A stretch of DNA of 64,000 bases from Candidatus Rifleibacteriota bacterium (GCA_012520995.1 JAAYNI010000010.1:7671-71670), one strand, 5' to 3'; positions 1 through 64,000 are shown, counted from the stretch's first letter. Program-made: numbers and translations. Notes: generated from the letters alone by a model not told the origin.

Positions 1-161
1 GGTCCATGGAAATCATTGCATGCTCAAAGCGAAAACGGTGAAATAAACGTAAATTGGCAAGGCAAGCGAACCCAAGGACAGGGAGTCAATATGCTTTCCG
101 GCGGCGAAGGAGCCAATTTCACTGCAAAATCCGTAACCGGAGCCATAAACTTTCTGTAGGA
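1..161 (+). CDS. 3' partial ORF running in from the window edge; C-terminal fragment of a Gly/Thr/Asn-rich, beta-strand-like protein
   Basis: Frame 1 is open from position 1 to a TAG at 159-161 (own translation ...GEINVNWQGKRTQGQGVNMLSGGEGANFTAKSVTGAINFL). There is no start codon, so the ORF track does not list it. The composition resembles the neighbouring 260..817 ORF. Confidence 0.25.
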
Positions 162-259
162 GAAAATGATGTTAGAACTATTCATAGCTATAAGACTCTT
201 CACCTGAAGATTGGCTCTCAGAACACATTGAATACCAGAAAGATAAATTATCAATAACA

Positions 260-817
260 TTGGGCGGATTTAATAGAGTAAAAGCAAAATACGTCAAAGT
301 AGTCGAACTAAAGCCAGGCGATCCAATGCCAGAGGAAAGCCAAATAGAAACTTTTTTGAATCTCCATATTAAACTTCCTCCCCAAAAAACTCTTAAGGTC
401 AAGAGTACCAAGACTCCCATTACAATCGTTGGAGATTATAATGTGGATGAGGTAAAAAACCGGACCGGAAAAATTACAATTCACAATTCTAACAGCAAGG
501 ACACCAAGATAACAAACTGGAGCGGAACAACTGAAATTGACAACTGCAATATAGAGCATTTGTCACTGAGTGCGCCAGCTGGCTCAATTACCGTTAAAAA
601 TTCAACTATAAAGAAACTGAAAACAAAGACAGATTCAGGCTTGACGATTTTAGAAAACTTAAACTTCCTCCCAGGAGGGGAATTTGAAGCTGAAACTGTT
701 TCAGATCTTATTTCGATCAAAGATTCGAATATACTAAAAGCAGAGACCAAAGCAATCAGAAGACCAAAAATCAAAGTCTGCAAAAGACAATACTATTGGC
801 AGGAAATAGAAAAATGA
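260..817 (+). CDS. hypothetical protein with a Thr/Lys/Asn-rich repetitive beta-like composition; possible adhesin-like fragment
   Basis: 185-aa ORF with no RBS and no recognisable family. It may belong to the same, possibly disrupted, gene as the 1..161 fragment. Confidence 0.3.
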   Translation: MGGFNRVKAKYVKVVELKPGDPMPEESQIETFLNLHIKLPPQKTLKVKSTKTPITIVGDYNVDEVKNRTGKITIHNSNSKDTKITNWSGTTEIDNCNIEHLSLSAPAGSITVKNSTIKKLKTKTDSGLTILENLNFLPGGEFEAETVSDLISIKDSNILKAETKAIRRPKIKVCKRQYYWQEIEK

Positions 818-995
818 CTATAACATATTCGAACATAGCGCTTATTGTTTTGGGAGTTATTCTGCTCGTGTTTGCAGCAGTAGCCATAACCGCTTTGAGA
901 TGCTCTCCAATAGTCGAGACTTTAAAATTTGAAAAACAGAGAACAAAACTTCAAATAAACACACTTGACAGTAAACATTTAGAGAAAAAGCAGCA

Positions 996-2990
996 CTAAC
1001 GTTCCACGAGCTTGAACTTCACATTCCCTTCGTAAAGATCTATATTTCTGGGTTTAACAAGAATGTGATCTCCTACCGAAACATCAAAATTAGGCTTAGG
1101 GGCTTTTCTGAAAGAGCATAGCTCTGGCGAATAAAACATCACTTCGGCACCGATTTGCACCACTTCTCCATGCAAAACGAAGTTTTTATCTTTTTCTAGC
1201 TGCTGCTCCAAATATTTTAAAATCCAATAGGTTTCACGGCTTTTTGCTACCTGAATAGCCCTTCTTTCGGAAATTCCGGAAAGCGTCATCAAATGTTCAA
1301 ATTCATTTTGCTCATATGCAGGCAAACCGTCTTTTAAATAAGCTTTTACCTGTCTGTGCAAAAGCAGATTTGAATATTTGCGCAAAGGAGATGTAAACTG
1401 GGTATAAGGATCCAAGCCAATAGAAGCGTGAAGCCCTGGTTTATCTGAGAAAAGCGTTTTCGGAGAGTTGATTATAAAGTTCCACAAGGCAGCTGCAGAA
1501 AAGTCTTGAGAGGTTTCAACAGAAGATTCTTCGTTTGCTTTTTGTACTCTGTAGCGACAAGGCAAGTTCCTTTCGCTTATCCACTTTGCAGCCAGATGAT
1601 TTGCCCAAATCATAAATTCAGCAATCATTTTCTCAGCAACTCCGTCCGGATTCGAATAAGAAAGTTCTACTGTTCCGCATTCTTTTATTGAGATTTCCAA
1701 ATCAGGTCTTTCCGGAAACTCCGAAGAACCCGATTCTTTTCGCTTTTGACGCAATGCAGATGCTACAAAAGAGGCTGTTTTAAGCTCTGGAGTCTCATCC
1801 ATGAGGCTATTAGCTTCTGAATAGGAACAAGCCTTAAAAAGGCTTATAAGCGAAGAAAATATTTCGAAAGAAAGCAACTCAAAAGTTTCGCTCAGTTCCA
1901 AAACCAAGGTTATAGCTGGACAATCCCTGCCTTCCGCAAAACCTGCCAACTCAGTTACAAAAGTATCGGGAAACATGCTAATAGTCTCATCCGCCATATA
2001 GATCGAAGTGGCTCTCACACAGGCTTCCTTATCTAAGGGAGAACCTGGCAAAGCAAACTCGGCAGGATCCGCCAAGTGAATATACAAACGATATTTGTCT
2101 TCGTCTTTCACAATAGCAAAGGCGTCATCTCTGTCTCGTGTATTTTCGCAATCTATCGCCCAAGAGGAAAGATATCGCAAATCTTCTCTGTCAGAGAAAT
2201 CTCTGGACTTTGCCAATTCTTCATCGGCAGATATCAATACATCTTCTGGAAATTCAGATTCTATGCCTTCTCTCAATTTTTCTATGTTAGCATCGGGAGG
2301 AAAAACTCCGGCAGAAATCAATGCTTCAAAAAGCAAATCCGGTTTTCCCAAACCTGCTCTAGAGAGGGCTGACTGCAGTTTGTCTGAAATATTGAAGTTT
2401 TCTGTTTTCAGAGCATATTTTTTCATTTCCGGCAGCCGTTCTTGAAGCTTATCTGAAAGAGCATGATTTTGTTTCAGGTCTGCTAAAGCTTCAGCAAGCT
2501 CTTCTGCAGCTTTCTGTGCAGCAGCTTGTTTTTCCAGCATAAGGCTCATTTCTTTAAACTCTTCTTCTGAAGCAGGTTTAAATGTAAAATCTTTGGTTTT
2601 GAAATAGAGATTGTCTTTCAGCAAAGCTCTCAACAAAGCCGCTATTTCATCATAATCTTCTTCGCCATACAAATAGGCAGCAATTTCTTCAGCTTCATAA
2701 AAACGCTCTTCCTCTAGCAATAGCTCACGAAGTTCAGCCAAATCTATCTCTTCAGAGAGCTTTTCTCTTATTTCGTCTTTTTCCACAAGAAGAGCCTTGG
2801 AACTCTCAATATCAGCAATATTGGCCAAAGCTTTTGAAGTAACCGAAAAAAGCTTGCGGCCTTTTATGTTTATTTCCTTGCCGTTCTTAAGAAGCAATCT
2901 GACATTTGGCTCAACCGCGGACATTATCGCGCCTATTTCGTATTTCTTTCCATTAATAAACTCGGCAATTGCACCGGATCTAAGTATCAA
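996..2990 (-). CDS. RNase II/R family 3'-5' exoribonuclease (RNB domain)
   Basis: Contains the RNB catalytic motif IDCENTRDRDDAFAIV (DxxxxxDxDD). The N-terminus is cold-shock-like and the C-terminus is basic and S1-like (HILVKPRNIDLYEGNVKFKL). The start is a TTG overlapping the upstream stop (TTGA), which indicates translational coupling. Confidence 0.8.
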   Translation of the reverse strand: MILRSGAIAEFINGKKYEIGAIMSAVEPNVRLLLKNGKEINIKGRKLFSVTSKALANIADIESSKALLVEKDEIREKLSEEIDLAELRELLLEEERFYEAEEIAAYLYGEEDYDEIAALLRALLKDNLYFKTKDFTFKPASEEEFKEMSLMLEKQAAAQKAAEELAEALADLKQNHALSDKLQERLPEMKKYALKTENFNISDKLQSALSRAGLGKPDLLFEALISAGVFPPDANIEKLREGIESEFPEDVLISADEELAKSRDFSDREDLRYLSSWAIDCENTRDRDDAFAIVKDEDKYRLYIHLADPAEFALPGSPLDKEACVRATSIYMADETISMFPDTFVTELAGFAEGRDCPAITLVLELSETFELLSFEIFSSLISLFKACSYSEANSLMDETPELKTASFVASALRQKRKESGSSEFPERPDLEISIKECGTVELSYSNPDGVAEKMIAEFMIWANHLAAKWISERNLPCRYRVQKANEESSVETSQDFSAAALWNFIINSPKTLFSDKPGLHASIGLDPYTQFTSPLRKYSNLLLHRQVKAYLKDGLPAYEQNEFEHLMTLSGISERRAIQVAKSRETYWILKYLEQQLEKDKNFVLHGEVVQIGAEVMFYSPELCSFRKAPKPNFDVSVGDHILVKPRNIDLYEGNVKFKLVER

Positions 2991-4192
2991 TTGGTTCCGC
3001 CTTTCAGTTTTTGAGACAAAATTTCGTCAAACCATCCAGAGAGGGTTTCTTCAGCAGTTTTAAACAATCGCTCGCAGGTTAATGAGTCAGGTTCAATTGC
3101 AGTACAGCTCTCCTGTACAAGATGACTCTCTACGAACGGAATAAATTTATTAAGCATCAGCAAATCCAGAAAATCAGTCGCCAAATCGCCATCATCCCAT
3201 CTTATGCGACCTTCTTCCGCAACTGCCCAATCCTCTTCAGGACGTTCTTTGTCATCATAAAATTCAATTGAATAAAAATCTCTCATCAAGGAGAAAATTT
3301 CCTTTGCTGCCCTAATATAAACAAGAGCCGCAGCTTTATCTTTGACCTCTATTTCAGGAAAAGAATCGCGCCAGTCGTATAATACAGCAAGAGATTGCAA
3401 AACTGTTTCAGAAAAGGCAAGTTCTGTCGGCGCAATATCTATAATTCTCCAAGCAAGGTGTCGTCTTTCTGGTAAACTCCATTCCTGCAAGTCATAAGAG
3501 AAAATATTCTCTCTCTTTTGTAAATCATCTCTAAGAGCTTTATTAAAGCGATAAACACGTTTTCGATCACGTTCAAAAGCCATTGAAGGATCAGTTTCTT
3601 CTCCTAAGGCAATGATTCTGCTAATTGAGGCTATATCGGGATAAACATGTAAAAACAAAAAAACAGGAAGTGATTGCTCAAGCTTGCCCAAAGAGCAGAG
3701 ATTGATTCTGGCGGATTTTTTAATTTTTTCAACTGAATTTAAGCGGGCATATGTAAAAAGCGGCGAAGGCGAACTCTGACAAGATAGGCTCTCGTCAAAA
3801 GCGGGAATCAATATTTCTTTGCGTTTATAAGGCATTACAAGCCTGCGAAGCTTTTTATCTATGTAAACAAAAGCTGCATCTACTGAAGGCGCCTTTTTAG
3901 CTGTGAAGTCCTCAAGCAATATCAAAAGGATCTCTGTAATTATTTCTTTAACTTTATCCTGAAAAGCCATATCAACCGCCTGCCATTTAGCGGCTTTAGA
4001 AGCTATATATCCCTGTAAAGTTTTCACAAAATCAAAAGCTTTGGAAGCAGCAGGATTTACCAGATATTCAGCGAAAGCTTTTTCCTGAAGCTTTCTGGCT
4101 GCAATTTTCTCTGAAGTTTTATCTTGAAGCGAAATCTTTTTTTTCATTTTTAAAATAAAAGAGATTTTTTTTGTCCCATTTTTCCTTCTCAT
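2987..4192 (-). CDS. hypothetical protein translationally coupled to the RNase II/R gene
   Basis: Long ORF with a 4-nt overlap onto the RNase start. The track start at 4243 is a TTG, so I prefer the ATG at 4192 (MRRKNGTKK...), which sits directly behind a TATAAT-like box (4196-4201) and may be leaderless. I do not recognise a family. Confidence 0.5.
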   Translation of the reverse strand: MRRKNGTKKISFILKMKKKISLQDKTSEKIAARKLQEKAFAEYLVNPAASKAFDFVKTLQGYIASKAAKWQAVDMAFQDKVKEIITEILLILLEDFTAKKAPSVDAAFVYIDKKLRRLVMPYKRKEILIPAFDESLSCQSSPSPLFTYARLNSVEKIKKSARINLCSLGKLEQSLPVFLFLHVYPDIASISRIIALGEETDPSMAFERDRKRVYRFNKALRDDLQKRENIFSYDLQEWSLPERRHLAWRIIDIAPTELAFSETVLQSLAVLYDWRDSFPEIEVKDKAAALVYIRAAKEIFSLMRDFYSIEFYDDKERPEEDWAVAEEGRIRWDDGDLATDFLDLLMLNKFIPFVESHLVQESCTAIEPDSLTCERLFKTAEETLSGWFDEILSQKLKGGTN

Positions 4193-4243
4193 TTGATTAT
4201 ACCGGTGAACCTCTAAAAGAATAAAGGAAAAGGAGAAACACAA

Positions 4244-4690
4244 ATGAGTTCTTGTTACACTTGTCCTCTTAATAAAAATTCCGTATTTTTTAATCCTTTC
4301 ATGTCCAAAAGAGCGCCGGAAGAATTCCGAAGACTTTACACCTGCGAATCAGGCACCCGTTTTTTCAATCTCACTTCAGGGAACGGATGCAGTGTCAGGC
4401 TCTGCCCAAGAGATCTGTGGGTTTTGAGCTATTTGGATGATAACGACGCTTTCGCAATAAGAGAATCCCCTCGCGTTTTGGACAAGCTTGCAAACTCAAG
4501 CCAGCCTGAACTTCTTTTCAATCTGCTGGAAAGCAGCGAACCGTCATTGCGCAAAAAGCTCTGGCAAAGGCTCACTTCATTGCACTTTGATAAACTCAGT
4601 ATTTTCTGCGACCTGCGAGATGAAGTTCCAGATTCACATATTATGTTTGAAACGCTGCTGAATACAGAGCACACCCGCTGTGCAGCATAA
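4244..4690 (+). CDS. hypothetical small protein
   Basis: ATG start with a good RBS (AGGAGA, 7-nt spacer). It is divergent from the upstream gene. No family recognised. Confidence 0.35.
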   Translation: MSSCYTCPLNKNSVFFNPFMSKRAPEEFRRLYTCESGTRFFNLTSGNGCSVRLCPRDLWVLSYLDDNDAFAIRESPRVLDKLANSSQPELLFNLLESSEPSLRKKLWQRLTSLHFDKLSIFCDLRDEVPDSHIMFETLLNTEHTRCAA

Positions 4691-4715
4691 AGCCACTTAA
4701 ATCTAAAAGTCCGTT

Positions 4716-4866
4716 TTCTATCCACAGATTACACAGATGAATGCTGTCGCACAGTGAGTAGGGCGTAGGGGAGGCTGTCCGAAAACTCGTTTTTAGCTAA
4801 GCTCCAAAATATGTAAAATTAGACTCCGCTTTTTTTAAAAAATCCAGTTTTTGGGCAGCCTCCCCT
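4716..4866. repeat. intergenic repeat cluster: DnaA-box-like motif (reverse-complemented), partial G-tract motif and a 10-bp long-range inverted repeat
   Basis: 4716-4731 reads ttctatccacagatta, the reverse complement of TAATCTGTGGATAGAA. 4759-4775 reads tagggcgtaggggagg. ggggaggctg at 4768-4777 pairs with cagcctcccc at 4857-4866. Confidence 0.35.
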
Positions 4867-4870
4867 GTTT

Positions 4871-7708
4871 TTAAGTCATGTTGCTCATTCTGCCCAAAAG
4901 TTTTTCCGCATATATATGCTGTTGGGAACTAGGCAAAGTTTTATCTTTCACCTGCTCAAATATTTCAATTGCTTCTTTTATAGCTCTCCGTCTGTAGTAA
5001 ACCATGCCCAAGTTCATCAGCAAGGTTACATCTTCAGGCGAAGTTTTAACCGCCATCTGATATGACTTGGTAGCATCGACAAGCTTTCCTTGCTTATAAT
5101 ACATATTGCCCATAGCCGAGTATATATAAGAAGCGCCAGGATTCATCTTAAGAGCCTTTTTGAAATACTTTTCAGCCTCATTGGTATTGCCTCTGCGCAT
5201 TTCTTGCATTCCTGCTTCAAAAGCCTCTGCAAATTCTTCCTGCTTCTTTCTGGCAGCATTGACAGCTTTTTCGGTCTTCAAGAACTCTTCCTTGTCCATC
5301 ATCACTTCAAGAGCGTCCATAGCAGCTTTAGCCACAGCGGGTTCTTTATCTCTTAGAGCTTTAATCAATACCTGCTTGCCTTCCACAGCTTTGAGTTTGC
5401 CTATAGCTCTTAGCGCATGGCATCTTTCATCGCGACTTTCTTTCTGTTCTGCCAACTTCAGCAAACGAGGCACTGCAGCTTGATTTTTCAAAACAGCGAA
5501 AGCATCTATAAAAACAAGCCGCATATCAGGATCCGTCTCTTTGTCAAAACGTTTAAGAAGCTCTTTAAAAGCCTTTTCATGCCCTGTCATGGCTATAGAA
5601 GCAATAATATTGGCTTTGAGTTCCATTGTGTCTTCATCGAGCAATTTAAGCAAGTCAGGAAAAGCCCTTGCAGCCCTTAATTCTCCCAAAATTTTGACAG
5701 CATTGTATCTAAGCAACCAAGACTCTCGTTGCAATGCAGAAATAAGCACAGGAATGGCTTCCTGCTCACCTATTTTGCCAATAGCTGTTACAGCTGCCGC
5801 AGCCAGTTCTTCGTTGCCGTCTTCCGCCATTATCATCAGGTCTTTCATAGCAGGCTTATAACGCAGCTTGCCTAGAGCTTCCGCTACAGCTATGCGCACT
5901 GGCCAAGATTCATCCCTGACATATTCCGCAATCTTTTTGCCGTCTTCCGGGCGCCCCAATGAACCCAAGGTCATTATAGTTTGCCTGCGTACTTCAGCAT
6001 AGGCGTGCTCTAACAGAGGCAACAGATGTTCAGGAGCTTGAGCAGGGAAAGAGAGAAGAGTTTCTCTTATCCAGTAGTTTACATTCTCATCCAAATGCCC
6101 CAACTTATAGCACAAAATCGGCACTATCATATCCGGCTGCATTAGAGAAAAAACCTTTGAAACTCCAACTAGCACGCGTCTTTTACCGCTCTTGAATAAA
6201 GCGAACAAATCGTCACAAATAGTCCTGCCATAACTGGCCAAAGCTTTTTGAGCCGCGTCTCTGATGGCCTCTGAAGGGTCATCAAGAGAAGCAAAGAGAA
6301 TAGGCAAAGACTCTTTCGCTCCTATTCTGCCAAGAGATCTCAAAACCCAATATCTTACTTCAGGATCGTTTCTCTCTCCCGCTAAAGGAGTTATATCATT
6401 CAAAACCGCTTCTCCATACTGACTTATAACATCAGAAGCAGTTTTTCTGATAGGCCAAGCAGGATCTCTGAAAAGCGATAGAATGTGTTTAAATACGCCT
6501 GCGGGTCTAAGCCCTCCTATAGCTCTCAAAGACCAGTATTTAATATCCTGTTCATCGCTTTTCAAAGCTTTCAGGAGATATGGAACAGCTTCACTTGTAA
6601 AGGAAACCACTCCCTCGCAAGCCTTTTTACGAACAACCCATACAGGATCTATAAACTTTTCCAGCAAAAGGGGGATCACAGAGGAATTTCTATAGGCCGC
6701 TACAGCTTCTGTGGCAGCCAATCTGATTTCCGAATCAGGGTCTGACATCAATTCTTTGATGCGCGGCAAAGCCGTCTTTTCTTTCAGTTCGCCTAAAATT
6801 CTAATAGACCAGAATTTGCGTTCTTTGTCAGCAGACTCGAGAGCCTCAACCAAAGGATAAACAGCTTCGCTTCCCATATCGCAAAGAGCCTGTGCAGCCA
6901 AAGCTCTGGAAGTTCTATATTCGCTGGACAGAGAATCTACCAAATACGGAATAGAGTGGGTGCCAAAATCCTTGAGTATTTCAAAAACCAAATCCCGAAT
7001 TTGTTCCGATGGCTGTAAAAGTGCTTCAAAAAGCTGCGGACAAACAGAAGGATCGCCGATTTCTCTCAAAGCTCTTAATGCCGCTATTCTGACACCGTGA
7101 TCTTGATCTTTTAAAGCTGGCACCACAATAGGCAGATGTTTCTTGTCTTTTAGCGCTCCCAGACATAGCAAAGCCCAGTAGCGGACATCAGGATTTTTAT
7201 CTGTTATTGCGACTGTCAATGCCTCAACTGCCTTGTTTTTCATATGTTTGACAGCAGTCGCCGCTCTTGAGCGTACTTTCCATACAGGGGAAGCAAATTC
7301 TTTAATAAGCAGACTCAAAGAAGCTTGAGGAAATTTAGCCAAGGATCTTGCCGCCATATCCGCAACTTGATTCTTAGAATCGTGAAGCAGAGTCATAAGC
7401 GTCATAACAGAAAGTTCTTCCGGGTAATCGCCTAAAGCTGCTGCCAGCCTAAGCCTTACGTCTGCGGACTCATCCTGCATAACTAATCTCATCATTTTGG
7501 GAAAATTATCAGGCCTGTGCGCCTTAATAGAATCAACCACCGCACATCTGACATCTGATGAGCGATCTTTTAGGAGGCGCAATAAAGGTTCTATACTGAC
7601 AGGATTTTTAATTTCCGCCAATTGCTTTATTGCTTTGAGACGCTTTGCGATCAAAGTAGAGTTAAGATCTAACAGGATATCGTCAAGCTCTAATGTTCTA
7701 GCACCCAT
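4871..7708 (-). CDS. HEAT-repeat (PBS lyase-like) protein with C-terminal TPR repeats
   Basis: 945 aa with more than 15 repeats of the ...DVR..AA.ALG... type. The C-terminal 150 aa carry TPR signatures (AEKYFKKALKMNP..., YQMAVKTSP...). Confidence 0.7.
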   Translation of the reverse strand: MGARTLELDDILLDLNSTLIAKRLKAIKQLAEIKNPVSIEPLLRLLKDRSSDVRCAVVDSIKAHRPDNFPKMMRLVMQDESADVRLRLAAALGDYPEELSVMTLMTLLHDSKNQVADMAARSLAKFPQASLSLLIKEFASPVWKVRSRAATAVKHMKNKAVEALTVAITDKNPDVRYWALLCLGALKDKKHLPIVVPALKDQDHGVRIAALRALREIGDPSVCPQLFEALLQPSEQIRDLVFEILKDFGTHSIPYLVDSLSSEYRTSRALAAQALCDMGSEAVYPLVEALESADKERKFWSIRILGELKEKTALPRIKELMSDPDSEIRLAATEAVAAYRNSSVIPLLLEKFIDPVWVVRKKACEGVVSFTSEAVPYLLKALKSDEQDIKYWSLRAIGGLRPAGVFKHILSLFRDPAWPIRKTASDVISQYGEAVLNDITPLAGERNDPEVRYWVLRSLGRIGAKESLPILFASLDDPSEAIRDAAQKALASYGRTICDDLFALFKSGKRRVLVGVSKVFSLMQPDMIVPILCYKLGHLDENVNYWIRETLLSFPAQAPEHLLPLLEHAYAEVRRQTIMTLGSLGRPEDGKKIAEYVRDESWPVRIAVAEALGKLRYKPAMKDLMIMAEDGNEELAAAAVTAIGKIGEQEAIPVLISALQRESWLLRYNAVKILGELRAARAFPDLLKLLDEDTMELKANIIASIAMTGHEKAFKELLKRFDKETDPDMRLVFIDAFAVLKNQAAVPRLLKLAEQKESRDERCHALRAIGKLKAVEGKQVLIKALRDKEPAVAKAAMDALEVMMDKEEFLKTEKAVNAARKKQEEFAEAFEAGMQEMRRGNTNEAEKYFKKALKMNPGASYIYSAMGNMYYKQGKLVDATKSYQMAVKTSPEDVTLLMNLGMVYYRRRAIKEAIEIFEQVKDKTLPSSQQHIYAEKLLGRMSNMT

Positions 7709-7804
7709 TCTTTTCCCCTTGTTGTTTTCTTATCTTTCTAAGGGTATCACAAATCGCCTTAATACATAGCTACATCCTGTAAAAAAAAGGTACATTATTT
7801 TAAG

Positions 7805-7838
7805 TTGACCTGAAACGGATATATCTTATATTATTGTG
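7805..7838 (+). promoter_or_regulatory. sigma-70-like promoter candidate for the 7867 gene
   Basis: TTGACC followed at 16-17 nt by TATATT. The RBS GAGGTGA lies 5 nt before the ATG. Confidence 0.3.
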
Positions 7839-7866
7839 TGACTGTAGATTAAAAATGAGGTGAGAT

Positions 7867-8748
7867 ATGCGCGCTCATAAAACATATAAACTAATTTCCA
7901 TACCAGCAGCATTGCTGCTAATGATATCACTCTTCTTAGCTTCACCTGTTCTTGCGGTGAATATGATAACTGGAATATCACCAGACGAAATTATAGTATC
8001 AACAAAACCTCCTGTTACCGGAAAAATAGCGGATGCGCATGTCAGACTTATTGAGTTCATGCTTCAGACACGTATGACTATAGCTCAAAAGCTTGTGCTG
8101 TTCAGAGGAATGAATGCCGAGTGTCCTAACATGACACCGGAAGAGTTCGCCGACTTTGCTTCCGCTCCTGAATTGCTCCAAGGAATAAGCGAAATCATAG
8201 ATTCTGAAATCGAAGCCGTACGTCGAATGCTTCTGGAAGAATACATACAGGCTGCCTTGGACTCCCCCGATGATCAAGTAGCAAAAGTTTTTGTACAGCT
8301 CAACAGAGATGACGACAGAAAACTCATAGTTCGCGAAGACCTAAACATAACCTACCAAGCAGCTAATGCTTTTATTGAATACTTGGCTTTTCTCGCAAAT
8401 CCTGATGCTCCAAAATGGTACAACGAAAAAGATGCCGAATCTATAAGAATGCGTCTACAAGTTGGCTTTGCAGGCTTCTCTGAAGATGAGCAGTATGCTC
8501 TGGAAGACTTTGAACTCTCTTGGTTCTTAATAAGAGCCGCATGGCAAGACCCTGCCAACCAGAACTTCAAAAATGCTTGGAGAAAAGAATTTTCCTCTGT
8601 GAATATAATTCCCGGAAGACTTCCTTCGCCTGCCCAGCTCCGCAAAGCCCTTTCAATTGACATATACTCAGACCTCTTAGACAGAGCGGTAATGTCAGGA
8701 GTGGACCCCATTGAATTTTCTATGACTTCCAAAAGGATGGTCTGGTAA
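7867..8748 (+). CDS. secreted hypothetical protein
   Basis: Strong RBS and an N-terminal signal peptide (LLLMISLFLASPVLAVN). No family recognised. Confidence 0.6.
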   Translation: MRAHKTYKLISIPAALLLMISLFLASPVLAVNMITGISPDEIIVSTKPPVTGKIADAHVRLIEFMLQTRMTIAQKLVLFRGMNAECPNMTPEEFADFASAPELLQGISEIIDSEIEAVRRMLLEEYIQAALDSPDDQVAKVFVQLNRDDDRKLIVREDLNITYQAANAFIEYLAFLANPDAPKWYNEKDAESIRMRLQVGFAGFSEDEQYALEDFELSWFLIRAAWQDPANQNFKNAWRKEFSSVNIIPGRLPSPAQLRKALSIDIYSDLLDRAVMSGVDPIEFSMTSKRMVW

Positions 8749-8753
8749 AGCAT

Positions 8754-9335
8754 ATGGCAAACCTGCCCAGAAGAAACAAATATCATTTGAGTGAACAGCT
8801 TCACACAAACAGCCTTGATGCCTTTTACATGGTAAGAGACAGTGAAGATGGGCACGCTCTGGCAGCAGTCCAGGAATACTCATCTCTGCCTCAAAAGATC
8901 TCGCGCATGTTTCTTGATAAAGTATTCCTGCCTTCTCACTTTGTGATGACAACTGACGAGGGAGACAAAATATTTTCTCTGGACAGACCTATTTCGCCGC
9001 TTAAACCTGAATTCACAATGAGGAATCCTAAAGGAAGAACGGTTTGCATTTTTAAAAAGTCTTCCTTTAACTTTGCTCCCGAAGTAGATGTTTTAGACGA
9101 AACTGCAACACAAATAGCTACTATAAGCGGAGATTTGCGAAAATCAAAGTTCGTTTTCAAAGACAAATCCGGCAAGCTCATATCTGTAATTTATCACGAA
9201 AGCAGTCTTCTCAAAGACTTTCTATGCACTGCTGACGACTATAAAATTATCATGGAAAACGAAACTCTTGACACTGTTTTTCACGAAATGAGCGTAGCTG
9301 CTGCTCTTTGCCTTGATGTCATGTATCATGACTGA
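8754..9335 (+). CDS. hypothetical protein (possibly LOR/tubby-like fold; unverified)
   Basis: 193-aa ORF immediately downstream of the 7867 gene and probably co-transcribed with it. I only have a weak impression of a LURP-one-related (DUF567) family. Confidence 0.45.
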   Translation: MANLPRRNKYHLSEQLHTNSLDAFYMVRDSEDGHALAAVQEYSSLPQKISRMFLDKVFLPSHFVMTTDEGDKIFSLDRPISPLKPEFTMRNPKGRTVCIFKKSSFNFAPEVDVLDETATQIATISGDLRKSKFVFKDKSGKLISVIYHESSLLKDFLCTADDYKIIMENETLDTVFHEMSVAAALCLDVMYHD

Positions 9336-10011
9336 GAAAAAGACCGCAAAAAAAACAACACGCAAAGATTCTCTTGAATCGCTTAAAGAAAAAGCCAAAA
9401 AACTAAACAACATTCTCTCCGAAAGATATCCACAAGCAGGTTGCGCTCTTAACTTTGCCACTCCTTGGCAGTTGCTTGCCGCAACAATTCTCTCTGCTCA
9501 ATGTACAGACGCAAGAGTAAATATTGTCACCAAAGTTCTTTTTAAAAAGTATCCAGATCCTGAATCCACCGCTAAAGCCGAGATCAAAGATTTGGAGCGA
9601 ATAGTTTATTCTACCGGCTTCTACAAAAACAAAGCAAAAAGTCTTTCCGGAGCAGCGCAAGCTATTATTGAACGCTTTAACGGAAAAGTTCCGGAGGAAC
9701 TGGAAGACCTCATAACTTTGCCAGGAGTCGGCAGAAAAACAGCAAACGTTGTTTTAGGCACAGCCTTCGGAAAAGCCTCAGGAGTAGTTGTGGACACTCA
9801 TGTTTCAAGACTGTCAAGCAGATTGGGCTTGTCATCAGGGAAAAATGCAGAAAAAATAGAAGCTGACCTGATGAAAATCTTGCCGCAAGACTACTGGATT
9901 GTCTTTTCACATTACCTCATTCTATACGGCAGAGAAATTTGTTCCTCTCGCAATCCAAAATGTGAGTCCTGTGTCATCACTGAGCTTTGTGAATTTTTAA
10001 AACAAAAATAA
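9313..10011 (+). CDS. nth: endonuclease III (DNA glycosylase/AP lyase)
   Basis: Helix-hairpin-helix signature LPGVGRKTANVVL and a catalytic Lys region. The C-terminal 4Fe-4S cluster is C-x6-C-x2-C-x5-C (CSSRNPKCESCVITELC). The true start may be the ATG at 9328. Confidence 0.85.
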   Translation: MMSCIMTEKKTAKKTTRKDSLESLKEKAKKLNNILSERYPQAGCALNFATPWQLLAATILSAQCTDARVNIVTKVLFKKYPDPESTAKAEIKDLERIVYSTGFYKNKAKSLSGAAQAIIERFNGKVPEELEDLITLPGVGRKTANVVLGTAFGKASGVVVDTHVSRLSSRLGLSSGKNAEKIEADLMKILPQDYWIVFSHYLILYGREICSSRNPKCESCVITELCEFLKQK

Positions 10012-10034
10012 AAACTTGACCGGAGCAATTTAAT

Positions 10035-10529
10035 ATGGAAATCCTCATTATTCTCTTCTCTATATTCATATTACTTGGATTTTTATACTTGCTTATAAGA
10101 ATTTTCCATATACACTTGTGGTTCAAAGCTAGACAAGCAGGTCTAAAGGTATCATTGACAGAGCTGTTCGGCATGAATATGCGAGGGGTTAATGCGAAGA
10201 ACGTAATGCTGCCTGCAATAATGCTTCACAAAAACGGCATACAAGTTGACACAGGCAACTTTGACGTTGAAGGAGCCGCAAGAATGGACGACTTGGAATA
10301 TCTTGACAAGCTTGCAGAACAGGAAGAGCAAAGAAAACTTGAAGCAGAAGAGAAAGGTTCCGTAGATTTATCTGACCTTGAAGCCCACGCATTAGCCGGA
10401 GGAGACCCAAGAAAAGTAGCTCTAAACATGATCGCTGATAAAAAGGCTGGCCGCAAAGTCAGTTTTAGAAGGTCTGCCGAGATAGACCTGCCCAAAACTT
10501 CCAAACCCACAAAATTAAGGCGGGCATAA
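10035..10529 (+). CDS. FloA-like N-terminal domain protein; truncated flotillin-like protein lacking the SPFH domain
   Basis: The N-terminal TM segment and LWFKARQAGLKVSLTELFGMNMRG ... AHALAGGDPRKVALNMIADKKAGRKVSFRRSAEIDL align with the FloA/YqfA N-terminus as I recall it. The ORF stops where the SPFH domain would begin, and the 70 bp before fba carry no remnant of it. Confidence 0.5.
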   Translation: MEILIILFSIFILLGFLYLLIRIFHIHLWFKARQAGLKVSLTELFGMNMRGVNAKNVMLPAIMLHKNGIQVDTGNFDVEGAARMDDLEYLDKLAEQEEQRKLEAEEKGSVDLSDLEAHALAGGDPRKVALNMIADKKAGRKVSFRRSAEIDLPKTSKPTKLRRA

Positions 10530-10550
10530 AATATGCCGCTAAAGGAATTT

Positions 10551-10579
10551 TTGACAAATAAATGGTTAATTGTTAACAT
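10551..10579 (+). promoter_or_regulatory. sigma-70-like promoter candidate for fba
   Basis: TTGACA (10551-10556), a 17-nt spacer, then TAACAT (10574-10579). It lies about 65 nt upstream of the fba start. Confidence 0.4.
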
Positions 10580-10583
10580 TTAA

Positions 10584-11585
<1,002 letters not shown>

Positions 11586-11634
11586 TAAAAACAGAAGTTC
11601 GAATCTGTAAAAATCAAGTTGAGAGAGTATCATA

Positions 11635-13119
11635 ATGAAAAAACGTAATTCAGTGCTCGTGGATGGGAATATCGCGACCATTAAGCTAGACATTTACGCT
11701 TCTATCTGGGAGGACATCCTTGTAGACAATATTGTTCTCATGGCCGAAAAAAGCGAAAGACGCGTAAGACTCTTCTCTATGAACACAGGTGAAGAGCGCT
11801 TCAGATGTGACCTTGACAACAAGTATATGGATCTTCTGAACGCTGCTCCGATTAAACGCATTACCAATTCATCCTATCCAGACTCGGAAATTTACAGATT
11901 CGAACCCTTCGATCTATCAGGCACTCTGATAGATGCCTTTGAAGCACAAACCAGAGCACGCTATGACGTGGCGGCAGGGCTTTATCAAAAGCTGGCAGAC
12001 TCAGGTTTCAAATTAGGCTATGTTTACAACCTTATGGGACTTTGCCTGAAACAAACAGGCAAACTCAAAGAAGCTTTGGCAGCCTATAACAAAGCTTTGG
12101 AACTGGAAAAAGAATCAGCTCCCATATATTCGAATATAGCAAAGATGTATGAAAAATCTGAGCATCCTGAGCAGGCAGAAAAACTTTATGAAGCCGCTCT
12201 AATGGTAAACCCCTTCCATTACGGAAGCCTGATAAAATACGCCAACTACTTGCTCACACAAAAGCGCTATGACAACAATGTTAATATAATTCTTTTCAAT
12301 AACTATCTAAGGCTAAAGTCCACATCTGATTACTTTGCCGATCTCTACGATGTCCTAGAAATCGATAAAGAAGAATATGAAGCCAACTTGAACGCGAGAA
12401 CCGATATGTTTTCCTCTAGAGAATTCCAAGACATGCAAAGACGTCTCGTGAACAAAATAAACAATTTGGCATTCCGCAACGCAGCTGAAGATTTCGTAGC
12501 TCTAATTCAACACGTAAAAAACAGCCAAGAAAAGACCAAGGGACTTGAATGGTGTAAAGATCGCATGAACATTTTCGAACAGAAAATGCACAGTTATCCT
12601 GAAAAAGCCGAAATAATAAGCATTTTATTTGATGCCTTTGAAGATGCCGAACCAGGCTTTTATCAGCAAACAGTAGAAGAAACTGTCGGACAAGTCAGTG
12701 AAAAATCTTTGCCCGAAATAAAGCCCCAAGAAAAACCTGTTCAATCTCCTCCAAAAGCCGAAACTCCAGCAAAAGCTCCAGAGACACCGGCTGCAAAGCC
12801 AATTCAAACAGCCGCTAAAATAGAAAAACAGCCTGCCTCTCCTGTGCCTGCCCCTCAAGCAAAGCCGCAAGCTGCTGCCGTCAAACCTCAGACGCCCTCT
12901 CAACCCCAAGCTGCTGCTCCAAGACCTCAAGTCAGAACTCAGGCTCCCGTGCCCAAGCAGTCCGAACCCAAAATGCCGGAACTCCCCAAAGCTGCGGGAC
13001 CTCAAAGAAAAATGCCTGATCTGCCGCAAACAGAACAAGCAAAACCCAAAGCAACCACAACTTCTCAACCTCAAGAGCAGCCAAAAAGAAAACTGCCGCC
13101 TCTTCCTGGCGAAAAATGA
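11635..13119 (+). CDS. TPR-repeat protein with a Pro/Ala/Gln-rich low-complexity C-terminus
   Basis: TPR signatures lie at residues 100-200. The C-terminal 130 aa are PQAKPQAAAVKPQTPSQPQAAAP-like low complexity. Confidence 0.65.
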   Translation: MKKRNSVLVDGNIATIKLDIYASIWEDILVDNIVLMAEKSERRVRLFSMNTGEERFRCDLDNKYMDLLNAAPIKRITNSSYPDSEIYRFEPFDLSGTLIDAFEAQTRARYDVAAGLYQKLADSGFKLGYVYNLMGLCLKQTGKLKEALAAYNKALELEKESAPIYSNIAKMYEKSEHPEQAEKLYEAALMVNPFHYGSLIKYANYLLTQKRYDNNVNIILFNNYLRLKSTSDYFADLYDVLEIDKEEYEANLNARTDMFSSREFQDMQRRLVNKINNLAFRNAAEDFVALIQHVKNSQEKTKGLEWCKDRMNIFEQKMHSYPEKAEIISILFDAFEDAEPGFYQQTVEETVGQVSEKSLPEIKPQEKPVQSPPKAETPAKAPETPAAKPIQTAAKIEKQPASPVPAPQAKPQAAAVKPQTPSQPQAAAPRPQVRTQAPVPKQSEPKMPELPKAAGPQRKMPDLPQTEQAKPKATTTSQPQEQPKRKLPPLPGEK

Positions 13120-13155
13120 GGCAATATCCAAGAATACCTTCAATATTAGTATCCA

Positions 13156-13509
13156 ATGTCATCAAATTTAACTATAAATCATAGAACTGAAGGCGATGTC
13201 TGCGTTATAGTTCCTTCCGGTTATCTGGACGACCATGGCGGAGAAGTCCTGTTGGACTTCATTGAAAGCCAAATCAATCTTGGATATAAATTCTTCGTTA
13301 TTGATTTTACGGGAACCCCTGTAATTAACTCGCAAGGGATAGCCCACCTTCTGGAAACAACAGAAATAGTAGCAGACGAAATTGCAGGAGCCATAGGTTT
13401 TACCGGTCTTACCCAGCTCTCTTACAATGTATTCCAGATGATAGGCCTTCTTCAAATGGGCACTTATTACCAAACACCTGATGAAGCCATAGCAGGAGTA
13501 ATTGAATAA
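13156..13509 (+). CDS. STAS-domain protein / anti-sigma-factor antagonist (SpoIIAA-like)
   Basis: 117 aa with a STAS-like pattern (VCVIVPSGYLDDHGGEVLLDFIE...FVIDFTGTPVINSQGIAHLLE). Confidence 0.65.
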   Translation: MSSNLTINHRTEGDVCVIVPSGYLDDHGGEVLLDFIESQINLGYKFFVIDFTGTPVINSQGIAHLLETTEIVADEIAGAIGFTGLTQLSYNVFQMIGLLQMGTYYQTPDEAIAGVIE

Positions 13510-13538
13510 AAAACATTCAGCTCTCTTTAGAGGGAAGC

Positions 13539-15641
13539 ATGCAAACAGCCAACTCCTATCATTCTGGCCACTTCCGGAAGAAAAGCGGTTTTATTTTAGC
13601 AATTGTATTAGTTGCCGGTTTTTTCTTAGTAATATTGGCAACCGCAATTTACTTTCTCACTTCATCCAACCGCGTCAACATCAGCAGAATATTAAACGGA
13701 GAGAAAGCCCATTTAGCGGCAGAAGCTGCATTGAGCTTCGCCATAGCCGACTTGCGCAAAGAAATAATTAAAATAGGCGAGGGAAGAGCCAACCAAAATC
13801 TTCTAGAACTTCTTCTGCAACCCGGAGCGATAGAAAACAAAGAAATAACCGGCTATATTTCCTTTGATAAAATGGACAGTCTAAACCGCCATTTCAGACA
13901 GCATGATCCTGACACCTCCACCGCAATTAAAATATACATAGAACAGCTTCACTTAACTGAAACAGATCCTTCAAGATGGAATGACCCCGCAGTCAAAAAA
14001 GGATTGATAAAAATAGAAGCAAAAGCCAGATGTAAAGGTTCTGAAAGAAGTATCTCTGTTATAAGATCCATAAATGTGGCGAATATCTTGCCTGGTCCTT
14101 TGTCCAAGTTCACCTTTTTCATGAAAAAGAATAAAGAGAACTCACAAGGACAATTCAATCTTATTAAAAATGATTATCAGGGTGACAATACAAACGGTCC
14201 CAGACCCTTGATTCTTTATAATCACAGACTACCGGAACATGGCGCAGATCTTAACGAGATTCTTTCTGAAGAAAAAAAAATAGATATATGGCAAAAGCGC
14301 GGATGGGTGAGCTTGAGCGACTCCACAACTGTTCTTAATCTCTGTTCAGGAGCTGGCAAATATGGAGAAGTATTTCAATTTTATGAAATAAAAAATACTC
14401 TAGACTTTCAACCTGTAAAATTTGAAACTCCAAAAAGCGATTTGCCCCCTAAGTTCTCGCAAACTTTAACATTGCCTTGGGACAAGGCACATCAGAGCAT
14501 AAAAATGATGGATTACAATTTTTCCCATCATTATGTCTTGGACGGCTTTCATGACAAAAGCTCCAGAAAAAACACAAACGCTATGTATGAAGGCAACATA
14601 CTGTCCAGCGATGAGATGAACCGTTACGGATCCGCTTCTTCAATACTGCATCTTTACGGTGACACTCGGTTGGGTTATCAATCACGAACAAAAGTATTCG
14701 GCAGAGTTTATTCGGCTTTCATACGTTTTGCAAATCTGGAAGTCGAACCGACAGATTCATTTTTAAAAAGCACTCTAAACAGCGTTTCTCCTCCTCCCGT
14801 ATATCTGCTCCCATCAAAAAGTCCCTTTGAATACACCCCCGCTCTGGACATCACAGAATTTTTAAACAGAACTATAGGCGGTCCTATTTTAAAAGCGGGA
14901 AACCTGTTTAACTCCTACAAAGAATATATGAATTTTATGAGCCGCATAATAATGCAGCCTTACAATACTTCCTATAATATAATGCAAGATGTCTATAATA
15001 GAACATACCCAAGAACTTTCCCAACTAGAACATCTATAGTGCCTGACTTCCCCAACAGAAATATCACCCTCTCAAAAAACGACTTCACATATTTTTCAGG
15101 AATCCCATCTCTTGAAGGAACAGCTGAGCTAATGAAAAGCAGAGCGACTCACAAAGTGAAAACGATTGCAGACTTCAAGGAAAAATTCTTTAATAACAAT
15201 AATGACTTGGAACTCAACGAGATATTGATTATAGAAAACCTTGAAAACAAGACCCTATATTTACCGCCAGACAGCACCTCGGGTACTATGAGAGTCAAAG
15301 CAGGCGGAGCTATAATTCTTGAAAGAGGCCAACTGGTTTTAGGCGGAATTAAAATGGAAAATCCTAGCGATTCCTTAACCTTGGTAAAAATGTCGCCAGG
15401 AACAATTGCATTTACCTCTTCAAGTCCAGTTCAAGCCAACATCATAGCCCCCAACTCTTCTTTGGGTTATACAAGCTATTTTTCACTTCATGGCACTCTC
15501 GGAATAGAGACTGTTATCCCTGAAAATAACTTTCGAGGCGGAGAAATTTGCTTTAACTGCGATCAAGATCCGACTCAAGAGGGCTATGAGAAATATTATA
15601 GAATATACTTAGGTAAAAATGACAGCTACTATATTAAATAG
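13539..15641 (+). CDS. large PilX-N-like (type IV pilus minor pilin/tip-associated) protein
   Basis: An N-terminal hydrophobic segment is followed by ...KAHLAAEAALSFAIADL, matching the PilX_N pattern (GxAL...AEAG). It sits directly upstream of two prepilin-like genes. Confidence 0.5.
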   Translation: MQTANSYHSGHFRKKSGFILAIVLVAGFFLVILATAIYFLTSSNRVNISRILNGEKAHLAAEAALSFAIADLRKEIIKIGEGRANQNLLELLLQPGAIENKEITGYISFDKMDSLNRHFRQHDPDTSTAIKIYIEQLHLTETDPSRWNDPAVKKGLIKIEAKARCKGSERSISVIRSINVANILPGPLSKFTFFMKKNKENSQGQFNLIKNDYQGDNTNGPRPLILYNHRLPEHGADLNEILSEEKKIDIWQKRGWVSLSDSTTVLNLCSGAGKYGEVFQFYEIKNTLDFQPVKFETPKSDLPPKFSQTLTLPWDKAHQSIKMMDYNFSHHYVLDGFHDKSSRKNTNAMYEGNILSSDEMNRYGSASSILHLYGDTRLGYQSRTKVFGRVYSAFIRFANLEVEPTDSFLKSTLNSVSPPPVYLLPSKSPFEYTPALDITEFLNRTIGGPILKAGNLFNSYKEYMNFMSRIIMQPYNTSYNIMQDVYNRTYPRTFPTRTSIVPDFPNRNITLSKNDFTYFSGIPSLEGTAELMKSRATHKVKTIADFKEKFFNNNNDLELNEILIIENLENKTLYLPPDSTSGTMRVKAGGAIILERGQLVLGGIKMENPSDSLTLVKMSPGTIAFTSSSPVQANIIAPNSSLGYTSYFSLHGTLGIETVIPENNFRGGEICFNCDQDPTQEGYEKYYRIYLGKNDSYYIK

Positions 15642-16107
15642 CAAACTTCAAAATGCCTTTGCTAAACGTTCTTCCTTAAGAACGCTTAAAAAGAGGCAGA
15701 CTGCTTTTTCATTGACTGAGCTTTTAATTGCAATGGTCATACTGGAATTGATTCTTCTGCCCATTACAATAACCTTTTCAACAAGCAGCAAAAATATCTC
15801 TGTCTCCGAACAAGCCTTCATCAAGCATCTACGAGCCTTAGAAATAACAGAACAAATAATAGCTCTCGACTTCAATGTAATTCCCTTGGGACATTTTGAT
15901 GATGACAACTTGAAAGAAGGAATCAAGCTTAACAACGACATTAAATATATGCTTCACTTGACTGATTCTCCTGGATTGCTGAGAGAACTCTCAATTGAAG
16001 CAGACTCATCAAATAACTTCAAATCTATTAAGATAACAATTAAAAGCCAAAGCAATGATGAAAAACCATTTGTTTTGGTCACAATAAAAGCGAACGAAAA
16101 TGCTTAA
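15619..16107 (+). CDS. prepilin-type (type IV pilin/pseudopilin-like) protein with a non-canonical cleavage motif
   Basis: The N-terminus reads KKRQTA|FSLTELLIAMVILE, a class-III leader with Glu at +5 and Phe at +1 but Ala at -1 instead of Gly. It overlaps the upstream gene by 23 nt. Confidence 0.55.
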   Translation: MTATILNSKLQNAFAKRSSLRTLKKRQTAFSLTELLIAMVILELILLPITITFSTSSKNISVSEQAFIKHLRALEITEQIIALDFNVIPLGHFDDDNLKEGIKLNNDIKYMLHLTDSPGLLRELSIEADSSNNFKSIKITIKSQSNDEKPFVLVTIKANENA

Positions 16108-16663
16108 ACCTCTTAAAAATAAAGCCTTTACCCTAACAGAGCTCTTGGTAACTGTAGCTATTACTGGAATTCTGATGACAACTCTTTATTCATTATTCTC
16201 TGCCATGACAAGAAACTATAGTAAGCAGGAATCCTCAAACAAAGCTCTTCAAGAGACTTCACTTTTCATGGCTCAATTAAGGCAAGACATAAACAACGCA
16301 ATTTTCTATGACTCTCTTTTGCCTCAAGAAACACAGTTCTCATCTGAAAACGGGGAGCTCAACTTCAAAATTTATGACAACCACACAGGCAACACAGAAG
16401 AGATATTTTACAAAGTCATACAAAGCGGCAACGAAATAAAGGTTATTCGCACTTTTCAACACAAAGAAAAAGCCTTTGAAACAGAGTCCTTTGAAAGCCT
16501 GCAAATGGATTTTAAATTTTCAGAAAAACAGACTGAAGGCGAAGAAACCCTCTATTCACCCTTAGCTCTCCATGTTCAGCTCAAGGCTGTACAAAAAAAA
16601 GGGAAGGACTTTATATTTAATACTTATTTAGTGCCTATAAGAGCTAACCGCCAACTACTTTAA
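16100..16663 (+). CDS. prepilin-type (type IV pilin/pseudopilin-like) protein
   Basis: The N-terminus reads LKNKA|FTLTELLVTVAITGILM (F+1, E+5, Ala at -1). It overlaps the upstream gene by 8 nt. Confidence 0.6.
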   Translation: MLKPLKNKAFTLTELLVTVAITGILMTTLYSLFSAMTRNYSKQESSNKALQETSLFMAQLRQDINNAIFYDSLLPQETQFSSENGELNFKIYDNHTGNTEEIFYKVIQSGNEIKVIRTFQHKEKAFETESFESLQMDFKFSEKQTEGEETLYSPLALHVQLKAVQKKGKDFIFNTYLVPIRANRQLL

Positions 16664-16765
16664 AAACAGTGGGCAGTGATCAGTGCACCGTGGGCAGAGA
16701 GAACAACGGACAGGACTATTTTGTTCTAAACAATTTCACTGTCCACTATCCACCATCCACTGCAC
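16664..16765. repeat. post-stop-codon intergenic repeat (family shared with 63809-63875)
   Basis: aaaaacagtgggcagtgatcagtgc...ttgttctaaacaatt begins immediately after the TAA of the pilin gene. The related sequence aaaaacagtggtcagtgg...ttgtttagaac follows the TAA at 63808. It contains the hairpin ggacag...ctgtcc. Confidence 0.3.
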
Positions 16766-16841
16766 ACTGAATTTATATTGGCATTTGTTGAAAATTTAAT
16801 TATAATTATTATGTAGAGATGTACAGAAAAAGGAAAGCCGC

Positions 16842-18467
16842 ATGAAAAAAACAATCAGCATAATGCTCTTTTTAGCTTTAATGCTCTTTAATACATATAA
16901 TTATTATCTTTGGGCAGACGAAATCCCTCCCTCATATAAAGAAGGAGAAACTCAAGAAACAACTCCTCCTGCTCAACAAGAGGGAGAAAAAGATGAAAAC
17001 CAAGAAGGGGAGACACAGCCGCCAGAAGATATAACACCTCCCCCCACTCCCGTCACCCCGCCTAAACCTCCAAAACCGCCTCTGACACCCGAACAAGAGA
17101 TTTTTGAAGAATATGGAGTTATCTTCAAATCTGAATCAAAGATTCTCTCTTGGGATACTTCTAAAGTTCAAGCTATAAAAGAAGTTCTTGAATCTGTGCC
17201 CAAAAGCTTTTCATCTTCCACGAAAGTCTTCTATCTTCTCTCCACTTACGAACAATTCGAAATCAAATACAATGGCTTTAATCGCGAATTTGGAGTGGTT
17301 CAATTTGGAGCAGGGGCTCTTGAAGCCTCAAGACCTTACAATATAAAGTTTAAAAATGTCTATGGCTCAGAACCATCCACCACGGACTTGATAAACAGAT
17401 TTAAGGCCATGGCCGCAAGAGGCATGACCTATGCTTATCTCCAAGAAAACCCAGAAATCCCCAGAAAATACAGAGGAGTTCTGAAAAACAGAAACTTCTC
17501 TGAAGTTACCAAGCTTTATGGGCCAGCACAAGAAACCTATATGGTTGTAGCTCCCGGCAAAGACGATATGTGGATAGACTTGGCCTTCGCTGTTGAGATG
17601 TATTTAACAAATCAGGGCGAGCTTAGCTCAATTTGCCCGGAAAGAGCCAAATTTGTAAAAGAAGAAATTTTCGGAGGGGAAACAGTCAAGACTTGGCCAT
17701 ATAAACCTTTACATAAAAAAATAGACCAACCCTCTGTCAATCCCGATCCAAATCCCGATCCAAATCCCGATCCTAATCCCGATCCTAATCCCGATCCAAA
17801 TCCCGATCCTAATCCCAATCCTAATCCCGATCCTAATCCCGATCCTAATCCCGATCCTAATCCCAATCCTAATCCCGATCCTAATCCTAATCCCGATCCT
17901 AATCCCAATCCCAATCCTAATCCCTCTCAAGGCAGCAGATATGTTTTGGAACCATTAAACACAAACAATCCTGGTCCTCCCGTAGAAGAGGAACAAGATG
18001 GGCAACCCTATATTCCTGAAATAGCTGTAATTCAGCAAGGAGGAGCGCTAGACTTGCCTGGAGGCATGAATGAAGCAATAATCGATCTCTGTAAACAGCT
18101 GAATGTTTCTTTCAGCGGCTCAACCGCTGCAATCGGCTATTTAACAACCATTGACACAAAAGATGCCTTTTCACGTGAAAGCTACATATTTGTAACCCAG
18201 AATTCTTGGCATCCATTCTTAGACTCTGAGCGCACAAAAAGATTCCAAGAGATTCTCTTGAGAGAAATGGCTTTCAGATATGCTTATCACAAGGCAGATG
18301 TACTTATAAAGTGGAAACGAGACTTTTCTATGGCCAACGACTATGATGCAATTAACAGTTTTGCAGAAACGGTAATAATGTACATGAACGCTCCTGGACA
18401 TCTGCAAACAATAAACGAAGATCGTTATAAGTTCCTGACAAATGAAGTTAAGCTGAAAAGACCCTGA
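16842..18467 (+). CDS. secreted protein with a Pro-rich N-terminal region and a central (NPDP)n repeat linker
   Basis: Signal peptide MKKTISIMLFLALMLF. Residues 300-360 are almost pure DPNPDPNP... repeats. The flanking domains are unrecognised. Confidence 0.65.
   Translation: MKKTISIMLFLALMLFNTYNYYLWADEIPPSYKEGETQETTPPAQQEGEKDENQEGETQPPEDITPPPTPVTPPKPPKPPLTPEQEIFEEYGVIFKSESKILSWDTSKVQAIKEVLESVPKSFSSSTKVFYLLSTYEQFEIKYNGFNREFGVVQFGAGALEASRPYNIKFKNVYGSEPSTTDLINRFKAMAARGMTYAYLQENPEIPRKYRGVLKNRNFSEVTKLYGPAQETYMVVAPGKDDMWIDLAFAVEMYLTNQGELSSICPERAKFVKEEIFGGETVKTWPYKPLHKKIDQPSVNPDPNPDPNPDPNPDPNPDPNPDPNPNPNPDPNPDPNPDPNPNPNPDPNPNPDPNPNPNPNPSQGSRYVLEPLNTNNPGPPVEEEQDGQPYIPEIAVIQQGGALDLPGGMNEAIIDLCKQLNVSFSGSTAAIGYLTTIDTKDAFSRESYIFVTQNSWHPFLDSERTKRFQEILLREMAFRYAYHKADVLIKWKRDFSMANDYDAINSFAETVIMYMNAPGHLQTINEDRYKFLTNEVKLKRP
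17738..17923 (+). repeat. perfect or near-perfect hexanucleotide tandem repeat (aatccc / gatccw / aatcct), about 31 units, in frame within the 16842 CDS
   Basis: Read directly from the sequence. The units encode the N-P and D-P dipeptides. Confidence 0.9.
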
Positions 18468-18588
18468 ACTAGCAGCAGAAAGTTTTTGGTAACTGGGCAA
18501 ACAGTTAAAATTGTTCACGTTGTTCTCCAACAAAAATTACAACTGCTTTAAACAATAATAAAGCTTAATCTATCTTACATAATAAAAA

Positions 18589-18618
18589 AATCGCAGTTAA
18601 TACTACGATTTTTTTGTT
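18589..18618. terminator. probable bidirectional rho-independent terminator between convergent genes
   Basis: aaaaaaa tcgcag ttaatact acgat ttttttg. The stem is imperfect and flanked by A- and T-runs. It resembles the terminator at 49331. Confidence 0.4.
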
Positions 18619-18687
18619 TTGTTCTAAGGGTTTCTTTTAAGAATAAGAATTTATTATCTACAGGCTGAACAAAGCACTAAGCTTTTC

Positions 18688-19659
18688 TCACTGCTTTTCA
18701 GAGTGCTTTCCTTCTTGAATTTTATCTTGTTCTTTTTGGGCTCTCATCTCTTGATATTCAAGCAAAGATACTTCGTCAAAGTTAAATCTGACTTCGTCTT
18801 GCAATTTCGAGAAGCCTGTGCCAAGAACCTGCTTAGCTTCACCTACTATTATAAAGGCTTTGGGATCAAAAGAATAAATTAAAGTTTGAAGTGCCGGCAA
18901 TTCACCTTTTTTAATGGCAGTTACTAAAAAACCGACTTTTTTGCCAGAGTAAACTCCATGAGCATCAAGCAAAGTGGCTCCGCGTCTAAGCTCTTCAATA
19001 ATAGCTGTTCCTATTGCATTAGCTTGGTTGGAAATTATGAAAACAGATCTGAAAATAGACATTCCTTCAAGAGTCATATCTACCATCTTAGTAGAGATGT
19101 AGAGAAAAATAAGACTGTAAAGAGCACCGTTCAAGCCAAAAATAAAAGCCGTACAAGCGATCACCGCAGAATTAGTCACAAACATAGAATAGCTGATGGG
19201 AACTCTCAGTTTAACTTGCAGTATCTGATTCAAAATATCTGTGCCGCCGGTAGTTCCGCCTGCTTTGAAAGCCAATCCTATGCTCAAACCGCCCAATATT
19301 GCACCATACACGGTAGCAAGATTCATATCGTTTGTAGCTGCCGGTACTTTTATAACTTTCATGAAAAGGTCTGTCATTAACGAAGAAAATACTATGACAA
19401 AAATAGTTTTCTTGGCTGTTTTTGCTCCAACCAGTTTTGTTTGAGCAAATATAAGAATAAGGTTTACAACCAAAATGAACATACCTATAGGAATATTCAA
19501 GGTGGCATAAAACAATGTAGCCAAGCCTGTCAATCCCACAGGAACTATTTTATGCGGAGCGGTAAAAGCTGCAATACTATAGGCCATCAAAAGAGATGAT
19601 ATGACTAGGTATAAAAAGTCTCTTAGCTCAAGGGAGTTTGATTTTTTTGGCATTTTCAC
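18688..19659 (-). CDS. YitT-family membrane protein (DUF161 + DUF2179)
   Basis: Multi-pass membrane N-terminal part plus a C-terminal DUF2179-like domain (GATLLDAHGVYSGK...IVGEAKQV). Confidence 0.7.
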   Translation of the reverse strand: MKMPKKSNSLELRDFLYLVISSLLMAYSIAAFTAPHKIVPVGLTGLATLFYATLNIPIGMFILVVNLILIFAQTKLVGAKTAKKTIFVIVFSSLMTDLFMKVIKVPAATNDMNLATVYGAILGGLSIGLAFKAGGTTGGTDILNQILQVKLRVPISYSMFVTNSAVIACTAFIFGLNGALYSLIFLYISTKMVDMTLEGMSIFRSVFIISNQANAIGTAIIEELRRGATLLDAHGVYSGKKVGFLVTAIKKGELPALQTLIYSFDPKAFIIVGEAKQVLGTGFSKLQDEVRFNFDEVSLLEYQEMRAQKEQDKIQEGKHSEKQ

Positions 19660-19700
19660 TGTCCGAATTTATTTTTTTGTTGGGTGCATGATACCACAAG

Positions 19701-19743
19701 TGAAAAAAAGTGCAAGAAGCATCTTGAAGATGCCTCTTGCACT
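19701..19743 (-). terminator. rho-independent terminator after the P-II-like gene
   Basis: 14-bp stem gtgcaagaagcatc / gatgcctcttgcac with one mismatch and loop ttgaa. On the minus strand it is followed by a U-run (plus-strand A7 at 19703-19709) and starts right after the stop codon. Confidence 0.55.
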
Positions 19744-19745
19744 TT

Positions 19746-20072
19746 TTATTCAGAAGGCAGATTACGTTTTGACAAGCCCACTACACTTGCCAAAGGTATT
19801 GTAAAGAGAATGCCTTTCCCTGGAGAGTTCAACTGTCCTGACTCCACCATAGCCTCAGTTACCTTTTCAACTTGGGAATTAGGGGTAATAATCATTATCA
19901 CTTCTTTGGCTACATCAATATGTATATTTAAAAAGTGTTTAACATCATCTCCGCCAGTACCCCGGCCATAAAATATAGTTCCGCCGCCAGCTCCTGCAGC
20001 CTTTGCAGCGTCAACCACCTTATTTGCCTGTCCGCGTTCCACAATTGTCATTATAAGCACATATTCGTTCAT
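19746..20072 (-). CDS. P-II (GlnB-like) family regulatory protein
   Basis: 108 aa with a P-II-like fold signature (MTIVERGQANKVVDAAKAAGAGGGTIFYGRGTGG...). Confidence 0.65.
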   Translation of the reverse strand: MNEYVLIMTIVERGQANKVVDAAKAAGAGGGTIFYGRGTGGDDVKHFLNIHIDVAKEVIMIITPNSQVEKVTEAMVESGQLNSPGKGILFTIPLASVVGLSKRNLPSE

Positions 20073-20090
20073 ATTATTAAACTCCGTTTC

Positions 20091-20795
20091 TTATGCGAAG
20101 AGTCCAAGAATCATAACCGAAACCATGGAACCCAGGGAAGTCAAACCTACAAGGCCAAAGCCTTCCAGCAAAGGATCCATTCCGGCAATAGAACTTGCTA
20201 AACCAACAGCCAATGCTGTATTGATGGGAATATTAACCGGACCCGTAGTTGCGCTTGCACAATCAAGCCCCAAAGCCGCAAAAGGTTCTTTTGTCAAAAT
20301 GGACAAGGCTATTACAAGAGCAAGCAACGGAATAGCTACATTTACATATTTAACACCATGCAAAATACGCCAAAGACCTATTGCCATAGCTCCACCGAAT
20401 CCTAAAGCCACAGTATTAATCAAAACTGTCGGAGAAATAGTGCCTCCAGAAGTTTCATCTATTTGCATTGCAAGAGATTTCAAACCTGGTTCCACAAGGG
20501 TCGCTCCGTAACCGATAGCAAAACCTATCAGTAAAATTATCCACTGCTTTTTCTGAAGAAGCGAGGCACCCATATCTGTCGCTAAAGGCACAAGACTCTG
20601 TTCTGTGCCTTTAAGGAAGAAATGCAAGCCTAGAATTGCAAAACAGACACCAGACACAAAACCTTTAACATTCTCAATAGGGCGTTTCAAGATTAGGAGC
20701 TGAATAATCAGAAGAATCATAGTGATTGGCAAAACTGATTTAACTGTTTCCCACAGAGGCTTTAAAAATTCCAATAGAGCCATGTTTTCCTCCAA
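20091..20795 (-). CDS. DUF1538-like integral membrane protein (known partner of P-II-like proteins)
   Basis: 234 aa with multiple TM segments. It lies immediately upstream of the P-II-like gene; DUF1538/P-II is a conserved neighbourhood. Confidence 0.45.
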   Translation of the reverse strand: MEENMALLEFLKPLWETVKSVLPITMILLIIQLLILKRPIENVKGFVSGVCFAILGLHFFLKGTEQSLVPLATDMGASLLQKKQWIILLIGFAIGYGATLVEPGLKSLAMQIDETSGGTISPTVLINTVALGFGGAMAIGLWRILHGVKYVNVAIPLLALVIALSILTKEPFAALGLDCASATTGPVNIPINTALAVGLASSIAGMDPLLEGFGLVGLTSLGSMVSVMILGLFA

Positions 20796-20805
20796 GCTAG
20801 ATTAA

Positions 20806-21975
20806 TTAATATAAAGATGATTCCAGAAGTAAATATTGAAGCAATCTTCCATTTTTTTGTTCCCTTACAAAAGAAACAAAAGACAAAGGAGATTTTTTCT
20901 TCATAAACATAAGAGAAATAATTACATTGCCAGATGATGCCGGATCATATGGTATTTTTTCAACTACAGATTTTGAAATTACAGGGTCACACGGGTTCCA
21001 AAAAGCCATTTTAGCATTAGGAAACTCGCTTACAGATACAATTTGAAGTCCAGCCTCTTTTATGTCATTCAACAGCATCTCCAGAGCCTGAATATTTTCC
21101 CTATATGTATCATGCAAAAGAATTCCGCCGCCTCTTGGTCTGCCGGAAGTTATACCCAACTGAGAAGCTGCTATTTCCCTGGTCATATTTGGATTTCTGT
21201 GTTCCCAGTCTTTAGGATCAACGTTCCAAAGCAATATTCTCATTCCCTCTTCCGAGGCAACTTCCAATACCATGTCATTATATTCCCCGTAAGGCGGTCT
21301 TAAATAAACCGGTTTAACCCCTGTAATTCTCCTTACTATGTCATTTGTCCTGATAATATCTTTCTTCAAGGCTTCACGATCCAAACGAGTGTAATTGGCA
21401 TGCGCCCAAGAATGGTTCCCTATTATGTGGCCCGCATCATACAAAGCTTTTATTATATGCGGATTTGCGGCTGCTCTATAGCCTTGCACCAAAAAAACAG
21501 CTTTCACGTTGTATCTGTCGAGAACATCCATTATGAATGGAGTAACTTCTTCTGAAGGCCCGTCATCAAAACTTAAGAAAACCTTCTTGTTGGCACTGAA
21601 ATATTCCGCTATCTGAGGACGAAAGAGATGAACTGGAGCAAAATCCTGCACAGCAACCTTATCATATAAATTTTCCAGTTCCGGAACAGTTCGAAATCTG
21701 TTTTCAGCAAGAGGGGCTTTCATTTCCCAAACAGGAGTGACAGGAGCCAAGCTTTTTCTGTCAGCAGAATTTCCAGAAGACAAGCTAAAGCTGTCTTCAA
21801 TAAGAAAAGTCCGGGAAATTCCCAAGCTTTCTGTTTTTTTGTCGAAAATATAAGGAAGATCGTCGTAATCAGGCTCTTTTACTTCGGAATACAGGGGCGA
21901 GAAACGAAATGGCAAAAACAGAAAAAAAATTGTTACTGTTGTGACTATAAAAAGCTTAATTTTTTCAAGTTTCAT
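20806..21975 (-). CDS. polysaccharide deacetylase (NodB-homology domain) with an N-terminal TM/signal segment
   Basis: NodB motifs FDDGP, H..SW.H and LLHD-like are all present. Confidence 0.8.
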   Translation of the reverse strand: MKLEKIKLFIVTTVTIFFLFLPFRFSPLYSEVKEPDYDDLPYIFDKKTESLGISRTFLIEDSFSLSSGNSADRKSLAPVTPVWEMKAPLAENRFRTVPELENLYDKVAVQDFAPVHLFRPQIAEYFSANKKVFLSFDDGPSEEVTPFIMDVLDRYNVKAVFLVQGYRAAANPHIIKALYDAGHIIGNHSWAHANYTRLDREALKKDIIRTNDIVRRITGVKPVYLRPPYGEYNDMVLEVASEEGMRILLWNVDPKDWEHRNPNMTREIAASQLGITSGRPRGGGILLHDTYRENIQALEMLLNDIKEAGLQIVSVSEFPNAKMAFWNPCDPVISKSVVEKIPYDPASSGNVIISLMFMKKKSPLSFVSFVREQKNGRLLQYLLLESSLY

Positions 21976-22113
21976 TAATAGGCGTGAATAGTTTTACATA
22001 AGAAAATATTCTTATTTGATGTATATTAAAGTAATTATGTTATTTTTTTAAAGTTGCAAAGTACACAATCGGAAGATAAGATAACACAAATTTATATTTA
22101 CGGGTAATTTTTA

Positions 22114-23214
22114 ATGTTTCTCTCAAATGCGAAAATAATGTTGGCAGAACCGGCAGACGAGGAATCTCTTATTTCATCACTGCAAAGCGGTGTAAAAACT
22201 CTTTCTGCAGGTGGCTGGGGCACTCTCTCTGAGCATGCCGTTACAGATATAACCATAGACACGCCAAAAGATGCGGCAATTTTCGCTTTGACAACCTGCA
22301 CGGGAAAAACCCTTCATTGCACTCCTGGACAACTCTGTTTCGCAAAATTTGCACCCAGCCAAAATCAAAATGTTCTTTATTTGCATGAGCGTTCAACTCT
22401 GGGATACAGGATAGCTCTTTCTGATAACATCTTCAGAGACTTAACAGACTCTGCCCCCTCAAGATTCCATCAAAGAGAGATAACCGACAAAATCTGGATT
22501 CTTGACACAAGCACAAACAACATGCTCTCAATCTTTATGCTCAAATATGTTGCCAGCAAATACGGCATCCCCGATGTGCCATTTATCCTGACATATACAG
22601 CCAACTCTCTCAACGAAGAGTTCATAAAACAAATATTTGACAGAATAGACACGCCAGCCCGTGCCAGAGAGCTTTTACAAGATTCTTGCATGTTTTTTGA
22701 ATATCCTCATATAACAGTCAGATATTCAAACGACAATTCAGCTCAAAGCAATTCGGTACAGCTTATTGTTTTCGGCGGAAACGAGATAAGCAGAAACGGC
22801 GAATTTTCGCATTTAATCAATATATCCAGCCTTTCAGATTTGTCCAAAATAGAAAAACAAGCGATACTCTGCAAAAACGGCAACAACAGTTTCTGGCTTC
22901 TTGAAATGACCAGAGAAGACCTAGAGGAAGCTGAACTTTTCGTAAAAACACTTTCACATTTGGACAATCTTGAAATAGTCAGAAAAGTCCAGCTGACAAA
23001 ACAGGATCCCTTCTATATTCTTCCAGCCTCCCATATAAAACCGGGAATGACAGTTCCTGTTATAAGCGGAACTAAGAAGACCATTATGGAAGATACGGTT
23101 CAAAGAGTTGAAATACTGGAAGCGCCAGGACAGCGCTACCGAGTTTCAGCAGGCAAAGCCAGCAACATCATATGCAACGGCTGGGTAGTTATGTGTTCCG
23201 ATGCCTCTGAATAG
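22114..23214 (+). CDS. hypothetical protein
   Basis: 366-aa ORF with no recognisable family. It lies immediately upstream of the helicase gene. Confidence 0.45.
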   Translation: MFLSNAKIMLAEPADEESLISSLQSGVKTLSAGGWGTLSEHAVTDITIDTPKDAAIFALTTCTGKTLHCTPGQLCFAKFAPSQNQNVLYLHERSTLGYRIALSDNIFRDLTDSAPSRFHQREITDKIWILDTSTNNMLSIFMLKYVASKYGIPDVPFILTYTANSLNEEFIKQIFDRIDTPARARELLQDSCMFFEYPHITVRYSNDNSAQSNSVQLIVFGGNEISRNGEFSHLINISSLSDLSKIEKQAILCKNGNNSFWLLEMTREDLEEAELFVKTLSHLDNLEIVRKVQLTKQDPFYILPASHIKPGMTVPVISGTKKTIMEDTVQRVEILEAPGQRYRVSAGKASNIICNGWVVMCSDASE

Positions 23215-23231
23215 ACAGGAGTGTGTAAAAA

Positions 23232-25535
23232 GTGAGAAGTTCAATAGCTGAAGAACTAAAGGGTCTTAACCCTCAACAGCTGGAAGCAGTCACTTGCACT
23301 GAAGGTCCCTTGCTTGTCGTAGCAGGAGCGGGTTCAGGCAAAACCAAAACCCTGACTGTGCGTTTAGCTTATCTGATCACAGAAAAAGGCGTTCCGCCAT
23401 CTTCGATTTTGGCGGTAACTTTCACAAACAAAGCCGCTAAAGAAATGAAAGAGCGAGTAGAAGGCTTGGTAGAATTTTGTGAAGAAAAGCCGACTGTTAC
23501 CACATTTCACTCATTTTGTTGCAGTCTGTTGCGCAGATGGAGCAAATTGGCCGGCTTTGAAGATGGATTTACCATATACGACGAAACTGACAGCAAAAAG
23601 CTCATTAAAGACGTTCTGAAAGAACTTAAGATAAATACCAAGACTTTTTCGCCCGCCCAACTCTCTGAGCAAATTTCAAAAGCTAAAAACGAGCTTCTTC
23701 TTCCTGACGATCTTATAGGATTGCATGAAATAGGCTTCACCAAGAGAGATACAGAATGTTATGCTCTCTACCAAAAGAAACTGGAACAAAATGCGGCCGC
23801 CGACTTTGACGATCTGATATTCAAAGTATATCTTATGCTCAAACGTCATCCTGAACTTCTGGCAAGACTCCAGGATATTTACAGATATTTTATGGTAGAC
23901 GAATATCAAGATACCAATAAAGCGCAGTATGAACTCATAGCTATGCTTTCTGCAAAAACCCGCAATCTTTGCGTAGTCGGAGATGAAGACCAGTCTATTT
24001 ACAGTTGGCGCGGAGCCACAATACGCAATATAAGAAACTTTGCGGAAGACTTTCCAGGCACTAAGGTTATTAAACTAGAGCAAAACTACCGCTCCGCTCA
24101 AAATATTCTTGACGCTGCCGGAAGCCTTATAGCCAATAACAAGTCGGTTCACTCAAAACATCTCTGGTCTGAAATAAAAGAAAGCCAACCCATAGTATTT
24201 AAGCGTCTTCCAGACGACAGAGAAGAAGCTGTTTGGGTAGTCAGAACTATAGAAGAGCTCCATGCCGAAGGACAAAGCTGGGACGACTTTTGCGTTTTAT
24301 TCAGAATGAACAGCTTAAGCCGGCCGGTTGAACAAATTTTGAAGCGCTTGAATATTCCATACGAGATGGCTGGAGGCACGAAGTATTTTGAACGCAGAGA
24401 AGTAAAAGATATCCTCGCTTACCTGAGAATAATAGACAATCCGCTGGATTCTGTTTCTATAGAACGCATAATTAACGTTCCTAGGCGCGGGATAGGAAAA
24501 ACCACTTTAGAAAAACTCATAGATAACGACCCGGATACTTCATTATGGGAAAAAATTCTAATGGAAGCTTCTGAAAACCCTTCTTCCAAAATCGCAGGTT
24601 TTTTAGAAATGATCATGGGCTTTATAGAATATTCTGAACAAGCGTCAGTCTCAGATTTGTGCAGAAAAATAATAGCAGAAACCGACTATTTTGAATATTT
24701 AAAGAAAAACGATCAAGAAACTGCCGAAGAACGAAAACAAAACGTTCAGGCTCTGGTTTCAGACATAAGATATCAAGAACAAGACGCCGATGAAGAGGGT
24801 CTCTCCCTTCGCAGCTATTTGGAAAGCGTAGCACTTCACTCAGACTTGGACGAAATCAAAGACGAGGGAGACAAAGTACGCCTCATGACCTTGCACAACG
24901 CCAAAGGCTTGGAATTCACCAATGTCTTCATGATAGCTATGGAAGAAGATATATTTCCTCACAGCCGCTCAAAAGATGAGAAAGATGATCTGGAAGAAGA
25001 GCGCAGATTGGCTTACGTTGGCATAACCAGAGCCAAAAAAGGACTTTATATGAGTTCTGCCGATCGCAGAATGATGTTCGGCAACTGGAAAGGCAATCCA
25101 GTCTCCCGTTTTGTGACAGAGATACCCACGCATATTTTTCAAGAAGGAGCCTTCAGCAGGGAAACCTCCTTTACAAAACGCGACTTTTCCTCTTCCAGTT
25201 CATCAAATTTTTCAGGACAACAAGCCTCAAACTTTTTTAAAACGCAAGCCCAAACTTCTATTCAAAAACCTAAATATACTTTCGCCAAATTCAGGCAAAA
25301 TCCACAACAGAAAGAAAAAGATGAGACTTTTGCTCTTACCACTGGAATGGCATCTGGAAACATGGTAAACTTGATACCTGGAGCCGAGGTATTTCATAAT
25401 ATATTCGGCGAAGGCACAGTTCAAAGCGTTTCTGGAGAAACGCTTGATGACTTCAGAGTTACGGTCAACTTTGAAGGCAAAGGCTTAAAAACCTTGCTCT
25501 TGCAATACACTACACTCAAAGTAAAAAATACATAG
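23232..25535 (+). CDS. ATP-dependent DNA helicase, UvrD/PcrA family
   Basis: The N-terminus LNPQQLEAVTCTEGPLLVVAGAGSGKTKTLT carries Walker A. The remaining SF1 motifs (DEYQDTN, VGDEDQSIYSWRGA, etc.) are present. Confidence 0.85.
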   Translation: MRSSIAEELKGLNPQQLEAVTCTEGPLLVVAGAGSGKTKTLTVRLAYLITEKGVPPSSILAVTFTNKAAKEMKERVEGLVEFCEEKPTVTTFHSFCCSLLRRWSKLAGFEDGFTIYDETDSKKLIKDVLKELKINTKTFSPAQLSEQISKAKNELLLPDDLIGLHEIGFTKRDTECYALYQKKLEQNAAADFDDLIFKVYLMLKRHPELLARLQDIYRYFMVDEYQDTNKAQYELIAMLSAKTRNLCVVGDEDQSIYSWRGATIRNIRNFAEDFPGTKVIKLEQNYRSAQNILDAAGSLIANNKSVHSKHLWSEIKESQPIVFKRLPDDREEAVWVVRTIEELHAEGQSWDDFCVLFRMNSLSRPVEQILKRLNIPYEMAGGTKYFERREVKDILAYLRIIDNPLDSVSIERIINVPRRGIGKTTLEKLIDNDPDTSLWEKILMEASENPSSKIAGFLEMIMGFIEYSEQASVSDLCRKIIAETDYFEYLKKNDQETAEERKQNVQALVSDIRYQEQDADEEGLSLRSYLESVALHSDLDEIKDEGDKVRLMTLHNAKGLEFTNVFMIAMEEDIFPHSRSKDEKDDLEEERRLAYVGITRAKKGLYMSSADRRMMFGNWKGNPVSRFVTEIPTHIFQEGAFSRETSFTKRDFSSSSSSNFSGQQASNFFKTQAQTSIQKPKYTFAKFRQNPQQKEKDETFALTTGMASGNMVNLIPGAEVFHNIFGEGTVQSVSGETLDDFRVTVNFEGKGLKTLLLQYTTLKVKNT

Positions 25536-25536
25536 T

Positions 25537-26037
25537 TTGGAGAAAATAATGAAACTGTTCAGATTTATTTGGAAGTCAGTCATATTGGCCGGCGTATTTG
25601 GCGTTGGATTTGTAATCGGCAGAGAACACAGTTTTGAAGAAGAAGAAGCCTGGGAACTGGAAAACGAAAAAAAACGACAAAAAGAAAAAGAGAATGGCTC
25701 CGATGATGACGAGGAAGGTCCTTGTAGCAGCTGTTCCTCAGCTGAATCAAAAAAGGCAAAAGCCGTAGAAAATCCGGCAGATAACGAAGTTGTTTTTGAA
25801 TACGAAGACCCTGAAGCAAACAAAGTCTCTTTGGTAGGCACCTTCAACAACTGGAACAAAGACTCTGATCCGATGGAAAAGATCGACAACGTCTGGAAAC
25901 GCACTGTTATGCTGCCTCAAGGAACTCACGAATATCAGTTCGTCATAAATGACACTGAATGGCTCTCTGATCCTGCAACCGAAAACAAAGTTCCAAATAA
26001 GTACAAAGGACAGAACTCAGTTATCACCATCCAATAA
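25537..26037 (+). CDS. membrane-anchored CBM48 / AMPK-beta glycogen-binding-domain-like protein
   Basis: N-terminal TM segment, an acidic linker, then VVFEYEDPEANKVSLVGTFNNWNKD...GTHEYQFVINDTEWLSDP, the E-set/CBM48 pattern. Confidence 0.55.
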   Translation: MEKIMKLFRFIWKSVILAGVFGVGFVIGREHSFEEEEAWELENEKKRQKEKENGSDDDEEGPCSSCSSAESKKAKAVENPADNEVVFEYEDPEANKVSLVGTFNNWNKDSDPMEKIDNVWKRTVMLPQGTHEYQFVINDTEWLSDPATENKVPNKYKGQNSVITIQ

Positions 26038-26052
26038 ACACAGAAAGCTGAA

Positions 26053-29000
26053 ATGACTCCGAAAATTTATCTCGAAGAAATATGTGACAGAGAAAATCTT
26101 AAGACCTTTGTCTCACGCTTTGCACATTTTACAGACGTAAATGCGGTACCTGTAAACGAGCGCGGCGAGGCGCTTTTTGACAATCTCCACCAGATACTTC
26201 CCGGAGTGGAAGATTTCAATGAGTTTGCAGCCTATCCTGCCTCTGAAATGATACAACGCCCCGATGGTTCTCACGTAAAGCTTATGAAGCTTATGAACGG
26301 CTCTCAGCATTACGGCTCAGTCTTGCTGGGTCCATTTTTCTTTGAAGGAGAAAACAAAGGCGAAAGCTCTGCTCCATCATTGTCTAAAAAGACCCTCGAA
26401 ATTATGACTGAGATGATTACAGAGTTTTTTGAAAACTCTATAAAACTCTACGAAGAACGCAGAGCCCTTGCAAAAAAAGAAAAGATTCTCTCTGTACTTG
26501 AAAAAGCTTCCAGCGTAATGAACACCAAAATAGAATTCCAGAATCTTCTGGAATTTCTCATGGATATCTCCATAGATATAACAGGAGCTGAAGGCGGCAC
26601 AATTCTTCTCAGAGAAGAAAACAGCGACAATCTGGTAATTACTGTAGCCAGGGGCAAATACCCCCAAGAAGTCAAAAAGGTAAAGGTTCCTATAGGTTCC
26701 GGGCTCACTGGCTGGGTAGCCAAATACAAAAAGTCACTTAACGTTCCAAACGTTCTCTTAGATCCCCGCTACATCGAAACACCCGAATCCATATATTCGG
26801 AACTAGCCGTTCCGATGGTAATAGTAGAAAGAACCATAGGCGTACTGGTTGTCAATTCTTCGGAGATCAACGCTTTCACAAAAGAAGATGTCCAGACTCT
26901 CACTACTCTGGCTTCCATAGTAACAAAGGTTCTTGAAAACTCAAGACTCCTCTCTGATTCTGATCAGAAGCTGAGAGAGCTTTCAAAGCTCTTTACTATT
27001 TCTGAACGCCTTTCAGTCAGAAGCCTTGACAGAGCTGGCTACTGCGACATCTTAGGACAGCTTTCTGAAGCGCTCCTTACAGATGCGGCATCTCTCATGC
27101 TTTTCAACAGTGACAGAGAAGAACTAACAATGAGAGCTTCCTATGGCCTGCCAGAAGAGCTCGACAGCCTGACAATAGCCAAAGGGAAAGGCTATCACGG
27201 CTGGGTTGCGGCTCAAATGACTCCAATTCACATTCACAACACAGCTCTCGATAACACAATTGCTCACGCATGTTTTTTAGACGAATTCTCCAAATCTTTG
27301 ATGATCATACCATTGATCAATGCCGAAGAGCGCTTGGTCGGTCTTATCGGTGTTTACAGCAATGAAGACAAAGGCACTCTTTCCGAAGCATCAGCAGATC
27401 TTTTAATGGCGGTCGGAAGAATAGTGACAGCCCACCTTGAAAACGACAGGCTCTTCAACGACTCCAGAAGAAAGCTCGATTATCTTTCCACTCTCTACAA
27501 GGTCGGTTCTTCAGTTTCAAAAACCCTTAACATCACCCCGCTCTTCGAAACTATATTGCAGCAAGTTCAAGAAGTAATGGACGTTGAAAACTGCTCGCTT
27601 ATGGCCTATGATTCCATCCGCAAGAAACTTACCTTAGATGCGGCTATAGGCTTGCCAAGCGATATGGTCGGCAAAGTAGAATCAGATCTCGGCGAAGGTA
27701 TAGCTGGCTGGGTCGCAGCAAATAAAAAGCCTGTTCTCCTCAAAGATATATCCAAAGACGCAAGATTTGCCAAACGCAACGGCAGACTTGACTATAAAAC
27801 ACGTTCCGTTCTTTCTGTACCGATATTGCACCAAGAAGACCTATTAGGCGTTTTAAACGTGAACAACAAAAGAAGCGGTGATGCCTTCTTTGAAGACGAC
27901 TTGAATCTGCTTCTAGGCATTTCCGGCCAGATCTCCCAAGCCATAGCCAACGCCAGCCTTCACGAAAAAACTGACATGCAGGTTGCCGAATTGAGCCTCA
28001 TCCAAGAACTTGGCAAGGCTATCAACTCCTCTCTGGATCTTGATTCTGTCTTGAATTATTTCATAGATATGACTACCAGAATCACTGAAGCCGACAAATC
28101 AACCTTAATGCTCTTCGACGAAGAAACTCAAGAGCTTTATGTTGAAGCTAGCAGAGGTTTTGAAGATGAAAATAAAATCAATGATGTCAGATTAAAACTT
28201 GGCGAAGGCATAGCAGGTCAGGTAGCTCTGTCTCATAGACCTATGAAGCTTGACAATGTCACAGCCAGCAAGGAATATACTCTCTTGGACTGCCTGAAAC
28301 GTCCAAAAGATCTCACTCTTATGACCGCGCCTCTGATTAACAAAGAGCAACTTATCGGCGTAATAAACTGTGAACGCCTCTTGGAAAAGAAAGGTCCTTT
28401 CACGCCCGAAAACCTTGACCTTCTTGACACATTAGCTTCACAGGCTTCTATTGCTATAGAAAACGCGAGGCTCTATCATAATCTGCTGAGTGTCTACCTT
28501 GAAACCATTAGATCTCTTGCAGCAGCTATTGACGCTAAAGACTCTTATACTCACGGACACTCCAGACGTGTTACAGAGATAAGCGTAGGACTGGCTATGG
28601 AAATGAATCTGCCTAAAAACGAAGTAGATACCATACGCCACGCCTCTTTGCTTCACGACGTAGGCAAAATAGGCATATCAGACAAGGTTCTGCTTAAGCC
28701 TGGCAAATTGACAGATGATGAATTTGAAACAATCAAATCACATCCATTCATAGGCGCCCGCATTCTTGGCTCCATCGAGTTTCTCAAAGATGTCTGCGAA
28801 ATAATAGAGCATCATCACGAAAGGTTTGACGGCAAAGGATATCCTGACAAACTCAAAGGCGATGAAATACCTTTGGGTGCAAGAATTATCTGCCTTGCAG
28901 ACTCTTTTGATGCCATAACCTCATGCAGACCTTACAGAAAGCCGCTGACTTTTGAGGCTGCCACTGAAGAAATGTTACGCTGCTCAGGCACTCAGTTCGA

Positions 29001-29130
29001 CCCTCAAGTAGTAGACGCTTTCTTGAGGCTTAGAACCTCAAAATACTGTCCGCCTTGGTTGCTTTCCTTCCCCTCAACAGAAACAGAAACAGAAGAAAAG
29101 TGTCTGAACGTGACAACTCAGGAAATCTGA
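26053..29130 (+). CDS. multi-GAF-domain HD-GYP phosphodiesterase (c-di-GMP signalling)
   Basis: Several GAF-like modules are followed by the HD-GYP signature (HDVGKIGI...HHERFDGKGYPD). Confidence 0.8.
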   Translation: MTPKIYLEEICDRENLKTFVSRFAHFTDVNAVPVNERGEALFDNLHQILPGVEDFNEFAAYPASEMIQRPDGSHVKLMKLMNGSQHYGSVLLGPFFFEGENKGESSAPSLSKKTLEIMTEMITEFFENSIKLYEERRALAKKEKILSVLEKASSVMNTKIEFQNLLEFLMDISIDITGAEGGTILLREENSDNLVITVARGKYPQEVKKVKVPIGSGLTGWVAKYKKSLNVPNVLLDPRYIETPESIYSELAVPMVIVERTIGVLVVNSSEINAFTKEDVQTLTTLASIVTKVLENSRLLSDSDQKLRELSKLFTISERLSVRSLDRAGYCDILGQLSEALLTDAASLMLFNSDREELTMRASYGLPEELDSLTIAKGKGYHGWVAAQMTPIHIHNTALDNTIAHACFLDEFSKSLMIIPLINAEERLVGLIGVYSNEDKGTLSEASADLLMAVGRIVTAHLENDRLFNDSRRKLDYLSTLYKVGSSVSKTLNITPLFETILQQVQEVMDVENCSLMAYDSIRKKLTLDAAIGLPSDMVGKVESDLGEGIAGWVAANKKPVLLKDISKDARFAKRNGRLDYKTRSVLSVPILHQEDLLGVLNVNNKRSGDAFFEDDLNLLLGISGQISQAIANASLHEKTDMQVAELSLIQELGKAINSSLDLDSVLNYFIDMTTRITEADKSTLMLFDEETQELYVEASRGFEDENKINDVRLKLGEGIAGQVALSHRPMKLDNVTASKEYTLLDCLKRPKDLTLMTAPLINKEQLIGVINCERLLEKKGPFTPENLDLLDTLASQASIAIENARLYHNLLSVYLETIRSLAAAIDAKDSYTHGHSRRVTEISVGLAMEMNLPKNEVDTIRHASLLHDVGKIGISDKVLLKPGKLTDDEFETIKSHPFIGARILGSIEFLKDVCEIIEHHHERFDGKGYPDKLKGDEIPLGARIICLADSFDAITSCRPYRKPLTFEAATEEMLRCSGTQFDPQVVDAFLRLRTSKYCPPWLLSFPSTETETEEKCLNVTTQEI

Positions 29131-29207
29131 TTAGCACTTTTAGGTCTTGACTCAAACCTTCATTTATATATCTTCTCATTACAGTATTAATGAAGAGGAG
29201 AACTTAA

Positions 29208-30005
29208 ATGAAGAAACATTTATTGACCCTGTTCATACTTCTTTTTGGAGCTTCAACCGCTTTTGCGGGAAGCTTTTCAATTTTAGGAGTAAACAGATGG
29301 AAAAGCGACCTGTCAGGTAACTTGAAAATCGGGGAATCTACAATTCCTGGAAACAAAGTGGAACTGGATTTGGGAAGCGAAGCTGGCTTTGGTAAAGAAA
29401 AAGTTACAGGCTTCACCTACAAGAAAGATTTTGGCAATTCATGGAAACTTGGATTAAGCTACGTAGGAGTCGACCATGACACCACTTTCCAGCTTACACA
29501 AGACTTTGAATTTGACAACAAAGTCTATAAGGCCAATGCTGATATCAGCATGTCACTTGAAAACACCTGGTTTGATATTTCAGCATCAAAAGAGCTGACA
29601 AAAAGCCAAGACAAAAACTTCAACTTAGACGGCACTCTCGGAGTGAAAATCAGCAAAAGCAAGATTGCTGTTTCAGGCACTGACAATCTCAACAACCAGA
29701 TGTCGCACAGTTGGGACGAAACCATCCCTGTACCTTACATAGGACTCGCATTAAGCGGCGAACTTGGCGAAAAATTCACCTACAGTGCTCACTACAACTG
29801 GCTTGGAGCCAAAGTTGGCGACTATGATGCCAGCTTTAAAGACATAGAGCTCAAAGGAGCTATCCGCCTCAATGAAAAGAACGCAGACAAGGAATGGTTC
29901 TTCTATCTTGCCAAGCAAAAAATCGAATATGACATAGAGGGTAAAGACAATAAGTTGGTTCTTGATTACTCAGGTCCTGTTTTCGGTTTGGAAGTTCACT
30001 TCTAA
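29208..30005 (+). CDS. outer-membrane beta-barrel protein candidate
   Basis: Signal peptide LLFGASTAFA, alternating amphipathic beta-like segments, and a C-terminal ...GLEVHF with a terminal Phe. Confidence 0.5.
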   Translation: MKKHLLTLFILLFGASTAFAGSFSILGVNRWKSDLSGNLKIGESTIPGNKVELDLGSEAGFGKEKVTGFTYKKDFGNSWKLGLSYVGVDHDTTFQLTQDFEFDNKVYKANADISMSLENTWFDISASKELTKSQDKNFNLDGTLGVKISKSKIAVSGTDNLNNQMSHSWDETIPVPYIGLALSGELGEKFTYSAHYNWLGAKVGDYDASFKDIELKGAIRLNEKNADKEWFFYLAKQKIEYDIEGKDNKLVLDYSGPVFGLEVHF

Positions 30006-30014
30006 AAAGCTTAA

Positions 30015-30053
30015 AAACAAAAACCCTGCTGAATAGCAGGGTTTTTGTTTTTT
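30015..30053. terminator. bidirectional rho-independent terminator
   Basis: The hairpin ccctgct gaat agcaggg is flanked by an A-run and a T-run, between the convergent 29208 and mrnC genes. Confidence 0.7.
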
Positions 30054-30061
30054 AAAGAAAT

Positions 30062-30529
30062 TCAGGCGACTCCCAAAAGCTCAAAAGCAACATCAAAGAG
30101 CTTTCTCAAGTCCTCGGAGCGACCCGTTACAAAGAGATAACCGACCCAAGCTTCCAAGGCTGTTGCCCTAGCATATTCGCCAGGAGTTCCCGCACCATGC
30201 TTGGCAGGCATTTTGGCATTTCTCCAGCAAATCACCATAGCTTGCTCTTCTTCCGACAAGCCAGGAAATATCTTGTCAAAAAGCACCGCCTGAGCTACAG
30301 AGTTTACTTTCTTGGTAATCTCTGAATGCAAGCGGCCTGCATCATCAATGCCGTTTTTAACATGTTCCATGCGGAACATTAATTCATAAACAGCATCTCC
30401 TATATAAGCCAAGGTTCTTGAAGGCAGCTTGGCAGCCTCTTTCGGGTTCCAGACTTGAGAAATCTCAAAAAATGAAGAGCCCGACAAAATGCCTTTATCA
30501 ACTTTCATGCCGATTAAGCTTTCCGCCAA
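30062..30529 (-). CDS. mrnC: Mini-ribonuclease III
   Basis: LAYIGDAVYELMFR RNase III-like signature in a roughly 150-aa protein. It is located directly downstream of cysS, as in Bacillus. Confidence 0.7.
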   Translation of the reverse strand: MAESLIGMKVDKGILSGSSFFEISQVWNPKEAAKLPSRTLAYIGDAVYELMFRMEHVKNGIDDAGRLHSEITKKVNSVAQAVLFDKIFPGLSEEEQAMVICWRNAKMPAKHGAGTPGEYARATALEAWVGYLFVTGRSEDLRKLFDVAFELLGVA

Positions 30530-31962
30530 CGTGCACCGTCTTTGGTGTCTTCCACAAGAATACCCGCTTTATGGAGTTCATCTCTTATTTTATCGGCTAC
30601 TGCATAGTTTTTGTTTTTCTTCATTTCTGAACGTATATCCAAAACCAAACTCATTATAGGCTCTAAATCAACTCCATAGCTTTCCTCTTCATATGCAGGC
30701 AGAATTCCGAGAAGTCCGTCAGCCCACTTCTCAAGCAAGGATATAACAGCAACTGCGCCCTTTTTCCCTATCTGCCCTCCGTCAAAAAGTTTATTCACTT
30801 CTGAAGTGCAAGAATAAAGAATCGCTATAGAGCCTGGAGTATCCAGATTATTGTTCATACAGTCATTTATATCTTTATCAGCTTTCTCACAGATTTCTAA
30901 TAAGTTCTTGTCTCCGGAACCTTCTTCTTTGCCTTGAGCAGCTATTTCATGAGCTCGTCTGTTAAGATGATCCAAACGGGCAACGCCTGTAGCCATACCT
31001 TCGATAGCTTCTTCTGTATAATTGGAAGGCGAAGAGTAATGAGTGCTAAGCAAAAAGGCTCTAATTGCCTGCTTGGAGTGACGTGAAAGCAAGTCTTCAC
31101 AGGTTATAAAGTTGCCCAAGGATTTGCCCATTTTTATGCCGTCAACAGTGATCATGTTGTTATGAACCCAGTAGTTGCAGAATGGCACTTTGTGAATAGC
31201 TTCAGATTGAGCAATTTCGCATTCATGGTGAGGAAACTTATTTTCCAAGCCGCCGCCATGTATATCGAAATTAATTCCCAGATACTTGTTCGCCATAACA
31301 GAACATTCTATATGCCAACCAGGATAGCCTTTGCTCCAAGGAGAATCCCATTTTAAAATATGCTCAGGTTCGGCCTTTTTCCAGAGAGCGAAGTCGCCCG
31401 GATGTTTTTTATCGGTGTTCACGCTTATTCTTACGCCGTCTTTTTGTTCTTCCAGCTTGTTGCCTGAAAGCTTGCCATATTCAGGAAAGCTTTCAACCGA
31501 ATAATAAACACTGCCGTTTATTTCATAGGCATGCCCCGCATCTATAAGTTCTTTAATAGCATGTATTTGCTCCGGTATATGCTGACTTGCCCTTACATAA
31601 AAACTTGGATGAGCTATTCCAAGACGTTCCATATCCAGCATATATTGCCTGGTCCATTTGTCGACTATTTCCCAAGGATGAACCATGTCAATTCTTGCTT
31701 GACGCTCTATTTTGTCTTCACCCTCATCAGCATCATCTGTAAGATGCCCGACATCGGTAATATTCTGCACATACCTGACGTTGTAACCCGAAATGCGCAA
31801 AAACTTTGCTAAAATATCGAAAGTTATATAACTCTTGGCATGGCCAAGGTGGGGCGGCCCATAAACAGTGGGGCCGCAAACATACATACCGACATGCCCC
31901 TCTTTAACAGGTTTAAATTCTTCTATTTCTCTGCTCATTGAGTTATAAAGTTTAAGCGACAA
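30514..31962 (-). CDS. cysS: cysteine--tRNA ligase
   Basis: HIGH-type motif ([14 protein letters not shown]), KMSKS-type motif (KMGKS) and Zn ligands. Confidence 0.9.
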
Positions 31963-31995
31963 GGTTCATGCCTCCTAATAATTTGTTATTTTCCC

Positions 31996-33825
31996 TTATT
32001 TCCCCCCAAAGTGGGTTTTGCCTTTTTTCCTGATTCTGATCGCTTCGGGCGTGATCTCAACCCACTCATCGTCAGCCACATATTCAAGTGATTCATCCAA
32101 TGTCATAATTCTCGGGGAAGGGAGTCTTTCAAGCTCTTCAGAAGTTGCAGATCTGTGGTTGGTGACATGGCGTTTTTTCACAATGTTTACATCAATATCC
32201 GATGATACAGGGCGCTCTCCGACTACAAGACCTTCATAAACGTCTTCTCCAGGGGTGTAAAACAAAGTGCCCCTTTCAGAAAGGTTTTTAATAGCATAAG
32301 CTGTGGTTTTGCCAGTATCCGTTGCTACCATAACGCCTTTTCTCAAGTTGGGAATATCGCCTCTATAAGGCTCATATTTGCTGAAAGTCTGACTCATAAC
32401 GCCAGTTCCGTTGGTAAGAGTCATAAAAGCCGATCTGAAGCCTAAAAGACCGCGAGACGGAACAGAAAACTTAAGCCTTAGATAATTGTCAGCCATAATT
32501 CTGCTGTCTAACATTACAGCACGTCTGGGACCAAGGTTTTCCATTATAGTGCCCATATAGGCTTCAGGAATATCTATTTCCAGATCTTCTATTGGCTCCA
32601 AAAGTTGACCGTTTTCATCTTTCTTGTAAATTGGCACAGGTTTGCTTACCTGAAGCTCATAACCTTCTCTGCGCATAGTTTCGATCAAAATACCCAAATG
32701 CAGTTCTCCGCGGCCTGAAACTATAAAGGTGTCGGAGCTGTCTTCAGCAACTTCCAGTCTCATTGCCACATTGGTCTCAAGCTCTTTTTCAAGGCGCGAA
32801 TATATTTGTCTGGAAGTCAGGTATTTGCTGTCCTTGCAGCGCCCTGAAAATGGGCTTGTGTTAGCTGCAAATGTCATAGAAATTACAGGCTGGTCAATCT
32901 CTATGACTGGCTCAGGATCACAGAGCTCACTCGCCAGAGTATCTCCTATTCTCAAGTCGTCAATACCGCAAACAGCTACTATATCGCCTGCTCCAGCTTG
33001 CTCTATCTCAACTCTCTGAACACCGCGGAAACCGTAAAGACGCAATATTTTGCATTTTTCGCTGACTGAGTCATGACGCATTTTAAAAATATCCGACTTA
33101 GTGTTAAAAACACCATTGATAATACGACCTATACCGATTCTGCCGACATAATCATTATAGTCAAGCGTGGTAATCTGCATCTTGGCTATACCTTCCAAAG
33201 ATCCCTTTGGCGGTTCCACATTTTCTATTATGCAATCAAGCAAAGGTATTATGCTGTCAGCTTCTTTAGCTTTTTTATAGTCTCTGGTTGCGTAGCCGGC
33301 TCGCCCTGAAGCATAAACTACCGGATAATCCAATGTATCATCGTTAACAGAAAGCTCCATAAAAAGTTCAAGCACTTCGTCTTCAACTGCTTCAACTCTC
33401 GCGTCAGGTCTGTCAATTTTGTTGATAACAACAATAGGTTTCAAGCCTGTCTCCAAAGCTTTCTTAAGCACAAATCTGGTCTGGGGCATAGGGCCTTCAA
33501 AAGCGTCGACCAAGAGAAAACAACCGTTTGCCATTTTTAAAACTCTCTCAACTTCTCCGCCAAAATCCACGTGTCCTGGCGTGTCTATCAAGTTGATTCT
33601 ATAACCGTTATATTCCAAAGAAAGGTTTTTGGACAAAATCGTTATTCCGCGCTCTTTTTCAAGATCATTGCTGTCCATAAAGCGATCTTCTACAAGCCGG
33701 CTATCTCTGAACAAACCCGATTGCTTTATCATAGCGTCGACCAAAGTGGTTTTGCCATGGTCTACGTGCGCTATTATGGCAAGGTTTCTTATACTTTCAG
33801 GATTCATGATGTGTCTGTTTGCCAT
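31996..33825 (-). CDS. typA: translational GTPase TypA/BipA
   Basis: The N-terminus [19 protein letters not shown] and an EF-G-like domain order. Length is 609 aa. Confidence 0.9.
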
Positions 33826-33921
33826 GTCTTACCCCGTATCTTTAAAAGCTGTGTATTATGCAAGCGGCAGCAGTCTAATACAAGAAAGCAGCCACTTGCA
33901 AGAGATTTATTTGTTATGCGT

Positions 33922-35442
33922 TTATAAATTAATGGGTTTATATTGTTCAAAAAGTTTTTTGTCGAAGGCTCTCATGTAGGCTTCAACAGGAGCTATTCTC
34001 CTTTGCTTGACCAAGTCCATCAAAGACTGATCCATCGTTTGCATTCCTTGTTGCTTGCTGGTTTGCATAATTGAGTTCAGCTGATATGTTTTATTGTCTC
34101 TGATACAGTTTGCAACCGCAGGAATGTTTATAAGTATTTCCAAAGCTGCGACTCGGGAAGATCCGTCAAGAGCAGGAATCAACTGCTGAGCTAAAATAGC
34201 ATTTAGCGAATCAGCTAGTTGAGTTCTTATTTGGCTCTGCTGACTTCCCGGGAAAACGTCTACTATTCTTTCAATTGACTGAGGCGCAGAAGGGGTGTGC
34301 AAAGTAGCAAAAACTAGGTGTCCAGTCTCAGCTGCCGTTACAGTCAAAGCTATAGTTTCAAAGTCACGCATTTCGCCCACCAATATTACGTCAGGGTCTT
34401 CGCGCAAGGAAGCTCTTAGAGCATTGCTAAAGTTTTTGGTAGTGCTTCCTACTTCACGCTGACTAACCAAACATTTATTATGAGAATGCACAAACTCAAT
34501 CGGATGCTCAATAGTTATTATATGCTCCTGACGTTCTTTATTAATCAGATCAATCATAGCTGCAAGAGTAGTGGATTTGCCTGAACCTGTCGGACCTGTT
34601 ACAAGCATAAGTCCCTTTTTCCTTCGGGTCAAATCTGCCAGCACAGGAGGCATGCCAAGTTCCTGCAGACTCTTTATTATGTTAGGAATAACTCTGAAAA
34701 CTGCGCCTAAGCCCAACCGCGTGTAAAAAACATTACAGCGAAAGCGTGCCAAGCCATGAATTTCATAAGCCATATCGAGCTCAAGAGTATCTTCCAGTTC
34801 TTCTTTCTGTTCGTTTGTCAAAAAGTTAAAAAGCATTCCTTTAACGTCTGAATCATTCATCACAGGCAAGTCTGTTGCCCAAAGCTTGCCTTGCAAACGA
34901 AGCATAGGAGGAGCGCCAACCGCTATGTGCAAGTCGGAACCGGCTTCAGCGACTACCATCTGCAAAAGATCGTCAATAGTTACTACGGCTTCGCCTCCGC
35001 TGGCACCGTCTTTCTCTGCACCGTAGGTAACGTTGCTTTTACCATCTAAAACCTTGCGAGTGCTAAGAGCAGAGGAGCCTCCCGCACGTCTTGCAGGAGC
35101 CTGTATGGTCGGATAGCCCTGAGCCGTTGCAGGTCTTGCAGGAGCCTGTATGGTCGGATAGCCCTGAGCCGTTGCAGGTCTTGCGGGTTGCAATGGTCTT
35201 CCCGCTTGAGCCGGCATAGGTCTATTAGGAGCAGCAGCAGCCGGTCTTGCGCCTTGAGAAGGAACAGAAGTTGCCGGCGCAGGTCTTCTAGGCGTTATAC
35301 TCTGCGGAGCCAAATTAGCAAGGTCATCAAAATTTGGCGTTGCCTGTATGGCTGGTCTCTGCTGCGAGTTCGCCTGTACATCCGTTTGGGGATCTTTTCT
35401 TTCTTCCTTCGAACCGAAGAATTTTCCTATAATATTATCCAT
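33922..35442 (-). CDS. pilT: type IV pilus retraction ATPase PilT with a roughly 180-aa Pro/Ala-rich N-terminal extension
   Basis: Walker A GPTGSGKSTT, LHTPSAPQSIERIVD, and the PilT-specific ...NCIRDNKTYQLNSIMQTSKQQGMQTMDQSL. The N-terminal 180 aa are low complexity. Confidence 0.8.
   Translation of the reverse strand: MDNIIGKFFGSKEERKDPQTDVQANSQQRPAIQATPNFDDLANLAPQSITPRRPAPATSVPSQGARPAAAAPNRPMPAQAGRPLQPARPATAQGYPTIQAPARPATAQGYPTIQAPARRAGGSSALSTRKVLDGKSNVTYGAEKDGASGGEAVVTIDDLLQMVVAEAGSDLHIAVGAPPMLRLQGKLWATDLPVMNDSDVKGMLFNFLTNEQKEELEDTLELDMAYEIHGLARFRCNVFYTRLGLGAVFRVIPNIIKSLQELGMPPVLADLTRRKKGLMLVTGPTGSGKSTTLAAMIDLINKERQEHIITIEHPIEFVHSHNKCLVSQREVGSTTKNFSNALRASLREDPDVILVGEMRDFETIALTVTAAETGHLVFATLHTPSAPQSIERIVDVFPGSQQSQIRTQLADSLNAILAQQLIPALDGSSRVAALEILINIPAVANCIRDNKTYQLNSIMQTSKQQGMQTMDQSLMDLVKQRRIAPVEAYMRAFDKKLFEQYKPINL
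35089..35178. repeat. exact 45-bp tandem duplication (2 units) inside the pilT N-terminal extension
   Basis: The unit tcttgcaggagcctgtatggtcggatagccctgagccgttgcagg occurs twice with 100% identity and encodes PATAQGYPTIQAPAR twice. Confidence 0.9.
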
Positions 35443-35445
35443 CTT

Positions 35446-37101
35446 TTAAAATTGCCTCATGAATTCTTTTGGGGCTATTTCTCCATCCAAGAGAAGTTGC
35501 AAAGCTTGTTCTTCACAACTGCGTATACCTTGTCTTGCTCCATATTCCTTGAGTTTGGAATAGTCGGGAGATTCTATAATAAGTTCTGTCAACTCACTAT
35601 TTATGGGGTAATACTCCAGCAACATCTTTTTGCGCAAATTGCCGGTTGAATTACACTGGGGACAGCCAGTCGGTTCATAAAGTTTGTGTTCCCAATAGTG
35701 TTCAGGCAAATATTTTTTAAGCTCATCCGGAAATTCCACAGGCTTTTTGCAAGCCGGACAAAGAGTTCGCACTAGGCGCTGGTGAGCAAAGCCGCACAAG
35801 GATGAAGCTAAAAGACGGGGATCCACAACTTCCAAGAGTCTGATAACTGAATCACAGGCATCAACCGCTGACAAACTTATAACAACTGTTTTACCGCCTG
35901 CCGCAGAATACGCCAAAAGTTCACAAGAATCGGCATTGTCCTCACAGTCAAGCATTATTACGTCTGCATCTAACTTAACAGCAAGTTTTACTGCATCGTG
36001 AGTTTCGCTGAAACCGTCCGTGCCCACTTTAAGCTGAGTTACCATTGGAACAATAGACTCTATATTCTTTTCTATAGTAACAATCTTGCTGGCCGTAACA
36101 TCAAACTTTTTCAAAAGAATATGCTGAGTTACAGTTTTCCCGGATTCTCCAGGCCCGCTAAGATAAAGAACGCCGCTATTGGCTAAGAGACTTTCCCCCA
36201 AGAGATCAATAGCTTCCCTTGAGGAAGGATCCATGGTATTTACAACATTCTCGACATCTGAAATGCTAATTATGAGACTCTCACTCTCAGCACCTGGATA
36301 AAACATGCAACTGAGATAGGCTCGTTTACCGCTGTTGCTGGACACAACTCTGAAGTGTCCTGAAAGCACTGATTCTGCAGCATCTTCAGGAATATTGGAA
36401 AGCTTTTTCACTCTCTGTAAAATTTCTGAATGAAGCTTAAGGGGAATTTCCAGTTTGGTCATAAGAACGCCATGCTTCCTAAAACGCACAGCAACATTAT
36501 CATCCGATGTTTCAAAATGTATTTTTTCAACCGAAGATGCAAGAGCGTTTGAAAGAATATAGTTCAAAACCTTGTCGGGAGTCTGCAGGTCTTTTTCTGA
36601 TTCAGCATGCATATCTCCTTCACCCAAGGCTTCAATTTGAGGCGGCATGTCTCCATTAGCACTTGCAGACTGTCCATAAAGAAGCGGATAAACAGCTTCA
36701 AAGTCTTTGGCTTTAGCTATAGAAACAGAAACATTAACAGAATATTTTTTTTCCAAATACTCTATTGGCCTGGAATCCAGGGGGTCTGTCATGCAAACAT
36801 TTAACTGATTGCCTGCTCTGTAAAGAGGTATTATGCGATATTGCAAAGCAAACTCAGGGCTAATCATAGGCACAACTTCAGGATCTATTATATCCATGTT
36901 GAGATGTATACATGATAAATTAAGTTGATTGCCTAGCGCCCATATGATGTCATCTTCTGTGACAAAACCAAGCTCTATAAGAGCCTCGCCAAGTCTTATG
37001 TCGTTGGCTTTCTGGTATTTAAGAGCCTCAGCGACCTGTTCGGCCGTTATAAGATTACAGTCTGTCAATATATCGCCTAAGCGTTTTTTTTCGACTGTCA
37101 T
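35446..37101 (-). CDS. type IV pilus assembly / type II secretion ATPase (PilB/GspE family)
   Basis: N-terminal T2SSE_N-like domain (LGDILTDCNLITAEQVAEALKYQ...), a variant Walker A GPGESGKT, and a C-terminal tetracysteine CPAC...CPQC. Confidence 0.8.
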   Translation of the reverse strand: MTVEKKRLGDILTDCNLITAEQVAEALKYQKANDIRLGEALIELGFVTEDDIIWALGNQLNLSCIHLNMDIIDPEVVPMISPEFALQYRIIPLYRAGNQLNVCMTDPLDSRPIEYLEKKYSVNVSVSIAKAKDFEAVYPLLYGQSASANGDMPPQIEALGEGDMHAESEKDLQTPDKVLNYILSNALASSVEKIHFETSDDNVAVRFRKHGVLMTKLEIPLKLHSEILQRVKKLSNIPEDAAESVLSGHFRVVSSNSGKRAYLSCMFYPGAESESLIISISDVENVVNTMDPSSREAIDLLGESLLANSGVLYLSGPGESGKTVTQHILLKKFDVTASKIVTIEKNIESIVPMVTQLKVGTDGFSETHDAVKLAVKLDADVIMLDCEDNADSCELLAYSAAGGKTVVISLSAVDACDSVIRLLEVVDPRLLASSLCGFAHQRLVRTLCPACKKPVEFPDELKKYLPEHYWEHKLYEPTGCPQCNSTGNLRKKMLLEYYPINSELTELIIESPDYSKLKEYGARQGIRSCEEQALQLLLDGEIAPKEFMRQF

Positions 37102-37173
37102 GACAGCTTTTTCCCCTCCAAAGTGTTTTCTTGTTGTTTTAGCGTTTCCTCAAGATGATACCATAAAATCAGC

Positions 37174-37202
37174 ACAAAAAAACCGCCATTTAGGCGGTTT
37201 CA
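37174..37202 (-). terminator. rho-independent terminator of the HU gene
   Basis: Hairpin aaccgcc attt aggcggtt followed, on the minus strand, by U7. Confidence 0.65.
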
Positions 37203-37227
37203 TGATTTTAATTTTAAAAAGGAAACT

Positions 37228-37545
37228 TTATTTTTTCTTTGCGGTTTTTTTCTTGCCTTTGTCAGCACCGCCGCTATTTACAAGTTCTTTGAGTTCTTTG
37301 CCAGGAACAAATTTTGCAACCTTGGAAGCCGGTATTTTGATGGCTTTCTTGGTCTGGGGATTGATTCCCATTCTGGCTTTTCTTTCTGTTACTTTGAAAG
37401 AGCCAAAGCCTACAAGGCGAACGTCTTCCTGATTTTTGAGACTCTGCTTGATAATCTCAAGGGTGGCATTGAGAGCGTCTGCAGCTTTGGTTTGGGTTAA
37501 ATCTGCTGCTTTTGCTATTTCGCGAACCAGATCAGCTTTTTTCAT
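37228..37545 (-). CDS. hup: HU family DNA-binding protein with a Lys-rich C-terminal tail
   Basis: MKKADLVREIAK...GFGSFKVTERKARMGINPQTKKAIKIPA plus a GKKKTAKKK tail. Confidence 0.85.
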   Translation of the reverse strand: MKKADLVREIAKAADLTQTKAADALNATLEIIKQSLKNQEDVRLVGFGSFKVTERKARMGINPQTKKAIKIPASKVAKFVPGKELKELVNSGGADKGKKKTAKKK

Positions 37546-37659
37546 TAAGTATCCTCCATTAATTCAAGGAAAGTAAAAGATAGGTCTACAGAAAGCTTAG
37601 CAACTAAGAGCGTTAATTGTCAATATTTTTAGAATAAAAAACACGAAAACCATGTAAAT

Positions 37660-38385
37660 ATGTTATCTTCAGCTACTAAAATGAAAAGCAATAATCAAAA
37701 TATAGGCGGCATAGCCGTCGAAATTATAAAAAAGAAAAAACTGAAAAATCTCTATATCAGAATTGTCCCACCTGACGGCAAAGTAAGAGTAACTGCTCCT
37801 ATAAAGTTTCCAGACAAAGAAATAAAACTATTAATTTTAAGAAAACTGCAACGCATAAACGCTGCCAGAGAATGTATAATAGCCCAATCACGACAAACTG
37901 AACGAGAATATACTTCTGGAGAAATCCATTATCTATGGGGCAACCCCTATGTATTAGAAGTCATAAATGGACAAAGAACATACCAATTAGAATTAGAAAA
38001 AGAACTCTGCAGAATCATATTCAAAGTGCCTGCAAATGCTACTAAAGAATCCAAAGAGAAAGCCTTCAACAACTGGTACAGACAAAAGCTTAAAAGAGCT
38101 ATAGACTCCTTGGCAAAGCAAATTGAGGAAAAAATGGGCATATCAGCAAACGAGTATCATGTGAAAAACATGAAAACCAGATGGGGAACCTGCAACATCA
38201 CCAAACGAAGAATCTGGATTAACCTGCAACTTGCTAAAAAGCCTATAGAATGCCTTGAATATATAATCACTCACGAACTGGCTCACTTGCTGGAGAAGAA
38301 TCACAATAAAGGATTTTATACCATTGTCGAAAAGTTTTGTCCGACATGGAAAGAAGCCGAAAAAAAGCTGAAACAACTTAACTAG
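37660..38385 (+). CDS. YgjP/DUF45-family (M48-like, SprT-like) metal-dependent hydrolase
   Basis: C-terminal WGTC...ITHELAHLLEKNH (HExxH) pattern typical of DUF45. Confidence 0.7.
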   Translation: MLSSATKMKSNNQNIGGIAVEIIKKKKLKNLYIRIVPPDGKVRVTAPIKFPDKEIKLLILRKLQRINAARECIIAQSRQTEREYTSGEIHYLWGNPYVLEVINGQRTYQLELEKELCRIIFKVPANATKESKEKAFNNWYRQKLKRAIDSLAKQIEEKMGISANEYHVKNMKTRWGTCNITKRRIWINLQLAKKPIECLEYIITHELAHLLEKNHNKGFYTIVEKFCPTWKEAEKKLKQLN

Positions 38386-38686
38386 TGCTTTGTTTTGTCT
38401 AAAACTTCTCTATTCAATGACAAGCAGTCAACATGGACTATTCATGGTTATTTGATGCAACAATCGCACTAGAGGGAGTAGGAGATAGAAAGGGCAAAAC
38501 CCAAGACACAGGCAGAAACTGCAGAAAAGACTAAAAGATTTATTTCTAATTTATACTTTATAATTTCTAATTTAATTAAACTCGCCGCCCGCCACGCACC
38601 ACTCAGCACAGTGCGATCTTATAAGCGGATATTGTCCTGTGAATTTTGAAAGGCTGACAGGAAAGTTTTAGATATTACAAAGCACT
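38385..38686. mobile_element. MITE-like non-autonomous element (copy A) with 23-bp imperfect terminal inverted repeats flanked by TA
   Basis: The left end is TA-gtgctttgttttgtctaaaactt; the right end is aagttttagatattacaaagcac-TA (20 of 23 match). It exactly fills the interval between the stop codons of two convergent genes. The interior carries modules shared with 40856-40925, 57467-57655 and 61427-61775. Confidence 0.5.
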
Positions 38687-39173
38687 AAAAGTAGTTCAAG
38701 TCTTCGCGTTTTACTTTGGAAAAAATATAAGTCGAAGACTGATCGGTAATCAGCAAGAAAATGCCTGCAAGAAATTTGTATTCCACAATATAGGAATCTC
38801 CTTTATCGGGAAAAAAACGCAAAGCGTTTTCAGAGAGCAACTCATAATAACCTGATTCTGGCAAAGCCTTGTAATCAACTTTCTTGTTCTTAAAAAAGGT
38901 CAAGGAATAACTTCTATCTTCTTTAAGGGATAAAACAGGATAATTTCCTTCCTCGTTTGGGCTTATTACATAGACATAAGTTCCAGAATCGATATTGTCT
39001 TCTTTTTCCAGTAAATGCCATTCACCCAGAAGATTAAGAAAGAGGGCTCTGTCAACTTCTTCAGCTCCATCAGCTGCAAAAGGCAAGAAGGAAGTAAAAA
39101 CAAGCAAAACAGAAATAAAAAGAGAAAATATTTTTATCCGCACAAAATCCTCCAAGCACCTTTTTAAGCACAA
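38685..39173 (-). CDS. secreted hypothetical protein
   Basis: 162 aa with a signal peptide (FSLFISVLLVFTSFLPFAADGAEE). Confidence 0.5.
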   Translation of the reverse strand: MCLKRCLEDFVRIKIFSLFISVLLVFTSFLPFAADGAEEVDRALFLNLLGEWHLLEKEDNIDSGTYVYVISPNEEGNYPVLSLKEDRSYSLTFFKNKKVDYKALPESGYYELLSENALRFFPDKGDSYIVEYKFLAGIFLLITDQSSTYIFSKVKREDLNYF

Positions 39174-39233
39174 AGTGCACTCACTTACAGCCTAGAAGCA
39201 AACTTTATATTATTAAAGCTCGTCAGCAGCTGC

Positions 39234-39788
39234 TTATTGCGTTGTCATTGTTTTTCGGAAAACAAAAAACTCCTCAAAGGGATCACTGTCGCCAGGGTTA
39301 GGATCCGGGTGTTTTTCATTGTAGAACTCTACTATGCTAAAGCCGCATTTATTCACATAAATATGTATATTTCTTTTGTCAAAATATGGCGTGCCTGTTT
39401 CCCAGACTTTTGTTTCCGGATGAAACTGCTTAATAGCATTCCAAATAGCCACGCCGACTCCCTTATTCTGGAGACCGTATTTAACAAAAAGGAAGGCTAA
39501 ATAATTGTGCTGAGTCTCCTTATTGATTACTACAATAGCTCCGCCTTTCATTTCTCCATCAACCAAAGCTTTATAAGCAATCGAGCCTTCTCTGGCCAAA
39601 GACTGGTCTATTTCTTTTTCAGTCAGCACTATTCTTTCTGTAGCTGCATAATATTCTTCGTATCTTTTTTGAAACGACTCCTGCATTTTAGTTTTGAAGT
39701 CGTTTATTTCTGTTTCTTCAACAGGAACTAATAAAAAGTTCACATCCTTACTTAATTCCATAGAACCATTACCCTGCCTTGCCCACAA
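39234..39788 (-). CDS. GNAT-family N-acetyltransferase
   Basis: Acetyl-CoA-binding motif region (LFVKYGLQNKGVGVAIWNAI). Confidence 0.6.
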   Translation of the reverse strand: MWARQGNGSMELSKDVNFLLVPVEETEINDFKTKMQESFQKRYEEYYAATERIVLTEKEIDQSLAREGSIAYKALVDGEMKGGAIVVINKETQHNYLAFLFVKYGLQNKGVGVAIWNAIKQFHPETKVWETGTPYFDKRNIHIYVNKCGFSIVEFYNEKHPDPNPGDSDPFEEFFVFRKTMTTQ

Positions 39789-40791
39789 AAAGATAGACAG
39801 TATATGCTATATACGAAAGCAAGAGCAAAGAGCCTCCTAAACGGGAAATACGTTTTTGCTCGCCTTTAGTAAAATAAGACAAAAACAAAGCCAGAGTTAC
39901 AATCAACATAGCGGGAACGTCTCTTGTCAAAACGATTTTTTCAGCCTTAAAGGGGGCTATCATACCTGCAAATCCTACTACAGCCAGCAAGTTAAATATA
40001 CTTGAACCTACGATGTTGCCAACCGCTATGTCATCTTCCTTTTTGCGAGCCGCAACTACTGAAGAAGCAAGCTCAGGCAATGAAGTTCCCAGAGCAACTA
40101 CAGTGAGACCTATAACCAAATCGCTAATCCCAAAGATTTTCGCTATATCGGTAGCTCCACTTACAAGCATTCTGGCACTTACCATAAGCAAAAGCAAACC
40201 TGCAAATATCCAGAAAACCGATTTGCCCAAAGACATCTCAACCTGGGACTGAGAAGTTTCGCCTTCTTCTGACTCTGTATGTTCGGAAGCAAGAGAAGCA
40301 TCATCTGTTTTCACAGCCTCATCCGCCAGCTTTTTCTCTTTGAGAGCTGTCTTGATTTGATAACCTATTATGGCGAAAAAGACAATCAGCATAAGCAATG
40401 CATCAAGCCTTGAAAGATTTCCGTCTCTAATCAAAAAAGCAACAAATACGGTTGCAAGAGTCAAAACAGGCAATTCGAACTTCAAAATTGACCAGTTTAC
40501 GGAAACTGGACTAATCATAGCTGTGACACCCAATATCAAAGCTATATTGGCTATATTAGAGCCAAAAGCATTGCCAATACATATGCCAGGCTGTCCATTT
40601 AAGGCTCCCATTGCGGAAACTATAAATTCCGGAGCTGAAGTGCCGAAACCTACTATGATCATTCCAACCAGCAAAGAAGGCACATTAAAATGTTTGGCAA
40701 AAGCTGAAGACGCTGTTACAAATTTATCAGCTCCCCAAACCAATATTACTATACCGACAACAACTAATAAAACCGGAGAAAGAAGTTCCAC
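39769..40791 (-). CDS. Ca2+/cation antiporter, CaCA family (YrbG-like)
   Basis: Two alpha-repeat signatures (GTSAPEF and ALGTSLPELASS) and 10 or more TM segments. Confidence 0.8.
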   Translation of the reverse strand: MELLSPVLLVVVGIVILVWGADKFVTASSAFAKHFNVPSLLVGMIIVGFGTSAPEFIVSAMGALNGQPGICIGNAFGSNIANIALILGVTAMISPVSVNWSILKFELPVLTLATVFVAFLIRDGNLSRLDALLMLIVFFAIIGYQIKTALKEKKLADEAVKTDDASLASEHTESEEGETSQSQVEMSLGKSVFWIFAGLLLLMVSARMLVSGATDIAKIFGISDLVIGLTVVALGTSLPELASSVVAARKKEDDIAVGNIVGSSIFNLLAVVGFAGMIAPFKAEKIVLTRDVPAMLIVTLALFLSYFTKGEQKRISRLGGSLLLLSYIAYTVYLFVGKAG

Positions 40792-40855
40792 GCTGTACCT
40801 CCGCTGAGATTCATCATGTTATGATATAGCACCTATCCGCCGCGCAAGCAATAAA

Positions 40856-40925
40856 ATTAGTGGCGGGTGGGAGTGGCGAGTTTAACTAAATTAGAAATTA
40901 TAAAGTATAAATTAGAAATGAATGT
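40856..40925. repeat. partial copy (copy C) of the MITE-like family: the internal module only
   Basis: tagtggcgggtgggagtggcgagtttaactaaattagaaattataaagtataaattagaaatgaat is nearly identical to the reverse complement of 38541-38607. Confidence 0.6.
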
Positions 40926-41243
40926 TTAGACTCAATTGCTAAATTGATAATTTCTCTAAGGTGCTAATAAATCATCGTTTAAAAGAAAGCAATTTGAGCA
41001 AAAACCATCTTAGTTTTTGCGGAGTCGATCATTCAAAGCAATACAGAGCAAATTTATTTGCTCTTTCTGGCGATTGTTAGAGATAAAGCGACATTAGATT
41101 CTATAGAAGATAATGTTATGTTCGTTTGCTTCTTAATCTGTGGATAGAACGGCTGTTCCAGATGTTTTAGCAGCTTTTCCGTGCATTCTGTGTGTTCTGT
41201 GGTTCCAAAAGGTTTTTAGTTCGTGTTTTCGTGTGGTTCGTGG

Positions 41244-41498
41244 TTATAAATTCTCTGGTTTCTGTATTTTTTTCAAAAATTCCGACTGCAGAGATTTCAG
41301 CTTTTCTTCAGAAAGCGGCTTGCTAGCCTCAAGGTTTGAACGCTGAATTTCTTCATAGACTTCTTTTCTATGAATTTTCACGCTTTTTGGCGCTTCAATT
41401 CCTATTCTGACAGTGTCTTTGCCTATATCCACAATGACAATTTCTATGTCATCATCTATAACAATTTTCTCGTTTGTTTTTCTGGTTAGAACAAGCAT
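41244..41498 (-). CDS. csrA: carbon storage regulator CsrA with a roughly 25-aa C-terminal extension
   Basis: MLVLTRK..E.IVI.DDIEI.IV..G...[14 protein letters not shown]. Confidence 0.85.
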
Positions 41499-41998
41499 TA
41501 TTTAGCCGCCTCTTGTTTTTTCGCAGCCAAAGACTCGCTGTATTCCACAATTCTCTTATTTCTCTTCTCAATCTCGGCAAGAATAGAAGTTCGGACATCG
41601 TGCTCCGGATCATTGGAAATAATTTGGGCGGCTTTTTTGTTCTTTTTATTGATGACCAAAGGACCTTGCAAATTAGCCGTCATTTTTTCAGCATCTTCGG
41701 GAATAGAGACCGTTACATAAATCAAAGCATCAGCCGGATCCGCCAATTCCAAAGGATTACGATCTTCAGACGATATTTCGATATTGTATTCAAACATGAA
41801 CTGCAAAGGCTCAATCACAATAAAAGCTAAATTTTCGTTATCCAGCGAGTGAAGCCACCTGAAAGGTGTTTTATCGTCCAGTTTTAGCAGAGCATAACGT
41901 TTATAGTCTTCAAAGCCTAAGAGACCTTTTCCAAAGTTGATTATTTCGCTTTCATTAATATCTAATTCGCCAAATCTTGAGCTCTTAAATTTCATCAC
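41498..41998 (-). CDS. fliW: flagellar assembly factor FliW with a C-terminal extension
   Basis: The F..GLLGFE....Y.LL......PF.WL.S.D.....F.VI.P pattern. The stop overlaps the csrA start. Confidence 0.8.
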
Positions 41999-42018
41999 AA
42001 GTCCTTTTCAGTTAATTT

Positions 42019-45000
42019 TTATCCTAAAAAATTCATGAGCGACATCTGCATAAGCCTTGCTCCAACCTGCAAAGAAGCTTGATAAGATGCGGTCATCTCA
42101 TTCATTTTCATTATTTCTTCAATTATGTCAGCCTGACTTACTTTATTGAGCATCTTATTAACATTCAGATTGAGATTAGTCATTTTTTCTTCTGAATATT
42201 TTGCTCTGTTCGTCTTTACGCCCACTTCCGAATGCACATTCAAAAGTCTTCGTAAATCGCTTTCAAGACCAGGCAATGTGATATCCGAAACAGCTTTGAC
42301 ATCGCCCCTTAAAAGGCTGTCGCGTAAATCTATCAAAGTAGTAAACAAAGAGCGGCCAGGAGAAAAACCTAAAGCTCCTGCAGCTCCTTTAGAATCAGCC
42401 GGCTCCAATACTTTTATATAGTCTTTGCCAGCCCAGTTAGAAATATTGAGGCTTTTCTTGTCAGCAGAAATCCATGCCTGAGCCTGCATGTCAGGAACAT
42501 TATTGGAAATTGTATTGATAACGTCTCCGACAGTTTTGCATTCGGAAAGGTCTATTTCACCTGAGAATGTGCCGCTTTGAATGTAGATTTTGCCGCCCGG
42601 AAAACCTTCGCGCAAATCTTCTAAGCGGGTTCTTTCTGTAAGAGCGGGGTCCAAATCTTCACCCACAATCTTATGATCCACCGTTCTGCCTATAATGCCC
42701 AAATCATGACCGCAAGTGCTGTCAACGTCTACAACTTCCAAATGGCCAGTTGCGCCTCGGTTCAGGTCTTCTATTTCTATGCCGTTTTTATCGCTGTTAA
42801 TCTTGGCTCTGATATAAAGTCCATTTGAAGGATCGTTTATCTTATCCAGAACATCCTGAATACTCTCTGAACCGCGCAAATCTATAGCTTTGAAACGGCC
42901 GGCTTTGTCAGTGATCCTTATAAAACCCAGATTTACCCCGCTGGAATTGAAAGTTCTGTCGCTGTTGAGATCGCGCAAAAGAGTTTTTTCAGTGAGTATA
43001 GGATCCAAATCCTTGGCTCCTTCAAGAGTAGGCAGACTTGAAATCTTTACGGGAGTTGAAACTATCTTGACCTGATCATATACGGAAGCATTCTTGATAA
43101 AGCCCAAATCGCCAGCTGTATTTGAACTTTCTCTTGCTGCCAAAAAGCTCTTCGCATCGCCGTCTCGCGCTCTAATAAAAATTCTTTTTTCGCTGTCATC
43201 CCAAGAAGCTGTGTAAAAACCGCCGCTGTTGTTTATTCTGTCTATAACATCTTGAATAGTCGATGCGCCTTCGAGAGAAATTCGTTTTTCTTCACCATAT
43301 TCAGCATTTAAAACTACAGCGCCCTTAGCAGAAGGAGGGGGAATCAAATCTGCAAGCGGTGTATTCGCATTCAATGGAGAAGAAGCGGCAATAGGATCGC
43401 CTATCAAAGATGTGCCTTTGGTTTCTTTCAAGAGCCCTAAAGATTTGGCGGCTATTGTATCTTCTGAAACTTGAATTTGAGCTGTTCCGTCAAATTCTTC
43501 TATCGTGAAGTCGGAAGCGCCCAAGGTTGTATCAGTGATTCTTATTCTGTTTGAACCTGTATCATAAGAAGCCGTTTGAGCTCCGCCTGTTTGTGTATTT
43601 ACAGCCGCTATAATATCATCCGGAGTCTTGGCTTCAGAAATATCTACGTTTCTGGAAACGCCATCATGCCCAGTTATAGTTATAAATCCGCGTCTGAAAC
43701 CCTTGCCATCATTTATATTTTCCAAAGGGCTTTCGACAGAGTCCATAGCTATATCAGTCTTGGAGTAGAGCACACTTCCTGGACCAGCGTTATCAACAAG
43801 ACCCAAGTCAGCAGCAGTGCTTGGCGGCAATGCCTTTATATAAAACTGCGTTTTTTCCGAAGTTACCGAAAACTCGCCTTTGCCTTCTGTGAGGTTTTTT
43901 AATTCTATTCTTTTGTGAACCATGTCATAAGAAGCTCTTACAACCGAGCCGCCTGCATGGGCATTGATTTTGTCTATCACATCTTTGACAGTCACAGAAC
44001 CGGTTAAATCTATTCTGTGAATTTTTCCGTCTCTTGAAGCTATATTGAGATAACCGTCAGGAACCCCTAAACCTGCGTTCAAATCTGTAAGAGGCGTAAA
44101 CTCTGAACGCATTGCAGGGTCAGAAAGACCATAAATTTTGGAAGCATTGCCGGCATTTCTGTAAAGACCCAAAGCTGCAGCCGTATCTGATGGAACCTGT
44201 TCCAAACCTGCTTCAAAAGCCCCGGTTTCATTGATTTTATCCAACATCATCTGAATGTTGAAAACCTGAGTCAAATCAACCCTGTACTCTACGCCTGCCC
44301 GGTCTGATATTTTTATATATCCGCCCTGAACACCTCGTCCGCCATTCAAAACAGTAAGGGGCATAGCTTTTTCAAGAGGGGGCATTTGAGAAGAAAATGC
44401 GGGAGCTTCATTCGGAAGTCCGCCAAAAAACATTTCCAGAGCCGTAAAGCTTTTGCTTAGAGTAGCCCCTCTGTCAACTTCGCTCTTAAGACGAATCTCA
44501 TTGCCGTTATATCTGACACCGACTACGCTGTCTTCGTTGATCTTAGAGCGTTCCACACCATGCCCGTGAGTAACAATGGAAGTATTGAATTCGCCGTCTT
44601 TGCCCAAAACCAGTTCTATAGGCTTAATATTCGTATTGCTTCCGCTGAATATGTATTCTTCGCCTATTCTGGTGTTGGCTATGTTTGCAATTTCTTTCAT
44701 GAGCTCTTCGACTTCCTTAGCCATAGCATCTCTTTCGAGCTCTTCAAAAGTATCATTGGCTCCGCGAACAGCCAGCTCTTTAATGCGATGTATGATAGAC
44801 TCGGCGTTGGTCATAGCCCCGTCGCTTTTGGCATACCAGTCGAGAGAATGTTCTATATTCCTCAAGTATTGGTCATTTTCAAAAGCGTCGGTTCTCAGCT
44901 TCATAGCTATAGCGTTATCCGCAGGGTTTTCCGAAGGGGAAAGATATTTGCGGTTGGAAGCTATCTTTTCCTGGCTTGCCGCCAAGTTTGAAAAGTTGTT

Positions 45001-45051
45001 GTTGATTCGCCTTATGAAAGCATTATTGAACCAATGGCTCGTTACACGCAT
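42019..45051 (-). CDS. flgL: flagellar hook-associated protein 3 (FlgL) with six internal IN-motif repeat modules
   Basis: Flagellin-like N-terminus (ENPADNAIAMKLR...) and C-terminus (...SYQASLQVGARLMQMSLMNFLG). The central region has six repeats of about 95 aa, each ending ...DVIDKIN..GG. Confidence 0.8.
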   Translation of the reverse strand: MRVTSHWFNNAFIRRINNNFSNLAASQEKIASNRKYLSPSENPADNAIAMKLRTDAFENDQYLRNIEHSLDWYAKSDGAMTNAESIIHRIKELAVRGANDTFEELERDAMAKEVEELMKEIANIANTRIGEEYIFSGSNTNIKPIELVLGKDGEFNTSIVTHGHGVERSKINEDSVVGVRYNGNEIRLKSEVDRGATLSKSFTALEMFFGGLPNEAPAFSSQMPPLEKAMPLTVLNGGRGVQGGYIKISDRAGVEYRVDLTQVFNIQMMLDKINETGAFEAGLEQVPSDTAAALGLYRNAGNASKIYGLSDPAMRSEFTPLTDLNAGLGVPDGYLNIASRDGKIHRIDLTGSVTVKDVIDKINAHAGGSVVRASYDMVHKRIELKNLTEGKGEFSVTSEKTQFYIKALPPSTAADLGLVDNAGPGSVLYSKTDIAMDSVESPLENINDGKGFRRGFITITGHDGVSRNVDISEAKTPDDIIAAVNTQTGGAQTASYDTGSNRIRITDTTLGASDFTIEEFDGTAQIQVSEDTIAAKSLGLLKETKGTSLIGDPIAASSPLNANTPLADLIPPPSAKGAVVLNAEYGEEKRISLEGASTIQDVIDRINNSGGFYTASWDDSEKRIFIRARDGDAKSFLAARESSNTAGDLGFIKNASVYDQVKIVSTPVKISSLPTLEGAKDLDPILTEKTLLRDLNSDRTFNSSGVNLGFIRITDKAGRFKAIDLRGSESIQDVLDKINDPSNGLYIRAKINSDKNGIEIEDLNRGATGHLEVVDVDSTCGHDLGIIGRTVDHKIVGEDLDPALTERTRLEDLREGFPGGKIYIQSGTFSGEIDLSECKTVGDVINTISNNVPDMQAQAWISADKKSLNISNWAGKDYIKVLEPADSKGAAGALGFSPGRSLFTTLIDLRDSLLRGDVKAVSDITLPGLESDLRRLLNVHSEVGVKTNRAKYSEEKMTNLNLNVNKMLNKVSQADIIEEIMKMNEMTASYQASLQVGARLMQMSLMNFLG

Positions 45052-45072
45052 TTCATTCTCCTATAAAAAATC

Positions 45073-47076
45073 TTAGATCATTCCGTTAATCAGCTTGTCA
45101 AGCATCTCGTCTATTACGCTTATCGCCTTTGCCGAAGCGTTGTAAGCATGCTGATACTTTATAAGATTCGACAATTCTTCATCTAATGAGACTCCAGCTT
45201 GTGACTGGCGCTGTTTCTCCATATGGCTTATGACGTTCATGCCGTATTCAACCTCATTTTCAGCTCTCTTGCTGGCAGTAGCCAGCTGAGTTATAGCTTC
45301 GTTGTAAAATGAGTTCAATGTGGTTTTACCGTCATTAAAAAGAGCTTTGTGTTTAAGCTGAGCTATTTCTATAGCATTGTAGCCGTTGCCGTCACCATTG
45401 TAAGTTCTGAGTCTGTCGCCTTCATTCTCATAAGTGCCGCCTGAAGCAGCTATCACATTGAGATCCGCAAGAATTTGCGAATCTACAGCCATATTTTCAA
45501 TAGCATTTTTATAACCGGTTTCAGCAAAGTTGCCATTCATAGGCTGGAAGAAGTTTCTGCCTGTTTCTCCGTCAAGACCGTAACCCAATCTGTGTAAAGC
45601 GTTGGTCTCCGAAACTACCGCATAAGCCATCTCATTAAGCTTATTTATCAGGGTTTGAACTTCGCCGTCTCTGACACTCAAAAGAGCCCCCAGCTTTCCG
45701 CCTGTTACTGCCGGAGTAAGACCCAGGGTGGCAACGCCAGGCTTTTTGATTTCCAGATTCACTCCGGGAATAAGATCTTGAATACTGTTAGTCGGCAAAA
45801 CATATTCTTTGTTGCCCAAATTGAAAATAGCATCTCTGGGCTGTTTGCTGTCATGAAGATTTAAAACTGTGAAGAGATTGCTTGTGCCATCTTCGGTTTT
45901 AATGCTGTTTTTTGTTCCGCTGGCCGAAGCATTCAAAATCAACTGTCCCGATTCGTTGATATAAGCTTCCAAGCCTATATTGGCATCATTCAACATAGAA
46001 GCCAATTCCTTCATTCCTGTGTTTTCAGCATCCAGTTCGAAAGTTTTGCCGTTAACCGTGAAAGTGCCGCTTGTTATGCCGAAATCTGAAAGCGGTCCCG
46101 TCAGAGGGTGATATGTCAAAAACGAATACATGGAATGCTTTTCTGCTGTCTGAGTGACTGTCAAAGTCATGTTGTTGAGGTTTTTCAAACCTGTCGGAAC
46201 AGCAGAAGCCACATCAGGATCATTGGAAGCATCCGGCAAGCCTTTGGCAGAAGGCGAAACGAAACTTTTACCGCTGTCAGGATCGTAATGAGCATAAAAA
46301 TCATTGTGATACTCATGCTGAATCAAAGTGTGATCGCCTACGTTTACGGTCAGTTCGCCCTTTTTGTTGTAAAAAGATTTTATATTTACCAGCTCAGCAA
46401 GGTCTTCTAAAGCCATCTGTCTTTGATCTCGCAGTTCGTTAGCTGTAGAGCCGTTGATTTCGGAGCGGGCTATTTCTCTGTTAAGAACGGCAATCTCAGA
46501 AGCCAGCTTGTTAACTTGATTTACGTTTTCTCTGATTTGAGTTTCTATGCCGCCGTGATTGCTTTCGCATTTTACTCCTTGCAGATACTTAAGTTGAGAA
46601 TCTATTTCTTTGAAAACATCTATCAAGCTCTCTGTCTCAGCGATAAGACCTCGTCTTAATGCAGTATTGGAAGGGTCGTTTGCCAAATCTTGCCATGCCG
46701 CCCAATATTTGTCCAGCTGATTGGCTATATTAGAAAGACCAGGCTCATTTACTATGGCTTCCACCTGTTTAAGCAGAGTGTTTGTCAGATCATGGCCTGC
46801 AAGATCAGAAGTTTCATCAACAATCTTCGCATCCATATAAACATCGCGCAGCTGCTGAACAGTCGTAACCAAAACGCCGTTGCCTACAGTATGACCCATA
46901 GTAGCGTCATGTGAGCCGCTAAGCAGGTAAGATTTTGCGGAAGCCAGCACGGCTCTTTGCCTTGTGTAGCCTTCTGTGCCGGCGTTGACTATGTTTTGAG
47001 CCGTAACCTCCATAGCCGTTCTGTGAGCATACAAACCGCTCTTGGCTATGCTCAAGCCGGAAAAAGTGTTTCTCAT
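45073..47076 (-). CDS. flgK: flagellar hook-associated protein 1 (FlgK)
   Basis: N-terminus MRNTFSGLSIAKSGLYAHRTAMEVTAQNIVNAGTEGYTRQR and C-terminus ...IKYQHAYNASAKAISVIDEMLDKLINGM. Strong RBS AAGGAGG. Confidence 0.85.
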   Translation of the reverse strand: MRNTFSGLSIAKSGLYAHRTAMEVTAQNIVNAGTEGYTRQRAVLASAKSYLLSGSHDATMGHTVGNGVLVTTVQQLRDVYMDAKIVDETSDLAGHDLTNTLLKQVEAIVNEPGLSNIANQLDKYWAAWQDLANDPSNTALRRGLIAETESLIDVFKEIDSQLKYLQGVKCESNHGGIETQIRENVNQVNKLASEIAVLNREIARSEINGSTANELRDQRQMALEDLAELVNIKSFYNKKGELTVNVGDHTLIQHEYHNDFYAHYDPDSGKSFVSPSAKGLPDASNDPDVASAVPTGLKNLNNMTLTVTQTAEKHSMYSFLTYHPLTGPLSDFGITSGTFTVNGKTFELDAENTGMKELASMLNDANIGLEAYINESGQLILNASASGTKNSIKTEDGTSNLFTVLNLHDSKQPRDAIFNLGNKEYVLPTNSIQDLIPGVNLEIKKPGVATLGLTPAVTGGKLGALLSVRDGEVQTLINKLNEMAYAVVSETNALHRLGYGLDGETGRNFFQPMNGNFAETGYKNAIENMAVDSQILADLNVIAASGGTYENEGDRLRTYNGDGNGYNAIEIAQLKHKALFNDGKTTLNSFYNEAITQLATASKRAENEVEYGMNVISHMEKQRQSQAGVSLDEELSNLIKYQHAYNASAKAISVIDEMLDKLINGMI

Positions 47077-47149
47077 TGCCGACCTCCTTGGCCGCCTTTT
47101 TATATCTTTTTCTTTTCGGCGGCGACAAAAAACATCTGTCCCTCTATCC

Positions 47150-47178
47150 GTATCGGCAAGATTCGCAAAATAGTTTAG
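47150..47178 (-). promoter_or_regulatory. sigma-28 (FliA)-type promoter upstream of flgK
   Basis: The minus strand reads CTAAACTAT-N12-GCCGATAC against the consensus TAAAGTTT-N11-GCCGATAA. It is about 70 nt upstream of the flgK start codon. Confidence 0.5.
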
Positions 47179-47202
47179 TCTTTTTTTTAAATATTTTTTC
47201 TA

Positions 47203-47231
47203 TTGACTAGAAGGGGCTTTACATGATAACT
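47203..47231 (+). promoter_or_regulatory. sigma-70-like promoter candidate for tRNA-Gly
   Basis: TTGACT, a 17-nt spacer, then ATAACT, about 12 nt before the tRNA 5' end. Confidence 0.3.
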
Positions 47232-47243
47232 TTACACTTGCCA

Positions 47244-47316
47244 GCAAGATTAACTCAATTGGTAGAGTGTCACCCTTCCAAGGTGAAAGTTGCGGGTTCG
47301 AGTCCCGTATCTTGCT
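47244..47316 (+). tRNA. tRNA-Gly (anticodon TCC)
   Basis: Folded by hand. The acceptor stem is gcaagat/atcttgc; the D-stem is actc/gagt with the loop aattggta. The anticodon stem is tcacc/ggtga with loop cTTCCaa, and the T-arm is gcggg-ttcgagt-cccgt. The discriminator is U and no CCA is encoded. Confidence 0.85.
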
Positions 47317-47519
47317 CTTTTTTATTTTAGAAAAGCCAGAAAAAATTCCAAACCCCTCTTTGAAACCACAGAACACACGGAAAAATTCCAAAACCTTTCT
47401 ACCCACCATCCACTACCCACAACCCACTGCTTTTCAGCCGTACACTTCCTAATTTCATGTCAAACTGCTATAATTAAAGAAAGATCTCACCTTTTATAAG
47501 GATTACAAGGAGCAAACCC

Positions 47520-49259
47520 ATGAGAATGACACTTAAAAGACGAGGAGTGGCTCTATCTTTTATTCTTGGAGTGGTCAGCTTTATAAGCATTCTGCTTTTC
47601 GGAATGATATATCGGATGCGCGGAGAAACAGTCTTGTCGGGCAACTATGTAGATGCCACGGCAGCTTTGATATTGGCTGAAGCAGGAGCAGAAGAAGCGC
47701 TTTTCAACATGCGGACTCAGCTGAACAATCCCGATTATCCTCTATACAAGCTGGTAGCCAATGAAGACAGCGGATCTTTGATGGTAGACACAGAGAGACT
47801 GGCGAAAGGCGATACAAATGTAGCTCCGCTTCTGCAAAAGAGTGATATAAAAGTTCAAGTAGATTGGCAGCTGGACAAAGCCGCCACTCAAAATCTTATA
47901 TCTCAGGGAGTTCCCCCCGGAGTCGCCAGACAAGGCTATATAACTATAAACTCCATGGGAAAACACAACAACACCAAGAAGCAGATTGAAATGAAAAAGC
48001 TTTTGAAAGCGGTTCTCATGAAAACTTCTGAAGACAAAGAAACATTAGGTGTAGTGGCTCCCGCTCACAGCTTTTTTGCCGACATGGTCAAAAAGGACTC
48101 CTTTGAGATAGCGAAATTCGATATTCTTGACCCTTGGGGCTTTACGGTAAAAGGCGGCAAGGCTTACTTTAAAAACGGAGCTGTTGTAGACCTTCCAAAA
48201 TGGCTGATGCTCACTAAACTTTCCAATCAGCTTGAGCACCCTTGGATAGACATGGGAATAGGCTGGACAGGCTGGAACGGCGGCGCCGATTTCAGCGAAA
48301 CTCAGCTGGAATACACAGATTCGCCTGTAAAACGACACTACAACAAATGGCAGGGTCCATTCTCTTTCCCTTGGTGGCAGGGCAACAGCAGCGAAAAATA
48401 CCATGCCGAAACAACTCAAGTCGGCGAATATTCCGACAAAGACCTGAATATCTATCCGGCTTCTGTTTATAAGTCTTTGGCTACTAGAGTCATAGACCCT
48501 AAAGAGAATCCAAAACATGGCAAATATTTTACAAACGTAAAGTTTCAAGAAGCGTTTGGCAGAAACGAAGTAAATTACACCAACGTTTTGCCAATGTATG
48601 GCTGGGGCGACTGGAGAAACGTTCCAAACAAATTCTCCAGCATCTTCAGCAACCCTACAAAAGCCCACGACTTCAGCAGAGCTGTAGAAGTTAATGGCAT
48701 AACCTATGTTAAAGGCGATGTTTTTATAGAGGGATGGGTAAAAGGGCAAGGTCTCTTAGTGGTAGAAGGAAACGTATATGTTGGCGGCGACATACTCACC
48801 ACCCTAGATGAAAACGGTAATGAGTCGGCACTTGGCATAATAGCATTGCGCGACAAAACTCACGACACTTCATCTGACAACCCCAGAACCGGCCGAATAA
48901 TCTATGAACCCCATCACGACAGCGACTGGTCCAGATACGGAATTACTCACCCCTTCAGAAACTTAAGCCCGAGGCTTGAAGGAGCCTTCTACGCTGAAGG
49001 CGGCATGGAGCTGAAAACTGATTCATCCATGAAAAAACTCATAAACATGGACATAATAGGTAATCTGGCCGTCGGATATTTCAACAGAAAAAAAATGCCA
49101 AACGATGTAAGAGTTACTTACTTTGACTGGCAAAAAGTTCTAGAGAATTCAGGCAATGAGAACATGACAGTCAGCACTACTGTTTCATACTCAGATATAT
49201 ACAATGTGGCGATCCAAAAGCCTTTAATATCTTGGAGAGAAGTCACGGCTACACTCTAA
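47520..49259 (+). CDS. large PilX-N-like (type IV pilus minor pilin/tip-associated) protein, paralogous in architecture to 13539..15641
   Basis: The N-terminus KRRGVALSFILGVVSFISILLFGMIY...ATAALILAEAGAEEALFNM follows the PilX_N pattern. The C-terminal region is beta-rich (VKGDVFIEGWVKGQGLLVVEGNVYVGGDI). Confidence 0.5.
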   Translation: MRMTLKRRGVALSFILGVVSFISILLFGMIYRMRGETVLSGNYVDATAALILAEAGAEEALFNMRTQLNNPDYPLYKLVANEDSGSLMVDTERLAKGDTNVAPLLQKSDIKVQVDWQLDKAATQNLISQGVPPGVARQGYITINSMGKHNNTKKQIEMKKLLKAVLMKTSEDKETLGVVAPAHSFFADMVKKDSFEIAKFDILDPWGFTVKGGKAYFKNGAVVDLPKWLMLTKLSNQLEHPWIDMGIGWTGWNGGADFSETQLEYTDSPVKRHYNKWQGPFSFPWWQGNSSEKYHAETTQVGEYSDKDLNIYPASVYKSLATRVIDPKENPKHGKYFTNVKFQEAFGRNEVNYTNVLPMYGWGDWRNVPNKFSSIFSNPTKAHDFSRAVEVNGITYVKGDVFIEGWVKGQGLLVVEGNVYVGGDILTTLDENGNESALGIIALRDKTHDTSSDNPRTGRIIYEPHHDSDWSRYGITHPFRNLSPRLEGAFYAEGGMELKTDSSMKKLINMDIIGNLAVGYFNRKKMPNDVRVTYFDWQKVLENSGNENMTVSTTVSYSDIYNVAIQKPLISWREVTATL

Positions 49260-49264
49260 GAACA

Positions 49265-49289
49265 GGGAGTAGGGGTTAGGGCGTAGGGG
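49265..49289 (+). repeat. G-quadruplex-capable motif GGGAGTAGGGGTTAGGGCGTAGGGG (recurring intergenic motif)
   Basis: Four G3-4 tracts with 3-4-nt loops begin 6 nt after the stop codon. A close copy lies on the opposite strand at 57624-57653, and partial copies at 4759-4775 and 38472-38495. Confidence 0.5.
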
Positions 49290-49330
49290 ATAGCGAAGAC
49301 CCAATACCCAGGACAAAAAGCACAAAAAAA

Positions 49331-49362
49331 ATCGCAGGTTAACTGCGATTTTTTTTTCTTTT
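49331..49362 (+). terminator. rho-independent terminator
   Basis: Perfect hairpin atcgcag gttaa ctgcgat followed by T9. It is preceded by an A-run. Confidence 0.75.
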
Positions 49363-49564
49363 TATTCTATTAACGCCTTTAAAGAATCAGAAAAGAAAAA
49401 GGCCGAAGTTTTTTCCAAGATCTGCCGATATATTCATGAAAAACTATGCAATAAGGTAAAGTTCCATTAAAAAGCATCTGAAAAAATACCTGTTATTCAT
49501 AATATTAGGACAGGTTTTCATAATTGGAGCCTATTTCCAGTCAAATGGCTTCATTTACCGCGAT

Positions 49565-51157
49565 TTGCCAAGCACCACGGCAAGTTCCTTGTCCGAGCAA
49601 AGCAGTCGTCAAATGGCACCGCCCGAGCCTTTCGGACAGCGCCATTATATGGAACTGCTCACAGAAAAAGAGTATCTGCTGGCAGAAAGCGAAGCCAGCG
49701 ACTTTCTTCTGTCTGAGTTTCTCATGGAACATGCTTCTTCCACAGAGGATGTTTCTTCCGAACTCATAGAAACTGTTAAAACAGAAATAGCAGCAACTGC
49801 AGCGGAAATCAAAGCAGAAAAAAAAGCTGTTCTCAGCTCCGTAAAATTCAGAACAGAAGAAGCACATGGAGTTATGGAGTTTTTCTTTGACAAACCAGTG
49901 CAAATACTGAAGAGAAATACAGGCATTTCTCTATTGAAGCTCAGATTCGTTCCGGCTCTGGAAGAACTGGCTCCTGAAGTGACTGCTCAGATAGAAGAAA
50001 AGTTCAACAAAGTCACTTTCTATTACACAGACTCATACACAGAACTGCTTTTAGCCACAGACCATAAGTTCGGCACTCCTTATACTGCTTCCAAAGAAAA
50101 TGAGCCATTCAGGCTTTGCGTGCCATTCCGCCTTGAAGAAAAAGGTTTTCCTCTTGTTCACGGCACAAGAATACAAAACGGTCTTGTCTATTACAGAGAC
50201 AGAACTCCCAGCGGCAACGGCATGTCAGATATTCATATTTTAAAAATCGATCCATTTGCAGACAATTTGGATTTGATTCCATCACTCGGACAAGGCGGCA
50301 TTTCAAAGAGAGAAACCCTCTCTTCCATGTCCAAACGATATAAAGCTTTGGCAGGAATAAACGGCGCTTATTTCGCAGCTAACGGTTCACCTATTGGAAC
50401 CCTTATAATAAACAAAAAATTATTAAGTTCTTCGCTTTACAAAAGATCTGTTTTTGGTATAACAGAAGATGGTATACTAGCATTTGGGAATCCGGACTTT
50501 TCCGGGACACTCAAGGCGGGCAGTCTGTCTATTGAAATAGACGCGGTCAATCAGCCGCTTTCAGACAACTCGCTTGTGGTCTATACTCCCGAATACGTCA
50601 ACAATACCGCGGCAGATCCTCCGGAGCTGACAGCAGTTCTTGTAAAGGGAAAAATTGTGGGAATTTATCAAAACGACGCTTTGATTCCTCCTGATGGCGT
50701 AGCTGTATCCGCCACAGGCGAAAAAGCAGCGCTTCTTTCCAAGTTGTCTCTTGGACAATCCGTCAAGCTTGATTATTCAATTCAAAAACCTTGGAACAAC
50801 ATTAAACACGCCATTTGCGGCGGTCCAAGGCTATTAGCTGACGGACAGATTTCAATCAACGGACAAGAAGAAAAGTTCCATTATTCCATAGTCAAAGGCA
50901 GACATCCGCGAACAGCGGTTGGAGCAACCTTTGACGGAGATCTTCTCTTTGTCGTGGTAGACGGCAGATCCGCTAGAAGCAAGGGCATGACCCTTCAAGA
51001 ACTCGCAGCCTACCTCCAGAAGCTAGGTGTTCGCCATGCTATCAACCTTGACGGCGGCGGCTCAACTTCAATGGTGATAAACGACAAAACCGTCAACATA
51101 CCGTCTGACGGAAGAGAGAGAAGGATTTCCAATGGCATTCTTATTACGGCGCGCTAA
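49565..51157 (+). CDS. phosphodiester glycosidase family protein (DUF2233/NAGPA-like C-terminal domain)
   Basis: C-terminal ...ICGGPRLLADGQ...AVGATFDGDLLFVVVDGRS...AINLDGGGSTSMV. The N-terminal 180 aa are uncharacterised and the start is uncertain. Confidence 0.6.
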   Translation: MPSTTASSLSEQSSRQMAPPEPFGQRHYMELLTEKEYLLAESEASDFLLSEFLMEHASSTEDVSSELIETVKTEIAATAAEIKAEKKAVLSSVKFRTEEAHGVMEFFFDKPVQILKRNTGISLLKLRFVPALEELAPEVTAQIEEKFNKVTFYYTDSYTELLLATDHKFGTPYTASKENEPFRLCVPFRLEEKGFPLVHGTRIQNGLVYYRDRTPSGNGMSDIHILKIDPFADNLDLIPSLGQGGISKRETLSSMSKRYKALAGINGAYFAANGSPIGTLIINKKLLSSSLYKRSVFGITEDGILAFGNPDFSGTLKAGSLSIEIDAVNQPLSDNSLVVYTPEYVNNTAADPPELTAVLVKGKIVGIYQNDALIPPDGVAVSATGEKAALLSKLSLGQSVKLDYSIQKPWNNIKHAICGGPRLLADGQISINGQEEKFHYSIVKGRHPRTAVGATFDGDLLFVVVDGRSARSKGMTLQELAAYLQKLGVRHAINLDGGGSTSMVINDKTVNIPSDGRERRISNGILITAR

Positions 51158-52988
51158 AAGACAATTTTCCGCGACGCTTATTTTCAGCATAATCTCAGCA
51201 TTTTTATTTCCGACAAGCATTTTTGCCAACACGAAAATAATGCCCGCCAAAGATGTGCGCATAGGCATGAAAGGCTTCGGAAAAACTGTTATCGAAGGCA
51301 GAAAAATAGAAACCTTCGAAGTTGAAGTTTTAGGAATTCTTGCCAATAACAAAGTAAACGAAAGCCCTTCTCCGACAGGTCAATCCTTTATGGTGCGAGT
51401 AAGCGGCGATGTAATCAGAAGAGCTGGCGGAATAGCCGCGGGAATGAGCGGCAGCCCTGTTTATATCAACAATATGCTGATAGGCGGTATCAGCTCAGGC
51501 TGGCTTATGACAGACCACACGGTCGGGCTTGTAACGCCAATAGAAGAAATGATTGCAATCTGGCAATATCCAAATCTTTCAGCTGCTTTGCCTTCTGGCA
51601 AGAAAAGTGCCGATTCTTCTATATGGACACTCTCAGAGCCTGTAAAGCTTGCAGGCAAAGAGTATAACAAAATCAGAGAAGTTCCCTTCACAAAAGCAGA
51701 AGAAATCTGCCTTGAAGAAGATGAAGCAGCCTTTGTTTACGCTGCTTCCGACATACTCATTGAAGGCCTTTCCGGAAAAGCGGCAGCAAATGTAAAAAAC
51801 CGTTTCAAAGACAGAAATATCAGAATAATGGAATCAAAATTCAAAACCTCTTATTCTGAACCCGCAAGAAACCCAGACCTCTTTGCAGAAATATCTCCCA
51901 GCGCTTACGAACCAGGTTCCAGCATAGGAATACAGCTCGCCAGAGGCGATATAAACATGGTATCACTGGGCACACTGACTCACAGAGAAGGAGAACTGAT
52001 TTTAGGTCTTTCCCATTCTTTTTTAGGAACAGGAGCTGTATCCTATCTTATGACAGCCGCCTATATACATCACTCTTTTTCCAGTGTTCAGATGCCTTTC
52101 AAAATAGGCTCACCTGTTGAAATGATTGGCATAATAACTCAAGACAGAGAAAAAGGAGTAGCCGGTGAAATAGGTCGCCTTCCTTTAATGATCCCCATTA
52201 GCATAGATGTTTCCGATCGTGACATAAACATCTCCAAAACGATAAACTTTCAGATTGTAAGAGATCCTTCAGTATTTTTGACTATTCTGGAATCTTCAAT
52301 ACTGCAGGCAATAAACAGCTCCATGGACAGAACTGGCGGCGGCACCGCTAAAATAGGCATTTCATTTGAATGCGCAAACAGGGAAAATAAATACTACTTT
52401 TTCCGCAGAGACAATATTTTCTATTCAAAAAACGATATTGCCCAGACAATTGCCTCAGACTTAATCTCCATAATGGAGAATGTTACTGAAAACGAAGATG
52501 AAGAAGTTATGCCCACAAGGATTCTCATAAAACTTGAGTTCCAGAAAGAGCGAAAGACACTTGCAATAGAAAAGGTTGAAATAAAAAACTCTTCTATAAC
52601 CAGCGGAGGCGTATTAAACGTCGAAGTAACCTTGAAACCTTATCGCAAACCTTCTTTCATACGAAAAGTGGATCTCACAATCCCGGACGATATAGGCAAA
52701 GAAACCCTTGTATTATCCGTACAAGGACTTAACTTAAAGCCTTCGGAGCATCAGAACTTGATAACAGACGAGCACAAACCTCCTTCCGAAAGCGGCGGTT
52801 CTTCTTTTGAAGACAAAATGAAATATTGGGTCAGCAGTCCTAAGAACTCCGACCTTATTTTCACTCTTTATCCCGAAGGCAACGAGAGCAACAAACTGAA
52901 CTTGAATGGAAAAAGCTCTGAAATACAGCCCACCAATTTCGTTGTCATAGGAAAAATAGAAAACACCATAACTCTGAGCGAAGAATAA
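51132..52988 (+). CDS. putative serine peptidase (GMSGSP motif as in SpoIVB/S55) with an N-terminal signal/TM segment and a long C-terminal region
   Basis: The signal-like N-terminus is followed by ...AGGIAAGMSGSPVYINNMLIGGISSGW at about residue 100, resembling the S55/SpoIVB catalytic-serine motif but in an atypical position. It overlaps the upstream gene by 26 nt. Confidence 0.4.
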   Translation: MAFLLRRAKRQFSATLIFSIISAFLFPTSIFANTKIMPAKDVRIGMKGFGKTVIEGRKIETFEVEVLGILANNKVNESPSPTGQSFMVRVSGDVIRRAGGIAAGMSGSPVYINNMLIGGISSGWLMTDHTVGLVTPIEEMIAIWQYPNLSAALPSGKKSADSSIWTLSEPVKLAGKEYNKIREVPFTKAEEICLEEDEAAFVYAASDILIEGLSGKAAANVKNRFKDRNIRIMESKFKTSYSEPARNPDLFAEISPSAYEPGSSIGIQLARGDINMVSLGTLTHREGELILGLSHSFLGTGAVSYLMTAAYIHHSFSSVQMPFKIGSPVEMIGIITQDREKGVAGEIGRLPLMIPISIDVSDRDINISKTINFQIVRDPSVFLTILESSILQAINSSMDRTGGGTAKIGISFECANRENKYYFFRRDNIFYSKNDIAQTIASDLISIMENVTENEDEEVMPTRILIKLEFQKERKTLAIEKVEIKNSSITSGGVLNVEVTLKPYRKPSFIRKVDLTIPDDIGKETLVLSVQGLNLKPSEHQNLITDEHKPPSESGGSSFEDKMKYWVSSPKNSDLIFTLYPEGNESNKLNLNGKSSEIQPTNFVVIGKIENTITLSEE

Positions 52989-52989
52989 A

Positions 52990-53778
52990 ATGTATTTGAT
53001 AAAAAAAGCAAAACAGTTTCTCAATGAAGTCGGAGGCATGACAATCCTCTTCCTTCAAACGATTTACTGGACTATTCGCAACATACGCTCTGGTAAGTTT
53101 GATGTCAAAGGTCTGATAGACCAAATGGCACATATAGGAGTGGACTCAGTTCTAATGGTCTGCATTACAGGCGTTTCCGTCGGAGCCGTTCTGGTTGTTC
53201 AAATAGGTTATCAATTCGCTCAAATGGGTGCTCAAGGCTATGTGGGCGGCGTTGTCGCATTGGCCATGGCCAGAGAAATGGCGCCTATTCTCACCTCCAT
53301 AGTAGTTGCAGGCAGAGTCGGAAGCTCTATCGCCGCTGAGCTTGGCACTATGAAAATAACGGAACAAATAGACGCTCTTGACACCTTGGCGACCAATCCT
53401 GTCGATTATCTTGTAGTTCCGAGATTCTGGGCATGCACAATAATGCTTGTTATGCTCACAGTTCTTGTAAACGTAGTAGGAATGATTGGCGGAGCAGTTG
53501 TTGCGGTTTACCAGATAGACTTGACTCTTGAATCTTTCACCAACTCTGTCTTGGAATGGCTGAGAGTCTATGACCTTTTCGGAGGGCTTTTCAAGGCTAT
53601 GGTTTTTGGAGCAATCATTGCAATAATCGGGTGCTTCAAAGGTTTCACCACTTCCGGCGGTGCAGAAGGCGTAGGAAAAAGCACAACTGACTCTGTTGTT
53701 GTTGCTATTATGATGATTCTTGCTGTAAACTACTTTCTGACCGTTTTTATAAGCAATCTGAACAGCATTATTTTCTGA
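52990..53778 (+). CDS. mlaE: ABC transporter permease, MlaE family
   Basis: MlaE/Ttg2B-like TM protein (ELGTMKITEQIDAL). Confidence 0.8.
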   Translation: MYLIKKAKQFLNEVGGMTILFLQTIYWTIRNIRSGKFDVKGLIDQMAHIGVDSVLMVCITGVSVGAVLVVQIGYQFAQMGAQGYVGGVVALAMAREMAPILTSIVVAGRVGSSIAAELGTMKITEQIDALDTLATNPVDYLVVPRFWACTIMLVMLTVLVNVVGMIGGAVVAVYQIDLTLESFTNSVLEWLRVYDLFGGLFKAMVFGAIIAIIGCFKGFTTSGGAEGVGKSTTDSVVVAIMMILAVNYFLTVFISNLNSIIF

Positions 53779-54524
53779 TGATTATCGTCTCTAACTTACA
53801 TAAAAGTTTTGGCTCCAAAGCCGTTTTAAAAGGCGTAAATCTCAAGATTTACGATGGAGAGTCATTAGTGATTCTCGGCCCTTCCGGATGCGGCAAAAGT
53901 GTTTTACTTAAGCACATAATAGGTCTGATGAAGCCAGACAAAGGACAGATACTTATAGACGGTGAAGACATTACAAAACTTGAACAAACAAGAATGGACG
54001 AACTGCGTATGAGGATGGGTATGCTCTTCCAGTCAGCGGCTCTCTTCGACTCCTTAAATGTCGAGGACAACATAGCTTTCGGAATAAACAGACACACCTC
54101 TCTTTCCAAAAGAGCGGTACATCATCTTGTCTCTGAGAAGCTTGAAATGGTCGGACTGCCTGGCACAAACTATCTTATGCCCTCTGAATTGTCAGGCGGT
54201 ATGAGAAAACGTGTCGGATTAGCACGAGCTATAGCCATGGAGCCTGAAATTATCCTTTATGACGAGCCTACCACAGGCCTTGATCCAATCATGACTTCCG
54301 CTATTGACGAACTTCATCTTTCGCTCAAAGAAAAGCTGGGAGTTACTTCAATTATGGTTACTCACGACATGAAATCTGCTTTCAGAGTAGCCGACAGAGT
54401 GGCTCTTCATTATGGCGGACAAATAGTTGAAATAGGAAGCAAAGAAGAAATCATGAATTCCCAAAACCCATTAGTGCAGCAGTTTGTAAGAGGCGAGGCT
54501 CAAGGGCCTATGACTCAATTGTAA
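53778..54524 (+). CDS. mlaF: ABC transporter ATP-binding protein, MlaF family
   Basis: Walker A GPSGCGKS, the signature LSGGMRKR and Walker B ILYDEP. Confidence 0.85.
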   Translation: MIIVSNLHKSFGSKAVLKGVNLKIYDGESLVILGPSGCGKSVLLKHIIGLMKPDKGQILIDGEDITKLEQTRMDELRMRMGMLFQSAALFDSLNVEDNIAFGINRHTSLSKRAVHHLVSEKLEMVGLPGTNYLMPSELSGGMRKRVGLARAIAMEPEIILYDEPTTGLDPIMTSAIDELHLSLKEKLGVTSIMVTHDMKSAFRVADRVALHYGGQIVEIGSKEEIMNSQNPLVQQFVRGEAQGPMTQL

Positions 54525-54537
54525 AGAGGAAGAGCAA

Positions 54538-55923
54538 ATGACATCCACAACAAAAGTTGGCATAATGACCCTTCTGGTAACAACACTGCTCGTATATTTG
54601 GTATTCGTAATAGGCGACTACAGCTTCAAAGAAAAGGGTTACTCATTTACAATCAGTTTTTACGCAGTAAACGGCCTCAGCCGCGGCTCAAGGGTCTCTA
54701 TTTCCGGGGTCAACATAGGCAAGGTCGAAGACATAAACATAGTGGATGACCAAGTATACGTTCTTGTCTCAATTCAAGATAAAAAATATCACATCAGACG
54801 AAAAAACACTTTTACTATATCCTCGGCAGGCCTTATGGGTGAAAAATTTGTAGAAATAGTTCCTACAAGAGACTATACCTCGCCATATGTTGCTCCTGGA
54901 GAAGTAGTTCCTGGAACCGACCCAACCAGAATGGAAGAGCTCTTTGAAAGAGGAAATGCCCTGATTCACCGATTACAGGAAGTTACAGACGCGGCAAAAG
55001 ATCTCCTTGGCGATCCCTCCATCAAAGAAAACGCCAAGCTGTTGGTGCAAAACGCAAAAGATGCTTCTGTAAATATTTCCGAGATAACCGCTTCATTAAA
55101 AAGCAAGACCGACAGCATTGCAGATAATCTTGTAAGACTGCTGGATAACCTCTCAACTGAGATCGAAGGTAATAAAATTGCTATAAAAGAACTTATAGCC
55201 AACTTCCGAGATCTCAGTGAAAAGCTAAACGGCATGACAGGCGAAAACAGAGAGAATATAAAAGAAATAGTAACCAGCGTCAAAGGAGCCGTCAGCAATC
55301 TGGAGAAAATTCTGGAAGACTTGAGCAAAAACAACGATATGAGCGGCGATATCAAGAAAACTGCCGAAGCTCTCAGGAAAACTGCTGAAAACACAGAAGA
55401 AATAACTGCTGAATTGAAAAAAAACATCAATGACCCTGAAATAAGATCGAAAGTTTCGGGAACTCTGAAGGATGTCAACAAGATTGCTTCAACTGCTGAT
55501 AAAATCTTTACAGGATTTAAAGAGACGCAATTCAATTTCAAATATCATCTGAGGTATTTTGAACCTACTGATGATATTCTCTCAGACATAAATCTGGATA
55601 TGCTTAAGAGCAATGATTCTTTCTTCAGAATAGGAATCGAAGACATAGGAAACGAAAACGATTTTACATTCATGTTCGGACAAAAAACCAATAAACCCAA
55701 GCTCACGTCAAGAGCTGGCATATTAGCTTCTAAAATAGCTCTTGGAGCTGATTATCAAGCCACTGACAAAATACTTTTCAGCGTAGACATGATAGACACC
55801 AAAGACTTTGACATAAGACTCACTGCAGATTACAAGGTTGACGACCATATGAACTTTAAAGTCAGAATGGATGAAACGCTGAAAGACCAAAATCTGAGTT
55901 TCGGGTTAGAATACACTTTCTAG
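54538..55923 (+). CDS. mlaD: MCE-domain protein (MlaD-like) with a long coiled-coil C-terminal region
   Basis: N-terminal TM segment plus an MCE domain (FTISFYAVNGLSRGSRVSISGVNIGKVEDI). Confidence 0.75.
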   Translation: MTSTTKVGIMTLLVTTLLVYLVFVIGDYSFKEKGYSFTISFYAVNGLSRGSRVSISGVNIGKVEDINIVDDQVYVLVSIQDKKYHIRRKNTFTISSAGLMGEKFVEIVPTRDYTSPYVAPGEVVPGTDPTRMEELFERGNALIHRLQEVTDAAKDLLGDPSIKENAKLLVQNAKDASVNISEITASLKSKTDSIADNLVRLLDNLSTEIEGNKIAIKELIANFRDLSEKLNGMTGENRENIKEIVTSVKGAVSNLEKILEDLSKNNDMSGDIKKTAEALRKTAENTEEITAELKKNINDPEIRSKVSGTLKDVNKIASTADKIFTGFKETQFNFKYHLRYFEPTDDILSDINLDMLKSNDSFFRIGIEDIGNENDFTFMFGQKTNKPKLTSRAGILASKIALGADYQATDKILFSVDMIDTKDFDIRLTADYKVDDHMNFKVRMDETLKDQNLSFGLEYTF

Positions 55924-55974
55924 TGCAACGTAACATCTAAAACTTTTTTCCTGAATTTAATACTATATGCCATA

Positions 55975-56036
55975 ACACATTTTCCTTTCTCCTTCACGAA
56001 AGGGGAAATATTGTCGGAAAATGTGTTACCTTTTTG
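55975..56036 (+). terminator. candidate rho-independent terminator of the mla operon (long compound hairpin)
   Basis: aacacattttcc...ggaaaatgtgtt forms a 12-bp stem around the inner hairpin ccttcacgaaagg, followed by TTTTT. Confidence 0.4.
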
Positions 56037-56439
56037 GGGTCCGGATCATATAAGTATTATCAAGATTTGTTTTTTCAGAGCTTCAGCTGTTTAGCAGGCA
56101 TAGCAATTATTATGTCAAGCAATTGACTGCTTTGAGATGCTGGCAAATAGTTGTATCCTTGGATTGAGAGATGTCATCGAATGAATATTCCGAATATTTT
56201 GAGGCAAAAACCGATAGTAAATGAATTCTTCAAAGAGAATTCATTTATGGACAAGCCGCAGGTTAAGAACAGAGATTTACAAGTTTACTTGTGAAATCTC
56301 TGTCTTAAGCTGAGACTGAGCAAAAGCAGACATGCTTTTGCGAGATTTTTGGTCTTTATCGGTCCTTTATCTGTGTTAATCTGTGTTAATCTGTGGATAG
56401 AAATATAAATATATAAAAATTCAAGGAAAGATAATAAAA

Positions 56440-57468
56440 ATGAAAGAGAGCAAACCTAAGATTTTGCTGGTAACTACTGGCGGAACGATATCAATGCAAA
56501 AATCCGAAGACGGAACTTTTTTGCCAAGCAACAGCAGCGATTCTCAGCAGCTGACAGCTTCTATACCTGAGCTTAATGAACTCGCCGCAATAGACATCTT
56601 GCAGCTGGCAAACATCGACTCGACCAATCTGCAACCGGAACTCTGGGCTAAAATAGCTCAAACAATCTACAAGAACTATAAAAACTATGAGGGCTTTGTT
56701 TTGGCTCACGGAACAGATACTCTCGCCTATACTGCTTCCGCTCTGTCTTTTATGATACAGGAACTGGGAAAACCTATAGCCATTACCGGTTCTCAGGTTC
56801 CACTCATGCAAATAGGCTCAGACGGCAGAAACAATCTGATTAATGCAGTCAGGGTCGCTATTTCAGATATAGCAGAAGTAGCAGTGGTTTTTGGCTCAAC
56901 TATCATAAAAGGCTCCCGAGCAAAAAAGGTTTCAGCATTTGATATGGAAGCTTTCTCTTCAGTCAATGACGCAGAAATGGGCAAAATAGGCCTATCGCTT
57001 AAATTTTCCAAAGGCACACAATACAGAAGCAAGAAAAAGCCTATTCTTAGGACTGAATTGGAAACCAACATTGCTATGCTCCCTGTTTATCCGGGAATCA
57101 AACCCGAGGTAATAGACTTTTTGGCAGAAACTCACAAGGGAATCGTCCTTGAAGGATACGGCGCAGGCAACATACCAACAGGCGAATTCGGTATTGACTT
57201 GGCTGTCAAAAGAGCTATTGACAAGGGCGTGCCCGTAGTAATTTGCACTCAATGCGTTATAGGCTCAACTGAAATGGAACTATATCAAGTCGGCAGATCC
57301 GCATTAGATGCAGGCGCTATACCGGCAATGGACATGACGCCTGAATCGGCTTTCGTCAAACTTATGTGGGTTATGGCTCAAACAAAGGATTTAAGCAGTA
57401 TTGCAGCCATGATGCAGAAAAACTTTGCAGGGGAAGTCCACGAACTGGGCGGCCTATATGACATCTAG
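56440..57468 (+). CDS. ansA: L-asparaginase, type I-like
   Basis: N-terminus KILLVTTGGTISMQ (the TGGTIA motif). It has a second conserved block (HGTDT) and length 342 aa. Confidence 0.85.
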   Translation: MKESKPKILLVTTGGTISMQKSEDGTFLPSNSSDSQQLTASIPELNELAAIDILQLANIDSTNLQPELWAKIAQTIYKNYKNYEGFVLAHGTDTLAYTASALSFMIQELGKPIAITGSQVPLMQIGSDGRNNLINAVRVAISDIAEVAVVFGSTIIKGSRAKKVSAFDMEAFSSVNDAEMGKIGLSLKFSKGTQYRSKKKPILRTELETNIAMLPVYPGIKPEVIDFLAETHKGIVLEGYGAGNIPTGEFGIDLAVKRAIDKGVPVVICTQCVIGSTEMELYQVGRSALDAGAIPAMDMTPESAFVKLMWVMAQTKDLSSIAAMMQKNFAGEVHELGGLYDI

Positions 57469-57655
57469 CGCTTTGTTTTGTCTAAAACTTTCCTGTAAGC
57501 CTTTCAAAATATCCGCTTATAAGATCGCGCCGTGATGAGTGGTGCGTGGCGAGTGCGAGCTTTAATAGTGTAAAATATAGGGTGTAAAGTGTAAAAATAA
57601 ATACTCGGTTTTTCTATCCTTTCCACACCCTACGCCCTAATCCCCACTCCCTGAT
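57467..57655. mobile_element. MITE-like family copy B, inverted relative to copy A, filling the gap between convergent stop codons
   Basis: It starts at the ansA TAG with TA-gcgctttgttttgtctaaaactttcctgtaagcctttcaaaat...ccgcttataagatcgc...gagtggtgcgtggcgag, which matches the reverse complement of 38580-38686. The 3' part contains the C-rich complement of the G4 motif (57624-57653). Confidence 0.5.
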
Positions 57656-57657
57656 GT

Positions 57658-58875
57658 TCACAGTGTGAGCGGCGCCTCGCTTAAAACCTGTGTCAATATC
57701 TTGCCTAGAACCTTTTTTTCAAAAGGACGGGACTCTTCACTCATGTTAAAACGTTCTCTCAAAGCCAATCTTCTAAGAGTTTCCGTAAAAGGGCTCTTGC
57801 CCGTACTCATTTTAGCGGTATATTTCGCCAAAAATTCCAAGGAATCCTCACAAGAAATAAATGGATCTGAACCCAGAGAAGCATTCAAAAAGTTGTCTGC
57901 AACTATAACGCTATGAAGCACAAAATCATTAGGCAAAGGCGGCAATGAATGATGTTCCGTTATAGACAACTCTATAAAATGAGGCAGATTTAAAGTATCT
58001 GAGAACATCTTTCCCGCTTCTATATGATTAAAAGCGAATATTTTATTCTCCGCTTCCAAGGAAGACAAACCAGCCGAATATCTGTTGTTTGAAGCAGTAT
58101 CATAATTTTTTGGAGCATAATCGGCCAAAAGCAAAGAACCTATATCATGAAGCAAACCGGCTGAAGCAGAAAGCCACCTCTGAGATTTATCTGAAACTGC
58201 CAGCATGGCAATAGTCTCACAAAGCAAAGAGCAATTTTTCATGTGCAGCAATTTTATAGAAGCTTCTTCAAATACATCTTCAAGCATTTTGAAGAGTTCA
58301 AAAACAAGCACGTAAGCAATGCCCTCGCCGCCTACAAAAGCCGCCGCTTTACTTAATGAATCATACGGCTCTTCTTTTGCTTCATTTGACTCATTTGCAA
58401 GCTCCAGAATTTTCATAGCAATTCTATGGTCGCCTGACAAAGCCGCCAAGGCATCTTTGATATTTGCCGGATCGTTTCTGAGAACTTTAAAAGCGGAAAA
58501 TATTTTTGATTGCATAAAAGGCAAACTTTTAAAATTATCTATGCCCGCCTTTACGCCTTTAAAAGTCGCAATACTTAAAAGAGCCTCATCTACGTCTTTG
58601 TAGAGAGGCAACTTGAATATTTTTTGCGGTATTTGCATTTGTCTTGTGAGCACTGCCTTCAGTTTTTTAAAACCAGGGTGCTCTACAAGCGCATCTTTCA
58701 CAGAAACTGGCAATATTCCGTTGGGCTGCAAAACCAAAACTACGAAATCATATTTATTCAAAGCGGTTTTAAGCAATGAAAAACTTTGGCTTGATGCGTG
58801 CATCATTTCATTTACACGCAGTTCCAAAATATTTCCGTCATGAAGCTTTATTTCAAAACCGCTATTGTTATGCAC
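57658..58875 (-). CDS. HDOD-domain signalling protein
   Basis: ...SASAGLLHDIGSLLL... HDOD signature in the C-terminal half. Confidence 0.55.
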   Translation of the reverse strand: MHNNSGFEIKLHDGNILELRVNEMMHASSQSFSLLKTALNKYDFVVLVLQPNGILPVSVKDALVEHPGFKKLKAVLTRQMQIPQKIFKLPLYKDVDEALLSIATFKGVKAGIDNFKSLPFMQSKIFSAFKVLRNDPANIKDALAALSGDHRIAMKILELANESNEAKEEPYDSLSKAAAFVGGEGIAYVLVFELFKMLEDVFEEASIKLLHMKNCSLLCETIAMLAVSDKSQRWLSASAGLLHDIGSLLLADYAPKNYDTASNNRYSAGLSSLEAENKIFAFNHIEAGKMFSDTLNLPHFIELSITEHHSLPPLPNDFVLHSVIVADNFLNASLGSDPFISCEDSLEFLAKYTAKMSTGKSPFTETLRRLALRERFNMSEESRPFEKKVLGKILTQVLSEAPLTL

Positions 58876-58879
58876 TGGT

Positions 58880-59656
58880 TTACACCGCCAAATAAAAACC
58901 GTATTCCGGTATTTTTACAGCATTTTTATCTATCATTTCGGGTACACAATCTATTAGATCTGGCTTCAGCAAAAAGTCTATATCGCTTTCCAGACCTATT
59001 TCCACAAGACTCTTGCCGGCTCCCGACATAAGAAAAAGCTTTTTTGCGTCTTTATAATAACCGTAAATTCCAAGAGCCGCTTGAGCTCCGTCGCTCAAAA
59101 CAAATTTTTTATCGAAAGGAATTAGAGAAACTATCTTTTGCACCAAATAACCGGCACAATAAGCATCATCAATCGCGAATTTTTCTTCTCTTCCCGCACA
59201 TACAAGCAATATATCGCATTTTTTTTCTAAAGCTGTCTCATAGGCTTTCTTGCAAACAGCAGAAGCATTCAAAAAACAGCCTAAATAAACCTTCGGAGAG
59301 AGAACGGTATCAGCTATTGCTCTTGTTCCATTACTGGAAGTAAAAACTATTTCTTTGTCCTTAAGATTAGCGCTGTGATACTCAAGAGGACTATTGCCAT
59401 AATCAAAGCCGTCTGGAGGCAGTCCTCTTCTTTCTCCGCAAAGCAAAGGATTTGTGCGGGATTTTTCCGCCATCATCATAGCTTTTTGAACTGTTGTCGT
59501 CAAAGTAAGCTTTTTAGGTTTTTGTGAAGCTATTACAGTCAAAGAGGACGTCGCTCTCATGACATCGACAACCACACATATTTTATTGTCTAATGCCTGT
59601 ACTTCAGAAGGCGTAAAGGCGACATCTATATCAATCATTTGTTTTCCAGCTCCCAT
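58880..59656 (-). CDS. comB: 2-phosphosulfolactate phosphatase family protein (ComB-like)
   Basis: ICVVVDVMRATSSL motif (D-x-D-V-L-R-A-T-S-T type). Confidence 0.5.
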   Translation of the reverse strand: MGAGKQMIDIDVAFTPSEVQALDNKICVVVDVMRATSSLTVIASQKPKKLTLTTTVQKAMMMAEKSRTNPLLCGERRGLPPDGFDYGNSPLEYHSANLKDKEIVFTSSNGTRAIADTVLSPKVYLGCFLNASAVCKKAYETALEKKCDILLVCAGREEKFAIDDAYCAGYLVQKIVSLIPFDKKFVLSDGAQAALGIYGYYKDAKKLFLMSGAGKSLVEIGLESDIDFLLKPDLIDCVPEMIDKNAVKIPEYGFYLAV

Positions 59657-60158
59657 AATGCTTTTTTAACAACAAATCGCAAAGTTTGACCGCTTCGCCA
59701 GCTTCAAAACGGCTTCTTTGCAGTTGAACAAGCAAATCGGAATGTTCCCTTCTGTCTCGCTTGTTTAAAACTTCCACAAGCAGCTCATCTCTTCGTTTCG
59801 CGTTAGAGCACAACTCCGTCATTTTCTCCAAAAGAAGAGCCATCATTTGCTTTAGCTCGTTTTGGGAATCATAGGCAGAAGTTTTCTGTGAATCCGTGAC
59901 GCTTTCTTCAAGATCACCGCTAACCTCTAACCTTATTTTATCATAAGCTTCTTTTATGCTCAAATGTTCCTCTTTGAGCATTCGTTTTATCTTCGAAAAA
60001 GCATCTATATGGCTTTTGCGATAAACTCTATGTCCGCCTCTGGTTCTTTCAACCGACAAGAAAGGAGAGAACTCCTTTTCGTAGTAACGAAGAGTATGGG
60101 AAGGCAATCCGGTCAGTCTGCTGACTTCTGATACAGAAAATTTGTCACTCATCTGCAA
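59631..60158 (-). CDS. MerR-family transcriptional regulator
   Basis: N-terminal HTH (FSVSEVSRLTGLPSHTLRYYEKE). It overlaps the comB-like start by 26 nt. Confidence 0.75.
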   Translation of the reverse strand: MQMSDKFSVSEVSRLTGLPSHTLRYYEKEFSPFLSVERTRGGHRVYRKSHIDAFSKIKRMLKEEHLSIKEAYDKIRLEVSGDLEESVTDSQKTSAYDSQNELKQMMALLLEKMTELCSNAKRRDELLVEVLNKRDRREHSDLLVQLQRSRFEAGEAVKLCDLLLKKHYGSWKTND

Positions 60159-60438
60159 ATCTGTATTCGTTTAAAAAGTTGCCAAGTTTCGCAACCAAGT
60201 CCGCCGGCTCCAGAAGAAGGCTCAAAAGATAGCATAGCAAGAGAATTGTGAGAACAGCTATTAGCATAGTAAACCTCCCTAGATATTGAGTGTTACCGGA
60301 TAACATCGGTTTTTTTTCTGTTTTTCTTAACCCTTAAAAATTTAAAAGAAATTTCACTTTTACAAGAAAAAACTCTTGACACTTTGTGTTTTTTTCTCAT
60401 TTTTTTATCAATACGAAACTTCATGGAGGAAAAAAAGT

Positions 60439-61278
60439 ATGCGCCTGAAAGAAAAATATAGATTCACTATATGTCTCCTTCTTATTGCATCCTGCGCTGT
60501 CATCCTCGGCACTCCTAAAGCCAAAGCTGAGCTGAAGGGTTCAACCAGGGAAGTGTTAGAGAAAGTTAACTTCTCTAACAAAAGTATAGATACATTAATG
60601 AAGGCAAGAAGTCACAAAAACTACTTCAACCCCTTGGTCGGTGAATATGTAAACGGTGTCAACTCTGGAAATCAGCCTGTAGTTTATGAGCCGGATGCTT
60701 ATAAATGGAATATGAAAACAAGAGCTCACGAATACGACCTTAGAATGCAAGTTCCTGAACTCCCCCCAGGATACGTATATCCGACTATAATGACACCGCC
60801 TATAATGTTGCCAGACAACCCTTGGCCTGTAGCAGCTATGCCTGCAGCTTATCACACTGTCTACGACACATTTGAAACCTATCCTGGCACCAATATCAGC
60901 AAGCTTCTTGATAAATCAGCTCGTAAAGGATATTACAGACAGGAAGATCTCAGATCCTATGAATGTAGGAATAACATTCTTTACAGCAATATGATACCGC
61001 CCAAGAGCGACAGAAGAGCCAACCATATTTATCATCCAACTTTGGCAGTAGTTCCTTCAACTGTCTACTGTCCCTCACCGATAGTTCAGCCTTGTCCTAG
61101 CCCCTCATATCCTTGCCCTCTGCCAGTTCAAGGCTATCCTGCTCCTCCTGCATACGGCAGATATCCTGGCACTCCTGTTTACGGCTATAGACCTATTCAC
61201 AGAGTTTCCGCCGTTTATCCTGGATATTATGCTGTTCCTGCTAACAAAAAGGCTTCAAGGAGACCCAACTCCTTCTAA
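60439..61278 (+). CDS. secreted Pro/Tyr-rich hypothetical protein
   Basis: The ATG at 60439 has the RBS GGAGGA, with signal peptide LLLIASCAVILGTPKAKA. The C-terminus is Pro/Tyr-rich. The track start at 60376 is less likely. Confidence 0.5.
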   Translation: MRLKEKYRFTICLLLIASCAVILGTPKAKAELKGSTREVLEKVNFSNKSIDTLMKARSHKNYFNPLVGEYVNGVNSGNQPVVYEPDAYKWNMKTRAHEYDLRMQVPELPPGYVYPTIMTPPIMLPDNPWPVAAMPAAYHTVYDTFETYPGTNISKLLDKSARKGYYRQEDLRSYECRNNILYSNMIPPKSDRRANHIYHPTLAVVPSTVYCPSPIVQPCPSPSYPCPLPVQGYPAPPAYGRYPGTPVYGYRPIHRVSAVYPGYYAVPANKKASRRPNSF

Positions 61279-61426
61279 TAGCATCTCTCTTCTTTATAAT
61301 TCACAACTTATTTTCTCTATTTTCTTCTTTATTAACGCTCCTTCTTCTAGGAGCGTTTTTTCTTTCATTATTTTTATCACTCTATCTGCCGATACATCCA
61401 AAGCTACTAATATGAAATACACTAGT

Positions 61427-61775
61427 GCTTTGTTCCAGATAAAACTTTCTTTTGAAAGACATCTTGCTCAACAATAAATCATAGTTGGCAGCTGCTAAGA
61501 TCGCACTGTGGCGAGTGGCTAATGCTGAGTGGCGGGTTGAATTGATTAGCTCCCCTCTTGCATCGCTCATCACTATCTGTCCTTAAATCAGAGGCAAGGA
61601 CAAAAATTGTGATTATGCTGTAGCAGAATGCAATTTTTGACCATTTTTGCCCTCATTTGTGTGAATCTGTGTCCATCTATGGATAATAAATTCTTCATTC
61701 TAAAAGAAACTTTTAAGCGCAACAGTCTACTAGTGCGAGTTTTAATAATGTAAAAATGTAAAGTGTAAAAGTGCA
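61427..61775. mobile_element. MITE-like family copy D (composite or degenerate) upstream of the lptD-like gene
   Basis: The left end is TA-gtgctttgttccagataaaacttt. Internal taagatcgcactgtggcgagtgg...gagtggcgggttg and terminal agtgcgagttttaataatgtaaaaatgtaaagtgtaaaagtg match segments of copies A and B. It includes atctatggataat, a variant of the DnaA-box-like motif. Confidence 0.4.
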
Positions 61776-63808
61776 TGAAAAGGCTAATTAATCCTAGAAT
61801 TCTATTAAATATTCTTGCGGTATTTTTGCTATTTTTTGCGAGTGCCGTAACTTCTTATGCCTTTACTTCTATTTCTATGGATACACAAAAATTTCCTGTC
61901 GAAGTTCAATGCGACTATTTGGAATACAAAATAGACACACAGCAGGTCATAGCCAAAGGCAATGCCTTTGTTACCTATCAGGATATGCAAATAAAAGCTG
62001 ACACTGTTCAGGCTGATGTCAAAGAAGAGCAGATATTTGCTGAAGGCGATGTAGATTTCTGGAAAGGCTATGATCGGATAAAAGGCTCAGTAGTTTCTTA
62101 CAACATGAAAACTGGCAAAGGGCATATAAAAGAAGCCAAGATCATCAAAAACATGGAAGTAATAGAAGCCGATGAAATCTATTTGAGTCCTGAAAGATCG
62201 GAAGCTTTAAACATTTCACATACCACCTGCGATCGGGAGCCTGAACCACATTATCAGCTCAGAGCTGACAAAATTGAAATACGTGCGGGCGACAGCATGC
62301 TGATTGAAAACATGAAAGCAAAATGGCACGGCAAAACTCTTTTATCTTTAAGCGAATACACTAGCAGCTTGAAAGAAAAAAAGAAAAAGTTCTTCAGCGC
62401 CAAAGTCGGGACATCTAATATAGACGGGATCTACTTAAAATTTTCTTCAGATCTTGAGGTTAACAATTATGTCAGCGGCGTCTTGCTTGCAGACTTTTTC
62501 CAAAAACGAGGAGAAGGCGTAGGATTCAGAGGCAACTACTCAACGCCTGGCAACAAAATCACCGGCAATATTTACGTTTACACTCTCAACGAAAGAAACA
62601 GAGACCGTATAAGCACTTCTGGTTCTATCTCTTTCAGCACAGCTGGCAGCCTAAGCGGAAATATTCAATATAATGCGGAAAAGCTGCCAGGCTACAGCGA
62701 AAATCAAGACTTGACACTCTCTCTTAATTATCGGCCTAAATTCAACCTTCTGCCAAATATGCAGATAAACGCCACTAAGTTTTTTGACTTGGACGGCGGC
62801 AAGTATACATTAGACAATAACTATCAGATTTTAAACAAGATGCCCGAAGTCAGCTTCTCACTGCCGACACTAAAGCATAAAGCGCTCCCTCTCAGTTTCA
62901 ATATCTCAGGAATGTATGGCAGATATGAGGAAGGCCCTTTAAGCGCTCTTGAAACCACTCAAAAAATAAGCGGCAATCTCAGAGCCACCACTCCTCCTGT
63001 AAAAATAGACCAAAGCTTCGTTCTCACCCCTTCTTACAGTTATGACGCAAGCTCATACTCCAACGGTGAGAGTCGGCAAAACTCCAATACAATGCTGAGA
63101 GCCAACTGGAATCTTTCCAAAGAGGGCACCTTGGATATGAGTTACAATCTTTCAAAAAGCTACGGAAAGTCGCCTTTCAGATTTGACTCATCCACTAGTA
63201 CCGACAGCATCTCAGGAAGCTTGAGATTCAACAAAAACAACTGGACATTCAACCCGCTCAACATAACTTACAACAGGTTAAGAGGCAGACTGGAACAAAT
63301 ATATTGGGACTATTCCAGACGCTCTCCGAAAGATGCCTACAGAAGCTGGGAGTTCTTTATCAGAAGAGACTATGATGCCGGCAACATCAGATTCTCAAAT
63401 CTCACTCTTTCCGACATAAAACCTACTAACCTCAACATGAGATACCGAATGGCTGGGGAACTTTGGTCATTCGACACATCTGTAACAGTTCCCCATGCTC
63501 TTGGCCGAATTTCCAATACTTCCTTGAACTACAAAACCGTTATAAGACCTCTATGGGAAATAAGTCTCACAACCAATTACAACAATATTTCAAAGAAATT
63601 CAGTCCCCTCAGAGTCGGTCTAATCAGAGATTTGCACTGCTGGGAAGCCAAAGCCGAGTATAATCATGAACGCCAAGAGTTTTGGATGGAATTCTATCTC
63701 AAAGCTTCCCCTGAAGATTCAGGCAGATTCAGCTACGGAATAGATGACAACAGACTGAGAATGAAAATAGCTTCCTATGACCAGCTTTTGGACAGATACG
63801 ATCTGTAA
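61775..63808 (+). CDS. lptD: LPS-assembly protein LptD-like (OstA N-terminal domain + C-terminal beta-barrel)
   Basis: Signal peptide and an OstA-like N-terminal domain (AKGNAFVTYQDMQIKADTVQADVKEEQIFAEGDVDF). The C-terminal 450 aa are beta-rich. Confidence 0.55.
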   Translation: MKRLINPRILLNILAVFLLFFASAVTSYAFTSISMDTQKFPVEVQCDYLEYKIDTQQVIAKGNAFVTYQDMQIKADTVQADVKEEQIFAEGDVDFWKGYDRIKGSVVSYNMKTGKGHIKEAKIIKNMEVIEADEIYLSPERSEALNISHTTCDREPEPHYQLRADKIEIRAGDSMLIENMKAKWHGKTLLSLSEYTSSLKEKKKKFFSAKVGTSNIDGIYLKFSSDLEVNNYVSGVLLADFFQKRGEGVGFRGNYSTPGNKITGNIYVYTLNERNRDRISTSGSISFSTAGSLSGNIQYNAEKLPGYSENQDLTLSLNYRPKFNLLPNMQINATKFFDLDGGKYTLDNNYQILNKMPEVSFSLPTLKHKALPLSFNISGMYGRYEEGPLSALETTQKISGNLRATTPPVKIDQSFVLTPSYSYDASSYSNGESRQNSNTMLRANWNLSKEGTLDMSYNLSKSYGKSPFRFDSSTSTDSISGSLRFNKNNWTFNPLNITYNRLRGRLEQIYWDYSRRSPKDAYRSWEFFIRRDYDAGNIRFSNLTLSDIKPTNLNMRYRMAGELWSFDTSVTVPHALGRISNTSLNYKTVIRPLWEISLTTNYNNISKKFSPLRVGLIRDLHCWEAKAEYNHERQEFWMEFYLKASPEDSGRFSYGIDDNRLRMKIASYDQLLDRYDL

Positions 63809-63875
63809 AAAACAGTGGTCAGTGGAATTGTTTAGAACTCAATTAGTAAAACTGATAACTGCTTTGAGATATTAA
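63809..63875. repeat. post-stop-codon intergenic repeat related to 16664-16765 and to 56130-56160
   Basis: aaaaacagtggtcagtgg...ttgtttagaac...actgctttgagat. The last motif is also found at 56141-56153. Confidence 0.3.
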
Positions 63876-64000
63876 TAAATAACCCTTATTTATCTTTCTG
63901 CGGTTTCGTATATTTGTTCCTCTATAATGTTTGGGCGTTTGATTCCTTCTCCTTCTCAGATCTTCTTGCATTTTGGATTTTTAGATTTAAGGCAAAAAGT

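Follow-up and report, generated by a model that had tools for sequence, protein, structure and literature searches.

Cyanobacterial genomes contain short tandemly repeated repetitive (STRR) heptanucleotide sequences, which are used in STRR fingerprinting. A G-rich class of heptamer array is known from Xanthomonas and Nostoc, where Rehm et al. (2015; PMC4692102) described units of GGGAATC and GGGGA(C/T)T, the 'GGGNATC type'. There are ~180 such arrays per genome, each comprising 2 to 26 heterogeneous units with four the commonest number, and they lie in intergenic DNA on the coding strand, no more than 50 bp from a stop codon (PMC4692102). Many occur as inverted pairs, G-quadruplexes (G4) are formed in vitro and most arrays are transcribed; no function was found, nor any association with mobile elements (PMC4692102). 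Direct repeats of the heptamer TAACTGA are found in Beggiatoaceae, Cyanobacteria and Bacteroidetes (MacGregor 2015; PMC4679880), and another heptamer class is described in a Nostoc preprint (10.1101/2022.06.06.494920), with a mechanism established for neither.

We have analysed a window of 64 000 nucleotides in which an initial annotation had noted a recurrent G4-capable motif in what it called an AT-rich genome. The host is a Riflebacteria/Ozemobacteraceae-like digester organism. The homologues of the 579-amino acid protein encoded upstream of the motif are labelled Candidatus Ozemobacteraceae or Riflebacteria, on contigs from biogas or anaerobic-digester metagenomes. At 41% GC the window is only moderately AT-rich, so that the direction of the earlier description is right and its degree overstated. 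The motif itself, the 25-mer GGGAGTAGGGGTTAGGGCGTAGGGG, is found exactly at 49265-49289 on the plus strand (copy A), and reads as the units GGGAGTA, GGGGTTA, GGGCGTA and GGGG(ATA). Its first G is the sixth nucleotide past the TAA codon (49257-49259) that ends the ORF at 47520-49259, and thus just five nucleotides, GAACA, separate the stop from the array. This is where the motif had been placed; the label 'PilX-like' given to the gene is a tentative one, the protein having a PilX-like hydrophobic N-terminus but no Pfam match. The close copy that had been reported on the minus strand at 57624-57653 is present at 57627-57651 (copy B, GGGAGTGGGGATTAGGGCGTAGGGT). It reads GGGAGTG, GGGATTA, GGGCGTA and GGGT, is identical to copy A at 22 of 25 positions with the same order of units, and lies 6 nt downstream of the TGA stop codon of an HDOD-domain gene (57658-58875, minus strand). 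There are therefore two full copies, on opposite strands, and at n = 2 no bias to either replication strand is to be seen.

Both copies fit the canonical G4 pattern as claimed, with four tracts of three or four guanines and loops of 3-4 nt. A regular expression for canonical G4 sequences (tracts of at least three G, loops of up to 7 nt) matches two sites in 64 kb, which are copies A and B only; the average shuffle has 0.125 and no shuffle has more than one. The annotation had proposed that a G4 predictor be run, and G4Hunter agrees, with scores of 2.04 for A and 1.76 for B; the remaining copies of the family all score below 1.5. For copy A as single-stranded DNA the calculated stability of the G4 is -8.4 kcal/mol (ViennaRNA), compared with -3.3 kcal/mol for the best hairpin, and on such predictions the formation of G4 in the non-template DNA or in 3′ UTR RNA is physically plausible. 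The three substitutions between A and B all fall outside the GGG cores, an outcome that is weakly compatible with selection on the tracts but has a probability of ~0.12 by chance alone. One explanation of the motif is a selected G4 on the non-template DNA strand (or G4/R-loop) just past the stop codon, which might pause or block RNA polymerase or the replisome, or nucleate recombination. The tract and loop lengths and G4Hunter scores of the two copies, the favouring of G4 over hairpin in single-stranded DNA and the intact GGG cores would all be consistent with this, as would the preference for four units and the in vitro G4 formation in the related class (Rehm et al., PMC4692102).

At the opposite extreme, the sites might be G-rich by chance and unrelated. 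Yet no A/B-like match with up to three mismatches arises in any of 100 shuffles of the window, the two canonical G4 sites are well above expectation, and the alignment of A with B has a score of 59.5 that is reached by none of 300 shuffles. The flanks are also shared, as AACA..AGGGAGT upstream and GATAG..AA.ACC downstream. Since A and B have in common both these flanks and the order of their non-identical units, they are copies by descent rather than independent expansions, and coincidence is a vanishingly improbable account of them.

The motif is a four-unit tandem run of the degenerate heptamer GGGNNTA, or equivalently TAGGGNN; the initial annotation had overlooked both this periodicity of seven and the earlier description of the class (PMC4692102). 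The heptad register of copy A runs GGGAGTA, GGGGTTA, GGGCGTA, GGGGATA, GCGAAGA, CCCAATA, CCCAGGA, and that of copy B runs GGGAGTG, GGGATTA, GGGCGTA, GGGTGTG, GAAAGGA, TAGAAAA; the heptad-array test gave a lag-7 identity of 0.61. The 3′ flank of copy A is GATAGCGAAGACCCAATACCC, and the units from ATA onwards make up a degenerate tail (49290-49313, plus strand) in which the 7-nt register is kept. The same register is found in three further places, which we term D, U and H. Array U (47397-47428, minus strand) lies between a tRNA (47244-47316) and the start of the ORF at 47520, and has three G-tracts in the units (AGT)GGGTTGT, GGGTAGT, GGATGGT and GGGTAGA. Array H (16665-16770, plus strand) is made of CAGTGNN heptads that follow the ORF at 16100-16663. 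Element D contains heptad arrays that are not G-rich, of ATTTCTA and ACTCGCC types (38535-38607, plus strand), and further non-G arrays of AGTGGCG and AAATTAG types occur at 40859-40919 (plus strand), in an inverted copy of 38534-38603. Tandem Repeats Finder places period-7 arrays at 16737, 38542, 40859, 40888, 47399, 49264 (as period 14), 57567 and 61747, and the units of the other intergenic arrays are of the types CACTATC, ATTTATA, AGTGGCG, AAATTAG, CTACCCA, AGTGTAA and AATGTAA.

This periodicity is a property of the intergenic DNA. Taking arrays of four units with a lag-7 identity of at least 70%, we find seven in 5.5 kb of intergenic DNA compared with 0.15 in shuffles, none of 60 of which reaches seven, and no array by the same test across 58 kb of coding DNA. 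When periods of 4 to 12 are compared, shuffles are otherwise exceeded only at periods 8 and 10, by one array each. The G4-capable motif is thus the G-rich form of a heptad pattern that is general in the intergenic DNA of this genome, to which the non-G period-7 arrays are confined as well. Two further ideas about the units were tried and set aside. The word TGGATAGAA is not enriched as a separate motif (23 observed, 19.5 expected), and its intergenic occurrences are three exact copies only. An apparent 5′-to-3′ gradient of unit decay, which might have indicated polar growth, was an excess on the 3′ side produced by the terminal GGG demanded by the search pattern; shifting by a unit removes the difference between the sides (2.47 versus 2.22, and 1.84 versus 1.85).

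The initial annotation held that dispersed repeats of the intergenic DNA carry the motif, and this is borne out by alignments and by modules shared within the window and with the loci L263 and L264. Copy A aligns significantly with element D (38474), with a copy C (4752) and with array H (16665), and it also aligns with copies on the metagenome contig L208 discussed below; the gaps are whole heptads. Relative to A, about two units are missing from D and one from C, while H, which aligns over ~65 nt, keeps just two GGG tracts. Element D is a full MITE-like element of 305 bp (38383-38687, plus strand), with 25-nt terminal inverted repeats (88%) and TA flanks, and L264:18815-19068, just outside the window, is a second full copy of this type. 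These two carriers have the terminal inverted repeats, target-site duplication, multiple copies and non-coding character that define a MITE; at copy A there are no terminal inverted repeats, and it does not qualify as one. At 57465-57602 (plus strand) a TA-flanked terminal inverted repeat lies over the TAG stop codon of an asparaginase gene, and is followed by CGATCTTATAAGCGGATATT and then by GTGGCGA-type and AGTGTAA-type heptads. This stretch is homologous to 38538-38692 on the minus strand and to L263:20100-20260; thus a module of ~150 nt common to B and D recurs in L263, there without the G-array. The long shared repeat (~75% identity over 158 nt) encloses only copies B and D, and the sequence that copy A has in common with the others amounts to about 45-65 nt, which qualifies the statement that all copies sit inside repeat-family DNA.

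Comparison of the two full elements is informative about the G-array. They are near-identical over 118 nt from the left end and diverge exactly inside the array, which is GGGAGTAGGAGATAGAAAGGG in D and GGGAGTAGGGCGTAGAGGGTAG, with three tracts, in L264 (18951-18981). The G-array thus marks a junction between modules, which could be a point of recombination or nested insertion, or else just the fastest-evolving part of the element. A junction of this kind is also what a recombinogenic G4 might leave. The motif is not a constant part of the MITE consensus, however, there being one or two tracts in one full copy, three in the other and none in the L263 module. Like D and the L264 element, the TA-targeting MITEs derived from IS630/Tc1-mariner have terminal inverted repeats of ~25 nt, TA flanks, a length of ~250-300 bp and no coding sequence. 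The differences are that the G-array here is internal and variable, that copy A has no terminal inverted repeats and that no partner transposase was identified; a scan of 30 window proteins revealed neither a transposase nor a RAYT (Y1 transposase) gene.

The MITE-like family as a whole, TA-flanked and with the terminal inverted repeat GTGCTTTGTTTTGTCTAAAACTT, is represented at 38383-38687, 57465, 55920, 61422 and L264:18815-19068. At four of the MITE-like sites the CTAG with which the element ends either provides the TAG stop of the adjoining gene or overlaps it. Several metagenome contigs end within these repeats, which suggests that they break assemblies.

The number of G-tracts is not conserved. 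Partial copies had been reported at 4759-4775 and 38472-38495, and both sites exist but neither is G4-capable. The first, copy C (4759-4775, plus strand; GAGTAGGGCGTAGGGGA), has two tracts only, and the second, the reduced G-array of D (38474-38494, plus strand), has one or two in the units GGGAGTA, GGAGATA and GAAAGGG, with a G4Hunter score of 1.04. Across the family copies in 79 kb of the source genome, a small sample partly selected by a four-tract pattern, the counts are 4, 4, 3, 3, 2, 2 and 1-2, and once the array is absent; an excess of four-unit arrays such as Rehm et al. found (PMC4692102) might go unseen in such a sample. Nor is the position conserved. Three relatives (L127, L128 and L129) have orthologues of the gene upstream of copy A, with 59-64% amino acid identity, and the motif is absent from the orthologous site in all three; there is no canonical G4 in the 62 kb of these relatives' loci. 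In L128 and L129 the orthologue runs directly into an intrinsic terminator, and in L127 the following intergenic region holds other repeats. The latter (L127:11760-12000) include ATTCCCGC...GCGGGAAT palindromes, which we take to resemble dRS3-like elements, and two AT-rich period-7 arrays but no G-rich heptads. We also considered the element as the source of the C-terminus and stop codon of the gene at copy A; the terminal V(D/E)A(T/V/S)L* is common to the orthologues, so this C-terminus is native.

The description 'conserved G4' is thus not supported, given tract counts of one to four, a related element with no array and orthologous sites with no motif. The initial annotation had itself set against its proposal the picture of a motif always embedded in one repeat consensus with no conservation of the G-tracts, and this is nearly what we find: the tracts vary, although the carriers are two related dispersed elements rather than a single consensus. 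All of this weighs on the selected DNA G4. Four tracts occur in two of seven arrays, and the strand differs between the two full copies. Moreover, arrays of ATTTATA, AGTGTAA, AGTGGCG and CAGTGNN units are just as confined to intergenic DNA and cannot form a G4, and the tracts of B and C are predicted to be sequestered in strong hairpins. Selection for a G4 at the DNA level is thus an unlikely explanation. The known example closest in setting is the Neisseria pilE G4, which resembles copy A in being a G4-capable sequence beside a gene that had been called pilus-related. That G4 lies upstream of pilE, needs the promoter of an adjacent sRNA and is a unique conserved site; the motif here is downstream of its gene, repeated and unconserved in orthologues, and Pfam gives neither a pilin nor a PilX match for the gene.

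Related organisms and populations provide two further views of the family. L208 is a contig of 40% GC from the same digester project and comes from a relative. A stretch of 7.4 kb has three family copies, each of them downstream of an ORF stop codon and on the coding strand of that ORF, at 5, 40 and about 90 nt with 3, 4 and 4 tracts, respectively. Within the population, each of the loci A, B, D and U has one and the same sequence in every contig recovered (5-8 metagenome samples per locus), in a strain look-up that demands an identical neighbouring protein and is thereby biased to one clone. As there is no length polymorphism over these 5-8 samples, slippage is not fast, and the arrays are not visibly hypervariable and have no instability of the kind seen in phase variation. 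The A/B consensus gave no match in viral contigs.

Do the arrays act as RNA? A bidirectional intrinsic terminator (49324-49356, both strands), with a stem of 14 bp and A- and T-run flanks, lies 35 nt past array A and places that array within the presumed 3′ UTR. In the RNA of copy A the two downstream C-heptads can pair with G-heptads (-13.8 kcal/mol), but the fold is a weak one (z = -2.25). Stronger structures are predicted elsewhere. At copy B a hairpin forms on the sense strand (57567-57648, minus strand), in which the G-heptads are the 5′ arm opposite TTTACAC heptads, with many G-U pairs; it is asymmetric, with -29 kcal/mol (z = -4.8) in the sense and -17 kcal/mol (z = -2.3) in the opposite strand. 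The pairing partners of array H are the CACTGNN heptads of 16737-16770 (-38.9 kcal/mol, z = -4.8), and with the last G-tract of copy C begins the 5′ arm of a long, terminator-like hairpin (~4766-4866; -46.8 kcal/mol, z = -5.0) that is followed by a T-run.

These folds at B, H and C raise the possibility that what is selected is a REP-like RNA structure in the 3′ UTR, as stem-loop arms or an RNA G4, which would act as a terminator or as a barrier to 3′-to-5′ exonucleases that stabilizes the upstream message. It would fit that the convergent genes at B have no separate canonical terminator between them, that the window encodes a gene of the RNase II/R family, and that most of the repeats studied by Rehm et al. 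(PMC4692102) are transcribed. Copy A, in contrast, folds poorly and has a canonical terminator of its own, two of the three L208 copies are unstructured (z = +0.37 and -0.03), and we found no RNA structure common to all copies. Rfam 15 contains no family for the motif, and tRNA alone reaches the gathering score in the window; below threshold the matches near A all fall on the terminator hairpin, and at B there is nothing relevant. A selected 3′ UTR structure is therefore a minor, though real, possibility. The arrays do share with REP and BIME sequences their location between genes past the stop codon, their hairpins in the 3′ UTR and, at copy C, a GTAG word adjoining the palindrome (GTAGGGGAGGCTG...CAGCCTCCCC), which is a feature of the REP/RAYT association. 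They differ in that no RAYT gene is seen among the 30 window proteins, that there is no palindrome at A or at the L208 copies, and that it is the 7-nt periodicity that defines them.

How closely are the arrays tied to stop codons? To the gaps of 5 nt at A and 6 nt at B can be added 2-5 nt at H and 5 nt at the second L208 copy. Nearly all of the related arrays examined, U and the L264 copy being exceptions, have their guanines on the strand that codes for the ORF ending immediately before them. We scanned sequence collections with two loose patterns, GGGNNTNGGGNKTAGGGNKTAGGG on genome contigs and GGGNNTNGGGNNTAGGGCGTAGGG on metagenomes, giving at least 120 loci each. The matches listed are mostly unrelated heptad arrays, from cyanobacteria and Planctomycetes together with telomere-like TTTAGGG/GGGTGTA satellites; none among them is a locus of the source genome, and L208 is the sole relative among them. 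TAGGG-type heptad arrays are thus widespread across phyla. In 120 GTDB loci listed, we scored ORFs of at least 100 codons with a stop codon between -30 and +10 nt relative to where the array starts. Among the matches listed, 43 of 105 TAGGG-type arrays (41%) lie at an ORF stop on the G strand, compared with 11 of 105 when the C strand is scored and with 5.2% of random positions, and in 25 of those 43 listed cases the stop codon is the array's own TAG. Every TAGGGNN unit carries TAG, so that three units provide a stop in all three frames of the G strand; the C strand of such arrays has no stop codons. Such an asymmetry is probably part of the reason for the orientation rule, but it does not fully account for the tight spacing to the stop codon, and the sharp preference for the first few nucleotides past the stop is not explained by neutral tolerance alone.

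Two of the other loci may be described here. The metagenome contig L141 (41% GC) has heptad arrays of at least 12 units at 1749-1845, 4167-4280 and 4560-4640. One begins at the stop of a uvrB-like ORF, and two are within a trmD-like ORF that is open when read on the C-rich strand. The nearest foreign match among the matches listed is L080:1275-1330, from Candidatus Buchananbacteria (GGGAGTAGGGGTTAGGGAGTAGGG, one mismatch), and its array runs straight into a TTGACA...TAAAAT promoter-like pair; in other lineages the arrays may thus lie upstream of promoters too.

The constancy of GGG and TA within the units is also what might be expected of a repeated recognition word, and the arrays might be heptad-spaced binding sites for a putative protein, either an RNA-binding regulator (CsrA, Csp or S1) or a DNA-binding protein. 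Binders of this sort have been proposed for the TAACTGA heptamers (MacGregor 2015, PMC4679880). Copies A and B both start with ACAGGGAGU, which resembles a GGA-type CsrA site, and an apparent csrA-fliW pair is present in the window. The heptads have many unrelated sequences, however, and so there is no single recognition word; in addition, GGA is present in just two of the four units of A, the number of units is highly variable and no candidate binder is linked to the arrays. A protein-binding function is accordingly very unlikely.

The csrA assignment concerns an ORF for 84 amino acids (41244-41498, minus strand) directly after fliW (41498-41998, PF02623) and a flagellin of 1010 amino acids (42019-45051). 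By our reading of its sequence the product looks like CsrA, which would give a FliW-CsrA-flagellin module. Words of the form GCCGATA(C/T), resembling -10 boxes of sigma-28 promoters, are found at ~47150 (minus strand), 49427 (plus strand) and 61390 (plus strand), one of them upstream of flgK (45073-47076, minus strand). The window contains several repeats of other kinds. The ORF at 16842-18467, which has no Pfam match, includes a 12-nt coding repeat, AATCCCGATCCT, present 15.5 times at 17739-17924 and encoding (NPDP)n. The same ORF has a proline-rich C-run at 17027-17068 with a G4Hunter score of -2.2, the guanines thus being on the template strand. A perfect period-10 repeat (ATCTGTGTTA, 2.7 copies) at 56369-56395, upstream of the asparaginase gene, is followed by GGATAGAA, and there are related words (TAATCTGTGGATAGAA) at 41135 and, on the minus strand, at 4712. 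Lastly, a 45-nt tandem duplication (98% identical, 2.2 copies) is found at 35084-35184 within the ORF at 33922-35442 (minus strand).

How, then, do the arrays compare with the heptamers already described? The class of Rehm et al. is the closest. As there, these are tandem heptamers with a tract of three or four guanines, and heterogeneous units conserved at the guanines and one or two further positions. Copies A and B are beyond the minimum of two tandem units and 14 bp that defines an array of this class. Both G4-capable copies, and all seven period-7 arrays, are intergenic, and A, B, H and the second L208 copy are close to a stop codon. Four units is the commonest number there and the number in the full copies here, and hairpins between inverted arrays and variation in unit number are common to both. 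The unit is GGGNNTA, with a TAGGG core, instead of GGGAATC or GGGGA(C/T)T, so this is a sequence variant of the class and not the same repeat. It differs further in its host, a Riflebacteria-like member of a candidate phylum with 41% GC, and in that dispersed, partly MITE-like repeats carry the array as one of their modules, with an order of units common to two copies. As far as sequence can tell, the anatomy would match the class at each testable point save that of the unit. The TAACTGA repeats are likewise intergenic direct repeats of a heptamer that contains stop codons; they come in sets of 2-6 and are scattered patchily over phyla, but lie mostly just upstream of start codons and have a single defined unit that is not G-rich. 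The STRR sequences are like the present arrays in being short and intergenic, with several heptamers per genome and different arrays side by side, and differ in unit sequence and phylum.

We consider the motif to be a variable micro-array of heptanucleotides, a module of dispersed and partly MITE-like intergenic repeats in which the capacity to form a G4 is incidental, and hold this to be the probable explanation with reasonable rather than strong confidence. Arrays would grow and shrink through duplication or slippage of units, and would be spread by copying of the repeat around them. The site just past a stop codon, with the G strand as sense, may be where they are tolerated or favoured. The potential for G4 would then be an unconserved by-product of having at least four GGG-bearing units, and any effect would most likely be structural, conjecturally on 3′-end formation or mRNA stability, by way of a hairpin with complementary heptads or of an RNA G4. 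There is a slim chance that something less passive than slippage is at work. The arrays at the junctions of diverging, near-identical modules might reflect a dedicated process that adds or recombines 7-nt units at the 3′ ends of genes, or a conserved function of the 3′-end RNA with G4 and hairpin as alternative states.

Our analysis shows that the G4-capable array is one state of a variable heptad module, beside arrays without G-tracts that are equally confined to intergenic DNA. The existence of the latter argues that the real puzzle is not the quadruplex, but the 7-nt periodicity and the placement at stop codons. It is also a caution for surveys of G4 sequences in bacteria, in which many 'conserved, recurrent' matches may be copies of a repeat family. 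With these arrays the class of G-rich heptamers adjoining stop codons is extended to a candidate phylum, and to a new unit sequence.
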